Assembly: GCA_965232015.1 (NCBI GenBank)
Contig: OZ246946.1
Location: 3,564,630 to 3,628,629 of the forward strand
Length of the DNA stretch: 64,000 nt
Direction of reading: 5' to 3'
Origin: Vicinamibacteria bacterium
GTDB taxonomy: Bacteria > Acidobacteriota > Vicinamibacteria > Marinacidobacterales > Marinacidobacteraceae
Of the stretch, positions 1 to 64,000 are shown piece by piece. Position 1 is the first letter of the stretch, and each line of letters starts with the position of its first letter. The notes beneath the pieces are model-generated. The model saw nothing but the letters and a program-made list of their open reading frames with translations. It did no database searches and was not told where the DNA came from. A program made the translations under genes and the position numbers.

Positions 1-1
1 G

Positions 2-259
2 TTCCGGTCGCTGAAGCACATCTACGCCCAGGTGATTGACGACACCGCCGGGCGCACCCTGGTGGCGGCGGGAAGCCGCGAGGTCGGAGTCGCTGACGGC
101 GGCAACGCCAGCGGCGCCACCGCGGTCGGGACTCTCCTGGCCGAGCGCGCCCGCACCGCCGGGATCCGGACCGTGGTCTTCGACCGCGGCGGAGTCAAGT
201 ACCACGGGCGGGTCAAGGCGCTCGCCGACGCCGTTCGCGCGGGAGGGATCCGATGCTGA
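2..259 (+). CDS. rplR: 50S ribosomal protein L18 (5' truncated by window edge)
   Basis: [14 protein letters not shown]...[25 protein letters not shown]; position before S5. Confidence 0.95.
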
Positions 260-816
260 ACATGCGCCCCCCGGGGCGGCGCCCGCCCCGCGGGCCCCGC
301 AACATGCAGCTCGAGCGGACGGGAGATCCGGACCTCAAGGACAAGGTGGTCTCGATCAACCGTGTCACCAAGGTGGTGAAGGGCGGCAAGAACCTGTCGT
401 TCTCCGCTCTCGTCATCGTGGGCAACGAGAACGGCCGCGTGGGTTTCGGACTCGGCAAGGCCCGCGAGGTTCCCGCGGCGATCAAGAAGGGAATCGAGAT
501 CGCCAAGAAGAACCTGACCGAGATCCCGCGCGAGGGCACCACGATCATGCACAAGGTCGTCGGAGTCTTCGGAGCCGGCCGCGTTCTGCTGAAGCCCGCC
601 TCCGAAGGGACCGGAGTGATCGCGGGCGGCCCCGTCCGCGCCGTGATCGAGCTCGCCGGCATCCGCGACATCCTGACCAAGTCCCTCGGCACCGCGAACC
701 CGAAGAACGTGGTCGAGGCCACCATGGCCGGACTGCTGTCGCTCCGCACCCGGGAACAGGTCGCCGAGCTCCGGGGCAAGGACGTGAGCCACATCGAAGC
801 CGAGATGAAGGCATAG
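253..816 (+). CDS. rpsE: 30S ribosomal protein S5
   Basis: [12 protein letters not shown]...[14 protein letters not shown]...GTGVIAGG; exact start uncertain (253/262/304). Confidence 0.97.
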
Positions 817-845
817 AGCAAGAGAGCAAGAAGGACAAGAACGCC

Positions 846-1085
846 ATGACATCCACCGGTTCCGAAGGAAGCCCAGACCGGCCGGCGGTCACCGTGCAGC
901 AGGTTCGCGGCCTCGCCGGCTCCACGCGGCATCAGCGGGCCGTCGTCCGCGGCCTCGGCTTGCGCCGCATCGGTCACACCGTGACCCGGCCGGACAACCC
1001 GATGACGCGGGGCATGGTGGCCCGGGTGCCGCATCTGGTTCGCATCATCGCCGCCTCGACGGAGAGCGGGAGGGACGAGTCGTGA
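846..1085 (+). CDS. rpmD: 50S ribosomal protein L30
   Basis: [13 protein letters not shown]...[11 protein letters not shown]; between S5 and L15; ATG at 846. Confidence 0.93.
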
Positions 1086-1599
1086 GTCTCCACGAGTTGA
1101 AGCCGCCCGCCGGCGCCGTCCGTCCGCGCAAGCGGCGCGGTCGCGGCCCCGGCTCCGGGACCGGCAAGACCGCCGGCCGGGGTCACAAGGGCGCCCGTTC
1201 CCGGTCCGGCTACTCGCTCCGGCGAGGCTTCGAGGGCGGCCAGATGCCGCTCATCCGCCGGGTGCCGAAGCGCGGGTTCACCAACATCTTTCGCCGCGAG
1301 TTCGAGATCGTGAATGTCTCCGATCTGGACCGGTTCGCCGATGGGGCGGTCGTCTCCGAGCGCGAGTTCGCGGAGGCCCGGCTGGTCCGGGGGCTCCGCG
1401 TGGTCCCCCGCGGCGAGGGCGAGGAGCCGAAGCTGGTTCGCCGCCGCGGCTTCCGGATCAAGGTGCTCGGCGACGGCGAAGTGGACCGGCGGTTGACGAT
1501 CCGCGCGCACGCGTTCAGCGGCGCCGCCCGCCGCAAGATCGAAGCGGCGGGCGGAACCTGCGAAGTGCTCGGCAACGGTCCCGAGGGTGGAGCCGGCTC

Positions 1600-1603
<4 letters not shown>
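1082..1603 (+). CDS. rplO: 50S ribosomal protein L15
   Basis: [19 protein letters not shown]...GFEGGQMPL...VPKRGF. Confidence 0.97.
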
Positions 1604-2982
<1,379 letters not shown>

Positions 2983-2998
2983 GGCTCGAGAGACTCCG

Positions 2999-3580
2999 AT
3001 GCGCGCGATCATCCTGCTCGGCCCTCCCGGCGCGGGCAAGGGCACGCAGGCGGAGCGTCTGGCCGCGGCGCTCGGGGTGGCGCACATCTCGACCGGCGCG
3101 ATCCTGCGCCAGGCCGCCGCCGAGGGAACCCCTCTCGGCCTCGAAGCGCGGCGGATCATGCAGGCGGGCGAGCTCGTCAGCGATGCGCTGGTTCTCGACA
3201 TCGTCGAGGAGCGGGTGCGCGCCGACGATTGCCGCGAGGGGTTCATCCTCGACGGCTATCCGCGGAACCGGGCCCAGGCGGAGGCGCTCGATGGTCTGCT
3301 GCTCCGGATCGGCGCCGCTCCGGTCGTCGTCAACATCGCCGTTCCGACCGCGGAGCTGGAGTCCCGCATCCGTTTTCGCCGGCTCGAAACCGGGCGGGAG
3401 GACGACGCGGAGGCTGCGGTTCGGCGCCGCCTCGCGATCTACGATGCCGAATCCCGTCCCCTCCTCGACCACTACCGGGATCGGGTGAAACTGATTTCGG
3501 GGCTGGGCTCGCGCGATGAAGTGTTCGAACGTCTCCAGGAGCAGATCCTCGGGGAACTCGTCGGAGCCGGCGTCGCATGA
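2999..3580 (+). CDS. adk: Adenylate kinase (short-LID type)
   Basis: GPPGAGKGTQA, HISTG, GFILDGYPR, REDD. Confidence 0.96.
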   Translation: MRAIILLGPPGAGKGTQAERLAAALGVAHISTGAILRQAAAEGTPLGLEARRIMQAGELVSDALVLDIVEERVRADDCREGFILDGYPRNRAQAEALDGLLLRIGAAPVVVNIAVPTAELESRIRFRRLETGREDDAEAAVRRRLAIYDAESRPLLDHYRDRVKLISGLGSRDEVFERLQEQILGELVGAGVA

Positions 3581-4377
3581 CCGTACGCACCGACGTCGAG
3601 CTGGACAAGCTCCACCAGGCCAACGCCATCACCGTGGAGACGCTCGAGCTGCTGTCGCGGAACGTGGAGCCGGGCATGACGACGGCGCGGCTCGACCGGA
3701 TGGCGGCCGCGAACCTGAAGCGGCACGGCGTACGGCCCGCGTTCAAGGGGTACCGCGGCTTCCCGGCGACGCTTTGCGTCTCGGTGAACAACGAAGTGGT
3801 GCACGGGATTCCGTCGCGGTGGCGGCGCCTGCGCGACGGCGACATCGTCAGCCTGGACTTCGGTTGCATCGTGGACGGCTACTACGGCGACAACGCCATC
3901 ACCGTCCCGGTCGGTGACGTGACGCCGGAGGCGGCCCGTCTGCTCGAGGTGACCGAAGAGGCCCTTCACGCCGGGATCGCGGCGGCGCGTCCCGGGAGTC
4001 CGGTGGCTTCGATCGGGACCGCCGTGTCGAGCATCGTGGAGCGGCGGGGCTACTCGGTCGTTCGCGAGTACGGCGGGCACGGGATTGGAACCAGCCTGCA
4101 CTCGGATCCGTTCGTTCCCAACTTTCGGGATCCGAGACACACCACGAAACTGGTCCCCGGCGGGGTGATCGCCATCGAGCCGATGGTGAACCACGGCGGG
4201 TCGGGCGTGCGCGTCAAGCGCGACCGTTGGACCGTGATCACCCGGGACGGCAGTCTGTCCGCCCATTTCGAGCGCTCCATCGCCATCACCGACGACGGGG
4301 CCTGGATCCTCGCCGAGCCCCGCGGGACGGCTCGCGAGATGCGGGACGACGCCTCTGTCAGGGGAAGGAAGACATGA
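3577..4377 (+). CDS. map: Methionine aminopeptidase type I
   Basis: [34 protein letters not shown]. Confidence 0.96.
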
Positions 4378-4595
4378 CGAAGGAAGGAGCGATTTCGGTG
4401 GAGGCGATCGTCCTCGAACCACTGCCCAACGCGATGTTCCGGGTCAAGCTGGACACCGCCGACCACAAGGTGCTCGCCCACGTATCCGGGAAGATGCGGA
4501 AGAGTTTCATCAAGGTGCTGCCCGGGGATCGGGTGCTCGTCGAGCTCTCCCCCTATGACCTGAGTCGCGGCCGCATCGTGTACCGGTGCAAGTAG
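4374..4595 (+). CDS. infA: Translation initiation factor IF-1
   Basis: LPNAMFRV...AHVSGKMRK...[21 protein letters not shown]; ATG 4374 overlaps map stop. Confidence 0.97.
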
Positions 4596-4628
4596 CGCCA
4601 TGAACCGGGTCATCCCAGGGAGCCACCC

Positions 4629-4742
4629 ATGAAGGTACGCGCGTCGGTGCGTCGGATGTGCGCCAAGTGCCGGATCATCCGTCGCCGGAGAGTGGTCCGG
4701 GTGATCTGCGAGAACCCCAAGCACAAGCAGCGTCAGAAGTGA
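4629..4742 (+). CDS. rpmJ: 50S ribosomal protein L36 (Zn-ribbon form); not in ORF track
   Basis: Manual translation [37 protein letters not shown]. Confidence 0.96.
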
Positions 4743-4817
4743 GCGGAGTGATGAGGGGTTTCGTCCGATCCGGCGCCTTCGCCACCGCGCTCACGGTCAC
4801 CTGAGGAGGAACGTTCC

Positions 4818-5180
4818 ATGGCCAGAATCGCCGGCGTGGACCTGCCGCGTCGCAAGCGGATCGACATCGGTCTGACCTACATCTTTGGAGTCGGCCCCCA
4901 CCGGGCCGGCCGGGTGCTGGCGAAGGCGGAGATCGAGCCGCATCGCAAGGTCAGCGAGTTGTCGGAAGAGGAGGTGAGCCGGATCACCCGGGTCATCGAC
5001 GCCGAAGGGGGTGTCGAGGGAGACCTCCGCAAGCGGATCTCCATGGATCTCAAGAGGCTCATGGATATCGGTTGCTACCGCGGCCTCCGCCATCGTCGGG
5101 GGCTCCCGGCGCGGGGACAGCGAACCAAGACGAATTCCCGCACCCGGCGCGGTCCGCGGCGCGGCATGCGCCGCCGCTGA
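4818..5180 (+). CDS. rpsM: 30S ribosomal protein S13
   Basis: [10 protein letters not shown]...[22 protein letters not shown]; GAGGAGG RBS. Confidence 0.97.
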
Positions 5181-5212
5181 GGCGAGACCCAAAGGGAACC
5201 GACTGAGGAAAC

Positions 5213-5611
5213 ATGGCCAAGAAGAAAGCGAAGCGCCGCACCGGCAAGAGGCGCGAGAGGCGCACTCTGACCGCCGGCGTGGTATCCATCCAGGCGACCT
5301 ACCACAACACGATCGTGACCTTCGCTGATCCGGCGGGCAACGTGGTGTGCTGGTCGAGCGCCGGAGCGCAGGGCTTCACCGGATCGCGCAAGCAGACCCC
5401 GTTCGCCGCCCAGCAGGCGGCGGGGGCGGCCGCCCGGGAGGCCCGTACGCTCGGGTGCACCCATGTGGACGTCCACGTCAAGGGGCCGGGTTCCGGGCGC
5501 GAGGCGGCGATTCGCGCCGTGGCCGCGGCTGGAATCGAGGTCAAGACGATCCGGGACGTGACGCCCATCCCCCACAACGGGTGCCGGCCCCCCAAGAAGC
5601 GACGGAACTAG
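5213..5611 (+). CDS. rpsK: 30S ribosomal protein S11
   Basis: [43 protein letters not shown]. Confidence 0.97.
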
Positions 5612-5621
5612 GAGAAGCGAC

Positions 5622-6254
5622 TTGGCCAGATATCGAGGTCCCGTGTGCCGGTTGTGCCGGCGCGAAGGGGCAAAGCTGTTCCTGAAGGGCGAGCGCTGTC
5701 TCACCCCGAAGTGCGCCATCGACAAGCGGAACTTCGCGCCCGGCGCCCACGGGAAGTCCCGTCGCAGCCGGGTGCAGGGCTACGGGCTCCAGTTGCGCGA
5801 GAAGCAGAAGGCGAAGCGCGTGTACGGCGTGCTCGAGCGTCAGTTCCGTCTCTACTTCAAGCAGGCGGAACGGCAGCGCGCCGTCACCGGCACCTACCTG
5901 CTCCAGCTTCTCGAGCGCCGGCTCGACAACGCCGTGTACCGCCTCGGCCTCGCGCCGTCGCGGGCGGCGGCGCGCCTGTTCGTGCGCCACGGCCACGTTC
6001 AACTCAACGGGAAGCGAGTGGACATCCCTTCGTACATCGTGAATCAGGGTGACGTGATCTCGGTGGCGGAGAGGACCCGGAAGAAGGACTTCTTCCAGCA
6101 GATTCTCGAGACCGCCGAAGGCCGCACGGTTCCGGACTGGATCCAGCGCGCGCCCGAGGATCTCGCCACCGGCAAGGTCACCGCGCTCCCGACCGGTGAC
6201 GACCCGCAGCTCAAGATCCGTGAGCAGCTCATCGTTGAGCTGTACTCCCGCTAG
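5622..6254 (+). CDS. rpsD: 30S ribosomal protein S4 (Zn-binding form, TTG start)
   Basis: CRLCRREG.KLFLKGERC, LREKQK, LERRLDN, IVELYSR. Confidence 0.97.
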   Translation: MARYRGPVCRLCRREGAKLFLKGERCLTPKCAIDKRNFAPGAHGKSRRSRVQGYGLQLREKQKAKRVYGVLERQFRLYFKQAERQRAVTGTYLLQLLERRLDNAVYRLGLAPSRAAARLFVRHGHVQLNGKRVDIPSYIVNQGDVISVAERTRKKDFFQQILETAEGRTVPDWIQRAPEDLATGKVTALPTGDDPQLKIREQLIVELYSR

Positions 6255-6264
6255 GAAGGATCCC

Positions 6265-7236
6265 GTGACGAACGAAGCCACCCTGGAACTGCAGAGCCCT
6301 CGCGGACTCCACGTCGAGGAGAGCACCGAGACCTATGGCCGCTTCTCCGCCGCTCCGTTCGAGCGCGGCTGGGGGGTCACGGTCGGGAACGCGCTCCGCC
6401 GCATGCTGATCGCTTCGATCGAAGGCGCGGCGGTGACCGCCATCCGCTTCGAGGGAGTGCAGCACGAGCTGTCCACGATCCCGGGAGTCAAGGAAGACAC
6501 CCTCGACATCATCCTGAACATCTCGCGCGTTCCGCTGCGGGTCCACGGATCCGAGGCGCGCACGATTCGTCTCCAGTGCCGGAAGCCGTCCGTGCTGACG
6601 TCCGGTGCGATCAAGACCGATCCCAACGTGGAGATCCTCGATCCGGACGTGCACATCGCCACGATGACCGAGCCGGGGAATCTCGATATCGAAATGCGGG
6701 TTCGGAATGCGCGCGGTTACGTCACCTCGGAGCGGAACCGGGAGCGGGAAACCGGACTCGACACCGCCTACATTCCGGTGGACTCCTCCCACTCGCCGGT
6801 CCGCCGGGTGAACTTCAAGGTGGAGCCCGCCCGCGTGGGGCAGGACACCGATTTCGACCGCCTCATCCTCGAGATCTACACGAATGGAGCGGTTCGACCC
6901 CAGGAGGCGCTCGGCACCGCCGGCCGCCTTCTGCGCGACATGCTCGGGATCTTCGTCGGCGGCGACGATGAGGATGGCGACGGGATTCCCGTTTCCGACG
7001 ATCAGCGCGCGTTCGATCGTTATCGCGAGGTTTCGATCGACGAGTACCAGGATCAGCTCTCGGCGCGCGCCTACAACGGTCTCCGCAACGCCGACATCGG
7101 GACTCTCGGAGACCTGGTGCTCAAGAGCGAGCAGGATCTGTTGCGCGAGCGGAACATCGGCCGCAAGAGCATCGAGGAGATCCAGCGGCTGCTCGAGCCC
7201 CTGAACCTGCGGCTCGGTATGGGAGGTCCGGACTGA
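6265..7236 (+). CDS. rpoA: RNA polymerase alpha subunit
   Basis: PFERGWGVTVGNALRR, PVRRVNF, LSARAYNGL, NIGRKSIEEI; GTG start at 6265 inferred. Confidence 0.96.
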   Translation: MTNEATLELQSPRGLHVEESTETYGRFSAAPFERGWGVTVGNALRRMLIASIEGAAVTAIRFEGVQHELSTIPGVKEDTLDIILNISRVPLRVHGSEARTIRLQCRKPSVLTSGAIKTDPNVEILDPDVHIATMTEPGNLDIEMRVRNARGYVTSERNRERETGLDTAYIPVDSSHSPVRRVNFKVEPARVGQDTDFDRLILEIYTNGAVRPQEALGTAGRLLRDMLGIFVGGDDEDGDGIPVSDDQRAFDRYREVSIDEYQDQLSARAYNGLRNADIGTLGDLVLKSEQDLLRERNIGRKSIEEIQRLLEPLNLRLGMGGPD

Positions 7237-7237
7237 T

Positions 7238-7591
7238 ATGCGGCATCGTCACGCCCATCGCAAGCTGGGGCGGAACCCGGCGCACCGGAAGGCGCTCCTG
7301 CGGAACCTGTCGGTGACCCTGATCCAGCACGGGCATCTGCGCACGACCGTCGCGAAGGCGAAGGAAGTGCGTCCGTTCGTGGAGAAGCTGGTGACGCTCG
7401 GTCGTCGCAGCGATCTCCATGCCCGTCGTCGGGCCCTTCAGATCCTGCCCCACAAGGACGTCGTGGCCCATCTGTTCTCCAAGGTCGGGCCGAAGTTCAC
7501 CGACCGGCCGGGCGGTTACACGCGGATCCTGAAGCTGGGCCCCCGAAAGGGCGACGGCGCCCCGATGGCCCGCATCGAGTTCGTCGAGTAG
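7238..7591 (+). CDS. rplQ: 50S ribosomal protein L17
   Basis: MRHR..RKLGR..HRKALL..RPGGYTRILKLGPRKGDGAPMA. Confidence 0.97.
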   Translation: MRHRHAHRKLGRNPAHRKALLRNLSVTLIQHGHLRTTVAKAKEVRPFVEKLVTLGRRSDLHARRRALQILPHKDVVAHLFSKVGPKFTDRPGGYTRILKLGPRKGDGAPMARIEFVE

Positions 7592-7592
7592 A

Positions 7593-7672
7593 TATGGAGC
7601 GCCGCTCTCCAGAGCGGCACGGCTGAGCTTGGTCTCTGTCCTCCGTGCCGGACTGGAGTCCGGCGTTCCATA
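7593..7672. repeat. REP-like inverted doublet (REPIN-like)
   Basis: GGAGC-GCCGCTCT-CC-AGAGCGGC-AC at 7596-7620 facing reverse copy GT-GCCGGACT-GG-AGTCCGGC-GTTCC at 7645-7669. Confidence 0.8.
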
Positions 7673-7701
7673 GGGCCCGCCCGAAGAAGAGGGGGGAGAG
7701 G

Positions 7702-7733
7702 TTCGGAGAGGGGGGATTCGTCTCCCCTCTCCG
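7702..7733. terminator. GC-rich hairpin between convergent rplQ and EF-G paralogue
   Basis: TCGGAGAGGGG...CCCCTCTCCGA stem; no clear U-tract. Confidence 0.35.
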
Positions 7734-7895
7734 AGAGAGAAAGTGATGTTGATCGCGACCTGGAGCGGAGCGAAGGTTGCGATCTGAGGCGCGAAGCGCC
7801 GAGCGGGCCGGGGAGGGGGCCGCTCTCGAAGGCTCGTGGGACTTCATCAGTGCGGTTCCAACGGATCCGCGGCCCCCTCCCCGGCCCGCCCGGTG

Positions 7896-9950
7896 TTACC
7901 GGTGGGCCTCGATGATCTGCTGCGCCAGGTTCCCCGGGACCGGGTCGTAGCGCGAGAACTCCATGTGGAACCCGCCGCGCCCGCCGGTGAGTGAGGTCAG
8001 CGTCGGCTCGTAGGTCAGCATCTCCGCCATCGGCACCTCGGCCTCGATGGTGGTCCGGTTTCCCTTGCTGTCCATGCCCTGGGTGCGACCCCGGCGCGCG
8101 TTCAGGTCGCCGAGCACATCCCCCATGGCCTCGTCGGGCACGGTGATCTCCACCTTCATGATCGGCTCGAGCAGCGTCGGGCGGCACTTCGCCATCGCGT
8201 CCTTGAACGCGAGCGAAGCGGCGATCTTGAACGCGATCTCCGACGAGTCCACGGTGTGGAACTTGCCGTCGAACACGGTGGCCCGGAAGTCCACGACCGG
8301 ATACCCCGCGAGGTAGCCCTTCTGCCGGGCCTCCTGGAAGCCCTTCTCGATGGCCGGGATGAACTGCTTCGGAATCGCGCCACCCACGACCTTGCTGGCG
8401 AACTCGAAGTCCTCCCCGCGTTCGATCGGCTCCACCCGGACGTGGCAGTCGGCGAACTGGCCGTGCCCGCCCGATTGCTTCTTGTGCCGGCCGTGGGCGT
8501 CGGCGCCGACGGTGATGGTCTCCCGGTAGGGAACGCGCGGCGGCTTCAGGTCCACTTCCACGCCGTACTTGCGTTTCAGCCGCGAGACGACGATCTCGAT
8601 GTGGAGCTGGCCGGTGCCGGAGAGCTGAAGCTCCTGGTCCCGCAGGAAGCGAAGCGTGAGGTCCTCCTCGCGCAGGCGGGCGAGCGCGACCGAGATCTTC
8701 TCCTCATCACCGCGGGACCGCGGCACGATGGCGAACGTGATCACCGGATGGGGGACATCGGGACGGATGAACCGGATCCCGTCGCCGGCGGTGAGCGTGT
8801 CGCCGGTGGCGGTCTCCTTGAGCTTCGCGAAACACCCGAGGTCCCCGGCGGCGAGCGCGGCGACCGGTTCGAGGTGCTTGCCGTTCATCGTGTTCACGCC
8901 GCCGATCCGCTCCATCGCGCCGCTCGTCAGGTTGCGCAGCGGAGCGTCCGCGCGGAGCGTTCCGGTCATCACCCGGAACAGGCTCAGCCGGCCGGCGAAC
9001 GGGTCGGCGATCGTCTTGAACACATAGACGCTCGGCGAGGCATCCGATGTCACCGGGCACTCCCCGGGCGTTTTGTCCTCGTTCACGCCGCGGGCCGGGC
9101 CCCGTCCCGCCGGGTCCGGCGTGAACCGACGCGCGAAGTCGAGGAGCGCGGTCGTCCCGATGTTCCTGGCTCCGGCCACCGCCACCACCGGAAAGATGGC
9201 TCGATTCGCCACCGCGCGGCCGAGGCCCTCGACCAATTCCTCCTGCGTCAGCTCGTCGTTGTCACAGAACTGCTCGAAGAGGTCATCGTCGGACTCGGCG
9301 ATCACCTCCATGAGTTCCATCCGGGCCTCCTCCGCCGCGTCCCGCAGGTCGGCGGGGATCTCGCCCACCTGCGCCTTCTTCCGGTCGGGGCCGGGGCCGG
9401 CGATGGCTTTCATGTGGATCAGATCCACGACCCCGGCGAAGGAGGATTCCTTGCCGATCGGGAGCTGCACCGGGATCGCGCTCCGGCCGAACGTCTCCCG
9501 GATCCCCGCGAGCGCCCGGTCGAACGAGGCCCGCTCGCGGTCGAGACGGGTCACCGCCAGCACGGCCGCGGTCCCGTTCGCCTCGGCGAACCCGAACACG
9601 CGCTCGGTGTTCACGCCCAGGCCGTCCACGCCGCACACCGTGATCAGCGCGGTGTCCGCGACCGGCATCGCGAGTCGGGCTTCGGTGATGAAGTTGCTGT
9701 ACCCGGGCGTATCGAGCAGGTTCAGCTTGGCGCCCCCCCACCCGCAATGCGTCAGGGCCGCGTTCAGGCTGTGGGACCGGGCGATCTCGTCATCGTCGAA
9801 ATCGGTGACGGTGTTGCCCTCCTCCACCCGTCCGAGGCGCGTGACCGCGCCGGCGGTGTAGAGGAGGGCCGAAACCAGGGTCGTCTTGCCCGAAGTTCCA
9901 TGCCCGGCGACGGCGATATTCCGGATCTCGGCGGTCTGGGTCAGGCTCAT
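7896..9950 (-). CDS. Elongation factor G-like paralogue (EF-G2)
   Basis: GHGTSGKTTL, LDTPGY, TRLD, PYRETI, KKQSGGHGQF, VDSSEIAF, LLEPIM; GGAGG RBS before ATG 9950. Confidence 0.93.
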   Translation of the reverse strand: MSLTQTAEIRNIAVAGHGTSGKTTLVSALLYTAGAVTRLGRVEEGNTVTDFDDDEIARSHSLNAALTHCGWGGAKLNLLDTPGYSNFITEARLAMPVADTALITVCGVDGLGVNTERVFGFAEANGTAAVLAVTRLDRERASFDRALAGIRETFGRSAIPVQLPIGKESSFAGVVDLIHMKAIAGPGPDRKKAQVGEIPADLRDAAEEARMELMEVIAESDDDLFEQFCDNDELTQEELVEGLGRAVANRAIFPVVAVAGARNIGTTALLDFARRFTPDPAGRGPARGVNEDKTPGECPVTSDASPSVYVFKTIADPFAGRLSLFRVMTGTLRADAPLRNLTSGAMERIGGVNTMNGKHLEPVAALAAGDLGCFAKLKETATGDTLTAGDGIRFIRPDVPHPVITFAIVPRSRGDEEKISVALARLREEDLTLRFLRDQELQLSGTGQLHIEIVVSRLKRKYGVEVDLKPPRVPYRETITVGADAHGRHKKQSGGHGQFADCHVRVEPIERGEDFEFASKVVGGAIPKQFIPAIEKGFQEARQKGYLAGYPVVDFRATVFDGKFHTVDSSEIAFKIAASLAFKDAMAKCRPTLLEPIMKVEITVPDEAMGDVLGDLNARRGRTQGMDSKGNRTTIEAEVPMAEMLTYEPTLTSLTGGRGGFHMEFSRYDPVPGNLAQQIIEAHR

Positions 9951-10228
9951 GGTCCTCCGTGGACGGGGACCGCGGCGGCCCCGCAAAATGGGACAGCCGG
10001 ACCGCTCCGGCGGACAGGAACGCACGCCGAGAGGTCCGGCTACCGTCTGGAACGGGCAACGCAGGCCGACCGGGAATGGCCACGACTGCGTCCGAAGTGG
10101 AACCGCCGATCCTACCATCCGCAACCGGTGTCTCCGAGACGCCGACGGGTCCCCGGTGCTACCCTTCATTCGGTCCGGCGGGGTGCCGGGTCCGGTCCTT
10201 CTCGGGGAGCTGTCGCGGGACATCTCAA

Positions 10229-11164
10229 GTGCCGTTTTCGTCCCGATTCCTCGCCCGGCGACGCCGGGAACCGCTGGCGGTTTCGCTCGGACGGCGCGGT
10301 CTGGTGGCCCGAACCGTGGGCGGACGCTGGATCCGGATCCCGTTTCCGGCGAACTTCCTGAACCCCTCCGCCACCGAGCCGAACCTGGCGGCGCCGGCTG
10401 AAGCGGCGCGTCTCATCTTCGCGGCGCGCGACGCGCTCGGGGCCGGGAACCGGCGGTTCGAGCGGGCGGTCATCGCCCTCTCCGACCGCGCGGTCCACGC
10501 CGCGCTCGAGACCGGGGCTGCGTCGCGCGATCTGCGCGGGCTTCGTTCCCGGCTGGTGGCGGCGCTCACGGCGGGCTCCGGATCGCCCGATCCGGGGCTC
10601 GACCGGCGCTTTCGCTTCGGGACGATGCCGACCGGGCCGCGTCGGGGCCGGGCGGTCCTCGGCGCGGTGAGCGCGACGGCGGTCGTCTCGCAGTACGAAG
10701 CTGCGGTCGAGGCCGCCGGCCTGAGGCCGGGGTGGGTGGACGCGATCAGCCTGGCGACGGTGCCCGAGTGGCTTTCGCGGCGCCCGGGTTCCGGGCCGAG
10801 GGCGCTCCTCCTGCTCCACCTCCGCCACTTCGTCCTGGTCGGAGCCGACCGGGGGCGGTTGACCGGCTTCCGGATGCGGCTGCGGGCGCGGCTGGATCCG
10901 GAGCCTCCGGTGCTGGCGGTTCGGCGGCTGGCGGCGTCCGGCGTCCGGCCCGCCACCGCGGTCTGGGGTCACGGCGCCGAGGCCGTCAGCGACGCGCTCG
11001 GAAGGAGCGGGCTCGAGGTGGCCGACGTGAAGCCCGGTCCCGGCGAATCCGACGCGGAGGTCGCGTTGTCGCCGGTCGTGGAAGCCGCGCTGGCGGCGCT
11101 CCTCCGCCGGCTCGGCGCCCGACCGGCGCCGCTCGCCGCCGCCCCGGTGGCCCCGGCCGCCTGA
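10229..11164 (+). CDS. PilM-like (actin-like) pilus/T2SS assembly protein, divergent
   Basis: PSATEPNL, VVSQYEAAVEAAGLRPGWVD; first of three pilMNO-like genes; GTG start inferred. Confidence 0.5.
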   Translation: MPFSSRFLARRRREPLAVSLGRRGLVARTVGGRWIRIPFPANFLNPSATEPNLAAPAEAARLIFAARDALGAGNRRFERAVIALSDRAVHAALETGAASRDLRGLRSRLVAALTAGSGSPDPGLDRRFRFGTMPTGPRRGRAVLGAVSATAVVSQYEAAVEAAGLRPGWVDAISLATVPEWLSRRPGSGPRALLLLHLRHFVLVGADRGRLTGFRMRLRARLDPEPPVLAVRRLAASGVRPATAVWGHGAEAVSDALGRSGLEVADVKPGPGESDAEVALSPVVEAALAALLRRLGARPAPLAAAPVAPAA

Positions 11165-11185
11165 GGGGTCGGGGAGTCCGGCGCC

Positions 11186-11740
11186 GTGGCCCGCATCCCT
11201 CCCGGGATTCAGCTCGGCAGCTCCCGAACTCCGGTCCTCCTCCGGGTGCTGACCGCCGCTTCGGCGCTGGCTCTCGCCGGCGCTGCGGTCGGCGCCTGGG
11301 AGATGCGGCGCCACCGCCATGAGCTCACCGCCATCGGGACGACGGCCACCGGCTCGGGCGCCTCTCCAGCCGCAGCGGACCGGGAGCTCGACCGGGAGCT
11401 CGACCGGGCCCGCTCCCGCGAGGCCGCAACGCTCCTCCTCGCCGGGGCGGAGCGAAGCGCTCGCTTCGGGACAGCCCTCGACGCCATCGCCGCCGTCGGG
11501 CCCGGAGACCTGCGGATCACCGGCGTCGAGCTTCGTCCCCGCGGCGAAGCCGGAGGCGTGGAGGCGGCGGTGGCGGCGGAGGCTCCGACATCCGACGCCA
11601 TCGCGGCGTTTCTCGCGTCGCTCGCCGGAATGGACGCGGTGCAATCCACCGGCGAGATCCAGGAGACCCGCACTTCGGCGGGATTCGTCAGCGTGCGGGT
11701 GACGGTGCGCCTTGGGCCCGGGCGCCCGGAGGGCTTCTGA
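11186..11740 (+). CDS. PilN-like membrane-anchored protein
   Basis: N-terminal TM helix, coiled segment, then LRITGVEL / AIAAFLASL ferredoxin-like pattern. Confidence 0.5.
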   Translation: MARIPPGIQLGSSRTPVLLRVLTAASALALAGAAVGAWEMRRHRHELTAIGTTATGSGASPAAADRELDRELDRARSREAATLLLAGAERSARFGTALDAIAAVGPGDLRITGVELRPRGEAGGVEAAVAAEAPTSDAIAAFLASLAGMDAVQSTGEIQETRTSAGFVSVRVTVRLGPGRPEGF

Positions 11741-12672
11741 TGGTTCGGGATCGAGCCCTGCGTCTGCGCCTGCTCCTCCTCACCCTCTCCCTGCTCCTCG
11801 CCTGGCTGGCGTGGCGGGAGGCGCGAGACGCCGCCGCCGAAGTCGAGACGGCGCGGCTGCGGTCGCAGGCCGCGGCGACGGCGGACGCCGCCGGGCGCGA
11901 GCAGGCCGGGCGGGAAGCGCGCTTCGCCGAACTCGCCGCGGCCCTCGAGCGCCGGGACGCTCCGCCGGAGACGCCGGGCGACGTCCGGGAGGCCCTGGTC
12001 GGGGTGGCGCGCGGCGCCGGAGTGGAGCTCGCGACCTCCCGGGTGCAGCCGCTTCTCCGGTCGCCCACGGGGACGCGAGGCGCCGAAGTCCGGGTGAGCG
12101 CCGAGGGCGACGCGGCGAGGCTTCGCCACTTCCTGAACGCTGTCGAGCAGAAGGGTTGGCCGCTTCGGACCGATCGGATCCAGCTCGGCCTGCGGGACGC
12201 CGATCGGGCCTCTCTCGCCGCGGAGTTCACGATTCTGTGGCCGGATCCGGAGGTCCGCTTCACCGACACCGACGCCGCCTCGCTCGTCGCGGACCCGCGG
12301 ATCGGCCCGCTCGCCGCGTGGCTCACGGCGAGTCTCGCCGCGAGTCTCGATGCGCCGGACCACGCGGTGTCGCCCTCGCCGCTCGAGTTCGATCCGGCAG
12401 CGATGGTGGCGGTCCCGGCGGTCGCCCCGCCGGGTTTCGAGGAGGAGTTCCCGGAGGCGCCGCCGGCGACAGGCGGCGCGCCTCGTCTGCTCGGTTTCGT
12501 CGAGGTCGGCCCCGGGACCGCGCCGCGGGCCGCGCTCGCGTGGCGCGACGAGATGACGCTGGTGTCCGTCGGGGACCGGATCGGGGACTACGAGGTCGCG
12601 GAGATCGAGCTCGCCGGCACCGTGCTCCTCGTTCGGCCTGACGCCCCACCCCTCCGCCTGACCCTTCGGTAG
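11740..12672 (+). CDS. PilO-like protein with C-terminal PilP/GspC-like extension
   Basis: TM helix, coiled coil, LRHFLNAVE; C-terminal VSVGDRIGDYEVAEI. Confidence 0.45.
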   Translation: MVRDRALRLRLLLLTLSLLLAWLAWREARDAAAEVETARLRSQAAATADAAGREQAGREARFAELAAALERRDAPPETPGDVREALVGVARGAGVELATSRVQPLLRSPTGTRGAEVRVSAEGDAARLRHFLNAVEQKGWPLRTDRIQLGLRDADRASLAAEFTILWPDPEVRFTDTDAASLVADPRIGPLAAWLTASLAASLDAPDHAVSPSPLEFDPAAMVAVPAVAPPGFEEEFPEAPPATGGAPRLLGFVEVGPGTAPRAALAWRDEMTLVSVGDRIGDYEVAEIELAGTVLLVRPDAPPLRLTLR

Positions 12673-12703
12673 CGTCCGAGCGTCGGACTCGCGTTCGGCG
12701 TCG

Positions 12704-13153
12704 TCAGTCGCCGGGGGATGCCCGGGCGGGGCGCTCCTTGAACTCGAACTCCTGCTGGCAGCACCAGCACGGTCCGGGGAGGTGCGAGGTGATGTTGCAG
12801 GTGAAGCAGAAGTAATACGGCTCGATCCGTTCTCCGTTCTGGATGGTGTGCAGGTGAAGGATCTTCCCGAGTCCGTCCTCCACGAACAGGAAGACCTCGA
12901 GGGGGTGCCGGTGGACGCGTTCGTCGGTGAGGATCTCGACGCGGATGTCGTCGGGATCGAGCCGGTGCAGCGTGCCGTCCTCCGACTCGATACCGAAGGG
13001 ATCCCCGAAGGCGCAATCTCCCACCGGGCCCGGGGATCCGTCCTTCAGACAGACCGCGCGGCCGGTGACGACGGTCTCGACGCTGTCGGCGAGGGGGGCG
13101 ACCGTCGGGCCCAGCGCCGTGGCCGTGGCGACAATGAGAAAGGCAGCGAGCAT
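12704..13153 (-). CDS. Secreted hypothetical protein with C-terminal Cys cluster (possible metal-binding)
   Basis: Signal-like N-terminus; YYFCFTCNITSHLPGPCWCCQQE. Confidence 0.65.
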   Translation of the reverse strand: MLAAFLIVATATALGPTVAPLADSVETVVTGRAVCLKDGSPGPVGDCAFGDPFGIESEDGTLHRLDPDDIRVEILTDERVHRHPLEVFLFVEDGLGKILHLHTIQNGERIEPYYFCFTCNITSHLPGPCWCCQQEFEFKERPARASPGD

Positions 13154-13183
13154 GACTCCCGGCAGCGTACCACCGGGCTTGCA

Positions 13184-13258
13184 GGCGCGCCGGACTCCAG
13201 TCCGGCAATTCACGAAGCGGAGTGCGCATCCCGGTGCCGCTCTGGAGAGCGGCGCCAC
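13184..13258. repeat. REP-like inverted doublet
   Basis: GCCGGACT-CC-AGTCCGGC within 13184-13207 and reverse GCCGCTCT-GG-AGAGCGGC within 13234-13258. Confidence 0.8.
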
Positions 13259-13312
13259 CTGACCAGTAGCCTGCGTCCCTCGTCGAGCCCTCTGCGAGAA
13301 TCCCCGCGGTTC

Positions 13313-16129
13313 GTGAGACTTTCCTGGAACGAGATCCGCGCCCGGGCGGCGGCGTTCGCCCGGAAGTGGAAGGACGCTGGCTACGAGAAGGGCGAGACCC
13401 AGACCTTCTACAACGAGTTCTTCGAGATCTTCGGCGTCCGGCGGGAGTCGGTGGCCCGCTACGAGGAGCGGGTGCGCCGGCTCGACGACTCGACCGGCTT
13501 CATCGACCTCTTCTGGCCAGGGCAGCTCATCGTCGAGCAGAAGAGCGCCGGGCGCGACCTCCGGGCCGCCTACGAGCAGGCGGGCGGCTACTTCGACGCC
13601 CTCTCGGAGCACGAGAGGCCGCGCCGGATCCTGGTCTGCGACTTCCAGTCGTTCGAGCTTCACGACCTGCTGGAGCGGGAGGTAGATGCGTTTCGCCTCG
13701 ACGAGCTGTCGAACGTGGTCGAAAAGTTCGGCTTCATCCTCGGAGTCCAGAAACAGCCGCTCGACCAGGATCCGGCCTCCATCGAGGCGGCCAGGCTCCT
13801 TGGGGGGCTCCGCGACACGCTGGAGGCCGCCGGCTACCGCCGCCCGGACCTGGATGTTTTCCTGGTGCGGCTGGCGTTTTGTCTGTTCGCCGACGACACC
13901 GGAGTCTTCGAGCCGCGGGACCTCCTCATGGAGTTCGTGGAGGAGCGGACCCGCGAAGACGGGTCAGACCTCGGGCCGTTCCTTGCCCATGTGTTCCAAG
14001 TACTCGACACGCCGGTGGAGGATCGCCAGAACACCCTCGACGAGGACCTGGCCCGCTTCCCTCACGTGAACGGGGATCTCTTCGCCGGCCCGATCCGCAT
14101 CGCCAGCTTCGGCCGGGAAATGCGGGAGCAGCTCCTCGCCGCCTGCCGGTTCGACTGGTCGGCGGTGTCTCCCGCGATTTTCGGGTCGCTCTTCCAGTCG
14201 GTGATGGATCCGGAGGAGCGGCGGAAACTGGGGGCGCACTACACCACCGAGGACAACATCCTCAAGGTCATCCAGCCGCTCTTGCTCGATGATCTGTGGG
14301 CCGAGCTCGAGCATCTGAAGGGGCTCCGGCGCGGCAAGGCGCAGCGGCTGAAGACCTTCCAGCAACGGCTGGGGCGGCTGCGGTTCCTCGATCCGGCGTG
14401 CGGGTGCGGGAACTTCCTGGTGATCGCCTACCGGGAGCTGCGGCGGCTGGAGATCGAAGTGATCCGGGAGATGTTCGAGGGCGATCGCGACGAGTCGGGA
14501 AGGATCCATTTCCGGGGACTCGACGTGAGCTCCCTGTCCCTGCTGGACGTGGATCAGTTCTACGGGATCGAGATCGAGTCGTTTCCGGCGCGGATCGCGG
14601 AGGTGGCGCTGTGGATGATGGACCACCTGATGAACAACGAGCTGAGCCGCGAGTTCGGACAGGTCTTCGCGCGGATTCCGCTGGAGCGTTCGCCGCACAT
14701 CCGGTGCGCCGACGCGCTGGAGATGGACTGGGAGGAGTTGTTGCCGGCGAAGGAGTGCTCGTTCGTTCTGGGGAACCCGCCGTTCGGAGGCGCGAAGTAC
14801 CAGACGAAGGAGAAGCGAGCGCAGGTGAAGCGGATCGCGGCGCTCGGGAAGAGCGGCGGGACGCTCGACTACGTGACGGCGTGGTTCCTTTGCGCCGGCG
14901 AGTACCTGGGGCAGGTGGAAGATCCGCAGGAGCGGCCGCGGATCGGCTTCGTGGCGACGAACTCGATCACGCAGGGGGAGCAGGCGGGGCAGCTCTGGCC
15001 GCTCCTGTTCCGCCGGCATGGCCTCGAGATCGCCTTCGCGCATCGCACGTTCGCGTGGGGTTCCGAAGCCCCGGGGATGGCGCACGTTCACGTCGTGATC
15101 TTGGGCCTCGACGCCCGGAAGCGGATTCCGAAGAAGCGCTGGCTGTTTTCCTACGAGGACCCGAAGGGAGATCCGCAGAAGAGCGGGCACCGGGCGCTGT
15201 CGCCGTACCTGTTCGACGCCGGGAGGCTCTCCGACCCGCATCTGGCGGTGCGGGAGGAGTCGCGCCCCATCAACGGAATGCCACGCCTGCTCACCGGATC
15301 GCAGCCGATCGACGGGGGGAACACCGTCTTCACGTCGGATCAGGCCACTTCCTTTCTCGCCGAGGAACCGTCGTCGGCTCCGTGGCTCCGTCCGTTCGTG
15401 GGCGCTCGCGAGTACCTGCACGGGGCGCAGCGATTCATCCTCGCGCTCCACGATGTTTCGCCGGCCGTCCTGAGGCAGATGCCGAGGGTCCGCGAGCGGC
15501 TCGCGGCGGTTCGGAAGTTCCGGTCGGAGAGCAGCCGACAGTCCACGCTGGATCTGGCCGCGACGCCCCGGTTGTGGCAGATCAACAGGCTCCCGGATGC
15601 GCCTTTCCTCGTCGTGCCGGAGGTGAGTTCGGAGCGTCGCGAATACGTCCCCATCGGATGGTTGGAGCCTCCGGCAATTCCCAGCAACCTTGTGCGAATT
15701 CTGGAGAACGCCACGCTGTGGCAGTTCGCCCTTCTGACCTCCGCGATGCATATGGCGTGGTTGCGCCACATCGGCGGGCGACTGGAGAGTCGCTACCGCT
15801 ACTCCATCGGCCTCGTTTACAACACGTTCCCGCTACCGTTGCGGCACGCCGATCTGTCCCGGCTCGAGCCACTCGCCCAGGTCGTCCTCGACGCCCGCGC
15901 GGCGTTTCCCGATTCGACCCTCGCCGACCTCTACGACCCGGATCTCATGCCCCCGAACCTCCACAAGGCGCACCGAAGGCTCGACCGCGCGGTGGACCGC
16001 CTCTACCGCCGGTCCGGGTTCCGCTCCGAAGGTCAGCGCATCGAGCACCTTTTCGGTCTCTACGAGAAACTCCGCGCGCCGTTGACCGCCGCCGGCCGGA
16101 GGAAGAAGCGCCGCGGCCGTCGCCGATAG
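13313..16129 (+). CDS. MmeI-like type IIL restriction-modification fusion enzyme (nuclease + N6-adenine MTase + TRD)
   Basis: FIDLFWPG.LIVEQK (PD-ExK), GAHYT, FLDPACGCGNF (motif I), GNPPF (motif IV), LADLYDPDLMP; GTG start 13313. Confidence 0.9.
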   Translation: MRLSWNEIRARAAAFARKWKDAGYEKGETQTFYNEFFEIFGVRRESVARYEERVRRLDDSTGFIDLFWPGQLIVEQKSAGRDLRAAYEQAGGYFDALSEHERPRRILVCDFQSFELHDLLEREVDAFRLDELSNVVEKFGFILGVQKQPLDQDPASIEAARLLGGLRDTLEAAGYRRPDLDVFLVRLAFCLFADDTGVFEPRDLLMEFVEERTREDGSDLGPFLAHVFQVLDTPVEDRQNTLDEDLARFPHVNGDLFAGPIRIASFGREMREQLLAACRFDWSAVSPAIFGSLFQSVMDPEERRKLGAHYTTEDNILKVIQPLLLDDLWAELEHLKGLRRGKAQRLKTFQQRLGRLRFLDPACGCGNFLVIAYRELRRLEIEVIREMFEGDRDESGRIHFRGLDVSSLSLLDVDQFYGIEIESFPARIAEVALWMMDHLMNNELSREFGQVFARIPLERSPHIRCADALEMDWEELLPAKECSFVLGNPPFGGAKYQTKEKRAQVKRIAALGKSGGTLDYVTAWFLCAGEYLGQVEDPQERPRIGFVATNSITQGEQAGQLWPLLFRRHGLEIAFAHRTFAWGSEAPGMAHVHVVILGLDARKRIPKKRWLFSYEDPKGDPQKSGHRALSPYLFDAGRLSDPHLAVREESRPINGMPRLLTGSQPIDGGNTVFTSDQATSFLAEEPSSAPWLRPFVGAREYLHGAQRFILALHDVSPAVLRQMPRVRERLAAVRKFRSESSRQSTLDLAATPRLWQINRLPDAPFLVVPEVSSERREYVPIGWLEPPAIPSNLVRILENATLWQFALLTSAMHMAWLRHIGGRLESRYRYSIGLVYNTFPLPLRHADLSRLEPLAQVVLDARAAFPDSTLADLYDPDLMPPNLHKAHRRLDRAVDRLYRRSGFRSEGQRIEHLFGLYEKLRAPLTAAGRRKKRRGRRR

Positions 16130-16144
16130 CTCGGAGAGCCCGGT

Positions 16145-16236
16145 ATGGAGCGCCCCGGTGATCCCGGCAGGGGTTCTCCATCGCGATCGAAGGCGCCCTC
16201 GAGCCATCCGTGCCGCTCTGGAGAGCGGCGCTCCAT
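16145..16236. repeat. REP-like doublet (left copy degenerate)
   Basis: TATGGAGCGCC near 16145; GTGCCGCTCTGGAGAGCGGCGCTCCAT at 16210-16236. Confidence 0.75.
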
Positions 16237-16259
16237 GCGGGGACGCTAACCTGCCGGAC

Positions 16260-17723
16260 ATGCGGTTCGTAACTCGCCGAGGGCCCGGCATCGCTGTCGT
16301 CTTCGCCGCGGCCTCGATCCTCGCCCTCGCTCCCCTCGCCGCGGCGCAGGGGGATCGTCCCACCGTGACCGAGCTGGGTTGGCTGGAGTCCTTCCTGATG
16401 ACCGACGACGAGCGGCGCGTGATGATCCGGGCGTTCTCCGCCGGAGATCGGGCGGCGTTCCGCCGACTGTTCTGGATGCGCCGCGACCCGGACCCGCGAA
16501 CGCCCGAGAACGAAACGCTGGACCACTATCTCGGTCGGGTGCGGCTCGCCGACCGCACGTTCTCCGCCGACGGCGGCTACGGGGGAGGGGACCGGGCCCG
16601 GGTGTTCGTGCTCCTCGGCATGCCGGTCTCGGCGATCCCCCAGCCGCCCACCGAGACCACGCTGGAAGGGCTCCTGTGGGTGTATTCCGCCGACCCGGAG
16701 AGCGGACTCTCCGACGACCTTCGGGCGCAGTATCGGCGGGACGAGACCGGGAATCTGTGGCTGGAGAACCGGGTCGCGGTGGATGCGGCGCTCGAGGCGA
16801 TGCGTCGGCGTCTGATCGTCCGACCGGAGATCACTTACCAGACCGACGAGGCCGGACTCCTGCGGATCCCGAATCTGCCCGCCGGCGGGTCGGAGCGGGC
16901 CCGCCAGCTTCTCCGCCGTCTGGTGAGCTCGCCCGAGACCACCGGGATGCCCTTCCGGGTGACGCCCGCGTTCTTCCGGGTCGAGGACGGCGCCACCTAC
17001 GTGGCGCTGCTGTTCGAGACGGAGCCGGGGCGGCTGGCGGTCGGCAGCGACGGCCAGAGCGCGGCCTCGGTCTTCGCCCATGCGGTCTCGGGCCCCGACG
17101 CGCTTCCGGATGAGGCTGCTCCGGTCCGGGGCGTCTTTCGCCGCGAGTCGGCCTACACCGGGCTCGTCGGCGTCGGCGGACCGGGGGGGCTCGAGACCTC
17201 GCTCGTGCTGCCGCCGGGCCGGCACCGGCTGCTCCTCGGGCTGGTGGATGAGCAGTCGGAGGCGTTCGGCACCGCCGACATCCAGATCGAGGCGCCGGCG
17301 TTCCCGGCGGCCGAGCCGGCGTTTTCGTCGGTGGTCCTCTATGACGACACCGCCACCACGCTCGAGTACGCGGCGGGAACGCCGGGACGCGCCTTCCAGT
17401 TCGGGCGCACCCACTTCCATCCCCGCGGCGACGCCGTGTTCCGGCAGGACGAGACGCTGGGCGCGTTCTACTACTTCTATGCCGGCGAACGGGAGGACGA
17501 CGGCGATCTTCCCGAGATCGTCGCCGAGTACACCTTGCGGCGCGATGGACAGGACACCGGCTTCGTCCGCCCGGAGCGACTCCCCACGACCACCCGCCAG
17601 GCGGCGGCGAACGCCGAGATCGAGCTGCGGGATTTCCCGCCCGGACGCTACGAGCTCGGGATCCGGATCCGCTACCGGGAAGAGATCTTCGAAACCTCCC
17701 GCCGCTTCACCCTGGTCCGGTAG
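16260..17723 (+). CDS. GWxTD-domain-like exported protein
   Basis: Signal peptide; FWMRRDPDPRTPENE...RVRLADRTF...DRARVFVLLGMP; C-terminal beta domain with PGRYEL. Confidence 0.75.
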   Translation: MRFVTRRGPGIAVVFAAASILALAPLAAAQGDRPTVTELGWLESFLMTDDERRVMIRAFSAGDRAAFRRLFWMRRDPDPRTPENETLDHYLGRVRLADRTFSADGGYGGGDRARVFVLLGMPVSAIPQPPTETTLEGLLWVYSADPESGLSDDLRAQYRRDETGNLWLENRVAVDAALEAMRRRLIVRPEITYQTDEAGLLRIPNLPAGGSERARQLLRRLVSSPETTGMPFRVTPAFFRVEDGATYVALLFETEPGRLAVGSDGQSAASVFAHAVSGPDALPDEAAPVRGVFRRESAYTGLVGVGGPGGLETSLVLPPGRHRLLLGLVDEQSEAFGTADIQIEAPAFPAAEPAFSSVVLYDDTATTLEYAAGTPGRAFQFGRTHFHPRGDAVFRQDETLGAFYYFYAGEREDDGDLPEIVAEYTLRRDGQDTGFVRPERLPTTTRQAAANAEIELRDFPPGRYELGIRIRYREEIFETSRRFTLVR

Positions 17724-17792
17724 CGCCACCTCGCCCCATGGAGCGTATGGAGCGCTCCGGTTCTCCCCGTGGGCGTACTCGAGAGCGGCGCA

Positions 17793-17820
17793 GCGCTCTC
17801 CACCAGCCAGGGCGCGCCGG
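17793..17820 (+). repeat. 28-bp direct repeat, copy 1 (att-like)
   Basis: GCGCTCTCCACCAGCCAGGGCGCGCCGG identical to 21538-21565. Confidence 0.85.
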
Positions 17821-19356
17821 CAGGGACAACCAAAGGCGCGGCGCTACTCCTCAGCCGGGTCGGCGCCAGCGAACGCTCTACGAGCCGTTCACCACTCCGT
17901 GGATCGTTCGCCGTGGGCGTGGTCGGGCAGACGGAAGCTGAGACCGGCGTCCTCATAGGCTGACGCCTCAAGAAGCTTCCCAAACGTCGTGAATCCTCCC
18001 TTCCTTGTCCAGGCCTTGATCCGCTGCATGCGCTGGTCGAGCCGGTACGCGAGCAACGGGAACGGCATGGTCCTTCTCCGGGGAAACTTCAGTTGGTCGG
18101 AAAGATCGTTGCCCACCAGCGCCCGGGAAACGGGGTAGATGACCTTGTTCACCAGCTTGCGCCGCTCTGCCCTGTCAGTGATGTTCGCAACCAGCGGGGC
18201 TGAGTTGATCAGCGCATTGGCCATGACGATCGCGTCTTCGTCCGGAGGAGGCTCGCAAAGGGAGCCGATCCGGTACAGGTGGAGCGCGTGCTTCTCGTCG
18301 GTGAAGAGGATGTCTTCCGGGATCCCCATGAGGTGACCGGCGTAACGCCACACGTCATGGAAACCAGCCCGCGCTTCGGTGCTGTACCGTGCGCCCAACG
18401 ACTCCGAGTGCTTGACGGCGCGAGCCGCGAAGCAGGCGACTGCGTAACCCAGGTGCGCGGCGCTGACCGGCACGCCCCACGCGTCGTGTTGCCATTCGGC
18501 CCTCTGTCCCAGCAACCTCCGAATCTGCGCGTGGACGAACCGGATGCGGACCGACAACTTCCACCCTTCGCCGAACCGTTCCAGCCCGCCGGGCCAGAAG
18601 ATTTCCACCTGATGCCGGTTGTTCTGCTTGAGCCGCCAGACACCGTTGTCGAAGATCCGTCCGGTCTGCACGAACGACTTGCTTATCATCGTCGAGAAGC
18701 CATCGACCAGAACGCCCGCTACGAAGGCCGACAGGACGAGGGTTGAGTTTCTCTGAAAGGCCCGGATGCCCGGCCGAAAGGCATCGCGATCCAACCAGTC
18801 CGGATCGGGCGGCGGTGCGTCGAAAAAGAAATCGCGCAGCGATTGCGGCGCATTCCTGAGACCATCTCGATTCTCGTCCATCCCCGCGCGAATCAGCTTG
18901 TGAATCCGATGCCGAGGCAGCGACGCCAGGTCCTCTATGATCGCGTCCATGACCGGATCGCCAATACGAGTGTGTGCGATGTAGTTGTCTGCGGCCTCTC
19001 GGTCAACGGTACGCGCCTTGGCCCCGATCCGCGAGCTACGTCGGAGAGGGAGGGGTTGGCGATCGTGAACCTGGCTGGGTGGGGGTTGGGTGGGCGCGTG
19101 ACGGAAAGGATCCGCGAGCTCGCGTGAGGATCGGTCGGCTCGGGTGGTTGCGAGAGCGGACAGGGGGCGCGAGGAGGCGAGTGAGGCTGGCGAGGGTCGG
19201 TTCGAGAGGGTGATCGGGGCCGTGGAACGCGGGGATCACGGTGGGGCCGTCACTCGGGACGAGACGCGATGTCCTGTCGGACGAGACCGGCGCCGACCGG
19301 CGGGGTCGGACGCACCCCGGCAGTGGCGCGCGAGGCGAGAAGGGCGGCGGCCCCGC

Positions 19357-20916
19357 TCAGCAGCGGACCGGGAGCGCCGCCAGGCGTGCCAGCGCCATCC
19401 GGAACGGCTCCATCCCCGTCGCCCCGATCACCAGCTTCTCCCGCCGGGCGTGCCGCACCACCCGACCCCCCACCCGGAAGAACACCGCCCGCAGCCGCTT
19501 CATCCGCACCCGCAGCCAACTCTCCCCCAGCGCGCACACCCGCAGCAGCGCCACCAGGTTGTGGCTCAGCGCCGCCAACTCCCACCAGCACGCATTCGCC
19601 CCGAACTTCCCCGACGGCATCATCCCCCCCGACAGATCCCGCTTCAGGATCGAGTGGATCTCCTCCCCCTCTCCGCACCGACCGTTCGCCAGCTTCAGCA
19701 CCTGGGAACCGCTCGCGGGCGGAAGACGCTCCTCTCCATCCTTCGGCGTCGCCGCCTCCGGGGCCGGGATGTTCGTGAACAACAGCCGCAGCCGCATCGC
19801 CGGCCGGCCCCCTCGCGCCGGCATCATGTCCTTCCCCAGTCCCAGGTTTCCCGGCGCCGCTCGCCGCACCGCCAGATACCGCAGCGTGTCCCCGCTTCGA
19901 TGTCGGCACACCTCGGCAGGCACGAACGGCACCTCCGCCATCTGCACCTGCTTCGTCTCTCCCAGCGCCTTCCAGTCCTCTTCCGGAACCCGTCGCGCCT
20001 CCTCCAGCAGCTCCTCGTAGTCCGCAACCCCGCACACCAGCCGCAACACCCCGAACCGCTCAAGCCCCGCCCCCCGAACCCCCGGGTCGTTGCAATACCT
20101 CACCAACTCGTGCTGATACCCCGCGCTGTCCATCCGCACCGTCACCTCCTCCACGCACTCCGGAAGCCGCCGCAGCGCCTCCTCCACCACCCGCACCAGA
20201 TCCTTGCTCGCCGGAACGTTCCCGTCCCGGAACTCCGTGTGAACCACCGCTCCCAGCTCCGGGCAATACACCACCACCGGCTGATACCCCTTCTCTCCCC
20301 GCACCTCCCCCGTCGCCGCCCGGTAGGTGAACCGCGCCTCCCGCTTCCCCGACGACACGATCGTCGCGTCCACGTCCAGCGTCACCGCCCGCGCCTCACG
20401 ATGCTTCGCCAGATCCCGCAGCAGCCCCTCGCTCAACCCGCTCACCCGCGCCAGCGCCGCGCTCGGCCGCGGCACATACCCCTTCCCCCGAACCCGCTTC
20501 CGCCCCGCCGCCTCGTCGTGTCGCCGCGCCAACCACTCATGCAGCGACCGCGGCGACGGAAACGTCCGCTTCCTCCCCCCGCGAAACCGCCTCTCGAACC
20601 ACCCCGGCCCCACCCCGAACAGATCCTTCTCATACCGCCGCACCAGCCGGCACAGCCCCGCATCCGCCTCCAGCCGCTCCACATCCTCCACCCGATCCAG
20701 CCCCAGCACATTCAACAGCGCCACCGCCAGCATCTGCTGCCCTTCCAGCCAACCCTGTCCCGTGAACAGCTCGACCCCGACCGGACCCGGCAGAACCCTC
20801 CTGGCCGCCAGCATGTCGAGCAGCAGGACCACTCCCGCGCTCGCCGTCACCGGCGCTCCCATCTCCTGGAACACGACCTCGACCGGCGGTCTCCGACCCT
20901 TCTTCCGCTTCGCCAT
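19357..20916 (-). CDS. IS1380-family DDE transposase
   Basis: VTLDVDAT, GYQP, EFRDGNV, VRMDSAGY, EEIHSILK, PSGKFGANACW, HNL. Confidence 0.9.
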   Translation of the reverse strand: MAKRKKGRRPPVEVVFQEMGAPVTASAGVVLLLDMLAARRVLPGPVGVELFTGQGWLEGQQMLAVALLNVLGLDRVEDVERLEADAGLCRLVRRYEKDLFGVGPGWFERRFRGGRKRTFPSPRSLHEWLARRHDEAAGRKRVRGKGYVPRPSAALARVSGLSEGLLRDLAKHREARAVTLDVDATIVSSGKREARFTYRAATGEVRGEKGYQPVVVYCPELGAVVHTEFRDGNVPASKDLVRVVEEALRRLPECVEEVTVRMDSAGYQHELVRYCNDPGVRGAGLERFGVLRLVCGVADYEELLEEARRVPEEDWKALGETKQVQMAEVPFVPAEVCRHRSGDTLRYLAVRRAAPGNLGLGKDMMPARGGRPAMRLRLLFTNIPAPEAATPKDGEERLPPASGSQVLKLANGRCGEGEEIHSILKRDLSGGMMPSGKFGANACWWELAALSHNLVALLRVCALGESWLRVRMKRLRAVFFRVGGRVVRHARREKLVIGATGMEPFRMALARLAALPVRC

Positions 20917-20968
20917 TCCCGCACCTCACAGGTGAACCCGGAGACAGCTCCGGGGGCACATTATCTAC

Positions 20969-20984
20969 AGTATATCATGGACTT
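20969..20984 (-). promoter_or_regulatory. Extended -10 (TGATATACT) with overlapping IHF-like site for IS1380 tnp
   Basis: Minus strand TAAGTCCATGATATACT in an AT-rich patch upstream of tnp. Confidence 0.45.
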
Positions 20985-21065
20985 AGATGCCACGACCACT
21001 ATCTTGACCGCGGATCGGGGCCTTGGCGTAGCCGCCGACATAGGCTGAGGGCGGGACGGAAACGT

Positions 21066-21188
21066 TCAAGAGCTCTCCTTCGCTCGTTGGCACGGCGTAC
21101 GATTGAGGCCGTCCGGGTGAGTCCGCGCCAAGTACGCGCCTATGGTACCGACAACCACAGCACCCATGATGACCAGTATCGGGAGCAT
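21066..21188 (-). CDS. Possible 40-aa membrane peptide
   Basis: MLPILVIMGAVVVGTIGAYLARTH...; stop overlaps the oxygenase TTG start (TTGA). Confidence 0.3.
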   Translation of the reverse strand: MLPILVIMGAVVVGTIGAYLARTHPDGLNRTPCQRAKESS

Positions 21189-21214
21189 CGTCGCGTCAAC
21201 CCCTGTCTCGGCGG

Positions 21215-21470
21215 CCGGTGCGTCCGCCCGTCCCGCCGTCCAGTCCCGGAAGCTCGAACGGAGTCGGTGCGGCGCGGCCCCGACCCCGAGCGCCCTCGCC
21301 TCGGCCAGAATCTCCCCCGCCCGCCTCGACAGCGGCGCCCGGCGCTCGCGGCGGCTCTTCATCCGCTGCGCCGGGATCGTCCACTCCCTGCTCTCGATGT
21401 CCATCTCCGCCCAGCGAGCCCCGCGCACCTCGCCCGACCGGCAGGCCGTGTCAGCACAGGAAGCTCGAAT
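21215..21470 (-). pseudogene. Tyrosine recombinase (P4-like integrase) remnant; boundaries approximate
   Basis: TACRSGEVRGARWAEMD..WTIPAQRMK..RAPLS..HRLRSSFRDW; no N-terminus or catalytic Tyr region. Confidence 0.8.
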
Positions 21471-21537
21471 CCCGGCTTCACCGTCACCCTTGCCTCGGGC
21501 GCACCGCGAGCACCCTGGCCGCGAGCGGAAAGCGGCG

Positions 21538-21565
21538 GCGCTCTCCACCAGCCAGGGCGCGCCGG
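21538..21565 (+). repeat. 28-bp direct repeat, copy 2 (att-like)
   Basis: Identical to 17793-17820; abuts the S9 peptidase stop codon. Confidence 0.85.
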
Positions 21566-23533
21566 TCAATGGATCCGGGTGAGCAGGAACTCCTCGAAGA
21601 AGTCCAGCATGTCGTGCAGCTTGGCGATCGTGTTGTCCCGGCCGTAGACGTAGTAGCCCTCGCCCGGGTAGGCCCGGTAGCGGACGATCTTGTAGTGCTG
21701 ATCCAGCTTGCGGGCGAAGGTCAACGCGGCCTGGGGTTGCGGTTCGCGAAGCCTCCAGTCGGCGGCCACGCCTTCGCCCTGGATGACGAACGTGGGCGTT
21801 GTCACCTGGTGCGCCTTCAGGATCGCCGAGCTGTTGCGGTAGATCTCCTCGTTCTCCGGGTAGGGGCCGAGCTCGTACTCGACCAGCTTGATGTGCTGGA
21901 GTTCCTGGACCGTGGAGTGGAACTCGGTCATGTCGCCGTAGCCGGACAGCGAGATCGCCGCCTGGAACACCTCGGGAGCGAAAGCGACCGCCGCCATGGT
22001 CATGATCCCGCCGTAGCTGGTGCCCGTGACCCCGATCCGCTCCGGGTCCACATCGGGCAGCGACTTCAGGAAGTCCACGCCCGCGAGCATGTCCTCGAGG
22101 TCGCAGTGGCCCCAGCAGCCGTTGTTGAGATCCTCGAAGGCGAGGCCGTAGCCCGAGCTGCCCCGGATGTTCGGCATGAGGACGACGTAGCCGCGCTGGG
22201 CGAAGAAGTGGACCTGCTGGTGCCGCCGGAACTGGTCGTCGAACTGGGAGGTCGGGCCGCCGTGGATCCACACGACGCCCGGGAAGCGCTCGCCCTCCGC
22301 GGCATCCGGCGGGCGGTGGAGGTAGGCCTCGATCGTCAGGCCGTCGGTGCTCGGGTAGCGGACGCGCTCCGGCGCATGGAGTCGGTCGGCGGCTTCCTCG
22401 ACGGTCTCGGAGTGGATCAGCGCGCTCTCCCCGGACGCGACATCGAATACGAGCAGCTCGGCCGGGCGGGTGGGCGTCTCGAACGTGTAGCTGATCCGAC
22501 TGCCGTCCGGCGACCACTCCGCTCGCAGCGCCGCCCCCGACTCCGCTTCCACCAGGGTTCGCTGCGAGGACCCGTCGGCCGCTGCGAGGCGGAGCGAGTG
22601 GACTCCGTCGCGGTTCTCGGTGTAGCTGATCCACGCCCCGTCGGGGGACCAGCGGGCGTCGCTCTGGTCGTGGTCGGAGGCGGCGACCGGGCGCGGCTCC
22701 CCGCCCTCGCGGGGGGCGATCCAGAAGTTCAGCCAGCCGCTTCGCTGCGAGCGGAAGAGGAGCCAGTCGCCGTCGGGCGACGGCTGGACCGACCCGAACG
22801 CCCGCCCGGCGCGGTAGTCGAAAAAGCCCCGATCCGCGATCACCGTGCGCGGGCTCCCTCCGTCCGGCGCGATCTCGATCACGTCGTGATCCACCCAGCG
22901 GTCGTCCATCCGGACGTAGAACAGCGCCTCCCCATCCGGCGACCAGCTCGGATAGCCCTCGTAGAGCGGGTCGTCGGTGAGGCGATGGACCTCCCCCCCC
23001 GGGACCGAGACTCTCCAGATGTCCATGGTCCCGAAGCGGTCTCCGGCGAACGCGATCCACTCGCCGTCGGGGGACCACGCGAGTCCGTTCGCCCGCGCCG
23101 AGAGCCGGGTGAGCCTCCGGTCGCTCCCGTCTTCGGCGGACCAGAGCCAGATGTCGGGGGCGCCACCCTTGTCGGAGGTGTAGGCGACGAAGCGTCCGTC
23201 CGGCGACCAGATCGGCTGCGGCGCGCCCAGCGAGCCGACTCCGCTCAGGCTCAGGTCCTCGGTCAGCACCCGGAACTCCCCGTTCGCCGGATCCACGCCC
23301 GCGAGGTCGCCGTCCGCCGAGACGAACGTGATCAGCGACCCGTCGGGCGCCCACTTGGGGGAATGACTCCCACCCATGGCGGCGCGGAGGTCCACCAGTG
23401 CGGCGGCCTCGATGGGACCGGAGGCGAGTTCGGTGTCATCGCTGCGCGCCGCGGCGTCCCCGCCCGGCGAACACCCGACCGAGAGCGCGAGCGCGCCGCC
23501 CGCGAACAGGCCTGGAATCCGGTGGTGTCTCAT
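21566..23533 (-). CDS. S9 family peptidase with TolB/PD40 beta-propeller (likely lipoprotein)
   Basis: Repeated WSPDG, WIHGGP, NIRGSSGYG, GTSYGG nucleophile; ALSVGC lipobox-like. Confidence 0.9.
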   Translation of the reverse strand: MRHHRIPGLFAGGALALSVGCSPGGDAAARSDDTELASGPIEAAALVDLRAAMGGSHSPKWAPDGSLITFVSADGDLAGVDPANGEFRVLTEDLSLSGVGSLGAPQPIWSPDGRFVAYTSDKGGAPDIWLWSAEDGSDRRLTRLSARANGLAWSPDGEWIAFAGDRFGTMDIWRVSVPGGEVHRLTDDPLYEGYPSWSPDGEALFYVRMDDRWVDHDVIEIAPDGGSPRTVIADRGFFDYRAGRAFGSVQPSPDGDWLLFRSQRSGWLNFWIAPREGGEPRPVAASDHDQSDARWSPDGAWISYTENRDGVHSLRLAAADGSSQRTLVEAESGAALRAEWSPDGSRISYTFETPTRPAELLVFDVASGESALIHSETVEEAADRLHAPERVRYPSTDGLTIEAYLHRPPDAAEGERFPGVVWIHGGPTSQFDDQFRRHQQVHFFAQRGYVVLMPNIRGSSGYGLAFEDLNNGCWGHCDLEDMLAGVDFLKSLPDVDPERIGVTGTSYGGIMTMAAVAFAPEVFQAAISLSGYGDMTEFHSTVQELQHIKLVEYELGPYPENEEIYRNSSAILKAHQVTTPTFVIQGEGVAADWRLREPQPQAALTFARKLDQHYKIVRYRAYPGEGYYVYGRDNTIAKLHDMLDFFEEFLLTRIH

Positions 23534-24900
23534 GGCTCTCGTTCTCCTTCGTGGCTCTCGATGGTAGGCCCTGCCCGGTTGCTCCCACGACACGCAGCGC
23601 CGCCGGTCGTCGCCGTCGAGACCGGGAGGAGGTGGGTGAGTTCGGTGGCGGAGATCTGTGTGTTTCCGGTCAGCATGCGCATCCGACGGGCGACGCCTTC
23701 CTGGCGGAGGCGGTCGAGCAGGCCCGGCCAACGAACCCCGGGGCGGAAGCGGCCGTGCGCGCGGATCACGTTCACGTGGTTCTCGGCGAGGAAGCGCATG
23801 CCACCCGGAATCAGAGCGCAGCGCAGCTTCCCCTTTCCGACCGATCCGGTGACGCGGTTCACCACGATCGCCGGCCCCGTCAGCGGTGGGCGAAACGCCT
23901 CGATCCACGCCGGGCGCCGATGGTCGGGCGCGATCTGGAACTCCTCGCCGATGCAGTGCGGCCAGACGAGCGGCACCGCATCCGGAGATGCCTCCCGCAG
24001 CAGTTTGTCCCGGTGCTCGTTCCAGACGACCGAGCCGGTCACCGCCTCGTAGCCGAGGTCGAACAGCGTCCGGCGCCCCTCGAACTCCGCTGCGAGGGCC
24101 CGGGCGTCCTCGGCGAACACGGTCCGGCGGAAGCCGGCCTCGGGTCGGGTGCGCCGGAAGACGTGCCGCCCCGAATCGCGCGCGCCGCGCCGCAGCACGA
24201 GGAGCTGGACGGCCGTCTGCGCACCCGGGAACAGCGCGCTCCCGGGGTGGATCGCGAGGTGCTCCACGGCGCCGTGCTTCAGGATGGTCTCGCGGAGCCC
24301 GCCGAAGTAAGCCCCGTTGTTCATCGAGGGCGGGACGACGAACGCGAGCTGTCCCCCCGGCTTCAGCGCTTCGATCCCGACCTGGAAGAAGAGCGCGAAG
24401 AGGTTCACCCGCCCCGAGATCACCGCTGCGAACCTCCGCCGGATCTCCGGTGAGGCCCGGAACTGGAAGTAGGGCGGGTTCCCGATCACGAGGTCGAAGC
24501 GCGCTTCCGGGAACGGATCGAGCGCCGATCGCCGCATCAGCCGCGCCTCCGGGACCAGGCGGGCGGCGACTTCGAGGACCCCCGGATCCAGGTCCCACCC
24601 GTGGAGCTCCGCCGCCGGCTCGCGGTCCGCCACCGAGCGCAGGAACTCGCCGGTCCCCGCGCCCGGATCGAGGACGCGCATCCCCGGTTGGAGGTCGCAT
24701 CGGTCGAGGAGCTCGTCGCGGAGCGCTCTCGGGGTCATGTACTGCCCGAGCCGCCGCCGCGCCTCGGCGGTGGTGCTCGCGAGCCAGGCGCAGGTTTCCG
24801 GCGACAGTTGCCCGGGGAAGGGCGGGCGGGGCTCCGACCCGGTCGCCGCCCGGCGCGGTCGCGCGACCGGCGGCGGAGCAGCCGAGGGGAGGAGCGTCGA
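23530..24900 (-). CDS. Orphan N6-adenine DNA methyltransferase (start uncertain)
   Basis: LGQYMTP, VLDPGAGTGEFL (motif I), IGNPPY (motif IV). Confidence 0.8.
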   Translation of the reverse strand, partial: STLLPSAAPPPVARPRRAATGSEPRPPFPGQLSPETCAWLASTTAEARRRLGQYMTPRALRDELLDRCDLQPGMRVLDPGAGTGEFLRSVADREPAAELHGWDLDPGVLEVAARLVPEARLMRRSALDPFPEARFDLVIGNPPYFQFRASPEIRRRFAAVISGRVNLFALFFQVGIEALKPGGQLAFVVPPSMNNGAYFGGLRETILKHGAVEHLAIHPGSALFPGAQTAVQLLVLRRGARDSGRHVFRRTRPEAGFRRTVFAEDARALAAEFEGRRTLFDLGYEAVTGSVVWNEHRDKLLREASPDAVPLVWPHCIGEEFQIAPDHRRPAWIEAFRPPLTGPAIVVNRVTGSVGKGKLRCALIPGGMRFLAENHVNVIRAHGRFRPGVRWPGLLDRLRQEGVARRMRMLTGNTQISATELTHLLPVSTATTGGAACRGSNRAGPTIESHEGEREP

Positions 24901-24944
24901 GAGCGCCCGACGTCCCGGGCCGGCGGCCCGCCCGGGATCCCGGA

Positions 24945-25781
24945 TCAGGACCCGAGGTGTTCGCGGAAGAAGCGGACGGTCCGGGGCCAGGCCTGCATCG
25001 AGGCGGTCAGGTTCCGGCCTTCCCGTCCGTCCTGGGCGCGCAGGAAGCCGTGCCCGGCGCCGTCGAAGGTGTGGATCTCGAAGACCTTGCCGAGTTCGTC
25101 CATCCGCGCCTTGGCGTCCGGCACCGTCGCGTTCACCCGGGCGTCGTCCTCGCCGTAGAGGCCGAGCACCGGCGCCTCCAACCGCGCCAGCGCGTCGCCG
25201 TCGGGGGAGGTTCCGTAATAGACGACCGCCGCCCCGAGCCCCGGATCCACGGTCGCGAAGGTGAAGCTGGTGCGTCCGCCCCAGCAAAAGCCCACCACCC
25301 CGTACTCGGGTCGCGCCGCCGGAAGGGCGGTGGCCCAGGCGGCGACCGATCCGAGGCGGGCGTGGACCTCGGCCGCGTCCAGTCCGCGCACCAGCGCCAC
25401 CGCCCCGTCGCGGTCCACCGAGTCGGTGCGGCCTCCGTCCGGGCCCTTGCCGCTCAGCAGGTCGGGGGCGACCGCGATGAACCCGGCGGCGGCCGCTTCG
25501 TCGGCCACCGCCCGAATCCAGTCGGTGAGCCCGTAGATCTCGTGGATCACGACGACCACCGGGGCGCTGTCCGCCCGCTCCGGATAGACCACCCACGACT
25601 CCACCGGCCCGCTGTCGGTGGGAATCGAGACCCACTCCCCGTGCCGCGTGGAGACGTTGAGCCGATCGCGGGCGTCGTCGTTCGCCGGGGGGAGGAGCTG
25701 GGCGCCCGCGGTGGCGGAGACGCCGAGGACGAGAGCGAGAACGGAGGCGGCGGAGCGCGCGAGAACGCGGCGGAGGGGCAT
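24945..25781 (-). CDS. Dienelactone hydrolase family protein, secreted
   Basis: IHEIYGL, GFCWGG, GAGHGF; signal peptide. Confidence 0.9.
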   Translation of the reverse strand: MPLRRVLARSAASVLALVLGVSATAGAQLLPPANDDARDRLNVSTRHGEWVSIPTDSGPVESWVVYPERADSAPVVVVIHEIYGLTDWIRAVADEAAAAGFIAVAPDLLSGKGPDGGRTDSVDRDGAVALVRGLDAAEVHARLGSVAAWATALPAARPEYGVVGFCWGGRTSFTFATVDPGLGAAVVYYGTSPDGDALARLEAPVLGLYGEDDARVNATVPDAKARMDELGKVFEIHTFDGAGHGFLRAQDGREGRNLTASMQAWPRTVRFFREHLGS

Positions 25782-25920
25782 TTGCCGAGTATATTCCGGG
25801 CCGAGGCCCGCTCTCGCCCCGGCGCCGCCGCCTCCCGAACCCGCAAATGTCCCGAGACACGCCTCGCCTTCCGACCCCGACCGGGACCGGTCGCGCCTCG
25901 CCCCGGCCCGTCGCGGACGG

Positions 25921-26622
25921 ATGACCGGAATCGTCCGGGAGCGATGGGACTCCCCGCTGCTCGGATGGCTCACGGCCGTCTCCCTGATCGTCGCGCTGGG
26001 GATGGTGTTCCTGTACGCGCCGGAAGAGCGGACCATGGGCGACCTGCAGCGGCTCTTCTACTTCCACATCGCCTCGTGGTGGCTGGCCTTCGCCTCCTTC
26101 TTCGTGGTGGCGGGAGCGAGCGCGATGTGGCTCTGGAGGCGTCGGGCGTCGTACGACGCCGCGGCGCACGCCGCCGCCGAGATCGGGGTGCTGTTCACGA
26201 CGACCGGGCTCGCCATGGGGACGATCTGGGCCAGGCCGGCGTGGGGGATCTGGTGGACGTGGGACGCCCGGCTCACGACCGCGTTCGTGCTGTGGCTGAT
26301 CTACGTGGGCTACCTGCTCCTGCGCGGCGCGGTCGAGGATCCGGTGCGCCGCGCCAACCTCGCCGCCGCGCTCGGCATCCTGGGAGCGGCGGACGTGCCC
26401 ATCGTCTATTTCTCGATCCGGTGGTGGCGGACCCAGCACCCGGCCCCGGTCATCATGGGCGGTCCCGACTCGGGGCTCCATCCGGACATGTGGGTCGCGC
26501 TGCTCGTCTGCCTCGCCGCGTTCAGCGTGCTGTTCGCATGGCTCTACCGGTGGCGGATGCGGCTCGAGCGCGAATCGCTGGCGGTGGAGACGCTCCGGCA
26601 GCGGATCCTGGCGGCGGACTGA
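25921..26622 (+). CDS. ccmC: Heme exporter / cytochrome c biogenesis CcmC
   Basis: FYFHI, WARPAWGIWWTWDARLT (WWD), WWRTQHP. Confidence 0.9.
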   Translation: MTGIVRERWDSPLLGWLTAVSLIVALGMVFLYAPEERTMGDLQRLFYFHIASWWLAFASFFVVAGASAMWLWRRRASYDAAAHAAAEIGVLFTTTGLAMGTIWARPAWGIWWTWDARLTTAFVLWLIYVGYLLLRGAVEDPVRRANLAAALGILGAADVPIVYFSIRWWRTQHPAPVIMGGPDSGLHPDMWVALLVCLAAFSVLFAWLYRWRMRLERESLAVETLRQRILAAD

Positions 26623-26629
26623 GGTCCGG

Positions 26630-26767
26630 ATGGAGTTCCTCGTGGCCGGCTACGCGGCCTTTTTCGCGCTGCTCGGCGGCTACGTCCTCCGGCTCGCCCT
26701 GATGGGCCGCCGGCTCGAGCGCGAGCGGCGGCAGCTCGAGCGCACCGGGAATCGGCATCCGGAATGA
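26630..26767 (+). CDS. ccmD: CcmD-like small membrane protein; not in ORF track
   Basis: MEFLVAGYAAFFALLGGYVLRLALMGRRLERERRQLE, directly after ccmC. Confidence 0.7.
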   Translation: MEFLVAGYAAFFALLGGYVLRLALMGRRLERERRQLERTGNRHPE

Positions 26768-28131
26768 GCGTCGCCCCGCCGCCGACGGAGACGACCCGCT
26801 TCGCGACCCGCTTCGGGGCCGCCATGACCTTGATCGGCGTCGCCGTGGGCCTCGCCAACATCTGGCGCTTCCCCTACATGGCGGGTCAGTACGGGGGCGG
26901 GGCGTTCGTGCTGGTGTACATCGCCTTCGTCCTGCTCCTCGGGGTCCCGGCGCTGATCGCCGAGTGGTCGCTCGGTCGTTTCACCCGGGCGGGGCCCGGA
27001 GGCGCGTTCCGCCGGATCGGCATGCCAGGGGGCGGGGTGATCGGGTTCATCCTCTTCCTCACGGTGTTCATGGCGACCTCGTACTACACCGTGGTCGTGG
27101 CGCAGATCCTGTTCTACGCGGCGCGGGGAGGATCGGTCGGTGATCCGGAGGCGTTTTACGCCGCCAACTTCTCGGGCATCACCGCCCTGAATCTCGGCTG
27201 CACCGTCGTTGTCTTCGCCGCCATGGGAGGCGTCGCCGCGTTCGGCGTCCGCCGCGGCATCGAGCGCCTCTCGCGGATCGCCATGCCGCTCGTGGGCCTC
27301 GGGCTCCTGATCGTGGCGGTCCGGGCGGTCACGCTGCCGGGAGCGTCGGAAGGAGTCCGCTACCTGCTGTGGCCCGACTTCGAGCGGGTCACCTCCACGA
27401 CCTTCCTCGCCGCCCTCGGGCAGGCGTTTTTCAGCCTGTCGCTGGGGGGCACCTTCTTCCTCGCCTACGGCAGCTACCTCCCCCGCTCGGTGAACCTGCC
27501 CCGGCTGGCGGGCGCGACCGCGCTCGGCGACACCGGGGCCGCGATGCTCGGCTGGCTCGCGGTGATCCCGGCGGCGTTCGCCCTCGGGGTGGCGCCGGCG
27601 TCGGGTCCGGCGCTGCTGTTCTTCACGCTGCCGCGGGTCTTCGAGGCGATGCCGGGAGGCGCGCTGTTCGGCCCGATCTTCTTCCTCGCGCTCTTTCTCG
27701 CTGCGTTCCTGTCCGCGCTCGCGGCGCTCGAAGTCATCGTGAACTCGGCGACCGCGTGGACCCGGGAACGCGCCGAAGCCGGATCGGGCCTCTTCGCCGG
27801 CCTCTTCATGGGATGGAGGCGGCGCCACGTCATCCTCGCCGTCGTCTGTCTTCAGATCCCGTTGGCGATGCCCTCCATGGTGAGCGGCGATTACCTCGCC
27901 TGGAGCGATCTGCTGTGGGGTTCCACCATGCAGCCTCTCGGTTCTGCGTTCACGCTGATCGGTCTCGGGTTCTTCGTCTCGCGGGGACGCGCGCTGGCTG
28001 AGGCCGGGCGGGGCGCCGCGCACGCCCCGGGCGATGGGTGGCTCTTCTGGATTCGCTGGGTCGTGCCCGCCGGGATCCTGGTCGTCCTGGGGTGGGGATG
28101 GGCGGGCCCCATCGCGGAGCTGTTCTCGTGA
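26764..28131 (+). CDS. Sodium-dependent transporter (NSS/SNF family)
   Basis: AVGLANIWRFPY...YGGGAF, GQAFFSLSLG, GPALLF. Confidence 0.92.
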   Translation: MSVAPPPTETTRFATRFGAAMTLIGVAVGLANIWRFPYMAGQYGGGAFVLVYIAFVLLLGVPALIAEWSLGRFTRAGPGGAFRRIGMPGGGVIGFILFLTVFMATSYYTVVVAQILFYAARGGSVGDPEAFYAANFSGITALNLGCTVVVFAAMGGVAAFGVRRGIERLSRIAMPLVGLGLLIVAVRAVTLPGASEGVRYLLWPDFERVTSTTFLAALGQAFFSLSLGGTFFLAYGSYLPRSVNLPRLAGATALGDTGAAMLGWLAVIPAAFALGVAPASGPALLFFTLPRVFEAMPGGALFGPIFFLALFLAAFLSALAALEVIVNSATAWTRERAEAGSGLFAGLFMGWRRRHVILAVVCLQIPLAMPSMVSGDYLAWSDLLWGSTMQPLGSAFTLIGLGFFVSRGRALAEAGRGAAHAPGDGWLFWIRWVVPAGILVVLGWGWAGPIAELFS

Positions 28132-29063
28132 CGGATCCCCCCGCCGGGTTGCGGGTTCGGCATCACCGCCTCCACTTCTTCACCCGGGAGGCGTTGAAGC
28201 GCGTCCGACTCCCGACCATGCTGGCGTCCCAGACCGCCGATGCGCTGGTGGCCGCCAATCTGGTCGGGTCCGACGAGGACGGGGTGGCCTGGCTTCCGGA
28301 GCTGATCAACGGGATCTCCACCCGGCACCTGAATCCCGAACCGAGGATGCGGGTCGTCGCTTCCTCCGGCGCGGTGGCGGTTCTCGACGGGGACAATGCG
28401 CCCGGCCCCGCGGTGGCGCATCGCGCGATGATGGAGGCGGCCGCGCTCGCGAAGGCGCACGGAGTGGGTGCGGTCGGGGTCCGGCGGAGCAACCGGCCGG
28501 GGGCCATGGGCCACTTCGCCGGACTGGCCCTCCACAACAAGATGGCGGGGCTGGCGGTCACGACCGGTCCTCCGGCGCCGGCCGCGGAGACGGTCCTGCC
28601 GGCGGCGGCGCCGGTCCGGTTCGGTTGCGCCATCCCGCTGGCCGAGACCGCGCCGCCGCTCCGCCTCGACCTCGATCTCTCCGGGGACGAGGACGATGCC
28701 GGGCTCGGGCTGGCTCTCGAGACCCTCGTCCTGTTCGGCGGAGGCGCCCTCGCCTCCGAAATGGTCGCGGCAACCCGGCCGGAGCCGCTGCACCACGGGG
28801 TCGGCCACCTGTTTCTCGCGTTCCGGGTCCGCGCCTTCGCTCCCTGGGCCGGGTTCCGGAACCGGATGGTCGAGCGGCTGGAACACCTGCGCCGGGCCCG
28901 CATCGAGTGGCCCGGGCAGCGCGTCGCCGAAATCGAGGAAGGTCGCCGCACGTTCGGGATCCCCCTCGAAGCGGAAACGGCGGCGGATCTCGACCAACTC
29001 TCCCGCCGCTTCGACCTCGGGGCGGAGTGGCGGCGTCTGGTCTCGTCCGCCCGGCGGGCCTGA
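28128..29063 (+). CDS. Ldh_2 (malate/L-lactate/ureidoglycolate dehydrogenase)-like protein, degenerate
   Basis: VLDGDNAPG, AKAHGVGAVGVRRSN, GHLFLAF, PGQ; GTG overlaps upstream stop. Confidence 0.65.
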   Translation: MTDPPAGLRVRHHRLHFFTREALKRVRLPTMLASQTADALVAANLVGSDEDGVAWLPELINGISTRHLNPEPRMRVVASSGAVAVLDGDNAPGPAVAHRAMMEAAALAKAHGVGAVGVRRSNRPGAMGHFAGLALHNKMAGLAVTTGPPAPAAETVLPAAAPVRFGCAIPLAETAPPLRLDLDLSGDEDDAGLGLALETLVLFGGGALASEMVAATRPEPLHHGVGHLFLAFRVRAFAPWAGFRNRMVERLEHLRRARIEWPGQRVAEIEEGRRTFGIPLEAETAADLDQLSRRFDLGAEWRRLVSSARRA

Positions 29064-31097
29064 CTACCGGTGGACGAACGCAGCCGGCGCCCGGGGCCCG
29101 TTCTCGAGGAAGTTCCGGATGCCGATCCGCATGTCCTCGAGCGCGCAGCCCTCGGCGAACAGGCGGATTTCGAGTTCGAGACCGTCGCGGAGATCCCCCT
29201 TCGCCCCTTCGAGCACGGCGCGGCGGACCAGCGCGTCCACGGCGCGGGACCGATGCCCGATTTCGATGTCGGGGAGATCGCCGGGCGCGGGCAGCGGTCC
29301 GGAGGGCGGACGGGGCAGGGGAGCGCCCGCCGCCGCCTCGCGGACCCGTTCGACCGCCCGCGGTCGCAGCCGCTCGCCGGGGACCAGTTCCTCGACGAGG
29401 CCCAGCTCCAGCGCCTCGGCCGCTGACACCTGACGGGCCGAGCGGAGGAGGTCCCAGGCCGCCGCGATTCCCACCAGCCGGGGGAGGCGCTGGGTCCCTC
29501 CCGCCCCCGGGATGATCCCCAGGTTCGGCTCCGGCTGGGAGGCGACCACCGGCAGCCCCTCCCGTGCGATCCGCAGATGGCAGGCCATGGCCAGCTCGTT
29601 CCCGCCCCCGACCGCCATCCCGTTCAGGGCGCAGACCACGGGCTTGGGGAACGCCGCGATCCGGTCGAGCACCCGGTGGGAGGCCCGCGACACTCGCTCC
29701 CCGTCGGCGGGCGATGCGATTCGGGCCAGCATCCGGACGTCGGCGCCGGCCACGAACGCCTTGACGCCGAAGCCGGTCAGGACGACCCCGAGGATCCGGG
29801 GATCGGCCTCCGCCTCTCCGAACGCCTCCTCCAGCTCGGCGAGCAGATCCTGGTCGAGCGCCCCGAGCGCCTCCGGCCGTCGGATCACCAGCACGCGGAC
29901 CCCGTCGGCGTCCTCCCGCCGAATCCGCGACACCGGCCGGGCGGTCCAGGTCTCGATCTCGGCGAGGCACGGGTCCGGATCGAAAAACGCCGGCTCCCGC
30001 TCGCGGAAGGACCCGACGAGCGCCCGCACGCGAGCCGCGCCCAGCCGGCGCATCAGGCCGAAGGGACGCACCGCCGCCAGCGCGAGGTGGCAGCCCAGAT
30101 CCAGATCGGGGACCGAGATGGCGCGCTCCGCCGCCGTCCATGCCGCCAGCCCGACGTAGGCGGCGGTCATGCGGTCGGCGATGGCCTGCTCCCGGTCCGG
30201 CTCGACCTCGACCTCCTCGCCGCGGCCGGGGACATCCCAGACGCGGCCGCCGGGGTCTTCCACCGCGGCCCGTAGCAGCGCCGGCGTGCGAAACCAGGGG
30301 TGGAGTCTCGCGCCCATCTCCGGGAATCCCTCAGCGGCGATCGGGTTGCCCCCGGTGAGGTTCATCGCGGTGAACGGTCCGATGCCGAGCCGCAGCGTCC
30401 GGCGCGCGACGTCGTCCACTTCCCGGGTGCTTCCGAGCCCCTCCTCCACGGCGAGCGCGGCAGCGAGGAAGAGGCCCTCGAAGATCGGGTTCAGGGCGTG
30501 GCCGAAGCGATTCGCGACCGGCAGCGGGACCTTGCCGATCTCCTCGTAGAACCCGAGCAGCCACGGAACGAGCGCCGGCGCCCCCGGGGCGGCGGCGAGC
30601 TCGACGACCGGATTCCGCTCCGCCGGGAAGAAGTAGTGCGCCACCGCCGCGCGCCCCGGTTCCCGGAGCCCGGAGAACAACTCCGATGGCGGCAGATGGG
30701 AGGAGTTGGAGAGCAGGACCGTATCCGCCGACACGCGCTCCTCGGCGGCTGCGAAGATGCGGTGCTTCACGCGCAGGTCTTCGGAGGCCGCCTCGATCAC
30801 GAGGTCGGCGTCCCGGAGTCGGTCGTAGTCGGCGTCGAAGTCCACGGCGGCCCGCATCGCGTCGGCGCGCCCCGCCCGGAACGCGCCCGACCGCTGCCCC
30901 TTCTCGATCTTGGCGAACATCTTCCGTCGCCCGGAGGCGAGCGCGGCCTCCGAGATGTCGAGCACCAGCACCCGGGCCCCGCAGGAAGCGAGGGTCTTGA
31001 CCAGGTGGAGGGCGATGTCCGGCCCGATGTTGCCGGAGCCGATCACGGCGGCGCGGCGGATGGTCCGTCCGCGCCAGCGAAATCCCTCGTCGTCCAT
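29064..31097 (-). CDS. Bifunctional 3-hydroxyacyl-CoA dehydrogenase / enoyl-CoA hydratase (HAD N-terminal, ECH C-terminal)
   Basis: GSGNIG, VIEAASE, NSSHL; AFVAGAD, GGGNELAMACH, PGAGGTQRLPRLVG. Confidence 0.9.
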   Translation of the reverse strand: MDDEGFRWRGRTIRRAAVIGSGNIGPDIALHLVKTLASCGARVLVLDISEAALASGRRKMFAKIEKGQRSGAFRAGRADAMRAAVDFDADYDRLRDADLVIEAASEDLRVKHRIFAAAEERVSADTVLLSNSSHLPPSELFSGLREPGRAAVAHYFFPAERNPVVELAAAPGAPALVPWLLGFYEEIGKVPLPVANRFGHALNPIFEGLFLAAALAVEEGLGSTREVDDVARRTLRLGIGPFTAMNLTGGNPIAAEGFPEMGARLHPWFRTPALLRAAVEDPGGRVWDVPGRGEEVEVEPDREQAIADRMTAAYVGLAAWTAAERAISVPDLDLGCHLALAAVRPFGLMRRLGAARVRALVGSFREREPAFFDPDPCLAEIETWTARPVSRIRREDADGVRVLVIRRPEALGALDQDLLAELEEAFGEAEADPRILGVVLTGFGVKAFVAGADVRMLARIASPADGERVSRASHRVLDRIAAFPKPVVCALNGMAVGGGNELAMACHLRIAREGLPVVASQPEPNLGIIPGAGGTQRLPRLVGIAAAWDLLRSARQVSAAEALELGLVEELVPGERLRPRAVERVREAAAGAPLPRPPSGPLPAPGDLPDIEIGHRSRAVDALVRRAVLEGAKGDLRDGLELEIRLFAEGCALEDMRIGIRNFLENGPRAPAAFVHR

Positions 31098-31100
31098 CGC

Positions 31101-32624
31101 TCAGTCCTCCTCGAGCAGGCGGCCGCGCCACCGCTCGATCTGACGGGCGGCGGCGTCGCGGCCGCCGAGTCCGAAAGCCACCGCGAACGCGACCGAGATC
31201 GCGCCGAGCACGAGCCCGAACCCCAGCTCGATGATCTCGTTCGCGATTCCCATCTGTCGCAGCCCGATCGCGGTGGTGAACAGCAGGATCCCGACTCTCG
31301 CCGCGATCGAGACGAAGCGGGCGTGCGGGATGGTGCTCGCCGCGATGGCCCGCCCCGCGATGCCGGCGAGCCAGATCCCGAAACCGAGGAACACGACCCC
31401 GAGGAGGAACTGGCCCGAGAACTCGAGCAGGCGGGCCAGCAGCGAGGCGGCGTTGTCGAAGCCGACCAGGCTGGCGGCCTCCATGCTCGCGACCAGCATG
31501 ATGACGGCGAGCACGACGACCCGCACGATCCCCGACGCGGTCGTGTCGTCGTCGGTGACGTCGGTCGCCAGCCCCAGCCGGGTCAGCACGTGATCGAAGC
31601 CGGCCTGGTGGAGCACGTCCCGGACGACATCGGCCACGATCCGGCCGACGACGTAGGCGGTCAGCAGGAGCGCCGCGGCCACCACCACGAGCGGCAGCGC
31701 CCCGAGAACCCGGCCGAGCACCTGACTCGCGGGCCCGGTGATCACGTCCAGCCGCAGGCGGTCGAGACCGGTGAGGATCACCGGGAACAGGACCAGCAGA
31801 TAGGCGACGACTCCGACGAGCGACGAGAGACGGCGGGAGCCCAGATAGCGCGATGCTCCGAACCGTTCGGCGGCGCGGTCGAGGCCCATCGAGGCGAGGA
31901 GGTTCGCCACCACGGCGCGGGCGACGCGCGCCACCAGCCATCCGACGGCGAAGATGACGAGCGCGCCGAAAACGTCCGGGAGGAACCGGATCACGTCTTC
32001 CACCAGCGCCTCGACCGGGAACAGCACCCCCTGGAGGTTCAGCGCCGCGAGGATCTGCGGCAGGAAGAGCAGGAGCACGACCCAGTACACCGTCTCCGGG
32101 ATCACGCGGCTGAGTTGCGCCGGAGCGCGGTCCCGTTCGCGCTCCTCGCCGGAGGCGATGGCGGCGACTTCGAGGGCCACCCGAACCGCGCGCCGGAGCA
32201 CCGCGGCGAGGAACCACGCCACCAGCAGCAGGACCAGGGCGCGACCCACCTGGATGGTGAGCGCCATGAGCTGCGCCAGCAGGGTTCCCGAGGCGCCGCC
32301 CACCCTCGAGAAGTCCACCAGCGAGGCGAATCCGGCGACGACCAGGATCAGGAGCCCCCAGAACAGGATGCGTCGGCCGATCGCATCCACATCGGTCCGG
32401 GCCGCCCGCTCCGGACCGAGAACCAGTCGGACGCCGTTCCCGATCCGGGACGCGGCGCGCGCTTCGAGGCCGAGTCGGGCGAGCGTCCGCCGCAGCAGGA
32501 TCACCACGGCGAGCGCGAAGGTGAACGCCGCGATGACCACGCCGAGCGTGATCACCAGTTGACCGACGCTGGAGTCGAAAACCGGAGGGAGGCGTCCGAT
32601 CAGGTCGGACAGGGCGGAGAGCAT
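31101..32624 (-). CDS. CmpX/MscS-related multi-TM protein with repeated TM_helix units
   Basis: Repeated hydrophobic units (FLPDVFGALVIFAVGWLVA); AFGLGGRDAA terminus. Confidence 0.8.
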   Translation of the reverse strand: MLSALSDLIGRLPPVFDSSVGQLVITLGVVIAAFTFALAVVILLRRTLARLGLEARAASRIGNGVRLVLGPERAARTDVDAIGRRILFWGLLILVVAGFASLVDFSRVGGASGTLLAQLMALTIQVGRALVLLLVAWFLAAVLRRAVRVALEVAAIASGEERERDRAPAQLSRVIPETVYWVVLLLFLPQILAALNLQGVLFPVEALVEDVIRFLPDVFGALVIFAVGWLVARVARAVVANLLASMGLDRAAERFGASRYLGSRRLSSLVGVVAYLLVLFPVILTGLDRLRLDVITGPASQVLGRVLGALPLVVVAAALLLTAYVVGRIVADVVRDVLHQAGFDHVLTRLGLATDVTDDDTTASGIVRVVVLAVIMLVASMEAASLVGFDNAASLLARLLEFSGQFLLGVVFLGFGIWLAGIAGRAIAASTIPHARFVSIAARVGILLFTTAIGLRQMGIANEIIELGFGLVLGAISVAFAVAFGLGGRDAAARQIERWRGRLLEED

Positions 32625-32680
32625 GGCTGCCGATGGTAGCCGTCCCGTCGCCGGTGCGAACCGGCGAACCGGACGCCATT

Positions 32681-32921
32681 CAGCCTGTGGATAAAGTCGC
32701 GTGAGCACCGAGAGTGGCGAGGCGCCCGGCTGACCCGGTTCTCCCGGTAGGGGCGGCGCGCGAGGGAGGAATACCGGGTGTATTCCGCCGATGCGCAACG
32801 AAGAGCGCCCCGGAGCGAAGCGGAGGGGCGCGCCAGTTCTCCCGGTGGGGGCCAGGCGGGATGCATCGCCGCTCGAGCCCCTACCGGGAGAACCGGGCCG
32901 CGTGACTTTGTCCACAGGCTG
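32681..32921. mobile_element. MITE-like element, 241 bp
   Basis: TIRs CAGCCTGTGGATAAAGTCGCG / CGTGACTTTGTCCACAGGCTG; internal IR CCGGTTCTCCCGGTAGGGG; partial inverted copy at 60540-60712. Confidence 0.75.
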
Positions 32922-33009
32922 AATTGGGCCGATGGTAAATTCGAACGACTTGCGGGAGGCGCGTCAGGCGAATCCCGGTCCTCTTCCCCATCGAAGGAGC
33001 CGAACGCCG

Positions 33010-34314
33010 ATGCGACGCCGGAGCTTTCTCGCCGCGGCGGCCGGCGCCTCCGCCGGCGCCCTGGTCCACACCCGGTTCGGTCCGGAAGCGTTCCGCGTCC
33101 TCGAAGCGGCGGGACGCCAGGCCGGCTCCCGCAGCCCGGAGGAACTCGCCCGCGACGAGGGGTACTGGGCCGAGGTCCAGAACGCCTTCAGCGTTTCGCG
33201 CTCCATCATCAATCTCAACAACGGCGGCGTGTGCCCCTCCCCCCGGATGGTCACCGAAGCCTTCGTGCGCTACACGTGGCAGCAGGAAGAAGCGCCGGTG
33301 TACACGATGTGGCAGATCCTCGAGCCGCAGAAGGAACACGTGCGCCAGCGGCTCGCCGGACTGTTCGGCTGCGACGCGGAGGAAGTGGCGCTCGTCCGCA
33401 ACACGTCGGAGGCGATGGAGATCCTGCTCCTCGGCCTCGACCTCCAGTCGGGCGACGAGGTCCTGACCACGACCCAGGATTACGGCCGGATGCTCACGAC
33501 CCTGCGGCAGCGGGTCCGGCGCGAGGGGATCGAGATGAAGTTCATCCAGATCCCCACCCCGGCGGAGACCGACGAGGAGATCGTGGAGGGATTCCGGGCC
33601 GCGATCACGGACCGCACCCGCATCATCCTGATGTCCCACCAGATCAACCTCACCGGCCAGATCCTGCCGGTCAAGGCGGTTTGCGACATGGCCCGCGAGC
33701 GCGGCGTGGAAGTCATGGTGGACGGCGCCCATTCGTTCGCCCAGTTCGACTTCCGGCACGAGGACATCGGCTGCGACTACTTCGGCACCAGCCTTCACAA
33801 GTGGCTCCTCGCCCCCAAGGGGACCGGGATGCTGTTCGTGAAGAAGGAGAAGATTCCGCAGATCTGGCCGCTCATGCCGGCGCCGGAGCGCATGGACGAC
33901 GACATCCGCAAGTTCGAGGAGATCGGAACCCACCCGGCGGCCAACTTCGTCGCCTGCGGCGAGGCGATCACCTTCCACGACACGGTGGGGGCCAAGCGGA
34001 AGGAGGCCCGGCTCCGCTACCTCAAGGACACCTGGGCCGAGCGCTTGATGTCTCTCCCTGGCGCCGAACTCCACACCTCGCTGGACCCGAAGATGAGCTG
34101 CGCCATCGGCAACATCAACCTGACTTCGGTGGACCCGGCCGCCTTCCGCGACTATCTGTGGGACCGGCACCACATCATCGTCGTCTCGATCATGCACGAC
34201 GAATTCCAGGGCCTCAGGATCACCCCGAACCTCTATACCACGATGGAAGAGCTCGACTACTTCTGCAACGTGTTCGAGGACATCGCCCGGGGCGGCCTCC
34301 CGAAGTCCGCCTGA
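33010..34314 (+). CDS. Tat-exported class V PLP-dependent enzyme (isopenicillin-N epimerase/cysteine desulfurase-like)
   Basis: MRRRSFLAAA Tat motif; LNNGG, VDGAHS, TSLHKW (PLP Lys). Confidence 0.88.
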   Translation: MRRRSFLAAAAGASAGALVHTRFGPEAFRVLEAAGRQAGSRSPEELARDEGYWAEVQNAFSVSRSIINLNNGGVCPSPRMVTEAFVRYTWQQEEAPVYTMWQILEPQKEHVRQRLAGLFGCDAEEVALVRNTSEAMEILLLGLDLQSGDEVLTTTQDYGRMLTTLRQRVRREGIEMKFIQIPTPAETDEEIVEGFRAAITDRTRIILMSHQINLTGQILPVKAVCDMARERGVEVMVDGAHSFAQFDFRHEDIGCDYFGTSLHKWLLAPKGTGMLFVKKEKIPQIWPLMPAPERMDDDIRKFEEIGTHPAANFVACGEAITFHDTVGAKRKEARLRYLKDTWAERLMSLPGAELHTSLDPKMSCAIGNINLTSVDPAAFRDYLWDRHHIIVVSIMHDEFQGLRITPNLYTTMEELDYFCNVFEDIARGGLPKSA

Positions 34315-34351
34315 CCCGGGAGCGCCCGCGGCCCCCGCGACCCGCCCTCTG

Positions 34352-35815
34352 ATGGATGGCGCGAAGTCACCGCCGACGTTCCGGCGCTACGGCTTCGACG
34401 CCACCTTCTACGACGAGATGTTCGAGGCGGAAGGAAAGCCGCGGGAGCACTGCGCCGATTTCCACGCCACGCTGAGCACGATCGCGCCGGAAGAACTCCA
34501 GCGGATCCAGGAGCGGGTGACGCGCTCGTTCCTGCACGAGGGCATCACGTTCACGGTGTACGGGGACGAGCGGACGATCGAGCGGGTCTTCCCGATCGAC
34601 TGCATTCCGCGCATCGTCCGGGGCGACGAGTGGGACCGGGTCGCGCGCGGGCTCGAGCAGCGTATCCGGGCGCTCAACCTCTTCCTCCACGACATCTACC
34701 ACCGGGGGCTGATCCTGCGCGACGGCGTGGTTCCGGCGGACATGATCTACGGGAGCAAGCACTACCGCATCGAAATGCGGGGGCTGCCGGTTCCGCACGA
34801 CGCCTACGTCTCGATCTGCGGCAGCGATCTGGTGCGGACCCACGACGGCTTCGCGGTGCTCGAGGACAACCTGCGGGTGCCCTCCGGCGTCAGCTACATG
34901 CTCGCCTGCCGGGATGCGATCAAGCGGAGCATGCCGCGCCGCTACCGGCGGTCGAGAGTGCGGGACGTGGAGCAATACAGCCGGTTGCTGTTCGGGATGC
35001 TGGCGTCGCTGGCTCCGGCGCCGGTGACCGATCCGACGATCGTCCTGCTCACCCCCGGGGTGTACAACTCGGCCTACTACGAACACGCCTTCCTCGCCCG
35101 TCAGATGGGAATCGAGCTCGTCGAGGGTCGGGACCTGCTGGTGCACAACGAACGCGTGTTCATGCGGACGACCGACGGACTGCGCCGGGTGGACGTGATC
35201 TACCGCCGGATTGACGACGATTTCATTGATCCGCTCACCTTCCGACCCGATTCGGTGCTCGGCGTGCCGGGCCTGTTCCACGCCTTCCGAGCCGGGCGGG
35301 TCGTCATCGCGAACGTTCCGGGTACCGGGGTCGCCGACGACAAGGGGGTGTACGCCTACGTCCCCAACATGATCCGCTACTACCTCGACGAGGAGCCGCT
35401 GCTCGACAACGTCCCCACGCACCTGTGTCGCGAGCCCGAGGGCCTCCAGTACACGCTGGACAACCTCGACAAGCTCGTCGTCAAGATGGTGGGCGAGTCC
35501 GGCGGTTACGGGATGCTCGTCGGGCCTCATGCCACCCGCGCCGAGCGCGCCGAGTTCGCCGAGGCGCTGAAGGCGGACCCGGCGAACTACATCTCGCAGC
35601 CCACCCTGGCGCTGTCACGGGCGCCGTGTCTCGTCGGCTCCCACATCGAGCCCCGCCATGTGGATCTGCGTCCGTTCATCCTGACCGGGGAGCGCACCGA
35701 CATCGTCCCGGGCGGGCTCTGCCGGGTCGCGCTCAAGAAGGGGAGCCTGGTGGTGAACTCGTCCCAGGGAGGCGGCTCCAAGGACGCCTGGATCGTGGAC
35801 GCCGGGAGCGACTGA
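34352..35815 (+). CDS. Circularly permuted type 2 ATP-grasp protein
   Basis: LEDNLRVPSGVSYML, NSAYYEH, GESGGYGM, RHVDLRPF, VVNSSQGGGSKD. Confidence 0.93.
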   Translation: MDGAKSPPTFRRYGFDATFYDEMFEAEGKPREHCADFHATLSTIAPEELQRIQERVTRSFLHEGITFTVYGDERTIERVFPIDCIPRIVRGDEWDRVARGLEQRIRALNLFLHDIYHRGLILRDGVVPADMIYGSKHYRIEMRGLPVPHDAYVSICGSDLVRTHDGFAVLEDNLRVPSGVSYMLACRDAIKRSMPRRYRRSRVRDVEQYSRLLFGMLASLAPAPVTDPTIVLLTPGVYNSAYYEHAFLARQMGIELVEGRDLLVHNERVFMRTTDGLRRVDVIYRRIDDDFIDPLTFRPDSVLGVPGLFHAFRAGRVVIANVPGTGVADDKGVYAYVPNMIRYYLDEEPLLDNVPTHLCREPEGLQYTLDNLDKLVVKMVGESGGYGMLVGPHATRAERAEFAEALKADPANYISQPTLALSRAPCLVGSHIEPRHVDLRPFILTGERTDIVPGGLCRVALKKGSLVVNSSQGGGSKDAWIVDAGSD

Positions 35816-35821
35816 CCCGCC

Positions 35822-36796
35822 ATGCTCGCCCGCGTCGCCGACAACCTGTACTGGATGAGCCGGCACCTCGAGCGCGCCGACCAGACGGCGCGCCTGCTCG
35901 ATGTCCAGGTCGGGTCGCTCGCCGACCACCCGGCCGCCGCGGTGGCGGGGGGATGGCGTCGCCTCTTCCGCGCGCTCCACGTCACTCCGCCCGGCCGGCT
36001 CGAGTTCTTCGCCGACACCGCGGACGAGGACTTCCTGCTCGCCGACGCCTACGCCCTCGCCGACTTCATGACCTTCGAGCCGGACAACCCCGGTTCGGTG
36101 CGGTCGTTGTGGGCCAGCGCGCGCGAGAACGCCCGCCAGGCGCGCCAGGAGATCAGCTCCGAGATGTGGGCCCGGATGAACCGGGCCTACCTCAAGCTGC
36201 GCGACACCGAAATGCACTCCTTCTGGAACGCCGAGCCGCAGAACTTCTACCGGGACACTTCAGCGAACGTCTCCCTGTTTCGTGGAATCACCGACAACAG
36301 CCTGCGCCACGGTCAGGCCTGGGACTTCATTCGTCTCGGGCGGTTCATCGAGCGGATCCAGATCACCGCCGAGATCCTCGAGGCGCACCGTCCCGCGCTC
36401 GGGAGTGAGGGCGACACGCTCGACTGGAGCCTGCTGCTTCGGGGCTGCGCCAGCTTCGAGCCCTACTGCAAGCGCCACACGGCGCTCATCGAGCCGACGC
36501 GGGTCATGGAGTTTCTGCTGTTCGAGCCGCGCTCCCCGCACTCGCTCCGGTTCGCCGCCGAGATGCTCCGATCCGGCCTCCGCCGCGTGGACCCGATCGG
36601 AGGGGGCCGCCATCCGCTCGCGCCGCCGCATCGCCTCGTCGGGCGGCTACGCTCGATCCTCGCCTACAGCTCCGGCCGCGAGGACCTCTTCGAACGAACG
36701 CTCGCGCAGGTGCGGGCCATCGCCTCTTCGCTCCACGACGAGGTCAACAACCGCTACATGTTCTATTCCGCCGATCAGGCGATCCGGATGGGCTAG
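35822..36796 (+). CDS. Alpha-E domain protein
   Basis: MLARVADNLYWMSRHLERA, ARENA, LGRFIER. Confidence 0.92.
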   Translation: MLARVADNLYWMSRHLERADQTARLLDVQVGSLADHPAAAVAGGWRRLFRALHVTPPGRLEFFADTADEDFLLADAYALADFMTFEPDNPGSVRSLWASARENARQARQEISSEMWARMNRAYLKLRDTEMHSFWNAEPQNFYRDTSANVSLFRGITDNSLRHGQAWDFIRLGRFIERIQITAEILEAHRPALGSEGDTLDWSLLLRGCASFEPYCKRHTALIEPTRVMEFLLFEPRSPHSLRFAAEMLRSGLRRVDPIGGGRHPLAPPHRLVGRLRSILAYSSGREDLFERTLAQVRAIASSLHDEVNNRYMFYSADQAIRMG

Positions 36797-36852
36797 GTGT
36801 CGCCGAAATTCCCGCGCGCTCCCGGTTCGCCGGCGCCGGGGAGGGTCTGCCG

Positions 36853-37761
36853 ATGAACGTCACCGGAGCCCGCTACGAGGTCGAGCACATCACCCGGTTC
36901 GTCTATTCGGAGCCGGTTGGCGAGGCGGTCCTGACGCTCTACCTGCAGCCGATGCGCGACGAGACCCAGCATCTCGAGTCCTTCTCGCTGAAGACGCGGC
37001 CGGCGGCGGAGCTGTCTTTCTTCCGGGATCCGTTCGGCAACGCGGCCAGCTTCTTCGACATCCCCGGAGAGCACTCCGAACTCCTCGTCACCGCGCGCTC
37101 GCGAGTCGTCCTCCAGCCCCCGGCGCTCCCCGGCGGGCCCGGCCCGTCGTGGGACGAGCTCCGGGCCATCGAGTCCACCGGGATGTGGCACTGGCTGTTT
37201 CCCACGCCGCTGACGACCCCGACCCCGGCGCTCGCGGATTTCCTCGCGACGCACCGCATCGAGCCCGGCGAGACCCCGCTGGCGACGATCCAGCAGGTGA
37301 ACTCGAGCCTCCACGAGGCTCTCCCGTTCACTCCCGGCGCGACCGGAGTGGACTCGCCCATAGACGATGCCCTCGAACGGGGCGGCGGCGTCTGTCAGGA
37401 TCTGACCCACATCATGGTGACGATCCTGCGGGAGTGGGGCATCCCGGCCCGCTACGTCTCGGGCTACCTGTTCCCCCGGGCGGGCGCCACCGAGCGGCGG
37501 ATGGCCAAGGCCGGGCACGCCTGGCTGGAATGCTTCCTGCCCGGGATGGGATGGCTCCCCGCCGACCCCACGAACAACACGGTGGCCGGGGACCGTCACA
37601 TCCGGGTGGCCCGCGGCCGCGATTATCGGGATGTGCCGCCGACGCGCGGCACGTTCCGGGGCGTGGCGCGGCAGAATCTCGACGTGACCGTTAACATCAT
37701 CTCGCTCGACTTCGAGGACGAGACCACCCGTGGCGCCTTCCCGGCTGGCGTCAGGGTCTGA
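36853..37761 (+). CDS. Transglutaminase family protein
   Basis: GVCQDLTH, ARYVSGYL, HAWLE, DPTN, GRDYRDVPP. Confidence 0.93.
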   Translation: MNVTGARYEVEHITRFVYSEPVGEAVLTLYLQPMRDETQHLESFSLKTRPAAELSFFRDPFGNAASFFDIPGEHSELLVTARSRVVLQPPALPGGPGPSWDELRAIESTGMWHWLFPTPLTTPTPALADFLATHRIEPGETPLATIQQVNSSLHEALPFTPGATGVDSPIDDALERGGGVCQDLTHIMVTILREWGIPARYVSGYLFPRAGATERRMAKAGHAWLECFLPGMGWLPADPTNNTVAGDRHIRVARGRDYRDVPPTRGTFRGVARQNLDVTVNIISLDFEDETTRGAFPAGVRV

Positions 37762-37785
37762 CGCGATTCCGGGAGCGGAGGCAGT

Positions 37786-38250
37786 ATGGCACCGAAGGCT
37801 GCTGGAGGGGTCAGCCTCGTCCGCGACGTCGCCGCCGATGTTCAGACGCTCAGCCACCTCATCAAGGAGGTGGAGGCGTTCGCGGCAGCGAGCGGCGTGG
37901 CGTCGAACGCGGCCCAGCGCGTGAGTCTCGCGATCGACGAGCTGGTCACGAACATCATCTCCTACGCCTCGCTTGACGGCATCCCGGTGCCGGTCCACCT
38001 GGAAGTCCACTGCGATACCAGCGAGGTGCGCGTCGTCATCGAGCACACCGGGGTAGCATTCGACCCCTTCGTCGAGGCGCCGGTTCCGGACACCAGCCTG
38101 CCGCTTGCGGATCGTCCGATCGGCGGGCTCGGCGTGTTTCTCGTACGATCGCTCATGTCCGACACGCGCTACGAGCGCGTGGGGGACCGAAACCGCGTTA
38201 TTCTCACCCGCACCCTGGACGGGGAGGGTCAGCAGGAGCAACCTTCATGA
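37786..38250 (+). CDS. RsbW-like anti-sigma factor / Ser kinase (HATPase_c_2)
   Basis: LAIDELVTNIISYA, FDP, RPIGGLGVFLVR. Confidence 0.88.
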   Translation: MAPKAAGGVSLVRDVAADVQTLSHLIKEVEAFAAASGVASNAAQRVSLAIDELVTNIISYASLDGIPVPVHLEVHCDTSEVRVVIEHTGVAFDPFVEAPVPDTSLPLADRPIGGLGVFLVRSLMSDTRYERVGDRNRVILTRTLDGEGQQEQPS

Positions 38251-38585
38251 ATGTCACCGAAGCGACCAAGGACGGCGTCCTGGTTCTCTCTCCCGCCGGT
38301 CGCATCGATACCCGCACCGCCAGCGACTTCGAGCAGGCGGTGATCGCCCGGGCGACCGGCCCCGACGCCGCGACCCGAATCGTGATGAACTTCGAGGGGG
38401 TGGACTACATCAACAGCACCGGGATGCGGGTCCTCCTGATCCTGGCCAAGACGCTGTCCAGGGCCTCGGGGAAACTGGTGCTGTGCTCGATGAAGGAGCA
38501 CATCTTCGAGGTGTTCAAGATCAGCGGGTTCAACCAGATCCTCACGATCACGCTGACCGAGGAGGAGGCGCTCGCCCGGTTCTGA
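38247..38585 (+). CDS. STAS anti-sigma factor antagonist
   Basis: GRID, VDYINSTGMRVL, EVFKISGF. Confidence 0.9.
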   Translation: MNVTEATKDGVLVLSPAGRIDTRTASDFEQAVIARATGPDAATRIVMNFEGVDYINSTGMRVLLILAKTLSRASGKLVLCSMKEHIFEVFKISGFNQILTITLTEEEALARF

Positions 38586-38724
38586 CCGAGCGCCGGACTC
38601 CGCCGGTTCTCCCGGTGGCCTCCGCATGACGCTCGTCATCGTATTAGGGGCCCGGCGCGGGCGACGCACTCCCGTCCGGCGCCCCGAATGGCCTACCAGT
38701 TGGCCTACCGGAGGGCCAGCGCCC

Positions 38725-38976
38725 CTACGAGGGCCGAATGGTCCTCCCGGCAGGGGCAGGGCCGCCGTCCTTCAACCGGACCCCCCGCGCCCGGAACCCT
38801 CCCGGGATCGGCAGGAGCTCGAACTCCACCGCCTGTCCTTCGACGAGGAAGCCGTTCGGCACCTCGAGCAGCGCGCGTGCGGGGACATGGACATCCGGCC
38901 CTTCGTGGCGCTGGATGAATCCCTCGCCGCGGCGACGGTCGTACCACTTCACCACCCCTTGGGTCAGGCTGGGCAT
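38725..38976 (-). CDS. Cold-shock domain protein (divergent RNP motifs)
   Basis: GVVKWYDRRRGEGFI...DVHV...LVEGQAVEFEL...ARGVR; GGAGG RBS. Confidence 0.75.
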   Translation of the reverse strand: MPSLTQGVVKWYDRRRGEGFIQRHEGPDVHVPARALLEVPNGFLVEGQAVEFELLPIPGGFRARGVRLKDGGPAPAGRTIRPS

Positions 38977-38993
38977 CGTTTTCCCTCCGGGGA

Positions 38994-40001
38994 TCAGGTC
39001 CCGCTCGCCGGGGATCCGGCGTTCCAGTCGGTGTGGGGCGCCCGGTTGCGCACGAACCACTGCCAGAGCAGGCGTCCGTAGCTCGTCGGACGCACCCCGA
39101 TCTCGTCGAAGAACGGGCGCAGCAGGGTGTGCAGCGCCCGCAGGTTGTAGAACGGGACCCGGGGAAAGTAGTGGTGTTCGAGGTGGTACGCGGACCACAG
39201 GAACGCCACGTCCCGGACTTTCGACGGGCGCAGGACGCTCCCCCAGCGCGCCGGATCCCCGGGCGCGATGTCGTAGTGCTGTCCCAGCCGGTTCACGGTG
39301 AAAGCGACGGGGAACACCACGAACAGCGGGATCAGCCAGACCCGCAGCATGGCGCCCGGGCCGCCGGTCCAGATGAGGAGTCCCGCGATGGCGGCGTGGC
39401 CGATCAGCGTCAGCCTCCTCTCGAGAGCGATCCGGCGGCGGACGAAGTCGGGATAGCGGGCCGCCTCCCGCCGCGCCGCGCGGAAGTAGATCGGGATCAG
39501 ACAGGGCGTCAGGTAGAGCGCCTTGTACCAGCGGGCGTTGCGCTTCGGCGTCAGCCAGTGCCGCTTGGGGTCCGCTTCGGCGTCCCCGAGCTGGGCGTGG
39601 TGTTCGAGGTGCCACCGGGTGAACTGCGTCGCCGAGATCCCGCTGGGGAAGGCGTAGAGGTGGCGCAACACCCCATAGGCGCGATGGCGGCCGGTGGGGA
39701 AGACCGCGGCGTGGACGACCTCGTGGAGCATCACGGTGAAGTTGAACGCCGTCAGGCCGACCACCGCGGATGCCGGGACCCACACCCACCATGCCCCGCC
39801 CGGGAACGCCAGGGCGCCGGCCCCGAACAGCAGCGCCAACTGCCAGGTGAGGACGAGAAAGTGCATTCCGGCCCGGCGGCGGTGCAGGCGGCGGAGTGCG
39901 TCTTTCGGGACGGCGGCCTCGAGCCGGGCGCGGAGATCCCGCGTGTGATCCATCCAGTAGGACCGCGCCCGCTTGCCCGCGCCAGTTCCCCGTGAATCCA
40001 C
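38994..40001 (-). CDS. Fatty acid desaturase family protein
   Basis: His boxes HEVVH, HLEHH, HLEHH; GTG 40001 with GAGGAG RBS. Confidence 0.88.
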   Translation of the reverse strand: MDSRGTGAGKRARSYWMDHTRDLRARLEAAVPKDALRRLHRRRAGMHFLVLTWQLALLFGAGALAFPGGAWWVWVPASAVVGLTAFNFTVMLHEVVHAAVFPTGRHRAYGVLRHLYAFPSGISATQFTRWHLEHHAQLGDAEADPKRHWLTPKRNARWYKALYLTPCLIPIYFRAARREAARYPDFVRRRIALERRLTLIGHAAIAGLLIWTGGPGAMLRVWLIPLFVVFPVAFTVNRLGQHYDIAPGDPARWGSVLRPSKVRDVAFLWSAYHLEHHYFPRVPFYNLRALHTLLRPFFDEIGVRPTSYGRLLWQWFVRNRAPHTDWNAGSPASGT

Positions 40002-40112
40002 CGGCTCCTCCCCGCGATCTCCCCGGATGACCCGAAACCTCGAACTACGATAGCAGCCCGTGGCCCCGCTTCCGACTGCATTCCCGGCCACCGGTCCGGC
40101 GGGTTCCACCGG

Positions 40113-41885
40113 TTGAGATCCGGACTCGGCGACGCCTGCCGACGGCTCGACGGTCGCGGGTATCCCGCCTACCGCGCCCTCGCCGGCGGGTGGCGGCTCG
40201 GCCCCGGGATCGCGCTCTTCCTCGATCGCATCGCGCGCGACCCGTTCGCCCCGCCGTCGCGGGTCCGGCTGCGGCTCGACGCCGGGACCGCCGGATTCGA
40301 TCCGGCGCTCCTCGCCCACCGCGTCGGTCGCATGGCGCTCGGCGATCTCCTCGCCCGCCGGGTCGCCGGCGCGGTCCGTCGGGTCCGCCTCGGCTCCGGC
40401 CGGAGCGGCGATGTCACGATCGCCTCCGGGGGACAGGAAGTTATCGAGCGCTCGGCGGTCGTCCTCGGGGACGAGGGCGGCGGGCTCGACCCCGGAGTCG
40501 TGGAAGCCCGCCTCGAAGTCGGTCTCCCGGCGGCGGGCCGACGGATCCTGGGGCGACGGGCGGCCGAGCTGCTGACCGGGGAACTGAACCGCATCGCCCG
40601 CGCCGCCCTCGTCGGCGGAAGCCTCCCCCCGGGGGAGGCGGAAGCGTTCGTCCGGGATGTCGAGACCCAGGAGCGCCTCCGCTCGCAGCTCGCCGAGCGC
40701 GGGCTGGTGGCGTTCGTCGCCGACGGAGCGATCCTGCCCCGCGCCCACGGCGCCACCGGACGACCCCTGACGACCACGGAGGCCATGCCCTTTCGCAGTC
40801 CGCCGGCGCTCCGCGTGATTCTCGATCTCCCGGACGGCGGCCAGGTTCCGGGAATGGGCCTCCCGGAAGGGGTCACCCTGATCGTCGGGGGCGGCTACCA
40901 CGGCAAGTCCACGCTGCTCCAGGCCCTCGCCCGGGCCGTCGTTCCCCACATCCCCGGCGACGGCCGGGAGCGGGTCGTGACCCGCGCCGACGCGGTGACG
41001 ATCCGCGCCGAGGAGGGGCGGTCGGTCCAGGATGTGGACGTGAGTCCGTTCCTCCGCGAGCTGCCCGGCGGCCGCCGGACCGACCGCTTCTCGACCCGCG
41101 ACGCGAGCGGCAGCACCAGCCAGGCGGCGGCGATCGTCGAAGCGATCGAAGCGGGGGCGACCGTGCTCCTGCTCGACGAGGACACGTCAGCGACGAACCT
41201 GATGATCCGCGACGCCCGGATGCAGGCGCTGGTGGCGCGGGAGTCCGAACCCATCGTGCCGTTCCTCGACCGGGTGCGGGAGCTCTACCGACGTCGAGGC
41301 GTCTCCACCGTGCTCGTCATGGGCGGCTCCGGGGACTACTTCGATGTCGCCGACACCGTGATCCAGATGGAGGCGTTCCAGCCCCGGGAAGTCACCGCCC
41401 GCGCCCGCGAGGTCGCTGCGGCGCTGCCGACCCGCCGCGCCGGGGAGGTGGCGCCCGGCCGTTTCGACGACCGGCGCCGGAAGCCCGTCGCCGCGAGCCT
41501 CGATCCCTCCGGCCGCCGCGGCCGTCCCCGCGTCCTTGCCCGGCGCCGGGAGACGCTCCAGTACGGCGAGTCCGAAGTGGACCTCCGCGCCGTCGAGCAG
41601 CTCTTCGGCGCCGATCAGACCCGTGCGGCGGGCCACGCGGTGGCCCTCGCCGCGACCGACCACGCCGGGCTCGCGGTTCCGGCGCTTCTCGACGCGCTCG
41701 ACGCCCGGCTCGACCGCGACGGCGTGGACGCTCTCACCCGCGAGGGCCGCGCCGGCCGCCACCCCGGTCGCCTCGCCCGTCCCCGCCGCCACGAGATCGC
41801 CGCCGTCCTGAACCGCCTCCGCTCCGCCCGTTTCACCGCCGGGGACCCCCGCGCCGGATGCTCACCGGATAATCCCGCCTCATGA
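40113..41885 (+). CDS. ABC-ATPase domain (P-loop) protein
   Basis: DPFAPPS, GGGYHGKSTLL, ASGSTSQAA, LLDEDTSATN. Confidence 0.88.
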   Translation: MRSGLGDACRRLDGRGYPAYRALAGGWRLGPGIALFLDRIARDPFAPPSRVRLRLDAGTAGFDPALLAHRVGRMALGDLLARRVAGAVRRVRLGSGRSGDVTIASGGQEVIERSAVVLGDEGGGLDPGVVEARLEVGLPAAGRRILGRRAAELLTGELNRIARAALVGGSLPPGEAEAFVRDVETQERLRSQLAERGLVAFVADGAILPRAHGATGRPLTTTEAMPFRSPPALRVILDLPDGGQVPGMGLPEGVTLIVGGGYHGKSTLLQALARAVVPHIPGDGRERVVTRADAVTIRAEEGRSVQDVDVSPFLRELPGGRRTDRFSTRDASGSTSQAAAIVEAIEAGATVLLLDEDTSATNLMIRDARMQALVARESEPIVPFLDRVRELYRRRGVSTVLVMGGSGDYFDVADTVIQMEAFQPREVTARAREVAAALPTRRAGEVAPGRFDDRRRKPVAASLDPSGRRGRPRVLARRRETLQYGESEVDLRAVEQLFGADQTRAAGHAVALAATDHAGLAVPALLDALDARLDRDGVDALTREGRAGRHPGRLARPRRHEIAAVLNRLRSARFTAGDPRAGCSPDNPAS

Positions 41886-43402
41886 GCCGGGTTTCCTCTT
41901 CCAGTCTGCTGCTCGCCCTCCCTCTCGCCGGGTCGGGTTGCTCCTCCCCCGACCCCGGAGGCGCCGCCGCCGCCGAGCGGCTCCTGATCACCGGCGGCAC
42001 CGTCGTCGTCATGGACGACGCCGGGACGATTCTGGAGGGTGGAGCGGTGCTGATCGAAGGGGACCGCATCGTGGGCCTGTTCGACCGGGCCGCGCCCCGA
42101 CCGCCCGATGTCCCGGTCCTCGACGCCACCGGCCAGCTCGTGATCCCCGGGCTGGTGAACACCCACGGCCACGCGGCGATGTCGCTGCTGCGGGGCCTCG
42201 CCGACGACCTGCCGTTGATGACCTGGCTGGAAGAGAACATCTTCCCCGCCGAGGCCGCCCTCGTCGCCCCCGAATTCGTGTACTGGGCGACGCTCCTCGC
42301 GTCCATCGAGATGCTGAAGAGCGGGACGACGACCTTCACCGACATGTACTACTTCCGCGAGGAAGCGGCGCGGGCCACGATCAAGGCGGGGATCCGCGCG
42401 GTGGTCGGGCCCCATGTCATCGGCTTTCCGACGCCCGACTTCACCACCGCCGGGGAGTCGCTGGCCGACGCCGACCTGTTCTTCGAGACCTACCGCGACC
42501 ACCCCACCCTGATCTCCGGAACCGCCGCCCACGCGTTCTACACGACGCCGCTCGAGCCGGTCCGCGCCGCCCACGACATCGCCCGCCGCCATGGCGCCCC
42601 CTTCCAGATCCACGTCGTGGAGGCGGAAGACGAGGACGAGCGGGTGGAAGCGGCGATCGGGATGCGAACGATCCCGGCGCTCGAGTCCATCGGGGCGCTC
42701 CGTCCCGGAACGGTCCTCGCTCACGGGACCTACCTGACCGGGGACGACATCGCCCGGATCGCCGCCGGCGGCGCCGGCGTCGCCCACAACCCCGAGAGCA
42801 ACATGAAGCTCGGGGCGTCGCGGGCGGCGCCGGTCGCCGAGCTTCTCGCCGCCGGAGTTCCGGTGGGCCTGGGAACCGACGGCGCAGCGAGCAACAACGA
42901 CCTCGACATGTTCGGCGAGATGGACACCGCGGCGAAGCTCCACAAGTTCGCCACCGGAGACCCGGCGGCGATGCCCGCCGAGACCGTCTTCCGCATGGCG
43001 ACCGCGGGCGGCGCGCGGGTGCTGAACCTCCACGACCGGATCGGCTCGCTCGAGGTCGGAAAGCGCGCCGACATCGTGCTGGTGGAGACGCGCAGCGCCC
43101 ACCTGACGCCGCTCTACCGGCCCTACTCCCACCTCGTGTATGCCGCCCGGGGGAGCGATGTCTCCACCGTCCTGGTGAACGGCCGGATCGTCGTCCGGGA
43201 CGGCGAGGTCACGACCGTGGACGAAGCCGAGGTAATGGAGCGCGCCCGCGGCTTCGCCGACCAGATCAGCGAGGTCGTCCGGGAAGTCCAGCGGGAACGC
43301 CGCGCCGCCGAACCGTCGGAGCGCCGGACTCCAGTCCGGCAATTCCCAAGCGAGCTGCCGGAGCGCCGGAGCGCCGGACCGCTGGCCCTGGTTCGACGAT
43401 GA
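41882..43402 (+). CDS. Amidohydrolase (MtaD/SsnA-like deaminase); C-terminus runs through a REP
   Basis: PGLVNTHGH, IHVVE, HNPESNMKL, LGTDGAASNN, GSLEVGKRAD. Confidence 0.9.
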   Translation: MSRVSSSSLLLALPLAGSGCSSPDPGGAAAAERLLITGGTVVVMDDAGTILEGGAVLIEGDRIVGLFDRAAPRPPDVPVLDATGQLVIPGLVNTHGHAAMSLLRGLADDLPLMTWLEENIFPAEAALVAPEFVYWATLLASIEMLKSGTTTFTDMYYFREEAARATIKAGIRAVVGPHVIGFPTPDFTTAGESLADADLFFETYRDHPTLISGTAAHAFYTTPLEPVRAAHDIARRHGAPFQIHVVEAEDEDERVEAAIGMRTIPALESIGALRPGTVLAHGTYLTGDDIARIAAGGAGVAHNPESNMKLGASRAAPVAELLAAGVPVGLGTDGAASNNDLDMFGEMDTAAKLHKFATGDPAAMPAETVFRMATAGGARVLNLHDRIGSLEVGKRADIVLVETRSAHLTPLYRPYSHLVYAARGSDVSTVLVNGRIVVRDGEVTTVDEAEVMERARGFADQISEVVREVQRERRAAEPSERRTPVRQFPSELPERRSAGPLALVRR

Positions 43403-43490
43403 CCTCGCCTACCCGCAAGAGCCACCGCACGGCGCTCGCGGACTGGTGAAGCACGTCTCTCTATCGTGCCGGACTGGAGTCCGGCGCTCC
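43318..43490. repeat. REP-like inverted doublet
   Basis: GGAGCGCCGGACTCCAGTCCGGCA at 43318 and its reverse complement at 43467-43490. Confidence 0.85.
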
Positions 43491-43570
43491 GGCAGGAGGC
43501 GCCGGTCGGGCGTGGAATCCGATGTGGCGCCGGTGCGACACAATGTCCGGGTCGGGGGCCACACGACCCT

Positions 43571-44739
43571 CGAACAGGAACAGCAAGGACATGATCCGGA
43601 AAGGAGCGGCGCGCCGGCCGACGACGCTGCTGCTCGCTGGATGCGCGGCGATGGTCCTCGCCGGCTGCGCCCCGAACGAACCGGAGGCCGTGCAAGCGGG
43701 AGCCGGCGACGAACAGGCGGCCATGGAGACGGCAACCGAGCCGGCCTTCCCGTCCCACCCCGCAACCGAGCCGGCCTTCCCGTCCCGCCCCGCAACCGAG
43801 CCTGCCTTCCCGTCCCGCCCCGCAACCGAGCCTGCCTTCCCGTCCCGCCCCGTGGACGGGCCGATGCCCGAGATCGGACCGGCCCCCGCGGACTACGTGC
43901 CGACAGCGGAGACTGCCCCCGCCACCGATATCTGGCTCGGAGCCCTCGCGCGCAGCGGGGGCTCGCTCGGGGTAGCCGACCTGGAACAGGCGACCGATCG
44001 GGCCGCCTATGACAACCAGCCCAGCTTCCTGCTCGACGGCTCGGCCATCCTCCACACGGCGGCGTTCGAGCGACGCCAGACCGAAGTCATGCGCATCGCT
44101 GTGACCGCGGGCGCCGTCGCACCCGGCGAGCAGCTCACGCACACCGGCGAGGCGAGCGAGTTCTCGCCGGTCCAGATCCCCGGACAGGAGTCCTTCTCCG
44201 CGATCCACGAAGTCCGCGGCAAGCAGTACCTCTGGCGCTACGACCTTTCCGGCGCGGCGGTGGGACCGATCTTCGCCACCGCCGAACCGGTGGGGTATCA
44301 CGCCTGGGCCAACGAACGCGTCGTCGTGATGTTCATCCTGGGGAGCCCGCCCACCCTGCAGGTCGGTGACGCGATGACCGGAGAGATCCGGATCGTGGCC
44401 CGGAATCCCGGCCGTTCCATCCACCGGATTCCGGGCGCGGAGGCGATCTCCTTCGTGCGGAAGGTCGAAGACGGAGGGTGGTGGATCGAACGGCTGGACC
44501 CCGAATCCGGCGCCGCCGTGCGGATCGCGCGAACGCTGCCGGGCCGAGAGGACTACGCGTGGACGCCCGAAGGCGAGATCCTGATGGGTGACGGCTCACG
44601 GTTGTTCGCGTGGTCCGAGGGCTCGGACTGGCGGGAGATCGCCGACTTCGAGGAGCGGGGCCTCGAGGGCATCTCCCGTCTCGCCGTGAGTCCGGACGGC
44701 GCCCGGATCGCGATCGTCGCCGACCGCACCAGCGGCTGA
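43571..44739 (+). CDS. TolB-like beta-propeller lipoprotein
   Basis: LAGC lipobox; YDNQPSF, EFSP, VGYHAW, AVSPDG. Confidence 0.75.
43732..43851 (+). repeat. 4 x 30-bp intragenic tandem repeat (ATEPAFPS[H/R]P)
   Basis: GCAACCGAGCC[G/T]GCCTTCCCGTCCC[A/G]CCCC x4. Confidence 0.95.
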
Positions 44740-44792
44740 GCCGGTGCTGCCGGCGGGAACGTTGACCTCCCTGAAAGGGAACGGCGTTCGGG

Positions 44793-44910
44793 AACGGCCG
44801 CATCGTGGTGCGGGACGGCGAGGTCACGACAGTGGACGAGGCCGAGGTCATGGAACGCGCCCGCGGCTTCGCCGGACCGATCACTGAAGTCGTCCAGGCG
44901 GTCCAGCGGA
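44793..44910 (+). pseudogene. Diverged duplicate of the amidohydrolase 3' end
   Basis: NGRIVVRDGEVTTVDEAEVMERARGFA matches 43178-43295, mostly with third-position changes. Confidence 0.85.
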
Positions 44911-45023
44911 CCCGCCACCGAAGCGAAATGACTATGGAACGCTGCCTGCCCCGCTCCAGAGGGAAAACCGGGCCGAGCTCCACGGCAGTGCGGACCGCGC
45001 GACGGACGAGTCCGGACCGGCCC

Positions 45024-45802
45024 TTATGGAGCGCCGCTTTCTGCAGCGGTAGATTCTCGTAGACTCTGCCTCGGTCGGTCGATGCCTTCCCGATAGTCAA
45101 CCCCGAGGCATGTGTTCGTTACGTCGTCTAGGCGTTGAAACTCGGTGATCTTGAATTCGGAGCCAGATGCTGAGCCGACAGTGTGGCAGACATACAGGGA
45201 ATCGGGCTTCTTCACGAACTTGAACGTGTGGTGAGTGAGGAGTGCGATGATCCGTCGCGTCCACTTGGGTCCGTCGGCCAGTAGCCGGAGACAAGCCGTC
45301 TGATCCTTGGGCTTGGCCCTTGGATTGAAAGGATTGGGCGTGTGAAGGAGCCCGTTGGCGGTCCCGTAGAGCGTCTTGAATCGCTCGTAAGTCAGATAGT
45401 CCGCGTTGGCTGTGACCAGTTCACCCACATAGTTCTTGAAGGCCCCTTCGGGGAGACCTGGCGGCGCAGGGCCAGAGGCGTCAAGACGGAGTGGCTCGGG
45501 ATAGTAGTAGTCAGGGTACGCGTCCTTGATCGTCTTGAGGATATCGCCGGCGTGCCATGAGCGCCGATGGTTGTCTGAAATGGAATTCATGAGGGAGCCG
45601 TCGTCGGTCTCGGTGGCCACGAGCGAAGCGGTAGCAATGAGCTCTAGCACCTGACGGAACTGTAGATATGCGCACTCCGCCATGGGGATGGCGTACAAGA
45701 GATTTGACATTCCCGTGCAGATGTTTCCACTACCTCTAGTCGATGCAAGATCTCCTGCATTCGGCCACGGTATGCGTTCAGTCTCTCGGTTGATCCAAGC
45801 AT
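45024..45802 (-). pseudogene. Low-GC hypothetical protein, apparently frameshifted near 45725
   Basis: AAGGAGG RBS + ATG 45802 (MLGSTERLNAYRGRMQEILHRLEVVE); the long downstream frame (45024-45710) is offset by 1 nt. Confidence 0.55.
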
Positions 45803-45960
45803 GTCTTCCTCCTTGGGATCGGTCCTCGCGGCGTTAGCTCGCGGGGAAGTTCCAGTGAGCACAAGAGCGGAGCTCACCGGGTCACTTCAAGTGAGTCCTC
45901 TGTGTTCAGAGGCCATCGAGTGTAGCGCGGCACTCTTGGTGGAGTGATCGGAAGTCGGTG

Positions 45961-46779
45961 TTACGTCCTGCTGAGACCTGCCCTTCTGAGTAGTGGGGGC
46001 TGACAGGCGACCTCCGGCGCATCGTGGTCGGCGCGTCGCAGCGCGAGGAGCTCCTGATCGAGGCCGTGGCGGACGAATTCCAGCCGCGGTGAGTGCGAGG
46101 CGAGGAGCTCGGCGGGCATCGGTTCGATGCGGAACGGGAAGAGGCGCGGTCCCTCGATCAGGGCTCGGGGAGCGGCCGCAGCCAGGCCACGACTTCGCAG
46201 GACGGCCTCGCCGAGAAAGCTGGTGAGTTCGGGGGCGTGGATCGGATGCGTTGGGGCTGGGCCGTAGATTCCCGGGTGATCCGACTCACAGATCACGCCC
46301 CAGTCCACGAATGAGCGGAGTACGTAGCGCGTAGCGCGCTCGACGCCGGGGCGCTCCCCGTACTCCTCGCGGATCCGGGCTTGGACCCCGGCCGCTGCCG
46401 CTTGGCCGTCGAGTCGGATCTGCCGGCCCACCCGCGCGGCCACGGTGCCCCAAAACGGGTAAGCGGCGAGCAGCATCCCCCAATGGACGGCCAATCGGTC
46501 GCCGTCGTGTGCCTGCCGCAGCAGGTCGAGGCCGTTGTTCCGGAGTCCTTCGAGCCCCTTGGGGACGAGGAGCCACGTCTTGATCAGGACCGTGATCGCC
46601 TTCTCCCGTCCGCTACGGGGCGCATTGCCCCCTTGGGAGATCTGATCCCCAAGACGAGCATCGAGAGCGTCGTGGACGGCCTTCTTGTCGTTCCCGGCGA
46701 GGACGAGCCTGGCGGTCTCCTCTACCCAGTCGAGCCGGACGAGGCGGCCGATGCCGACCTTCCGCGCCGTGTCCCTCAC
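45961..46779 (-). CDS. brxA: BREX type 3 BrxA-like protein
   Basis: KAITVLIKTW, HWGMLLAAYPFW, RYVLRSFVDWG; last gene after pglZ with GTGA overlap. Confidence 0.7.
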   Translation of the reverse strand: MRDTARKVGIGRLVRLDWVEETARLVLAGNDKKAVHDALDARLGDQISQGGNAPRSGREKAITVLIKTWLLVPKGLEGLRNNGLDLLRQAHDGDRLAVHWGMLLAAYPFWGTVAARVGRQIRLDGQAAAAGVQARIREEYGERPGVERATRYVLRSFVDWGVICESDHPGIYGPAPTHPIHAPELTSFLGEAVLRSRGLAAAAPRALIEGPRLFPFRIEPMPAELLASHSPRLEFVRHGLDQELLALRRADHDAPEVACQPPLLRRAGLSRT

Positions 46780-48770
46780 GCCGGTTGTCGCGTGATGCGC
46801 ACGAGCGGGACGATCACTTCCTCAAGGTTGGCGCCGCCGTGGCAGACGACGGTCTTGCCCTCCGGGACGAAGGCGCAGCGACCGGGCGCGAGCAGAGGCA
46901 GGAAGCCGCCCGGCAGTCCCAGGGGAGGCCAGGCTGTCGCCTCGGGAAAACGCTTCGCGACCTGGCGTCGCAGCGCCTCGTCCTGGAAGATCCTGACCCT
47001 CTCTCCCCGCAGGTTGGAGAGAGCTCCTTCGGCTGGCCTTCCGAGTCCTCGCGCCTCGACGTTGCCGTGGTCCGAGGTAAGCCAGACGGTGAACCCGCCG
47101 TCCAGAAGACGGTCGAGCAGCCCGCAGAGGAATGGTCCCTCTGCCCAATGTCGAACCTGGTTGAGCATGCCGCGCTCGCCGAGCGGTGTCCCGTGCATGA
47201 TGTCGTCCACGGTGTTCACAACGATGGCCACCGCCCGGGGTTTCGGATCGGCGAGCAGTGTCTCCACCGCCTCCGGATCTGCGGCTTCGAACTTCTTCCG
47301 GTAGGCGATCTCGGCGGGACCGAGGCCACAGCCCCGCATGAAGCGCCTCCAGTGGGTCGCCTCCGTGGCCGTGGTCGCGATGCTGTTCTCGAAGTGAAAC
47401 GGTGGGCGGCCTGCGAAGAGGGCCTGGCGCGAGACCGCCGTGAGCGTCGGGATCCACGCGAAGACGGCGTCCTCCTGGAACTGGAGAGCGGGTCGCTGCC
47501 GGGTCAGTTCCTCTCTCAACACGGCCCACTGCGGGAGTGCGAGTCCGTCGAGCACCAGGAGCGCGGCGCGGGATCCCGCGCCGCCAAGGCCTCGGGCAAG
47601 CCGATGGGGGACGTGATGGAGCATCACGGGCGCACTCGGTGGGAGGGTGGAGAGGGGTCCGTAGTGCGCCGGGAGCCACTTGGCGAAGGCCTCGTCCGCC
47701 TGCTGCTCGAGGCGCCGGAAACGGTCGCGGCACGCCGAATCGGCATCCCCCAGTCTCAGGAATGTGGCGCGGGCTTCCCCCCACCGGCGAGCGAACTTGC
47801 GCCACGCATGGTGGCCGGACACCTCGCTGGGTAAGCGGTCCTCCGCGACCCGCAGCAGGTGTTCCGCGCGGCGTCGCTGCGCCTTTGGAGCATCGCGACG
47901 GATGCCGACCCGGATCCACGTCTCGTCTGGAGCGGGCTCGATGTCATGCTCGACCGGAGTCAGAAGCCCCTCGAGGAACAGAGTGTCGAGATAGGCCCGA
48001 ACGCGCGGGTCGTCGAACGGGAGATCAGCGGGTCCGGGGATGGCCTGGGAAGGACGGTGCTCCGTGTGTCCGGCGCGCCGGTCGAGGAACCGCAACCAGC
48101 GTTCGTCAAGGAAGGACAGAAACGCGTTGCGGTCCCGCAGCAGTTGGCCGAGGGGCCAGTCCTCAAAGATCCCTCGGCTCTCGAGCACGCGGAGGAACCG
48201 GTCGTCGAGGCTCGCGGAAACTTGCCGTTCCGCGTAGTGTCGTTCGAGGAGCAGCGTCAGGAGGTCGGCGGGTTCCCGGACCGTCTCCGGCGTAACGCCG
48301 AACAGATGGCGGAGCACGAAGTCGCGGCTCTCATCGGCACCGAGGGCCTTGTCCCCTGCCTGCTGCTGAATGACGTAAAGGCGCTCTCGCTCGGTGGGGT
48401 CCAGCTCCCGGACGATGGTGGGACTGAGCCGCGTGAAGAAGTCGCCGAGCCGGAGGGAGACCCGCTCGGCGCCGTCCGTCAGATCGAAGGGAGGTTCAGT
48501 CTCCTCGTCCCCGACCACGATCACGAGGTCGAGCGTCTCGCCATCGTCCCAGCGCGGCCGGAAGCGGGCCTCGTAGTCGAAGCGGAACGCTATGGGGTCG
48601 TCGAGGAAGAGGAAATCGAAGCCGCGCCGCTCGAGAGCGGCCAGGACACCCGCTTCGCGGAGGAGCCTCTCGGGATCCCGGACGATGGTCGGACGGCCGA
48701 GGCCCGGTGTGAAGCGACTCAGGATCGCGGCGACGAGTCGCCGTCCTGGATCCCGCTCTCCTGCTGTCAC
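46776..48770 (-). CDS. pglZ: BREX-3 PglZ alkaline-phosphatase-like protein
   Basis: LLVLDGLALPQW, IPTLTAVSRQALFAG, VDDIMHG, TSDHGN, HGGANLEEVIVP. Confidence 0.92.
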   Translation of the reverse strand: MTAGERDPGRRLVAAILSRFTPGLGRPTIVRDPERLLREAGVLAALERRGFDFLFLDDPIAFRFDYEARFRPRWDDGETLDLVIVVGDEETEPPFDLTDGAERVSLRLGDFFTRLSPTIVRELDPTERERLYVIQQQAGDKALGADESRDFVLRHLFGVTPETVREPADLLTLLLERHYAERQVSASLDDRFLRVLESRGIFEDWPLGQLLRDRNAFLSFLDERWLRFLDRRAGHTEHRPSQAIPGPADLPFDDPRVRAYLDTLFLEGLLTPVEHDIEPAPDETWIRVGIRRDAPKAQRRRAEHLLRVAEDRLPSEVSGHHAWRKFARRWGEARATFLRLGDADSACRDRFRRLEQQADEAFAKWLPAHYGPLSTLPPSAPVMLHHVPHRLARGLGGAGSRAALLVLDGLALPQWAVLREELTRQRPALQFQEDAVFAWIPTLTAVSRQALFAGRPPFHFENSIATTATEATHWRRFMRGCGLGPAEIAYRKKFEAADPEAVETLLADPKPRAVAIVVNTVDDIMHGTPLGERGMLNQVRHWAEGPFLCGLLDRLLDGGFTVWLTSDHGNVEARGLGRPAEGALSNLRGERVRIFQDEALRRQVAKRFPEATAWPPLGLPGGFLPLLAPGRCAFVPEGKTVVCHGGANLEEVIVPLVRITRQPA

Positions 48771-51254
48771 CGCGCTCCGCTGCGGGTGAGCGCGTTGTCG
48801 TACCACATCAGGAGCTTCGGATCCTCCTCGAGGGCCTTCCGCGGGATTCTCTCGCCAACCGCGATGATGGTCTCATCGTCCCGCTTCTGCCAGCAGTCCC
48901 GGAATCCGGCCCGGACCGCCTCCATGCGCACGGATGGCATCCGTCGCACTCTGTCGCCTGCGTAGCGGTGGAACTCGCGGAGGAGGGCGCGCTGGCGGAG
49001 ACGCTCCACCTCGGGCGCCTTCGCCGGATCCGGGATGTGCCAGCGTCCCTCCGCCTTCGATCGCAGCCGTGCGGCACCCTTAGGTAGGTTCCGGAGGTCC
49101 TTGAAGGTCGTCGAAAGCCACGAGTGGATTGGCCCCGGCACAGGCCCGTCTCCGTCGTAGCAGAGAAAGTTCTCCTCCAGCAGGAGTGTCAGTTCGAGCC
49201 GGGCCTCGTGCTTCAGCCATCCTCCGATCTCGCGCATGAAGTTCGGGTGGAGCTCCTGGAACGTCTGCGGCTTCCGCTTCAGATCGGAACGGAGCCACCG
49301 AATCGCCGTCTCCTCGTCGCGGACCACGACCGCGGGTTCGAATAGGCCCTTGACCCGCAAGCGGCCGGACTCGTAGCGAGGGACCTGCTCGGGAAGGAAG
49401 AACATGCCGTCCCGCTCGACGAACCGTTCTCGGAGGCCGGCATAGAACCCGGAGGCGGAAAGGGGGACCGCCGCTCGGCGCTCGACGTGGAAGGCGACCA
49501 TGCGGTCATAGAGCAGGAAGTCCTGTCGTTCCCGCATGACCTCGCTCCGGCCTTCCCGCTCGGCGAACGCAGGAAGTTGACGCAGGTGGGTCTCAATAAA
49601 GTCCCACGCTGCCTCCTCCGTCCCAGCCCTGAGCCGAAAGCGCTGCTCGAGCCCACCGTTCGGCTTGTAGGCCGAGATCACTAGGTCCTTCTTCACTGCC
49701 CCGGCAGCCATCATCTGATTGAAAGTGCCTGCCTTCTTGTCCAGAATGCGCACGTCAGCCACCACGAACCCAGCCGCCCAGAGGCTCTCCTGGATGGCGT
49801 TCCAGACAGCGTTCTTCGAATTGTGGAACACGACAGTCATCCAGCGACCCGGCTTCAGTACGCGGCAATACTCCCGGAAGCACTCTCGCATCATGCGCTG
49901 GTATCGTTGAAGGGTCTTGTTCTGGATCTTGCTCTCGATAGCCTCGGCATCTCCGCTTGTGAAAACACCGTGAAATGCCTCAATGAGAAAGTTGAGTTCA
50001 GCGTATGTCAGATTGCTGCCAAATGGTGGATCGGTGAAAACGTAGTCAATGCTCCGTGAAGGACTCATGAGACGCGAACAGTCCCCGGTCGTAACGCCGA
50101 CCGAGCCGCCCTGAGCCACTGGCCTGCGGAATGCCTTCTTGAGACGCTTTCGCTTCCCGCCTAGAATGTAGTCGGGGTGGCATTCCGCATGCTGTGACAG
50201 AAGTCGAATGAGTCCAGGCATATACTGGTTGACTTGAGAATAGTGAGTCGCACTATATCGATTCTGGAGAGACATACCGGTGATTGCCTGCTCCGCAAAG
50301 TATCGGATCATGGCGGCAAGGCGACTTTTCTTATGCGTACGCCCTTGGTCAGCGGTTGTCATCATGCCGAGAGTATCGACTCTCCGCCAGACTGCTGCCA
50401 GTGCTTGTGCCGCTCGAGGCAGATAGAGGTGGTGCAGATAGGAGAACTGGCAGACTCCAGATCTCCACTGATCACCCCACACCTCGACATCGTCAGGCGC
50501 ATGCATCATACGATCGGTAGGAATTTCGAGAGGAGGAGGCAGGTGTGAGATGCGCCGCAGCCTCTCCCTGTCATGGATGTCCAGCGGTTTTTCGTACCCC
50601 TTCTTTCCTCCGGCGGTGTAGTTCAGAAACACCGGGACGCGTTTGGTCCTGCTTACCGTGCGGTTGAGCAGAGGATCGTGTTCGGCAGTGCGGAGCCGGA
50701 GAAGTTGTCGTTTCACCAACTGCACGGCACACCGTCGACAGGGAAACCGGGATCGGATCCGTCCTGTACTGCGGTCTAGAGCCTCTTCGAGGAACACGAT
50801 CTCCGTCCCACACTCAGGACACGCGAAGACCTCACTCCAGACCGTGTAGTTGATCCGGCCTATTGTCCCGTCGGAGTGGCGAGTCCTATACATCCATCCG
50901 ACTTCTTTTTCCACTTCACTGAGGAGACTCTGGGCGGCCTGGGCGAACTCGTCCACGTCGAAAGGGATGTTGTAGTTCGCGGCGATGAAGGTGGCGGCCG
51001 GGGAGAGGTCGCCGAGGATGGCGCGCCGCGTGCCCCACTCCGGTGGTTCGCGTCCCGCTTCCTTCCACTCGGCCTCCAGTTTCTGCCGGTACTCGTCGGG
51101 CGCGGTGCCGCACCACTGCGCCGCGACGCCGGTCATTCCGGACCCGCAGAAGCCATCGAGCACTAGGAGCCTGCGCCGTAGAAAGTGATGCGGGGTGACG
51201 GCGCGGTGGTGGTGGAGGTCGTCAGTGACTGTAGCGGGTGTACTGGAAACGAAC

Positions 51255-51271
51255 TAAGTCGTTGGTATAAT
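51255..51271 (+). promoter_or_regulatory. Extended -10 (TGGTATAAT) with overlapping IHF-like site for IS1182 tnp
   Basis: TAAGTCGTTGGTATAAT about 60 bp upstream of the tnp ATG. Confidence 0.55.
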
Positions 51272-51333
51272 ACTGTGTTATGAGACGCAGTACGCCCGCC
51301 GCGAAGGACGGCGGCGCGAGGAGGGGATGGAAG

Positions 51334-52656
51334 ATGGCGACCCGATTCCGGCCATATGAACCGGACCAGATGGCGCTGATGCCGGCGAAGCCCAGCGACT
51401 GGCTTCCCGCGGACCACCTGGCCCATCACGTCCGTGACATCGTGGACCATCTCGACCTGGAGCCGTTCTACGCGCCGTATACGGGCGACGGGCGGCGGAA
51501 CTCTCCGTACTCGCCGAAGATGATGGTGACGATCCTGATCTATGGCTACGCGACGGGGGTGCGTTCCTCGCGGAAGATCGCGCAGAGGCTTCACGAGGAT
51601 GTGGCGTTCCGGATGCTGGCGGCGAAGAACTTCCCGGCGCATCGGACGATCTGCGCGTTCCGGAAGCGGCACCTGTCGGACTTTCGGCACCTGTTTCTGG
51701 AGGTGGTCCGGATCGCGCGGGAGATGGGGCTGGTTCGGTTCGGGACGCTGTCGATAGACGGGACGAAGGTGCGAGCGAACGCGAGCAAGCGGAAGGCGAT
51801 GAGTTACGGGCGGATGGTCCAGGAGGAGGCGCGGCTGAAGGAGGAGATCGCGGAGCTGTTGGCGGCGGCGGAGCGGGCCGATGCGGAGGAGGACGAGCGG
51901 CTGGGTGAGGAGGTGCGAGGCGACGAGTTGCCGGCGGAGTTGGCCCGGAGGGAGGAGCGCCTGGAGGCGATCCGGGCGGCGCAGGCGCGGCTGGAAGCGG
52001 CGGCGCGGGAGAGGGACGACGCCCGGAACCGCAAGCCGGGTCAGGATCGGCCAGCGCGGGGAGGACAGCCGTACAAGCTGAAGTATGGGGAGCCGGACCG
52101 GCGAGCGCAGAGCAACTTCACGGACCCGGAGAGCCGGATCATGAGGACGAGCACGGAGGGGTACCAGCAGTGCTACAACGCGCAGACGGCGGTGGATGAC
52201 GAGAACCAGCTCGTGGTGGGCGCATCGGTGACGGATAGCGCCAGCGACCAGGGGGAGCTGACGGCCCGGCTGGACGAGGTGGAGGCTGACTTCGGTGAGA
52301 AGCCGGAGGAGGTTCTGGCGGATGCGGGGTACAACGGTGAGGAGGAGCTCGCGGAGCTGGAGAGGCGGGGCGTCACCGGGTATGTGGCGCTGGGTCGGGA
52401 GGGGAAGAAGCAGGGTGAGGTGGACGCGGAGAAGCGGCCGGCGGCGGCTCGGATGAAGAAGCAGCTGGCGACGCCGGAGGGGCGGGCGCGATATGCGAGA
52501 CGGAAGTGGCTGTCGGAGGCGCCGAACGGGTGGATCAAGGAGGTGCTCGGGTTTCGCCGATTCAGCTTCCGGGGGCTGGCGCAGGTTCGAGCCGAGTGGG
52601 ACCTTGTGTGCTTGGCGGTGAACATCAAGAGGATCGGTGCGCTCCGAGCCGGCTGA
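51334..52656 (+). CDS. IS1182-family transposase
   Basis: WLPADHLA, YGYATGVRSSRKI, IDGTKVRANAS, TDPESRIM, LADAGY, FSFRGL. Confidence 0.93.
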   Translation: MATRFRPYEPDQMALMPAKPSDWLPADHLAHHVRDIVDHLDLEPFYAPYTGDGRRNSPYSPKMMVTILIYGYATGVRSSRKIAQRLHEDVAFRMLAAKNFPAHRTICAFRKRHLSDFRHLFLEVVRIAREMGLVRFGTLSIDGTKVRANASKRKAMSYGRMVQEEARLKEEIAELLAAAERADAEEDERLGEEVRGDELPAELARREERLEAIRAAQARLEAAARERDDARNRKPGQDRPARGGQPYKLKYGEPDRRAQSNFTDPESRIMRTSTEGYQQCYNAQTAVDDENQLVVGASVTDSASDQGELTARLDEVEADFGEKPEEVLADAGYNGEEELAELERRGVTGYVALGREGKKQGEVDAEKRPAAARMKKQLATPEGRARYARRKWLSEAPNGWIKEVLGFRRFSFRGLAQVRAEWDLVCLAVNIKRIGALRAG

Positions 52657-53286
52657 GTGCGCTCTCGGGGGCGGTTTTTCGGTGTGTACGGGCCAAAAAC
52701 GCCCCAAGAACGCCCTGTAGGGCGGGTTTCGGGTCCGGCAGCCTCGTCCCGGCGACTCAATCCGCCTATGATCGGGCTCTGCGTCCGGCTCCGACCACTA
52801 CGCGCCTGATGCGAGGACACTCCCGTGGCGCAGGCTCCTAGGTCCCCGGGCTTGGTGTAGTGGAGGATGGACGGAACGATCGCGAGGTGGGGCACTTTGG
52901 TGTGGTATCCGTGCGCCCGGTAGAGCGCGTCGGTCTTCCCCACACTCACATCCACCGCGAACGGCTCGCGGTGGTAGGGCTCGTCCGGGTCGTAGGGACG
53001 GCCGTAGTGCTCGACGAACTCCTCGAGGAACGGGTTGGGGCAGGCCGTGTACCAAGGCGGGTCCGAGAGTCGGAGGATGTCCTCATCGTCCCCCGTCGGG
53101 AAATCGGGTCGTTTCCGCAGCTCGGGCAGCAGCTCCCTGAGTCGGGTGAGATAGTGATCGCGGCGCGCGTCCTCGGAAGCGAAGGTCTGCCCGAGGCATT
53201 CCACCGGTTCCGTGCAAGAGAGTCCCGCGCCCGGTGCCTTCTTCGGTCGGGGCGCGTTCGGGAGCAGCGGTTTCGGGTGGCCTTTC

Positions 53287-55206
53287 TCAGCGGTCATCGT
53301 TTCCTGGAGGCGGAGGTGGCTCCGCGCGGAGCGCGGCTCCGGTATCGGTGAGGACGTAGCGCTGGTTGGCGGCGCGCGGTTTCTCGGGATTCGTCATTCG
53401 CAGGATGCCGGCGTCGAGCAGAGGCCCGATCTGAGTGCGGCGGAAGTGGGTGCGGTGGGATGCTCCTACGCGGGCGAGGAGTTCCGAGAGGCTCTGCGGC
53501 TCGTGGCAGGCGTTCACCACGGCCGTCTGCCACGGAGTGAGGGATGTCGCGGCGCTCGGCCGAGGGTCGCGCCTGTCCCGATCCCGTGGTTCCGACGAGT
53601 GACCAAGTTGACCTCTCTCTTCGTCGACTTGGTCACTGGAGTGACCAAGTGGACCCCGCTCTGTCTCGACTTGGTCACCCGTGGAGTGACCAAGTCCGCC
53701 CACCTGCTCCTCGACTTGGTCACTGGAAGTGTTTCTCCGCTCCTGGACCGCCTCCCGGAGCCGCTTCGAGGCGCGGAGGCGTCCCGCGCCGGCGGCAGCC
53801 AGCAGAGCCCGGTCAGCGAGTCCCTCGGTGGCGGCGGCCACTTCCCGGGAGGCGAGACCGGTGGCCGCTCGGATCTGCGACCCCGACACTTCACCCTGTG
53901 CGAGCGTGAGCGACAGGATTCGGGCCTCGGGTTCGGAGACTTCTCCCAGTCGCTGTCGGAATCTGGACCGGGCTACAGACAGCTCTTCCCGCGACAGGAC
54001 GAGCTCGAATCGCTTGCGCCGCCGGCTGTTTCGGATCCGCGGCGGCACACAGCCGATCTCTTGCCAGTTCCGGTACACATCGCGAAGGCCCCAGCCGGCG
54101 TTCTCCGAGAGTCCGATCCGGCGGAACGCCCGCACGATCTGCGGATTCCTCGCTTCCTTTTCGCCAGGTTCCATCAGGTCCGACAGGGGAGCGAAGGCGT
54201 CCCCCGGATTCCGGAAGGCCGTCCGGTGCGGATCGTGGAGGATCTCGGCGCTGCGTCCGTGATCCGCATAGTCCTGGTGCATGAGCAGATTGACCATGGC
54301 CTCGCGCACGGCGGAAAAGTCCGGTGGCGTGTCGTCTCGCTGGAACGTCGCCGGGTTCAGCCGGAACGGGTGCTCGGCGATCCGGGGATACCAGACTTCG
54401 AGCAGAGCCCGCCACGTCCGCACCAGGTTGTCCTCCAGCACCACGCGATCGAACCATCGCTCTCCGTTTGCCACACGCTCCCGAGGCCCGGCGAATCGCT
54501 GGCAGTCCACCACCGGGCGCGGCAGGGATTGCGCGAACGCCCGATCGGACCCGAACAAGAGGATGGCCGCCCGCGTCGGCTTCCGGGCGCTTCTCTCCTC
54601 TCGCAGAAGTCCCATCACGCTGAGGAAGTCCCGATCGTCGAGAGCGCGGTAGGAGCGGTTGCCCGGTCGGGCCTCGTAGGCCGCCCGGTACCAGCGAAGG
54701 CTGTCTGCATCCACAGCCCACTCGAGGTTGAAGTCCACCGGCTGGCTGTCGTAGCGGTCGGCTGCCGCGTCCACCAGGAAACGATCGCGCTCCCGGTCGG
54801 TCAGACGAAGGTCGCTTCCCCCGCTCCGCACGAACGCGCGCCGAATGTCTCCGTCGATGAACACCGGCTTCTCGGACCGGTGTGCTTCCGGGATGTGGAA
54901 GGCAAGGACGGCTGCACCCTCGTGGTGCAGGAGGTGCTCCCGGACGGGGATCAGAGCCGAAATCTTGTTCCGCTGGCGGAGCGTGCTCAGAAAGTCCGAC
55001 TGCACCTTGTCCAAATCGAGGACTCCGACGACCGCGAATCCCCTGGCGCTCTCCTGAACGCCGAACACGAGATGGCCGCCGTCGGTGTTGGCGAACGCCG
55101 AGACGGTCTCGTAGGCGGTGCGGGGGACGGCGCGTCGGGCCGACTTGAACTCGACATCGCGCCATTCCGGCGAGCCGAGTCGCTCGACAAGCTCGTCGTG
55201 CGTCAT
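53287..55206 (-). CDS. AlbA_2/Schlafen-domain + HATPase_c_4 (RecG-C-like) + wHTH protein
   Basis: EWRDVEFKSA, TVSAFANTDGG.LVFGV, AVREAMVNLLMHQDY, RNPQI, ENAGWG; C-terminal PEKPRAANQRY. Confidence 0.85.
   Translation of the reverse strand: MTHDELVERLGSPEWRDVEFKSARRAVPRTAYETVSAFANTDGGHLVFGVQESARGFAVVGVLDLDKVQSDFLSTLRQRNKISALIPVREHLLHHEGAAVLAFHIPEAHRSEKPVFIDGDIRRAFVRSGGSDLRLTDRERDRFLVDAAADRYDSQPVDFNLEWAVDADSLRWYRAAYEARPGNRSYRALDDRDFLSVMGLLREERSARKPTRAAILLFGSDRAFAQSLPRPVVDCQRFAGPRERVANGERWFDRVVLEDNLVRTWRALLEVWYPRIAEHPFRLNPATFQRDDTPPDFSAVREAMVNLLMHQDYADHGRSAEILHDPHRTAFRNPGDAFAPLSDLMEPGEKEARNPQIVRAFRRIGLSENAGWGLRDVYRNWQEIGCVPPRIRNSRRRKRFELVLSREELSVARSRFRQRLGEVSEPEARILSLTLAQGEVSGSQIRAATGLASREVAAATEGLADRALLAAAGAGRLRASKRLREAVQERRNTSSDQVEEQVGGLGHSTGDQVETERGPLGHSSDQVDEERGQLGHSSEPRDRDRRDPRPSAATSLTPWQTAVVNACHEPQSLSELLARVGASHRTHFRRTQIGPLLDAGILRMTNPEKPRAANQRYVLTDTGAALRAEPPPPPGNDDR
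53599..53727. repeat. Three in-frame units GTGACCAAGT-N18-ACTTGGTCAC
   Basis: 10-bp perfect inverted arms at 53599/53627, 53641/53669, 53686/53714; different 18-nt middles. Confidence 0.9.
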
Positions 55207-55210
55207 TCGC

Positions 55211-58200
55211 TCACTTCCGCACGATGCGGACTCGCGCCATATCCCTGCCGCGAGTGATCTCTTCCAGAAAGTCTTCGAGTCGTCTCCTGAGCTCGGCTGG
55301 CGTAGCAGGCCCTCCCTCGCGGAGCAGGCTCCTCGCGAGAGCCTTGTCTTCGACCTCCACTTTCTCGAGGCGCGACAGGGCGGCGGCTACGGCAGCGAGG
55401 GTTGGCGCGTCCACGCTGGCCGACAGCCGGGTTTGGTCACTCAGAGTCGAGCGGAACTTCTCGATCAGCGCCTGCTGGACCGCGGGCAGGAGCGCGCAGG
55501 TCTCTCTGGTCGCGTCGTCGTCCAGGTTGGTCCGCAGCGTGTCGGCCCAGCCCTGCTCCAAGCGGTCCAGATCTCGTGCCAGACGATTCAGAGCAGCGCT
55601 AGCCGAAGCGCCGGAGGCCGCAGTCGGGCGGAACCCGCAGGGGCAGATCGGTTCGCGGGAAAGCTCCGCGTCAGACGGGCCAGGGCACGCGGGGAGCCCC
55701 TGGACCTCCGCCTCGAAGGTCCGGATCTGCTGCTTCGGAAGGAGTGAGATCTCCTTGGTATAGCGCCCAAGAGTGCGCACACGAAGGTCCTGGAGGAGAC
55801 GCCGGCGACGCGCGTCGTCGCTCGGACCGAGTCGAGCCCGCTGGTGGCTCGCGATGTAAACGCTCCGGGACTTCTCCGCCCATTTCGTGAGACGCGCTTC
55901 GATCGTCGCCAGAAACCCCGAAGCTTCCCGGGTCTCGCGGCGGCGCAGGCTGGCAAGCACGTCGTCTCGTACGTTCCGGATGGACTTGGCCACATGGTGG
56001 TCCGCCGGTAGCGCAGCTTCCGCCCGGGACAGGTATTGGGTCGGGCCGTGGAGCCGGGATACCAGCCTCTGGAGGCCTTCGACCTCATCGAGCGCCACGA
56101 GCCCGTCGCGACGCTGCTCCACCGCCTCGACCGAGTGGCGGAAGTTCTTGAACTTGGCCGGAGTGTCCAGCACTTGAACCGATTCGATGAACTGCCTCGT
56201 CTTCGTGATCCGCTCCCGCAGTTCGTCGGTCTCCTTGGAGGAGTCGAGAACGTCCTTTCCCCACAGCGTGATGCCCTGACGGAGCTCCCCGACCCCGGCC
56301 GCGAGCCGCTCCACGAACCCGGAAGCCGCCTGTTGGAAGCGCTGGACAGCTTCCGCCTTTCCCCGCGTGAGTTGCTTCGCCACCCCGGAAGGCAGACCCA
56401 CGAGCTCGAACAGCGCCGTGATGGCAGGGAGGTTCCAGTCCTTTGGGGGCACGATGTAGCGAAACGCGATGAGATCGGGTAGCGGCGTTGTGGCGAGAGC
56501 GGTCAGACTGAGCGCATCGAACTTCCGGTTCGAAAGCGAAAGCAGGATGTGGCCCGAGTGGACCAGCGCCGCGAGTACCACGACGACCCACTCGGGCTCG
56601 AGTCTCCGGTTGGCCGGGTCCAGATACTCCACGCCATCGGCTGTCTCGGTGATCAGCTCTTCGCGGCGAACGACCTGTCCAGCCTTTCTTGCCGCCAGCG
56701 CATCCAGAATGAACCGGGCATATCGCGACTTGTCGGGGCGGATCGTCTCACCGTCGAGCAGTTCGAGTCCCTTGAGCACCGCCTGGGGCTCGTGCGCCGG
56801 CCGCTGGCCTGCGATCATCGCGAGCGCTCCGCGCGCCGCCTGCTCGCGCCTCTGTCGAGTGATGAGCACGCCGAAGCTCGGATACTCCGGCGCGGTGTCT
56901 CGGAAGCGTGACTCGAGGCAGATCTCGGAGATGCCGTCCACGACGGCGCGGAAGGACATCCGGCGGTGCGGGTTCGCTCCAGTGCGCTGGCGGAGCTGTT
57001 GACCCCTGAGCCAGGTCTTGACTTTCCGGTTCCGCCCTTCGTGCGTCACCCGAAACGCTCCGAACATCTGTTCGCGAAGCAGTTCAGTGAGCGCCCCGAG
57101 CGACTCCTGGGCCTTGTTGCCGTAGATGGCCTTGTGGGCGCCCGCGGACTGCTTCGCCAGCGCGTTGGCCGCGGCGAATCGGGTCAGCGTCGTGCGGAAC
57201 CCGTCGCCCGCCGGCCCGAAGCGGAAGAACACTTCGTCGGCCTTCTGTTCATCGCGGAAGCGCGGAGGTCCGAAGGGTTGCAGGAAATACACGTAGAAGT
57301 CGCGCGGCGGCGCAGCCGTGGATCGCTCGTTCGGGGCGCCGAAGAACAGGTAGCCGGGTCGAGTGGTATTCCGCTCACGCCAGACCAGGTCGTGCTCCCA
57401 TATCTGGAAACCAGTGACGTAGGGCTGGTCCTCGGAGACGTCCATGAGCCCCAGGAGCGCCCGGTAGTAGGCGCGGTCGAGGTGCTCATCGTCCAGCGTT
57501 TCCGCCCGCGCTTCGATCCGGGCGTCGAAGTCATGAGTCTTCCCGATGTCGAGGTAGTACTGCCCGTTTCGAGAGTTCTCGGTGATGAACTGACCGCTGA
57601 CGGTGCGGTGGATCTCCCGGAGCACCGTCTGGACCATGGCGAGCAGGTCTTCGGCTGGTTCGTTTCCCATGTCCTCGACTCCGGGCTGGTAGAGACACAG
57701 GCTGTCCCGGAGTTCGGAGGCGGTCGCGCCGATAGGCGAGTGGATGTCGCCGGTTGTGAGACGGTGGACCGAGAGCGCGCGGATCACTCGAATCGCCATT
57801 GGGCGGTACGGCGGGCGGGTGTAGGCGTTCCGGACTCGCGACTCGAGCACTTCGCTGCAATCGATGATCTCCCGGATATCGGGCAGGGTCCGGAAGGCGG
57901 GATTCGCGCGGAGCGTGCTCCAGTAGCTGTCGTAAGCGATAAGCCCGGGCTCGCTCTCCGGCACTTCCTCGTCGATCATCCCATCCATCGCGAGCGAGAG
58001 CGTCTTCAGGATCTCCCGCTTCTCCACGGCCGCGACGCGCTCGAAGGTGGCGATGTAGTCGGGATGAACCGGGAACAGGCTCACGTACTCGTCGAGCCGT
58101 TCCCCCAGACGACCGTAGAGGCGGGTGAAGCGCTTGAGGTGGACGCGGATTCGTGCCCGCTGGTCCGGCGTTTTGCGGAGCAGGCGCTCCGCGACCACGA

Positions 58201-58957
58201 ACTGCACGTCGGTCCGTGCGATGAGGACCTGCTCGAAGCGGTCCTTGACGCGACGCACCGAGTCGGCGACGTACGAGAACCGCTGGCTGTCGAAGATCGC
58301 TTCCTGGACGCCGGCGATGAAACGAAGCCGCAGCGAGGTGCAGGACTCTCCCAGCTCGCGCAGGAAGTTGAGGTCGAGGATGAGCTGCTGGTCGCGTCGA
58401 GAACGGAGGAAGTCGAGCAGCTCGTCCACAACCAGCAGCAGCCCGTGGTCCGGGTAGCGCCCGTGGAAGGCGCTCATCATCTCCTCGAAACACCGCTTGT
58501 TGCTGGAGACCTGATCGGCCCCAGGGAAGCGGTACTGGATCCCGAGCTCCACTAGCCGCGCCTCGAGTTCGCGCGTGAGGATCTCGCGGAGCGGCATTTC
58601 CGTGGAGCCGATCTCGGTTCGGACGACATGGAACCGGCCCGCGACCTGTGCTGCTGCTTCCCGGACGTCGGTCCGGGTGACAGCAGCGTAGAGATCCTCT
58701 CGCTCGGCGATGGCGGAGATCACGGCCATAAGGTGGGACTTGCCGGTGCCGTAGTTCCCGACGACGAGCAGGCCCTTGTTGTCGGACGGAGAAGTGAACT
58801 GGAGCTGCGGGATGACCAGGTGGATCAGCCGCTCCGCCAGGTCCCGGGAGATGACGAACGACTCGACGAGCTGGCGGGCGTGGTCCGAGTCGCTCGCGTC
58901 GCGGAGCTGCACGACCGTCTCGATGGGGTCAAACTGGATGAGGTCGCCGTATTTCAT
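55211..58957 (-). CDS. brxC: BREX-3 BrxC/PglY-like ATPase (DUF6079 type)
   Basis: MKYGDLIQFDPIETVVQL, GNYGTGKSHLM (Walker A), LLVVDELLDFL (Walker B), FPVHP. Confidence 0.88.
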   Translation of the reverse strand: MKYGDLIQFDPIETVVQLRDASDSDHARQLVESFVISRDLAERLIHLVIPQLQFTSPSDNKGLLVVGNYGTGKSHLMAVISAIAEREDLYAAVTRTDVREAAAQVAGRFHVVRTEIGSTEMPLREILTRELEARLVELGIQYRFPGADQVSSNKRCFEEMMSAFHGRYPDHGLLLVVDELLDFLRSRRDQQLILDLNFLRELGESCTSLRLRFIAGVQEAIFDSQRFSYVADSVRRVKDRFEQVLIARTDVQFVVAERLLRKTPDQRARIRVHLKRFTRLYGRLGERLDEYVSLFPVHPDYIATFERVAAVEKREILKTLSLAMDGMIDEEVPESEPGLIAYDSYWSTLRANPAFRTLPDIREIIDCSEVLESRVRNAYTRPPYRPMAIRVIRALSVHRLTTGDIHSPIGATASELRDSLCLYQPGVEDMGNEPAEDLLAMVQTVLREIHRTVSGQFITENSRNGQYYLDIGKTHDFDARIEARAETLDDEHLDRAYYRALLGLMDVSEDQPYVTGFQIWEHDLVWRERNTTRPGYLFFGAPNERSTAAPPRDFYVYFLQPFGPPRFRDEQKADEVFFRFGPAGDGFRTTLTRFAAANALAKQSAGAHKAIYGNKAQESLGALTELLREQMFGAFRVTHEGRNRKVKTWLRGQQLRQRTGANPHRRMSFRAVVDGISEICLESRFRDTAPEYPSFGVLITRQRREQAARGALAMIAGQRPAHEPQAVLKGLELLDGETIRPDKSRYARFILDALAARKAGQVVRREELITETADGVEYLDPANRRLEPEWVVVVLAALVHSGHILLSLSNRKFDALSLTALATTPLPDLIAFRYIVPPKDWNLPAITALFELVGLPSGVAKQLTRGKAEAVQRFQQAASGFVERLAAGVGELRQGITLWGKDVLDSSKETDELRERITKTRQFIESVQVLDTPAKFKNFRHSVEAVEQRRDGLVALDEVEGLQRLVSRLHGPTQYLSRAEAALPADHHVAKSIRNVRDDVLASLRRRETREASGFLATIEARLTKWAEKSRSVYIASHQRARLGPSDDARRRRLLQDLRVRTLGRYTKEISLLPKQQIRTFEAEVQGLPACPGPSDAELSREPICPCGFRPTAASGASASAALNRLARDLDRLEQGWADTLRTNLDDDATRETCALLPAVQQALIEKFRSTLSDQTRLSASVDAPTLAAVAAALSRLEKVEVEDKALARSLLREGGPATPAELRRRLEDFLEEITRGRDMARVRIVRK

Positions 58958-59484
58958 CGCGTGTGGCTTTTGGGGGACGGGTCGAGGAGCACGTGCTGGA
59001 TCACGCACGCCGGCCACGTCCGGTATTCCGGGTGTCCCGGCGCGGCGTAGCGAATGGTGTTGCCCCGGATGGACCCCGGCCAGGTCGCCACGACCGGCCG
59101 GTCGCGGGCCAGGGAGCGGAGGAGTTCCAGAGGGTTCTGCCTCAGGTCCGCCGAGGACAGGATCTCGATGTTGTCGAGCAGAACGGGCTCAGGTGTCTTC
59201 CCTGAACGACCGAGAGCGGTCTGGCGAAAAAGCTGCGACACGCGCAGTGGTCGCTCTCGCGGGCTGAGTTCGAGGAGCCGGCGTGACATCTCCAGGCCGA
59301 GGTTGACGACTTGGGCGCCTGTCCGGTCCGCGACTTCGTGGAGGCACAGCGTCTTGCCCGCGCTCCGGCCGCCCACGATCAGCATGAGCTGGTGGCGGAG
59401 CTGCCGCAAGTGAGGCAGCCGACCAACGACCTCGTCAGCGGCCGTGGAGGCGCGGGCACGAGCAGTATCGGAGAGCAGTTGCAC
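58954..59484 (-). CDS. brxF: BREX-3 P-loop protein BrxF
   Basis: GRSAGKT, VNLGLEMSRRL, LLDNIEIL, NPLELL, YAAPGHPEY. Confidence 0.85.
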   Translation of the reverse strand: MQLLSDTARARASTAADEVVGRLPHLRQLRHQLMLIVGGRSAGKTLCLHEVADRTGAQVVNLGLEMSRRLLELSPRERPLRVSQLFRQTALGRSGKTPEPVLLDNIEILSSADLRQNPLELLRSLARDRPVVATWPGSIRGNTIRYAAPGHPEYRTWPACVIQHVLLDPSPKSHTR

Positions 59485-59606
59485 AGGGTCGGAGGCGCAT
59501 TATCCCCCGGACCGGCGGCCGTGGGACCGGAGGACCGGACGCTCCGCGTCACATCCGAACCCCCGGCGGTGGGGCCATGCCGGAGCCGAGTGCACCCGCC
59601 GGTATC

Positions 59607-59631
59607 GGGCGCCGGTCTCCAGACCGGCGCC
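59607..59631. repeat. REP-like hairpin variant at the BREX island right edge
   Basis: GGCGCCGGTCT-CC-AGACCGGCGCC. Confidence 0.6.
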
Positions 59632-59666
59632 TCGGTGTCGAGGGCGCCTCCGGAACGCAGCCGGCG

Positions 59667-60443
59667 CTATCCGCGGACTTCGGCGAGGAGTTCGAGCACC
59701 TCGTCGTGGAGGGCGCCGTTCGTACTCAGGGCGTTGGGGCCGTGGATCGTTCGGTTGCCGTCCCAGTCGGTGAACCGGCCGCCCGCCTCCTCGAGGATCG
59801 GCAGGAAAGGACTCGAGTCCCACGCCTTCATCTCCGGATCGAGGGCGATCTCGGAACGGCCGGTGCAGACGAGCGAGTGGCCGAAGGCGTCGCCCCAGGT
59901 GCGGCGGACCGCGCCCCGGGCGCCGACGGCGTCCCAGATCGGGCCGATGGTCGCCGGGTCGGTCGTGGTGGCGAGCGCGTTGGCGATGTTCGTCACCTTC
60001 GACACTCGGGCCGGGCGTCCGTTCCAGAACGCGCCCACATCCCGGGCGCCCGAGACCATCTCGCCCACTCCGGCGAGGTTGGAGACTCCGACGACGGCCT
60101 CGCCGGAGATTTCGAGCCCGATCAGCACCCCGAACAGCGGGACCCCGTGGATGAACGAGGTCGTGCCGTCGATCGGGTCGAGGATCCAGCGGTGCGTGGG
60201 ATCGGAACCGGACTCCCCGTCCTCCTCGCCGAGGACGCGGTGGCCGGGGAACTTCGCCTCGATGCGCTTGCGAAGCAATCGCTCGCAGGCGACGTCGGCT
60301 TCGGTCACCGGGGTGCGGTCGGGCTTGGTGGTGACTCCCACGCCGACCTGGAAGTGACGCATCACGAGGCGTCCGGCCTCCCAGGCGATCTCGGTGGCGA
60401 AGTCGAGGAGTTCCCGGTTGCTCGCCGGGTGTCGGTCGGTCAC
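59667..60443 (-). CDS. Inositol monophosphatase family protein (HisN-like)
   Basis: KPDRTPVTEAD, GEE, WILDPIDGT, WD..P..EAGG; GTG start inferred. Confidence 0.9.
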   Translation of the reverse strand: MTDRHPASNRELLDFATEIAWEAGRLVMRHFQVGVGVTTKPDRTPVTEADVACERLLRKRIEAKFPGHRVLGEEDGESGSDPTHRWILDPIDGTTSFIHGVPLFGVLIGLEISGEAVVGVSNLAGVGEMVSGARDVGAFWNGRPARVSKVTNIANALATTTDPATIGPIWDAVGARGAVRRTWGDAFGHSLVCTGRSEIALDPEMKAWDSSPFLPILEEAGGRFTDWDGNRTIHGPNALSTNGALHDEVLELLAEVRG

Positions 60444-60539
60444 GAAAAGCCTCCTTTGGGGGAATCGCGGCGACGGGCCGCGTTCGGCTGCGACGGCGCG
60501 AACTATGCCATCCGCAGCCAGCTCTGCCGGCGCGCCGGA

Positions 60540-60712
60540 CTCCACCAGTTCTCCCGGTGGGGGGCCGGCATTCCCAAGGCCACGCTGCCGGACCCCGCCC
60601 CGCCCCCGGCCCGCCCCCACCGGGAGAACTGGCCGGAAGAACTGGCCGGGAGAACCGGGTCAGCCGGCCGCCTCACCACTCCCGGTGCTCGCGCGACTTC
60701 CTCCACCGGCTG
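60540..60712 (-). mobile_element. Partial inverted copy of the 32681-32921 MITE
   Basis: Reverse complement CAGCCGGTGGAGGAAGTCGCGCGAGCACCGGGAGTGGTGAGGCGGCCGGCTGACCCGGTTCTCCCGG resembles 32681-32746. Confidence 0.7.
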
Positions 60713-60816
60713 AGCTCGCCCGCTCGTTACCGGCGTTCACGCTCGGACTCGCTTCCCCGGGCCGCTCGATCCTGCGGCACGGCGGCCAGGCCTCGGCGAG
60801 GTAAATTTGCAAGGCT

Positions 60817-63048
60817 ATGCCTCGCCTCGTCCTTCTCCCAGCGCTTCTGGGCGGCCTGACGGTCGCCTCCCCGCTCCTCGCGGACGACGAAACCGCGAAC
60901 GCCACGCGGATCGGCCGTGCAGCGCCGGCGATCGAGGCGCCGGCGATCGACGGGCGGCTGGATGAGGACGTTTGGGCGGCGGCCGAACCCATCACCGACT
61001 TCATTCAGGCGAATCCGTTCGAGGGGGAGCCCTCCACCGAGCGCACCGAGGTCCGCATCCTGTTCGACGACGACGCGGTTTACATCGGCGCGATGCTCTA
61101 CGACTCCGATCCGTCGGGGATCATCGCCACCGACGCCCGCCGCGACTCGGGGCTGGACGACTCCGACTCGTTCCGCGTCATCTTCGACACGTATCACGAT
61201 CTCCAGAACGGGTTCGTGTTCGGGACGACGCCGTCGGGCCTCGAATACGACGGGCAGGTGAGCAACGCTGGCGGCGGAGGCGGCTTTGGCGGGGGCGGCC
61301 CCCAGATGCGTCGGGCCGGGACCGGCTCCGGGGGCGGATTCAACCTGAACTGGGATGCGAGCTGGACGGTGGCGACTCACGTCGGGGACGAGGGCTGGTC
61401 GGCGGAGTTCGCGATTCCGCTGCGGACGCTCCGCTATGACAACAGCCCGCAGACATGGGGGCTGAACTTCCAGCGCAACATCCGCCGGAAGCGCGAGGAG
61501 ACCTACTGGTCTCCCATCCAGCGGATCTACAACCTCTACCGGCTCTCCTCCGCCGGGGAACTCCACGGCCTGGAGCTGCGGACACCGAGGAACGTCCAGA
61601 TCACGCCCTACGCGCTCGGCGCCGGGGGCCGGGACTTCTCGCTGGAAACCGAGGTCCAGACCCAGTACGACTTTGGCGCCGACGCCAAGGTCGGGATCAC
61701 GCCCAGCCTGAACATGGACCTGACCTGGAACACCGACTTCGCCCAGGTCGAGGTGGACGACCAGCAGATCAACCTGACCCGGTTCAACCTGTTCTTTCCC
61801 GAGAAGCGGCCGTTCTTCCTCGAAAACGCCGGGAACTTCTCGATGGGGGCCCCCGGCTCGGTGGATCTGTTCTTCAGTCGCAGGATCGGCATCGGTCCGG
61901 GCGGGGCGCGCGTTCCCATCCTCGGTGGCGCCCGGCTCTCGGGCAAGGCTGGCGACTACAACCTGGGTTTCCTCAACATGCAGACCGAGGAGGTCGCCGG
62001 AGTCGTTGCCGCGAACAACTTCACCGTCGCCAGCCTGAGCCGCGAGTTCGGCCAGCGATCCTCGATCGGCGCCATGGTCGTGAACAAGATGGGTACCGGG
62101 GACGCCTCGCTCGATGACGACTGGAACCGGACCTGGGGCGTGGACGGCCAGCTCGGGATCGGTGAGGCGTTCACCTTCAGCGGGTTCGCGGCGCGGACCC
62201 AGACTCCGGGCTTCGAGGACCTCGGTGGCGAGTATGCCTACCGGGGCCGCGGCGAGTACTTCAGCAACCGGCTCCGCCTCTGGCTCGGGATGACCGAGGT
62301 GCAGGAGAACTTCAACCCGGAGGCCGGGTTCCTCCGGCGCAGCGCCTACCGGAACCTCGACTACGGCTACTTCAGCTACCACCGCCCGAGCTGGGCGCCC
62401 ATCCTCCGCGAGTTGCGGCCGCACATCACCTACAGCGGCTTCCGGACGCTCGATGGGTTCCTCGAGACCTCCCGACTCCATGTGGACTCGCACGTGGACT
62501 TCGAAAACGGCTGGTACCTCAGCCCGGCGATGAACCGGATCGTGGAAGGCCTCCAGGAGCCTTTCGAGATTCGCGAAGGCATCGTGGTCCCGGCCGGGAC
62601 CTACGAGCACTGGCAGCTCGGATGGCGCTGGAACACGAACCGGGCCGACGCGCTCTCCTACAGCGGCGGGCTCGACTATGGCGGCTTCCTCTCCGGTGAG
62701 CAGCGGACGGTGGACACCACCGTGAACCTCCGTTGGGGGACTCGCCTGGTGACTGCGATCTCGTGGCTCTACAACGACATCCAGCTCGTCGAGGGGAACT
62801 TCGTCGCCAACCTGGGTCAGTTCCGCGCCTCGCTCAACTTCACCCCCCTGATCTACCTCCAGACGCTCTTCCAGTACAACGATGACGCCGATGTCTGGTC
62901 CTCGAATGTCCGGTTCAACTGGCTGAGCACCGCCGGGACCGGCCTGTTCATCGTGTACAACGACACCGAGGGTCTCGGGAACACCCTCATCGGCCCGCAG
63001 AACCGCAGTCTCACCGTCAAGTACACCCGCCAGTTCGACCTGAACTAG
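60817..63048 (+). CDS. CBM9-like + DUF5916-like outer-membrane/exported protein
   Basis: Signal peptide; IDGRLDE..W, GWSAEFAIP, NTDFAQVEVD, FPEKRPFFLE, FFSRRIG. Confidence 0.82.
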   Translation: MPRLVLLPALLGGLTVASPLLADDETANATRIGRAAPAIEAPAIDGRLDEDVWAAAEPITDFIQANPFEGEPSTERTEVRILFDDDAVYIGAMLYDSDPSGIIATDARRDSGLDDSDSFRVIFDTYHDLQNGFVFGTTPSGLEYDGQVSNAGGGGGFGGGGPQMRRAGTGSGGGFNLNWDASWTVATHVGDEGWSAEFAIPLRTLRYDNSPQTWGLNFQRNIRRKREETYWSPIQRIYNLYRLSSAGELHGLELRTPRNVQITPYALGAGGRDFSLETEVQTQYDFGADAKVGITPSLNMDLTWNTDFAQVEVDDQQINLTRFNLFFPEKRPFFLENAGNFSMGAPGSVDLFFSRRIGIGPGGARVPILGGARLSGKAGDYNLGFLNMQTEEVAGVVAANNFTVASLSREFGQRSSIGAMVVNKMGTGDASLDDDWNRTWGVDGQLGIGEAFTFSGFAARTQTPGFEDLGGEYAYRGRGEYFSNRLRLWLGMTEVQENFNPEAGFLRRSAYRNLDYGYFSYHRPSWAPILRELRPHITYSGFRTLDGFLETSRLHVDSHVDFENGWYLSPAMNRIVEGLQEPFEIREGIVVPAGTYEHWQLGWRWNTNRADALSYSGGLDYGGFLSGEQRTVDTTVNLRWGTRLVTAISWLYNDIQLVEGNFVANLGQFRASLNFTPLIYLQTLFQYNDDADVWSSNVRFNWLSTAGTGLFIVYNDTEGLGNTLIGPQNRSLTVKYTRQFDLN

Positions 63049-63121
63049 GAGCCGAAGTCAGCTTGTCGGCTCCCGCTCCGGGAGGCGTCTCCCGTCCCGG
63101 AGCCCGGAGGCGTCTCTGCTG

Positions 63122-63904
63122 ATGGGCTTCCTGGTCGCCGCGCTCTCCGGCCTCTACACGTCCCTGTGGGGGGCGTTCAAGGACTCTCCGTGGGAGGGGT
63201 TCAAGCCGCGGACCTTCCCGCGGAGCATCCTGTTCTCTCTTGTCATCTTCGGCGGACTGCTCGCGGTTCCGACGCTCCGGGAGCGGATCGGTGGGCTCGG
63301 GCTGGCGCAGCTCTTCTTCCTGGTGATGGGGCTCGAGCGATTCCTCACCGAGCTCTACAAGGGCTGCTTCCGGACCGAGCCGCAGGACAAGTACTTCGTG
63401 CCGTCGCAGCTCGCGATCCTGGGGCGGCCGGTCCGGAGCCGGGCGCTCCGGATGGCGGCCGGAGTGGTGCTGGTTTCCGCGGTTCTCGCCGTTCTCCTCC
63501 TGGGCCGGCCGGTGGAGGGATTCTGGGGCTATCTCCTCGTCGCCTATGGGACCGGGCTGCTCGTTTCGGGAGGCGGGGCGTGGAAGGACGCGCCGTTCGA
63601 GGGCTTCCTGTTCCTCAAATTCCTCCGCTCGGGACTGGCGTTGGCCGTCGTCTCTCCGATCTTCTACTGGCTGCGCGATCCGGCCGATCCGATCGCCCTC
63701 GGGCTCCTGATCTACATGAACGGCGGGCTCGAGCGCTTCCTGGTGGAGTACTACAAGACCTACATCCAGCGGAACATGTCGGGAAAGTTCCGTCCCGATC
63801 TCCCGCGCGTCGAGACCCGGCGCCGCGAAGAGCTGCACGTCCTGGCCTGGGTTCTCATCGTCGCGGTGGCGGTCGTGATCGTCGTCGAGTCGGGCTCGGG
63901 ATAG
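63122..63904 (+). CDS. Hypothetical membrane protein with internal duplication
   Basis: GAFKDSPWEGF / GAWKDAPFEGF and GLERFLTELYK / GLERFLVEYYK. Confidence 0.75.
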   Translation: MGFLVAALSGLYTSLWGAFKDSPWEGFKPRTFPRSILFSLVIFGGLLAVPTLRERIGGLGLAQLFFLVMGLERFLTELYKGCFRTEPQDKYFVPSQLAILGRPVRSRALRMAAGVVLVSAVLAVLLLGRPVEGFWGYLLVAYGTGLLVSGGGAWKDAPFEGFLFLKFLRSGLALAVVSPIFYWLRDPADPIALGLLIYMNGGLERFLVEYYKTYIQRNMSGKFRPDLPRVETRRREELHVLAWVLIVAVAVVIVVESGSG

Positions 63905-63927
63905 GCGCGCCGCTCCATCGGCACCCC

Positions 63928-64000
63928 ATGGCCCACGACGCTGTCGTCATCGGCTCGGGTCTCGGTGGCGCCATGGCGGCGCGCCGGTTTCTGGAGGCCG
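63928..64000 (+). CDS. FAD-dependent oxidoreductase, N-terminal fragment (cut by window edge)
   Basis: MAHDAVVIGSGLGGAMAARRFLEA, GxGxxG. Confidence 0.65.
   Translation, partial: MAHDAVVIGSGLGGAMAARRFLEA

Follow-up and report, generated by a model that had tools for sequence, protein, structure and literature searches.

A helicase-less type-3 BREX operon with an embedded Schlafen-GHKL-wHTH gene, probably a portable accessory, and an insertion sequence in pglXI

The canonical type-3 BREX operon reportedly has, since Goldfarb et al. 2015, the gene order brxF-brxC-pglXI-brxHII-pglZ-brxA. The same canonical order is given in PMC12839542 (Rakesh and Krishnan, NAR 2026), where BrxHII is present in 702 of 919 type-3 BREX taxa (77%), so that a helicase-less state falls within the published range; no discussion of this helicase-less subset was found in the searched text of that paper, which also describes Schlafen-HisK-wHTH genes as backup effectors embedded in BREX loci. 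Genes with Schlafen, GHKL and HTH parts have been named 'Cluster 2' in PMC13462974 and, in bioRxiv 10.64898/2026.05.29.728809, the 'Schlatpase'-HTH supradomain, and the latter also covers SLFN-pAgo, a mechanistic analogue of the Schlafen-GHKL part. Prokaryotic Schlafens (pSlfn) have been linked to defence and tRNA cleavage, and their catalytic motif defined as Ex4(E/D)xK, in bioRxiv 10.1101/2025.07.24.666596; in one published pSlfn screen only 2 of 7 tested proteins gave protection, both of other architectures. Our literature search found no experiment on the exact Schlafen-GHKL-wHTH-in-BREX architecture, and no experimental study of type-3 BREX was reported in the literature surveyed. The locus described here is not a new kind of system: type-3 loci without the helicase and Schlafen genes embedded in BREX have both been published.

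In the window, a stretch of 64,000 nucleotides from a Vicinamibacteria bacterium, PADLOC and Pfam profiles identify a minus-strand operon brxF-brxC-[SLFN_AlbA_2/GHKL/wHTH]-pglXI-pglZ-brxA. The first gene, brxF (58954-59484), encodes a protein of 176 aa, the inactive, BrxB-like STAND ATPase of type-3 BREX (PADLOC BrxF PDLC02497, 131.8 bits), and its stop overlaps the start of brxC in an ATGA. The brxC gene, the pglY of type 3 (55211-58957), encodes a 1248 aa DUF6079 AAA+ ATPase that matches PADLOC BrxC PDLC02482 end to end with 1618.8 bits and Pfam PF19557 with 1482.9 bits, and it is the sole DUF6079 instance in the whole genome. After a 4-nt gap (TGA-GCGA-ATG) follows the Schlafen accessory gene (53287-55206), whose 639 aa product combines a Schlafen/AlbA_2 nuclease domain, HATPase_c_4 (GHKL) and, after a repeat linker, a Fic-like wHTH at the C-terminus, and which overlaps pglXI by 11 nt. 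The pglXI gene is split into a 5' fragment (52838-53297; PADLOC PglXI PDLC02541, 206.4 bits, profile positions 16-158) and a 3' fragment (48767-51162) with the N6-adenine methyltransferase core, the TRD and the C-terminal part (PADLOC PglXI 985.1 bits, positions 145-918; Pfam N6_N4_Mtase); together they cover positions 16-918 of the 919 in the profile, and the gene is thus present but not intact. GTGA overlaps join pglXI to pglZ (46776-48770; 664 aa from GTG at 48770, with an alternative GTG start at 48806; PADLOC PDLC02558 729.9 bits, Pfam PF08665 68.4 bits) and pglZ to brxA (45961-46779; 272 aa; PADLOC PDLC02444, 268.2 bits). The first-pass annotation had proposed these gene identities, their order and the junctions from the letters alone; every gene is matched by PADLOC, Pfam or both, and all the junctions hold on direct reading of the sequence.

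The DUF6079 BrxC, PglZ, BrxF, BrxA and a PglXI of the N6_N4 type, not PglX, place the operon in type-3 BREX, and these five components stand in canonical order with strong profile matches, but the operon differs from the canonical one in having no BrxHII. The SNF2 helicase was not found between pglXI and pglZ and, as the first-pass annotation had noted, the GTGA shared by the pglXI stop and the pglZ start means that a helicase cannot fit there. No ortholog lies elsewhere either, as across the 3.88-Mb genome the highest score of the BrxHII profile was 77.3 bits, whereas the true BrxHII of locus L038 gives 1414.8 bits. The best genomic candidate, 1.6 Mb away, was rejected as a DrmD-type SNF2 helicase, scoring 895 bits as DrmD against 164-172 as BrxHII.

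The operon was compared with related loci, of which 49 were complete, a sample biased to relatives of the window's PglXI; two genomes (G008 and G036), whose BrxC homologs sit on contigs only 5.6 and 4.4 kb long, were left out of the architecture comparison. BrxHII is missing in 27 of the 49 loci and kept in 22, and the tree implies at least 11 gains or losses of it. The core tree places the window in a 12-locus clade (SH-aLRT 99) in which no locus has BrxHII (0/12) and 10 of 12 carry the Schlafen gene or a remnant of it. A locus from a genome of the same family, L094, shares all seven genes in the same arrangement (51-63% identity), with no BrxHII and an intact PglXI of 923 aa, and it is the sister of the window in both the core and the Schlafen trees, the two Schlafen proteins being 58% identical. 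Close relatives with brxHII at the pglXI-pglZ junction would have counted against the first-pass annotation, but L094 and the whole clade are without it. The operon is therefore a type-3 BREX from a lineage lacking BrxHII, a clade structure that is shown here.

The split in pglXI is caused by an insertion sequence (IS) to which the first-pass annotation had alluded. The IS, with one copy of the duplicated CTAG, occupies 51163-52837 on the plus strand (1675 bp), is bounded by perfect terminal inverted repeats of 15 nt (51163-51177 and 52827-52841) that both take in the CTAG duplication, and carries a transposase ORF (51280-52656, plus strand) with Pfam DDE_Tnp_1, DUF772 and DDE_Tnp_1_6; it may be IS5/IS1182-like. 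The genome holds four long copies, a second one 100% identical and two at 95-96%. In the public run X5 a contig skips exactly the 1675 IS bases with zero mismatches, giving an IS-free allele, and by coordinate arithmetic removal of the 1675 bp brings the 3' fragment of pglXI into frame with the 5' fragment. The insertion is very recent, because of the identical second copy and the IS-free allele, and the BREX part is at present inactive in this genome because the recent transposition has interrupted pglXI; upstream of the break, the Schlafen gene is intact. Runs X1 and X6 show a second joint, in which 51136 and 52846 are connected through 34 different letters and whose shorter side is only 26-29 nt, and it probably stems from a diverged relative. 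A sigma-70/terminator scan of 44800-59800, which says little in a host of 70% G+C, gave no signal on the operon strand; a promoter-like and a terminator-like site were seen only flanking the transposase.

With pglXI interrupted and BrxHII so repeatedly lost or gained, the whole locus could be read as a decaying, non-functional remnant in which the missing helicase is part of the decay. We consider this very unlikely, as the other six ORFs remain intact and keep their overlaps, the break is very recent, and a whole deep clade shares the layout without the helicase. Type-1 BREX can be inactivated or phase-varied through pglX, and the window resembles it in that loss of the methyltransferase switches the BREX locus off, but here the cause is an IS insertion in the unrelated type-3 PglXI methyltransferase.

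The operon lies in a genomic island (43310-59670) together with two genes of unknown function (43522-44739 on the plus strand and 45024-45710 on the minus strand). A same-genus genome (G002, locus L115) is collinear on both flanks and has 1.2 kb in place of the window's 16.4 kb, and GC3 is 0.73-0.82 in the BREX genes against 0.84-0.93 in the flanking genes.

The first-pass annotation had proposed that helicase loss and the AlbA/Schlafen gene may together mark a distinct subtype, a proposal that would fail if the gene were a sporadic passenger unrelated to that loss. In the 49 loci, Schlafen-GHKL genes occur in 24, comprising 15 of 27 helicase-less and 9 of 22 BrxHII-bearing loci (p=0.39), and in the latter nine they are located between brxC and pglXI; the proposed pairing is not borne out, and the gene is largely such a passenger. 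BrxHII co-occurs with the close Schlafen subfamily in 4 loci and with distant Schlafen-GHKL in 5. Conversely, an intact Schlafen gene is lacking from 12 of the 27 helicase-less loci, 6 having none and 6 only a wHTH remnant directly upstream of pglXI (4 of them checked by Pfam, E 1e-11 to 1e-14), so that the core persists with neither gene. The Schlafen tree divides into two subfamilies (100/100) whose distribution crosses the groupings of the core tree, and an AU test rejected L029 and L079 as a clade (p=1e-4); the two trees thus conflict. The Schlafen gene behaves as a portable cassette, and Schlafen-GHKL-HTH is the commonest cargo of the brxC|pglXI slot in type-3 BREX. In other loci the slots flanking pglXI hold Gabija, SIR2-HerA, Ppl, HEC-01, PDC-S02, SoFic, OLD, AbiU, IetS and DRT genes.

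One signal does point the other way. When intact genes and remnants of the close subfamily are taken together, BrxHII is missing in 18 of 22 such loci versus 9 of the other 27 (raw Fisher p=0.0013), and this enrichment, the 10 of 12 loci in the helicase-less clade, the tight coupling of the gene within the operon and the same layout in L094 would all suit a gene that is built into a separate BREX-3 subtype without the helicase and takes over or compensates the role of BrxHII. The association is, however, clade-structured. Independent pairs of the close subfamily and helicase absence were on average 3.4 concordant and 0 opposite, which is non-significant (median p 0.25, and 0.25-0.5 over the Schlafen comparisons, with 7-8 pairs only and hence underpowered). 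Together with the co-occurrence of both genes, the helicase-less loci with no Schlafen gene or only a stub, the incongruent trees and the absence of translocase motifs from the RNase/GHKL fold, this makes the compensating subtype improbable.

The Schlafen protein has Pfam matches to SLFN_AlbA_2 (PF04326, 50.0 bits, cut-off 25.3), to HATPase_c_4 (PF13749, 32.4 bits, cut-off 26), a GHKL domain after the Schlafen domain as in Schlatpase, and to the Fic-like_C wHTH (45.9 bits, cut-off 27). The pSlfn motif is present as E14-x4-E19-x-K21 and is kept in every one of the 13 full-length homologs in the alignment, and Ex4(E/D)xK is found in 24 of 34 Schlafen-family slot ORFs, the remaining 10 being N-terminally truncated. 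In the GHKL region the invariant residues of 15 homologs cluster at positions 302-373, and presumably represent the GHKL N/G boxes. The alignment profile of the family matches the PDB chains 2kyy (E 1.5e-13), 4rgl and 3lmm as well as mammalian SLFN5/8/14 (E 2e-4 to 7e-3), and residues 30-315 are matched by the SLFN-pAgo profile of PADLOC. An AlphaFold2 monomer built from a 15-row alignment was of low confidence, at a mean pLDDT of 55.9, with the Schlafen domain below 50.

The protein has two wHTH-type regions, and a Fic-like_C wHTH-only ORF is what survives in the six remnant-bearing helicase-less loci, as might be expected if the gene were mainly a BrxR-like DNA-binding regulator of the BREX operon, with a functional wHTH and the Schlafen/GHKL part as a sensory appendage. 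The remnants may, however, persist only because deletions stop short of the pglXI start that the gene overlaps, neither an operator nor a binding site was identified, and the nuclease motif and GHKL residues are kept in every full-length copy, which argues for an enzymatic function. We therefore regard a mainly regulatory role as unlikely.

Taken together, the locus is best explained, with a probability of roughly 0.7, as a horizontally acquired helicase-less type-3 BREX island in which the Schlafen gene is a portable accessory, likely a second-line effector and not a replacement for the helicase, and in which the BREX part has been inactivated by the IS. In such an island PglXI would mark self DNA as an N6-adenine methyltransferase, BrxC would act as the DUF6079 ATPase, BrxA would bind DNA, and PglZ, with its phosphatase fold, is a putative effector. 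By homology, the Schlafen protein would most likely be a self-contained second-line effector whose RNase cuts tRNA and so aborts infection, while the wHTH would bind nucleic acid as a sensor or serve in regulation; tRNA cutting, activation by ATP, oligomerisation and an abortive outcome are all ascribed to it by analogy with SLFN-pAgo and the pSlfns. The first-pass annotation had suggested a backup or abortive effector, and this part agrees with the proposals in PMC12839542, whereas its place in a distinct helicase-loss subtype is not supported.

The published Schlafen-GHKL-HTH genes agree with the window gene in their three parts and in lying within BREX core loci, and show no architectural difference from it; what is added here is the position in the brxC|pglXI slot, the frequency (24 of 49 loci plus 6 remnants), the two subfamilies and a gene tree that disagrees with that of the core. 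SLFN-pAgo of Runella zeae (RzAgo), in bioRxiv 10.64898/2026.05.29.728809, shares the N-terminal Schlafen and GHKL domains (PF04326 and PF13749), but the window protein has no Argonaute core and carries the wHTH tail in its place, so its trigger cannot be guide-RNA-directed target recognition.

It is also conceivable, if rather doubtful, that in one deep lineage BrxHII was lost for good and the Schlafen-GHKL-wHTH gene became a working partner of the core and not free cargo; a Schlafen guard might, for example, sense inhibition or overload of a helicase-less BrxC-PglXI-PglZ machine and then fire its RNase. Such a partnership would, if true, account for the close-subfamily enrichment in helicase-less loci and for the tight translational coupling.

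The persistence of five genes (brxF, brxC, pglXI, pglZ and brxA) without the helicase across a deep clade bears on what a minimal working type-3 system is. In the relatives pglXI is flanked by two fixed cargo slots in which defence genes are swapped, most often Schlafen-GHKL-wHTH, and the IS-broken and IS-free alleles of one operon form a natural test pair. As a separate observation, the Schlafen gene is translationally coupled on both sides and has been retained with the core since the split of the window and L094, two points that would fit a more integrated role.

The locus at 45961-59484 comprises seven genes on the minus strand as assigned by PADLOC and Pfam, and their identities agree with the order brxF-brxC-Schlafen-pglXI-pglZ-brxA proposed in the first-pass annotation. 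BrxF (58954-59484, -; 131.8 bits) is followed by a type-3, DUF6079-containing BrxC (55211-58957, -), matched end to end with 1618.8 and 1482.9 bits, a 639-residue Schlafen protein of three domains (53287-55206, -), PglXI, detected by PADLOC and Pfam as two minus-strand fragments either side of an IS, PglZ (46776-48770, -; 729.9 bits) and BrxA (45961-46779, -; 268.2 bits). The SLFN_AlbA_2 (50.0 bits), HATPase_c_4 (32.4 bits) and Fic-like_C wHTH (45.9 bits) domains of the Schlafen protein all exceed their own Pfam cut-offs. From brxF to brxA the junctions are ATGA, a 4-nt gap, an 11-nt overlap, GTGA and GTGA, each as that annotation had it. It had also argued that there is no room for brxHII, which encodes the SNF2-like helicase canonically sited between pglXI and pglZ; indeed, the stop codon of pglXI shares bases with the start codon of pglZ, and no space for a helicase is left at that junction. 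The locus is a genuine type-3 BREX system from a helicase-less lineage.

A whole-genome check for brxHII, which the same annotation had called for, revealed no ortholog. The BrxHII profile PDLC02500 scored 1414.8 bits on a true BrxHII used as positive control (L038:13769-16588, a related locus) and at best only 77.3 bits over the genome, a single contig of 3.88 Mb; 14/14 control genomes gave matches in this search as well, thus such weak hits are generic SNF2 matches. With the L038 BrxHII as query, a protein search reached no more than 70.9 bits, at 30% identity. The best candidate, a 1094-residue ORF about 1.6 Mb away, scored 895.1 bits as DrmD versus 164-172 as BrxHII, which makes it an SNF2 helicase of the DISARM type rather than BrxHII; this ORF lies at about 1990080-1993364 of contig C1 of the genome (L108:2581-5865, -), and both of its large neighbours are without a PADLOC match. 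Close relatives carrying brxHII at the pglXI/pglZ junction had been another possibility. A BrxC homolog was found in 3 of the 60 related genomes searched, and the architecture was readable in one, G007, from a different genus of the same family, the other two being on short contigs. G007 has the identical layout, brxF-brxC-Schlafen-pglXI-pglZ-brxA, with an intact PglXI of 923 residues, no helicase in the locus, and proteins 51-63% identical to those of the window.

According to the main text of PMC12839542 (NAR 2026), 702 of 919 type-3 taxa (77%) carry BrxHII, and that main text contains none of the phrases 'helicase-less', 'lacking BrxHII', 'absence of BrxHII' or 'lack the helicase'. The same paper treats Schlafen-HisK-wHTH genes as backup effectors embedded in such loci. 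Passages of PMC13462974 describe Schlafen-ATPase-DNA-binding proteins as tightly associated with BREX, and the Schlafen gene here is an accessory module of this published kind. In the literature on brxHII, BREX with AlbA_2 and BREX with Schlafen (for PMC12839542, its main text) we found no paper tying helicase loss to Schlafen.

The first-pass annotation had proposed a joint subtype in which loss of the helicase goes with a Schlafen gene. The PglXI 3' fragment was used to scan one genome per species and gave 166 relatives, of which the best 80 (45-62% identity, many phyla) were kept; 47 of the 80 had BrxC and PglZ at ≥80% coverage in the correct order around PglXI, the 33 excluded being mostly contig-end cuts or rearrangements, and adding the window and L094, the BREX locus of G007, gave 49 loci. 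BrxHII was present in 22 and not found within the fetched locus in 27. A close Schlafen homolog (≥38% identity, ≥60% coverage) occupied the brxC/pglXI slot in 16 loci, one of them (L006) with an ORF without the N-terminal nuclease motif; 12 were without BrxHII and four, all from one Spirochaetia clade, with it. Distant homologs (24-28% identity) were found in eight loci, three without BrxHII and five with, and in one of the eight (L068) the match lies downstream of pglXI, outside the slot; SLFN_AlbA_2 and HATPase_c_4 were present in 6/6 of those checked by Pfam. No Schlafen was found in 19 loci (six without BrxHII, 13 with), and only a C-terminal Schlafen remnant in six, all helicase-less. The Schlafen architecture thus counted is present in 24/49 loci, 15/27 helicase-less versus 9/22 helicase-bearing (Fisher p=0.39); only the close subfamily together with the remnants is enriched in helicase-less loci (18/22 versus 9/27 of the rest, raw p=0.0013). 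The remnants lie directly upstream of pglXI (L005:8913-9584, L007:9040-9576, L031:9084-9509 and L049:9238-9582; L013 and L070 by tblastn), and 4/4 open frames checked by Pfam carry the Fic-like_C wHTH alone. Such a remnant may reflect a deletion that left the start of pglXI untouched, or else a small DNA-binding protein that has been kept.

In a core tree of concatenated BrxC, PglXI and PglZ (IQ-TREE quick search under LG+G4, 2676 columns), the window pairs with L094 (support 100) within a 12-row clade (SH-aLRT 99) that has BrxHII in 0/12 and the Schlafen gene in eight and a remnant in two, i.e. 10/12. The whole tree requires at least 11 changes in BrxHII presence and at least eight for the close Schlafen subfamily; phylogenetically independent pairs never disagree in direction (on average 3.4 concordant and 3.6 uninformative, with 0 discordant) but are too few to be significant, with a median p of 0.25. 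A tree carefully built from 14 Schlafen proteins resolves two subfamilies (100/100) at odds with the core tree: in the latter L029 and L079 are sisters (100), yet their Schlafen genes belong to different subfamilies, and the AU test rejects their Schlafen grouping at p=1e-4, a test weakened by the choice of group after pairwise identities had been seen. The Schlafen tree, too, pairs the window with L094. The survey counts and both trees combined indicate that lack of the helicase characterises the lineage, and that the Schlafen gene is old in this lineage, yet swapped and lost like cargo. The joint subtype is not supported beyond common ancestry.

In other loci, the brxC/pglXI and pglXI/(brxHII-)pglZ slots are filled by other defence genes, namely Gabija (GajA/GajB), SIR2-HerA, Ppl, HEC-01, PDC-S02, SoFic, OLD-type ATPases, AbiU, IetS, reverse-transcriptase genes and second pglXI copies, and BrxHII, where present, is directly upstream of pglZ. 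Full-length second pglXI paralogs occupy a cargo slot at L036:14618-17332 (PADLOC PglXI, 1069.7 bits) and L004:2453-5200, and others are members of cluster C2 in L005, L048, L067 and L068. A shorter Schlafen-family protein (about 420-455 residues, motif EDTSLELK) is encoded in the pglXI/pglZ slot of L022, L030, L041 and L070, where it immediately follows a Ppl-like ATPase-nuclease in L022, L030 and L070 and a ThsA/LmuA-like gene in L041, which has no Ppl; together with its upstream partner it makes up a two-gene cassette, separate from the brxC/pglXI Schlafen gene.

The catalytic motif of Schlafen nucleases, Ex4(E/D)xK, as defined in bioRxiv 10.1101/2025.07.24.666596, corresponds to E14/E19/K21 in the window protein and is kept in 13/13 full-length homologs aligned; the GHKL region of this alignment contains a cluster of invariant residues. 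The family profile matches the bacterial PDB chains 2kyy (AlbA_2 domain), 4rgl (Fic C-terminal wHTH) and 3lmm, as well as mammalian SLFN5, SLFN8 and SLFN14 across the motif region. The linker before the C-terminal wHTH (residues ~500-555; columns 500-680 of the homolog alignment A1) consists of short degenerate DQV...LGHS-like repeats, is highly variable in length among homologs, with long expansions in L034, L041, L072 and L079, and is modelled with pLDDT <50. The Schlafen and GHKL part is shared with SLFN-pAgo, for which bioRxiv 10.64898/2026.05.29.728809 reports that tetramerisation reconstitutes an active nuclease, and that tRNA cleavage then leads to abortive infection. By analogy, the window protein would be expected to act as an ATP-gated tRNase, whose trigger might be sensed through the wHTH tail or elsewhere in the protein.

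The BREX locus is inactivated by an IS of 1675 bp (51163-52837, including one copy of the duplicated CTAG) that splits pglXI. It has perfect 15-nt terminal inverted repeats and a plus-strand DDE transposase (Pfam DDE_Tnp_1, DUF772, DDE_Tnp_1_6) flanked by a promoter-like and a terminator-like site; elsewhere in the genome there are one full-length, 100% identical copy and two at 95-96%. A 599-nt contig of the public sequencing run X5 joins 51162 straight to 52838 with zero mismatches, exactly the 1675 bases being absent, therefore an IS-free allele of the same operon exists and the insertion is very recent. By coordinate arithmetic, pglXI without the IS is in frame and would encode 951 residues. 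Runs X1 and X4 contain 97-98% of the sampled words, with contigs breaking off at the borders of the IS; as these runs may represent the source sample itself, they do not count as independent evidence.

Both flanks of the locus are collinear with those in G002, a genome of the same genus that has 1.2 kb in place of the window's 16.4 kb (43310-59670), and GC3 is lower in the BREX genes (0.73-0.82) than in flanking genes (0.84-0.93); the BREX locus is therefore an acquired island. In G007, its chromosomal site differs from that of the ortholog of the window's flanking IMPase gene. Directly downstream of brxA, within the island, a 228-residue ORF (45024-45710, -; GC3 0.68) has no Pfam or PADLOC match and no homolog among 81 related loci; the surrounding 1-kb bin (45001-46000) has the lowest G+C of the window, 0.58. 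The window opens within a ribosomal-protein/secY/adk/map/rpoA cluster and an EF-G gene (1-10223), which places the island in the core chromosome rather than in a prophage or plasmid-like region, and contains no tRNA genes. A further defence element lies about 30 kb from the island: an MmeI-like type IIG restriction-methyltransferase (12782-16129, +) with five of five MmeI Pfam domains and a PADLOC REase_MTase_IIG score of 1092.9 bits, followed by a 521-residue ORF without Pfam or PADLOC match (16158-17723, +) and then by a DDE_Tnp_1_4 transposase (19357-20916, -).
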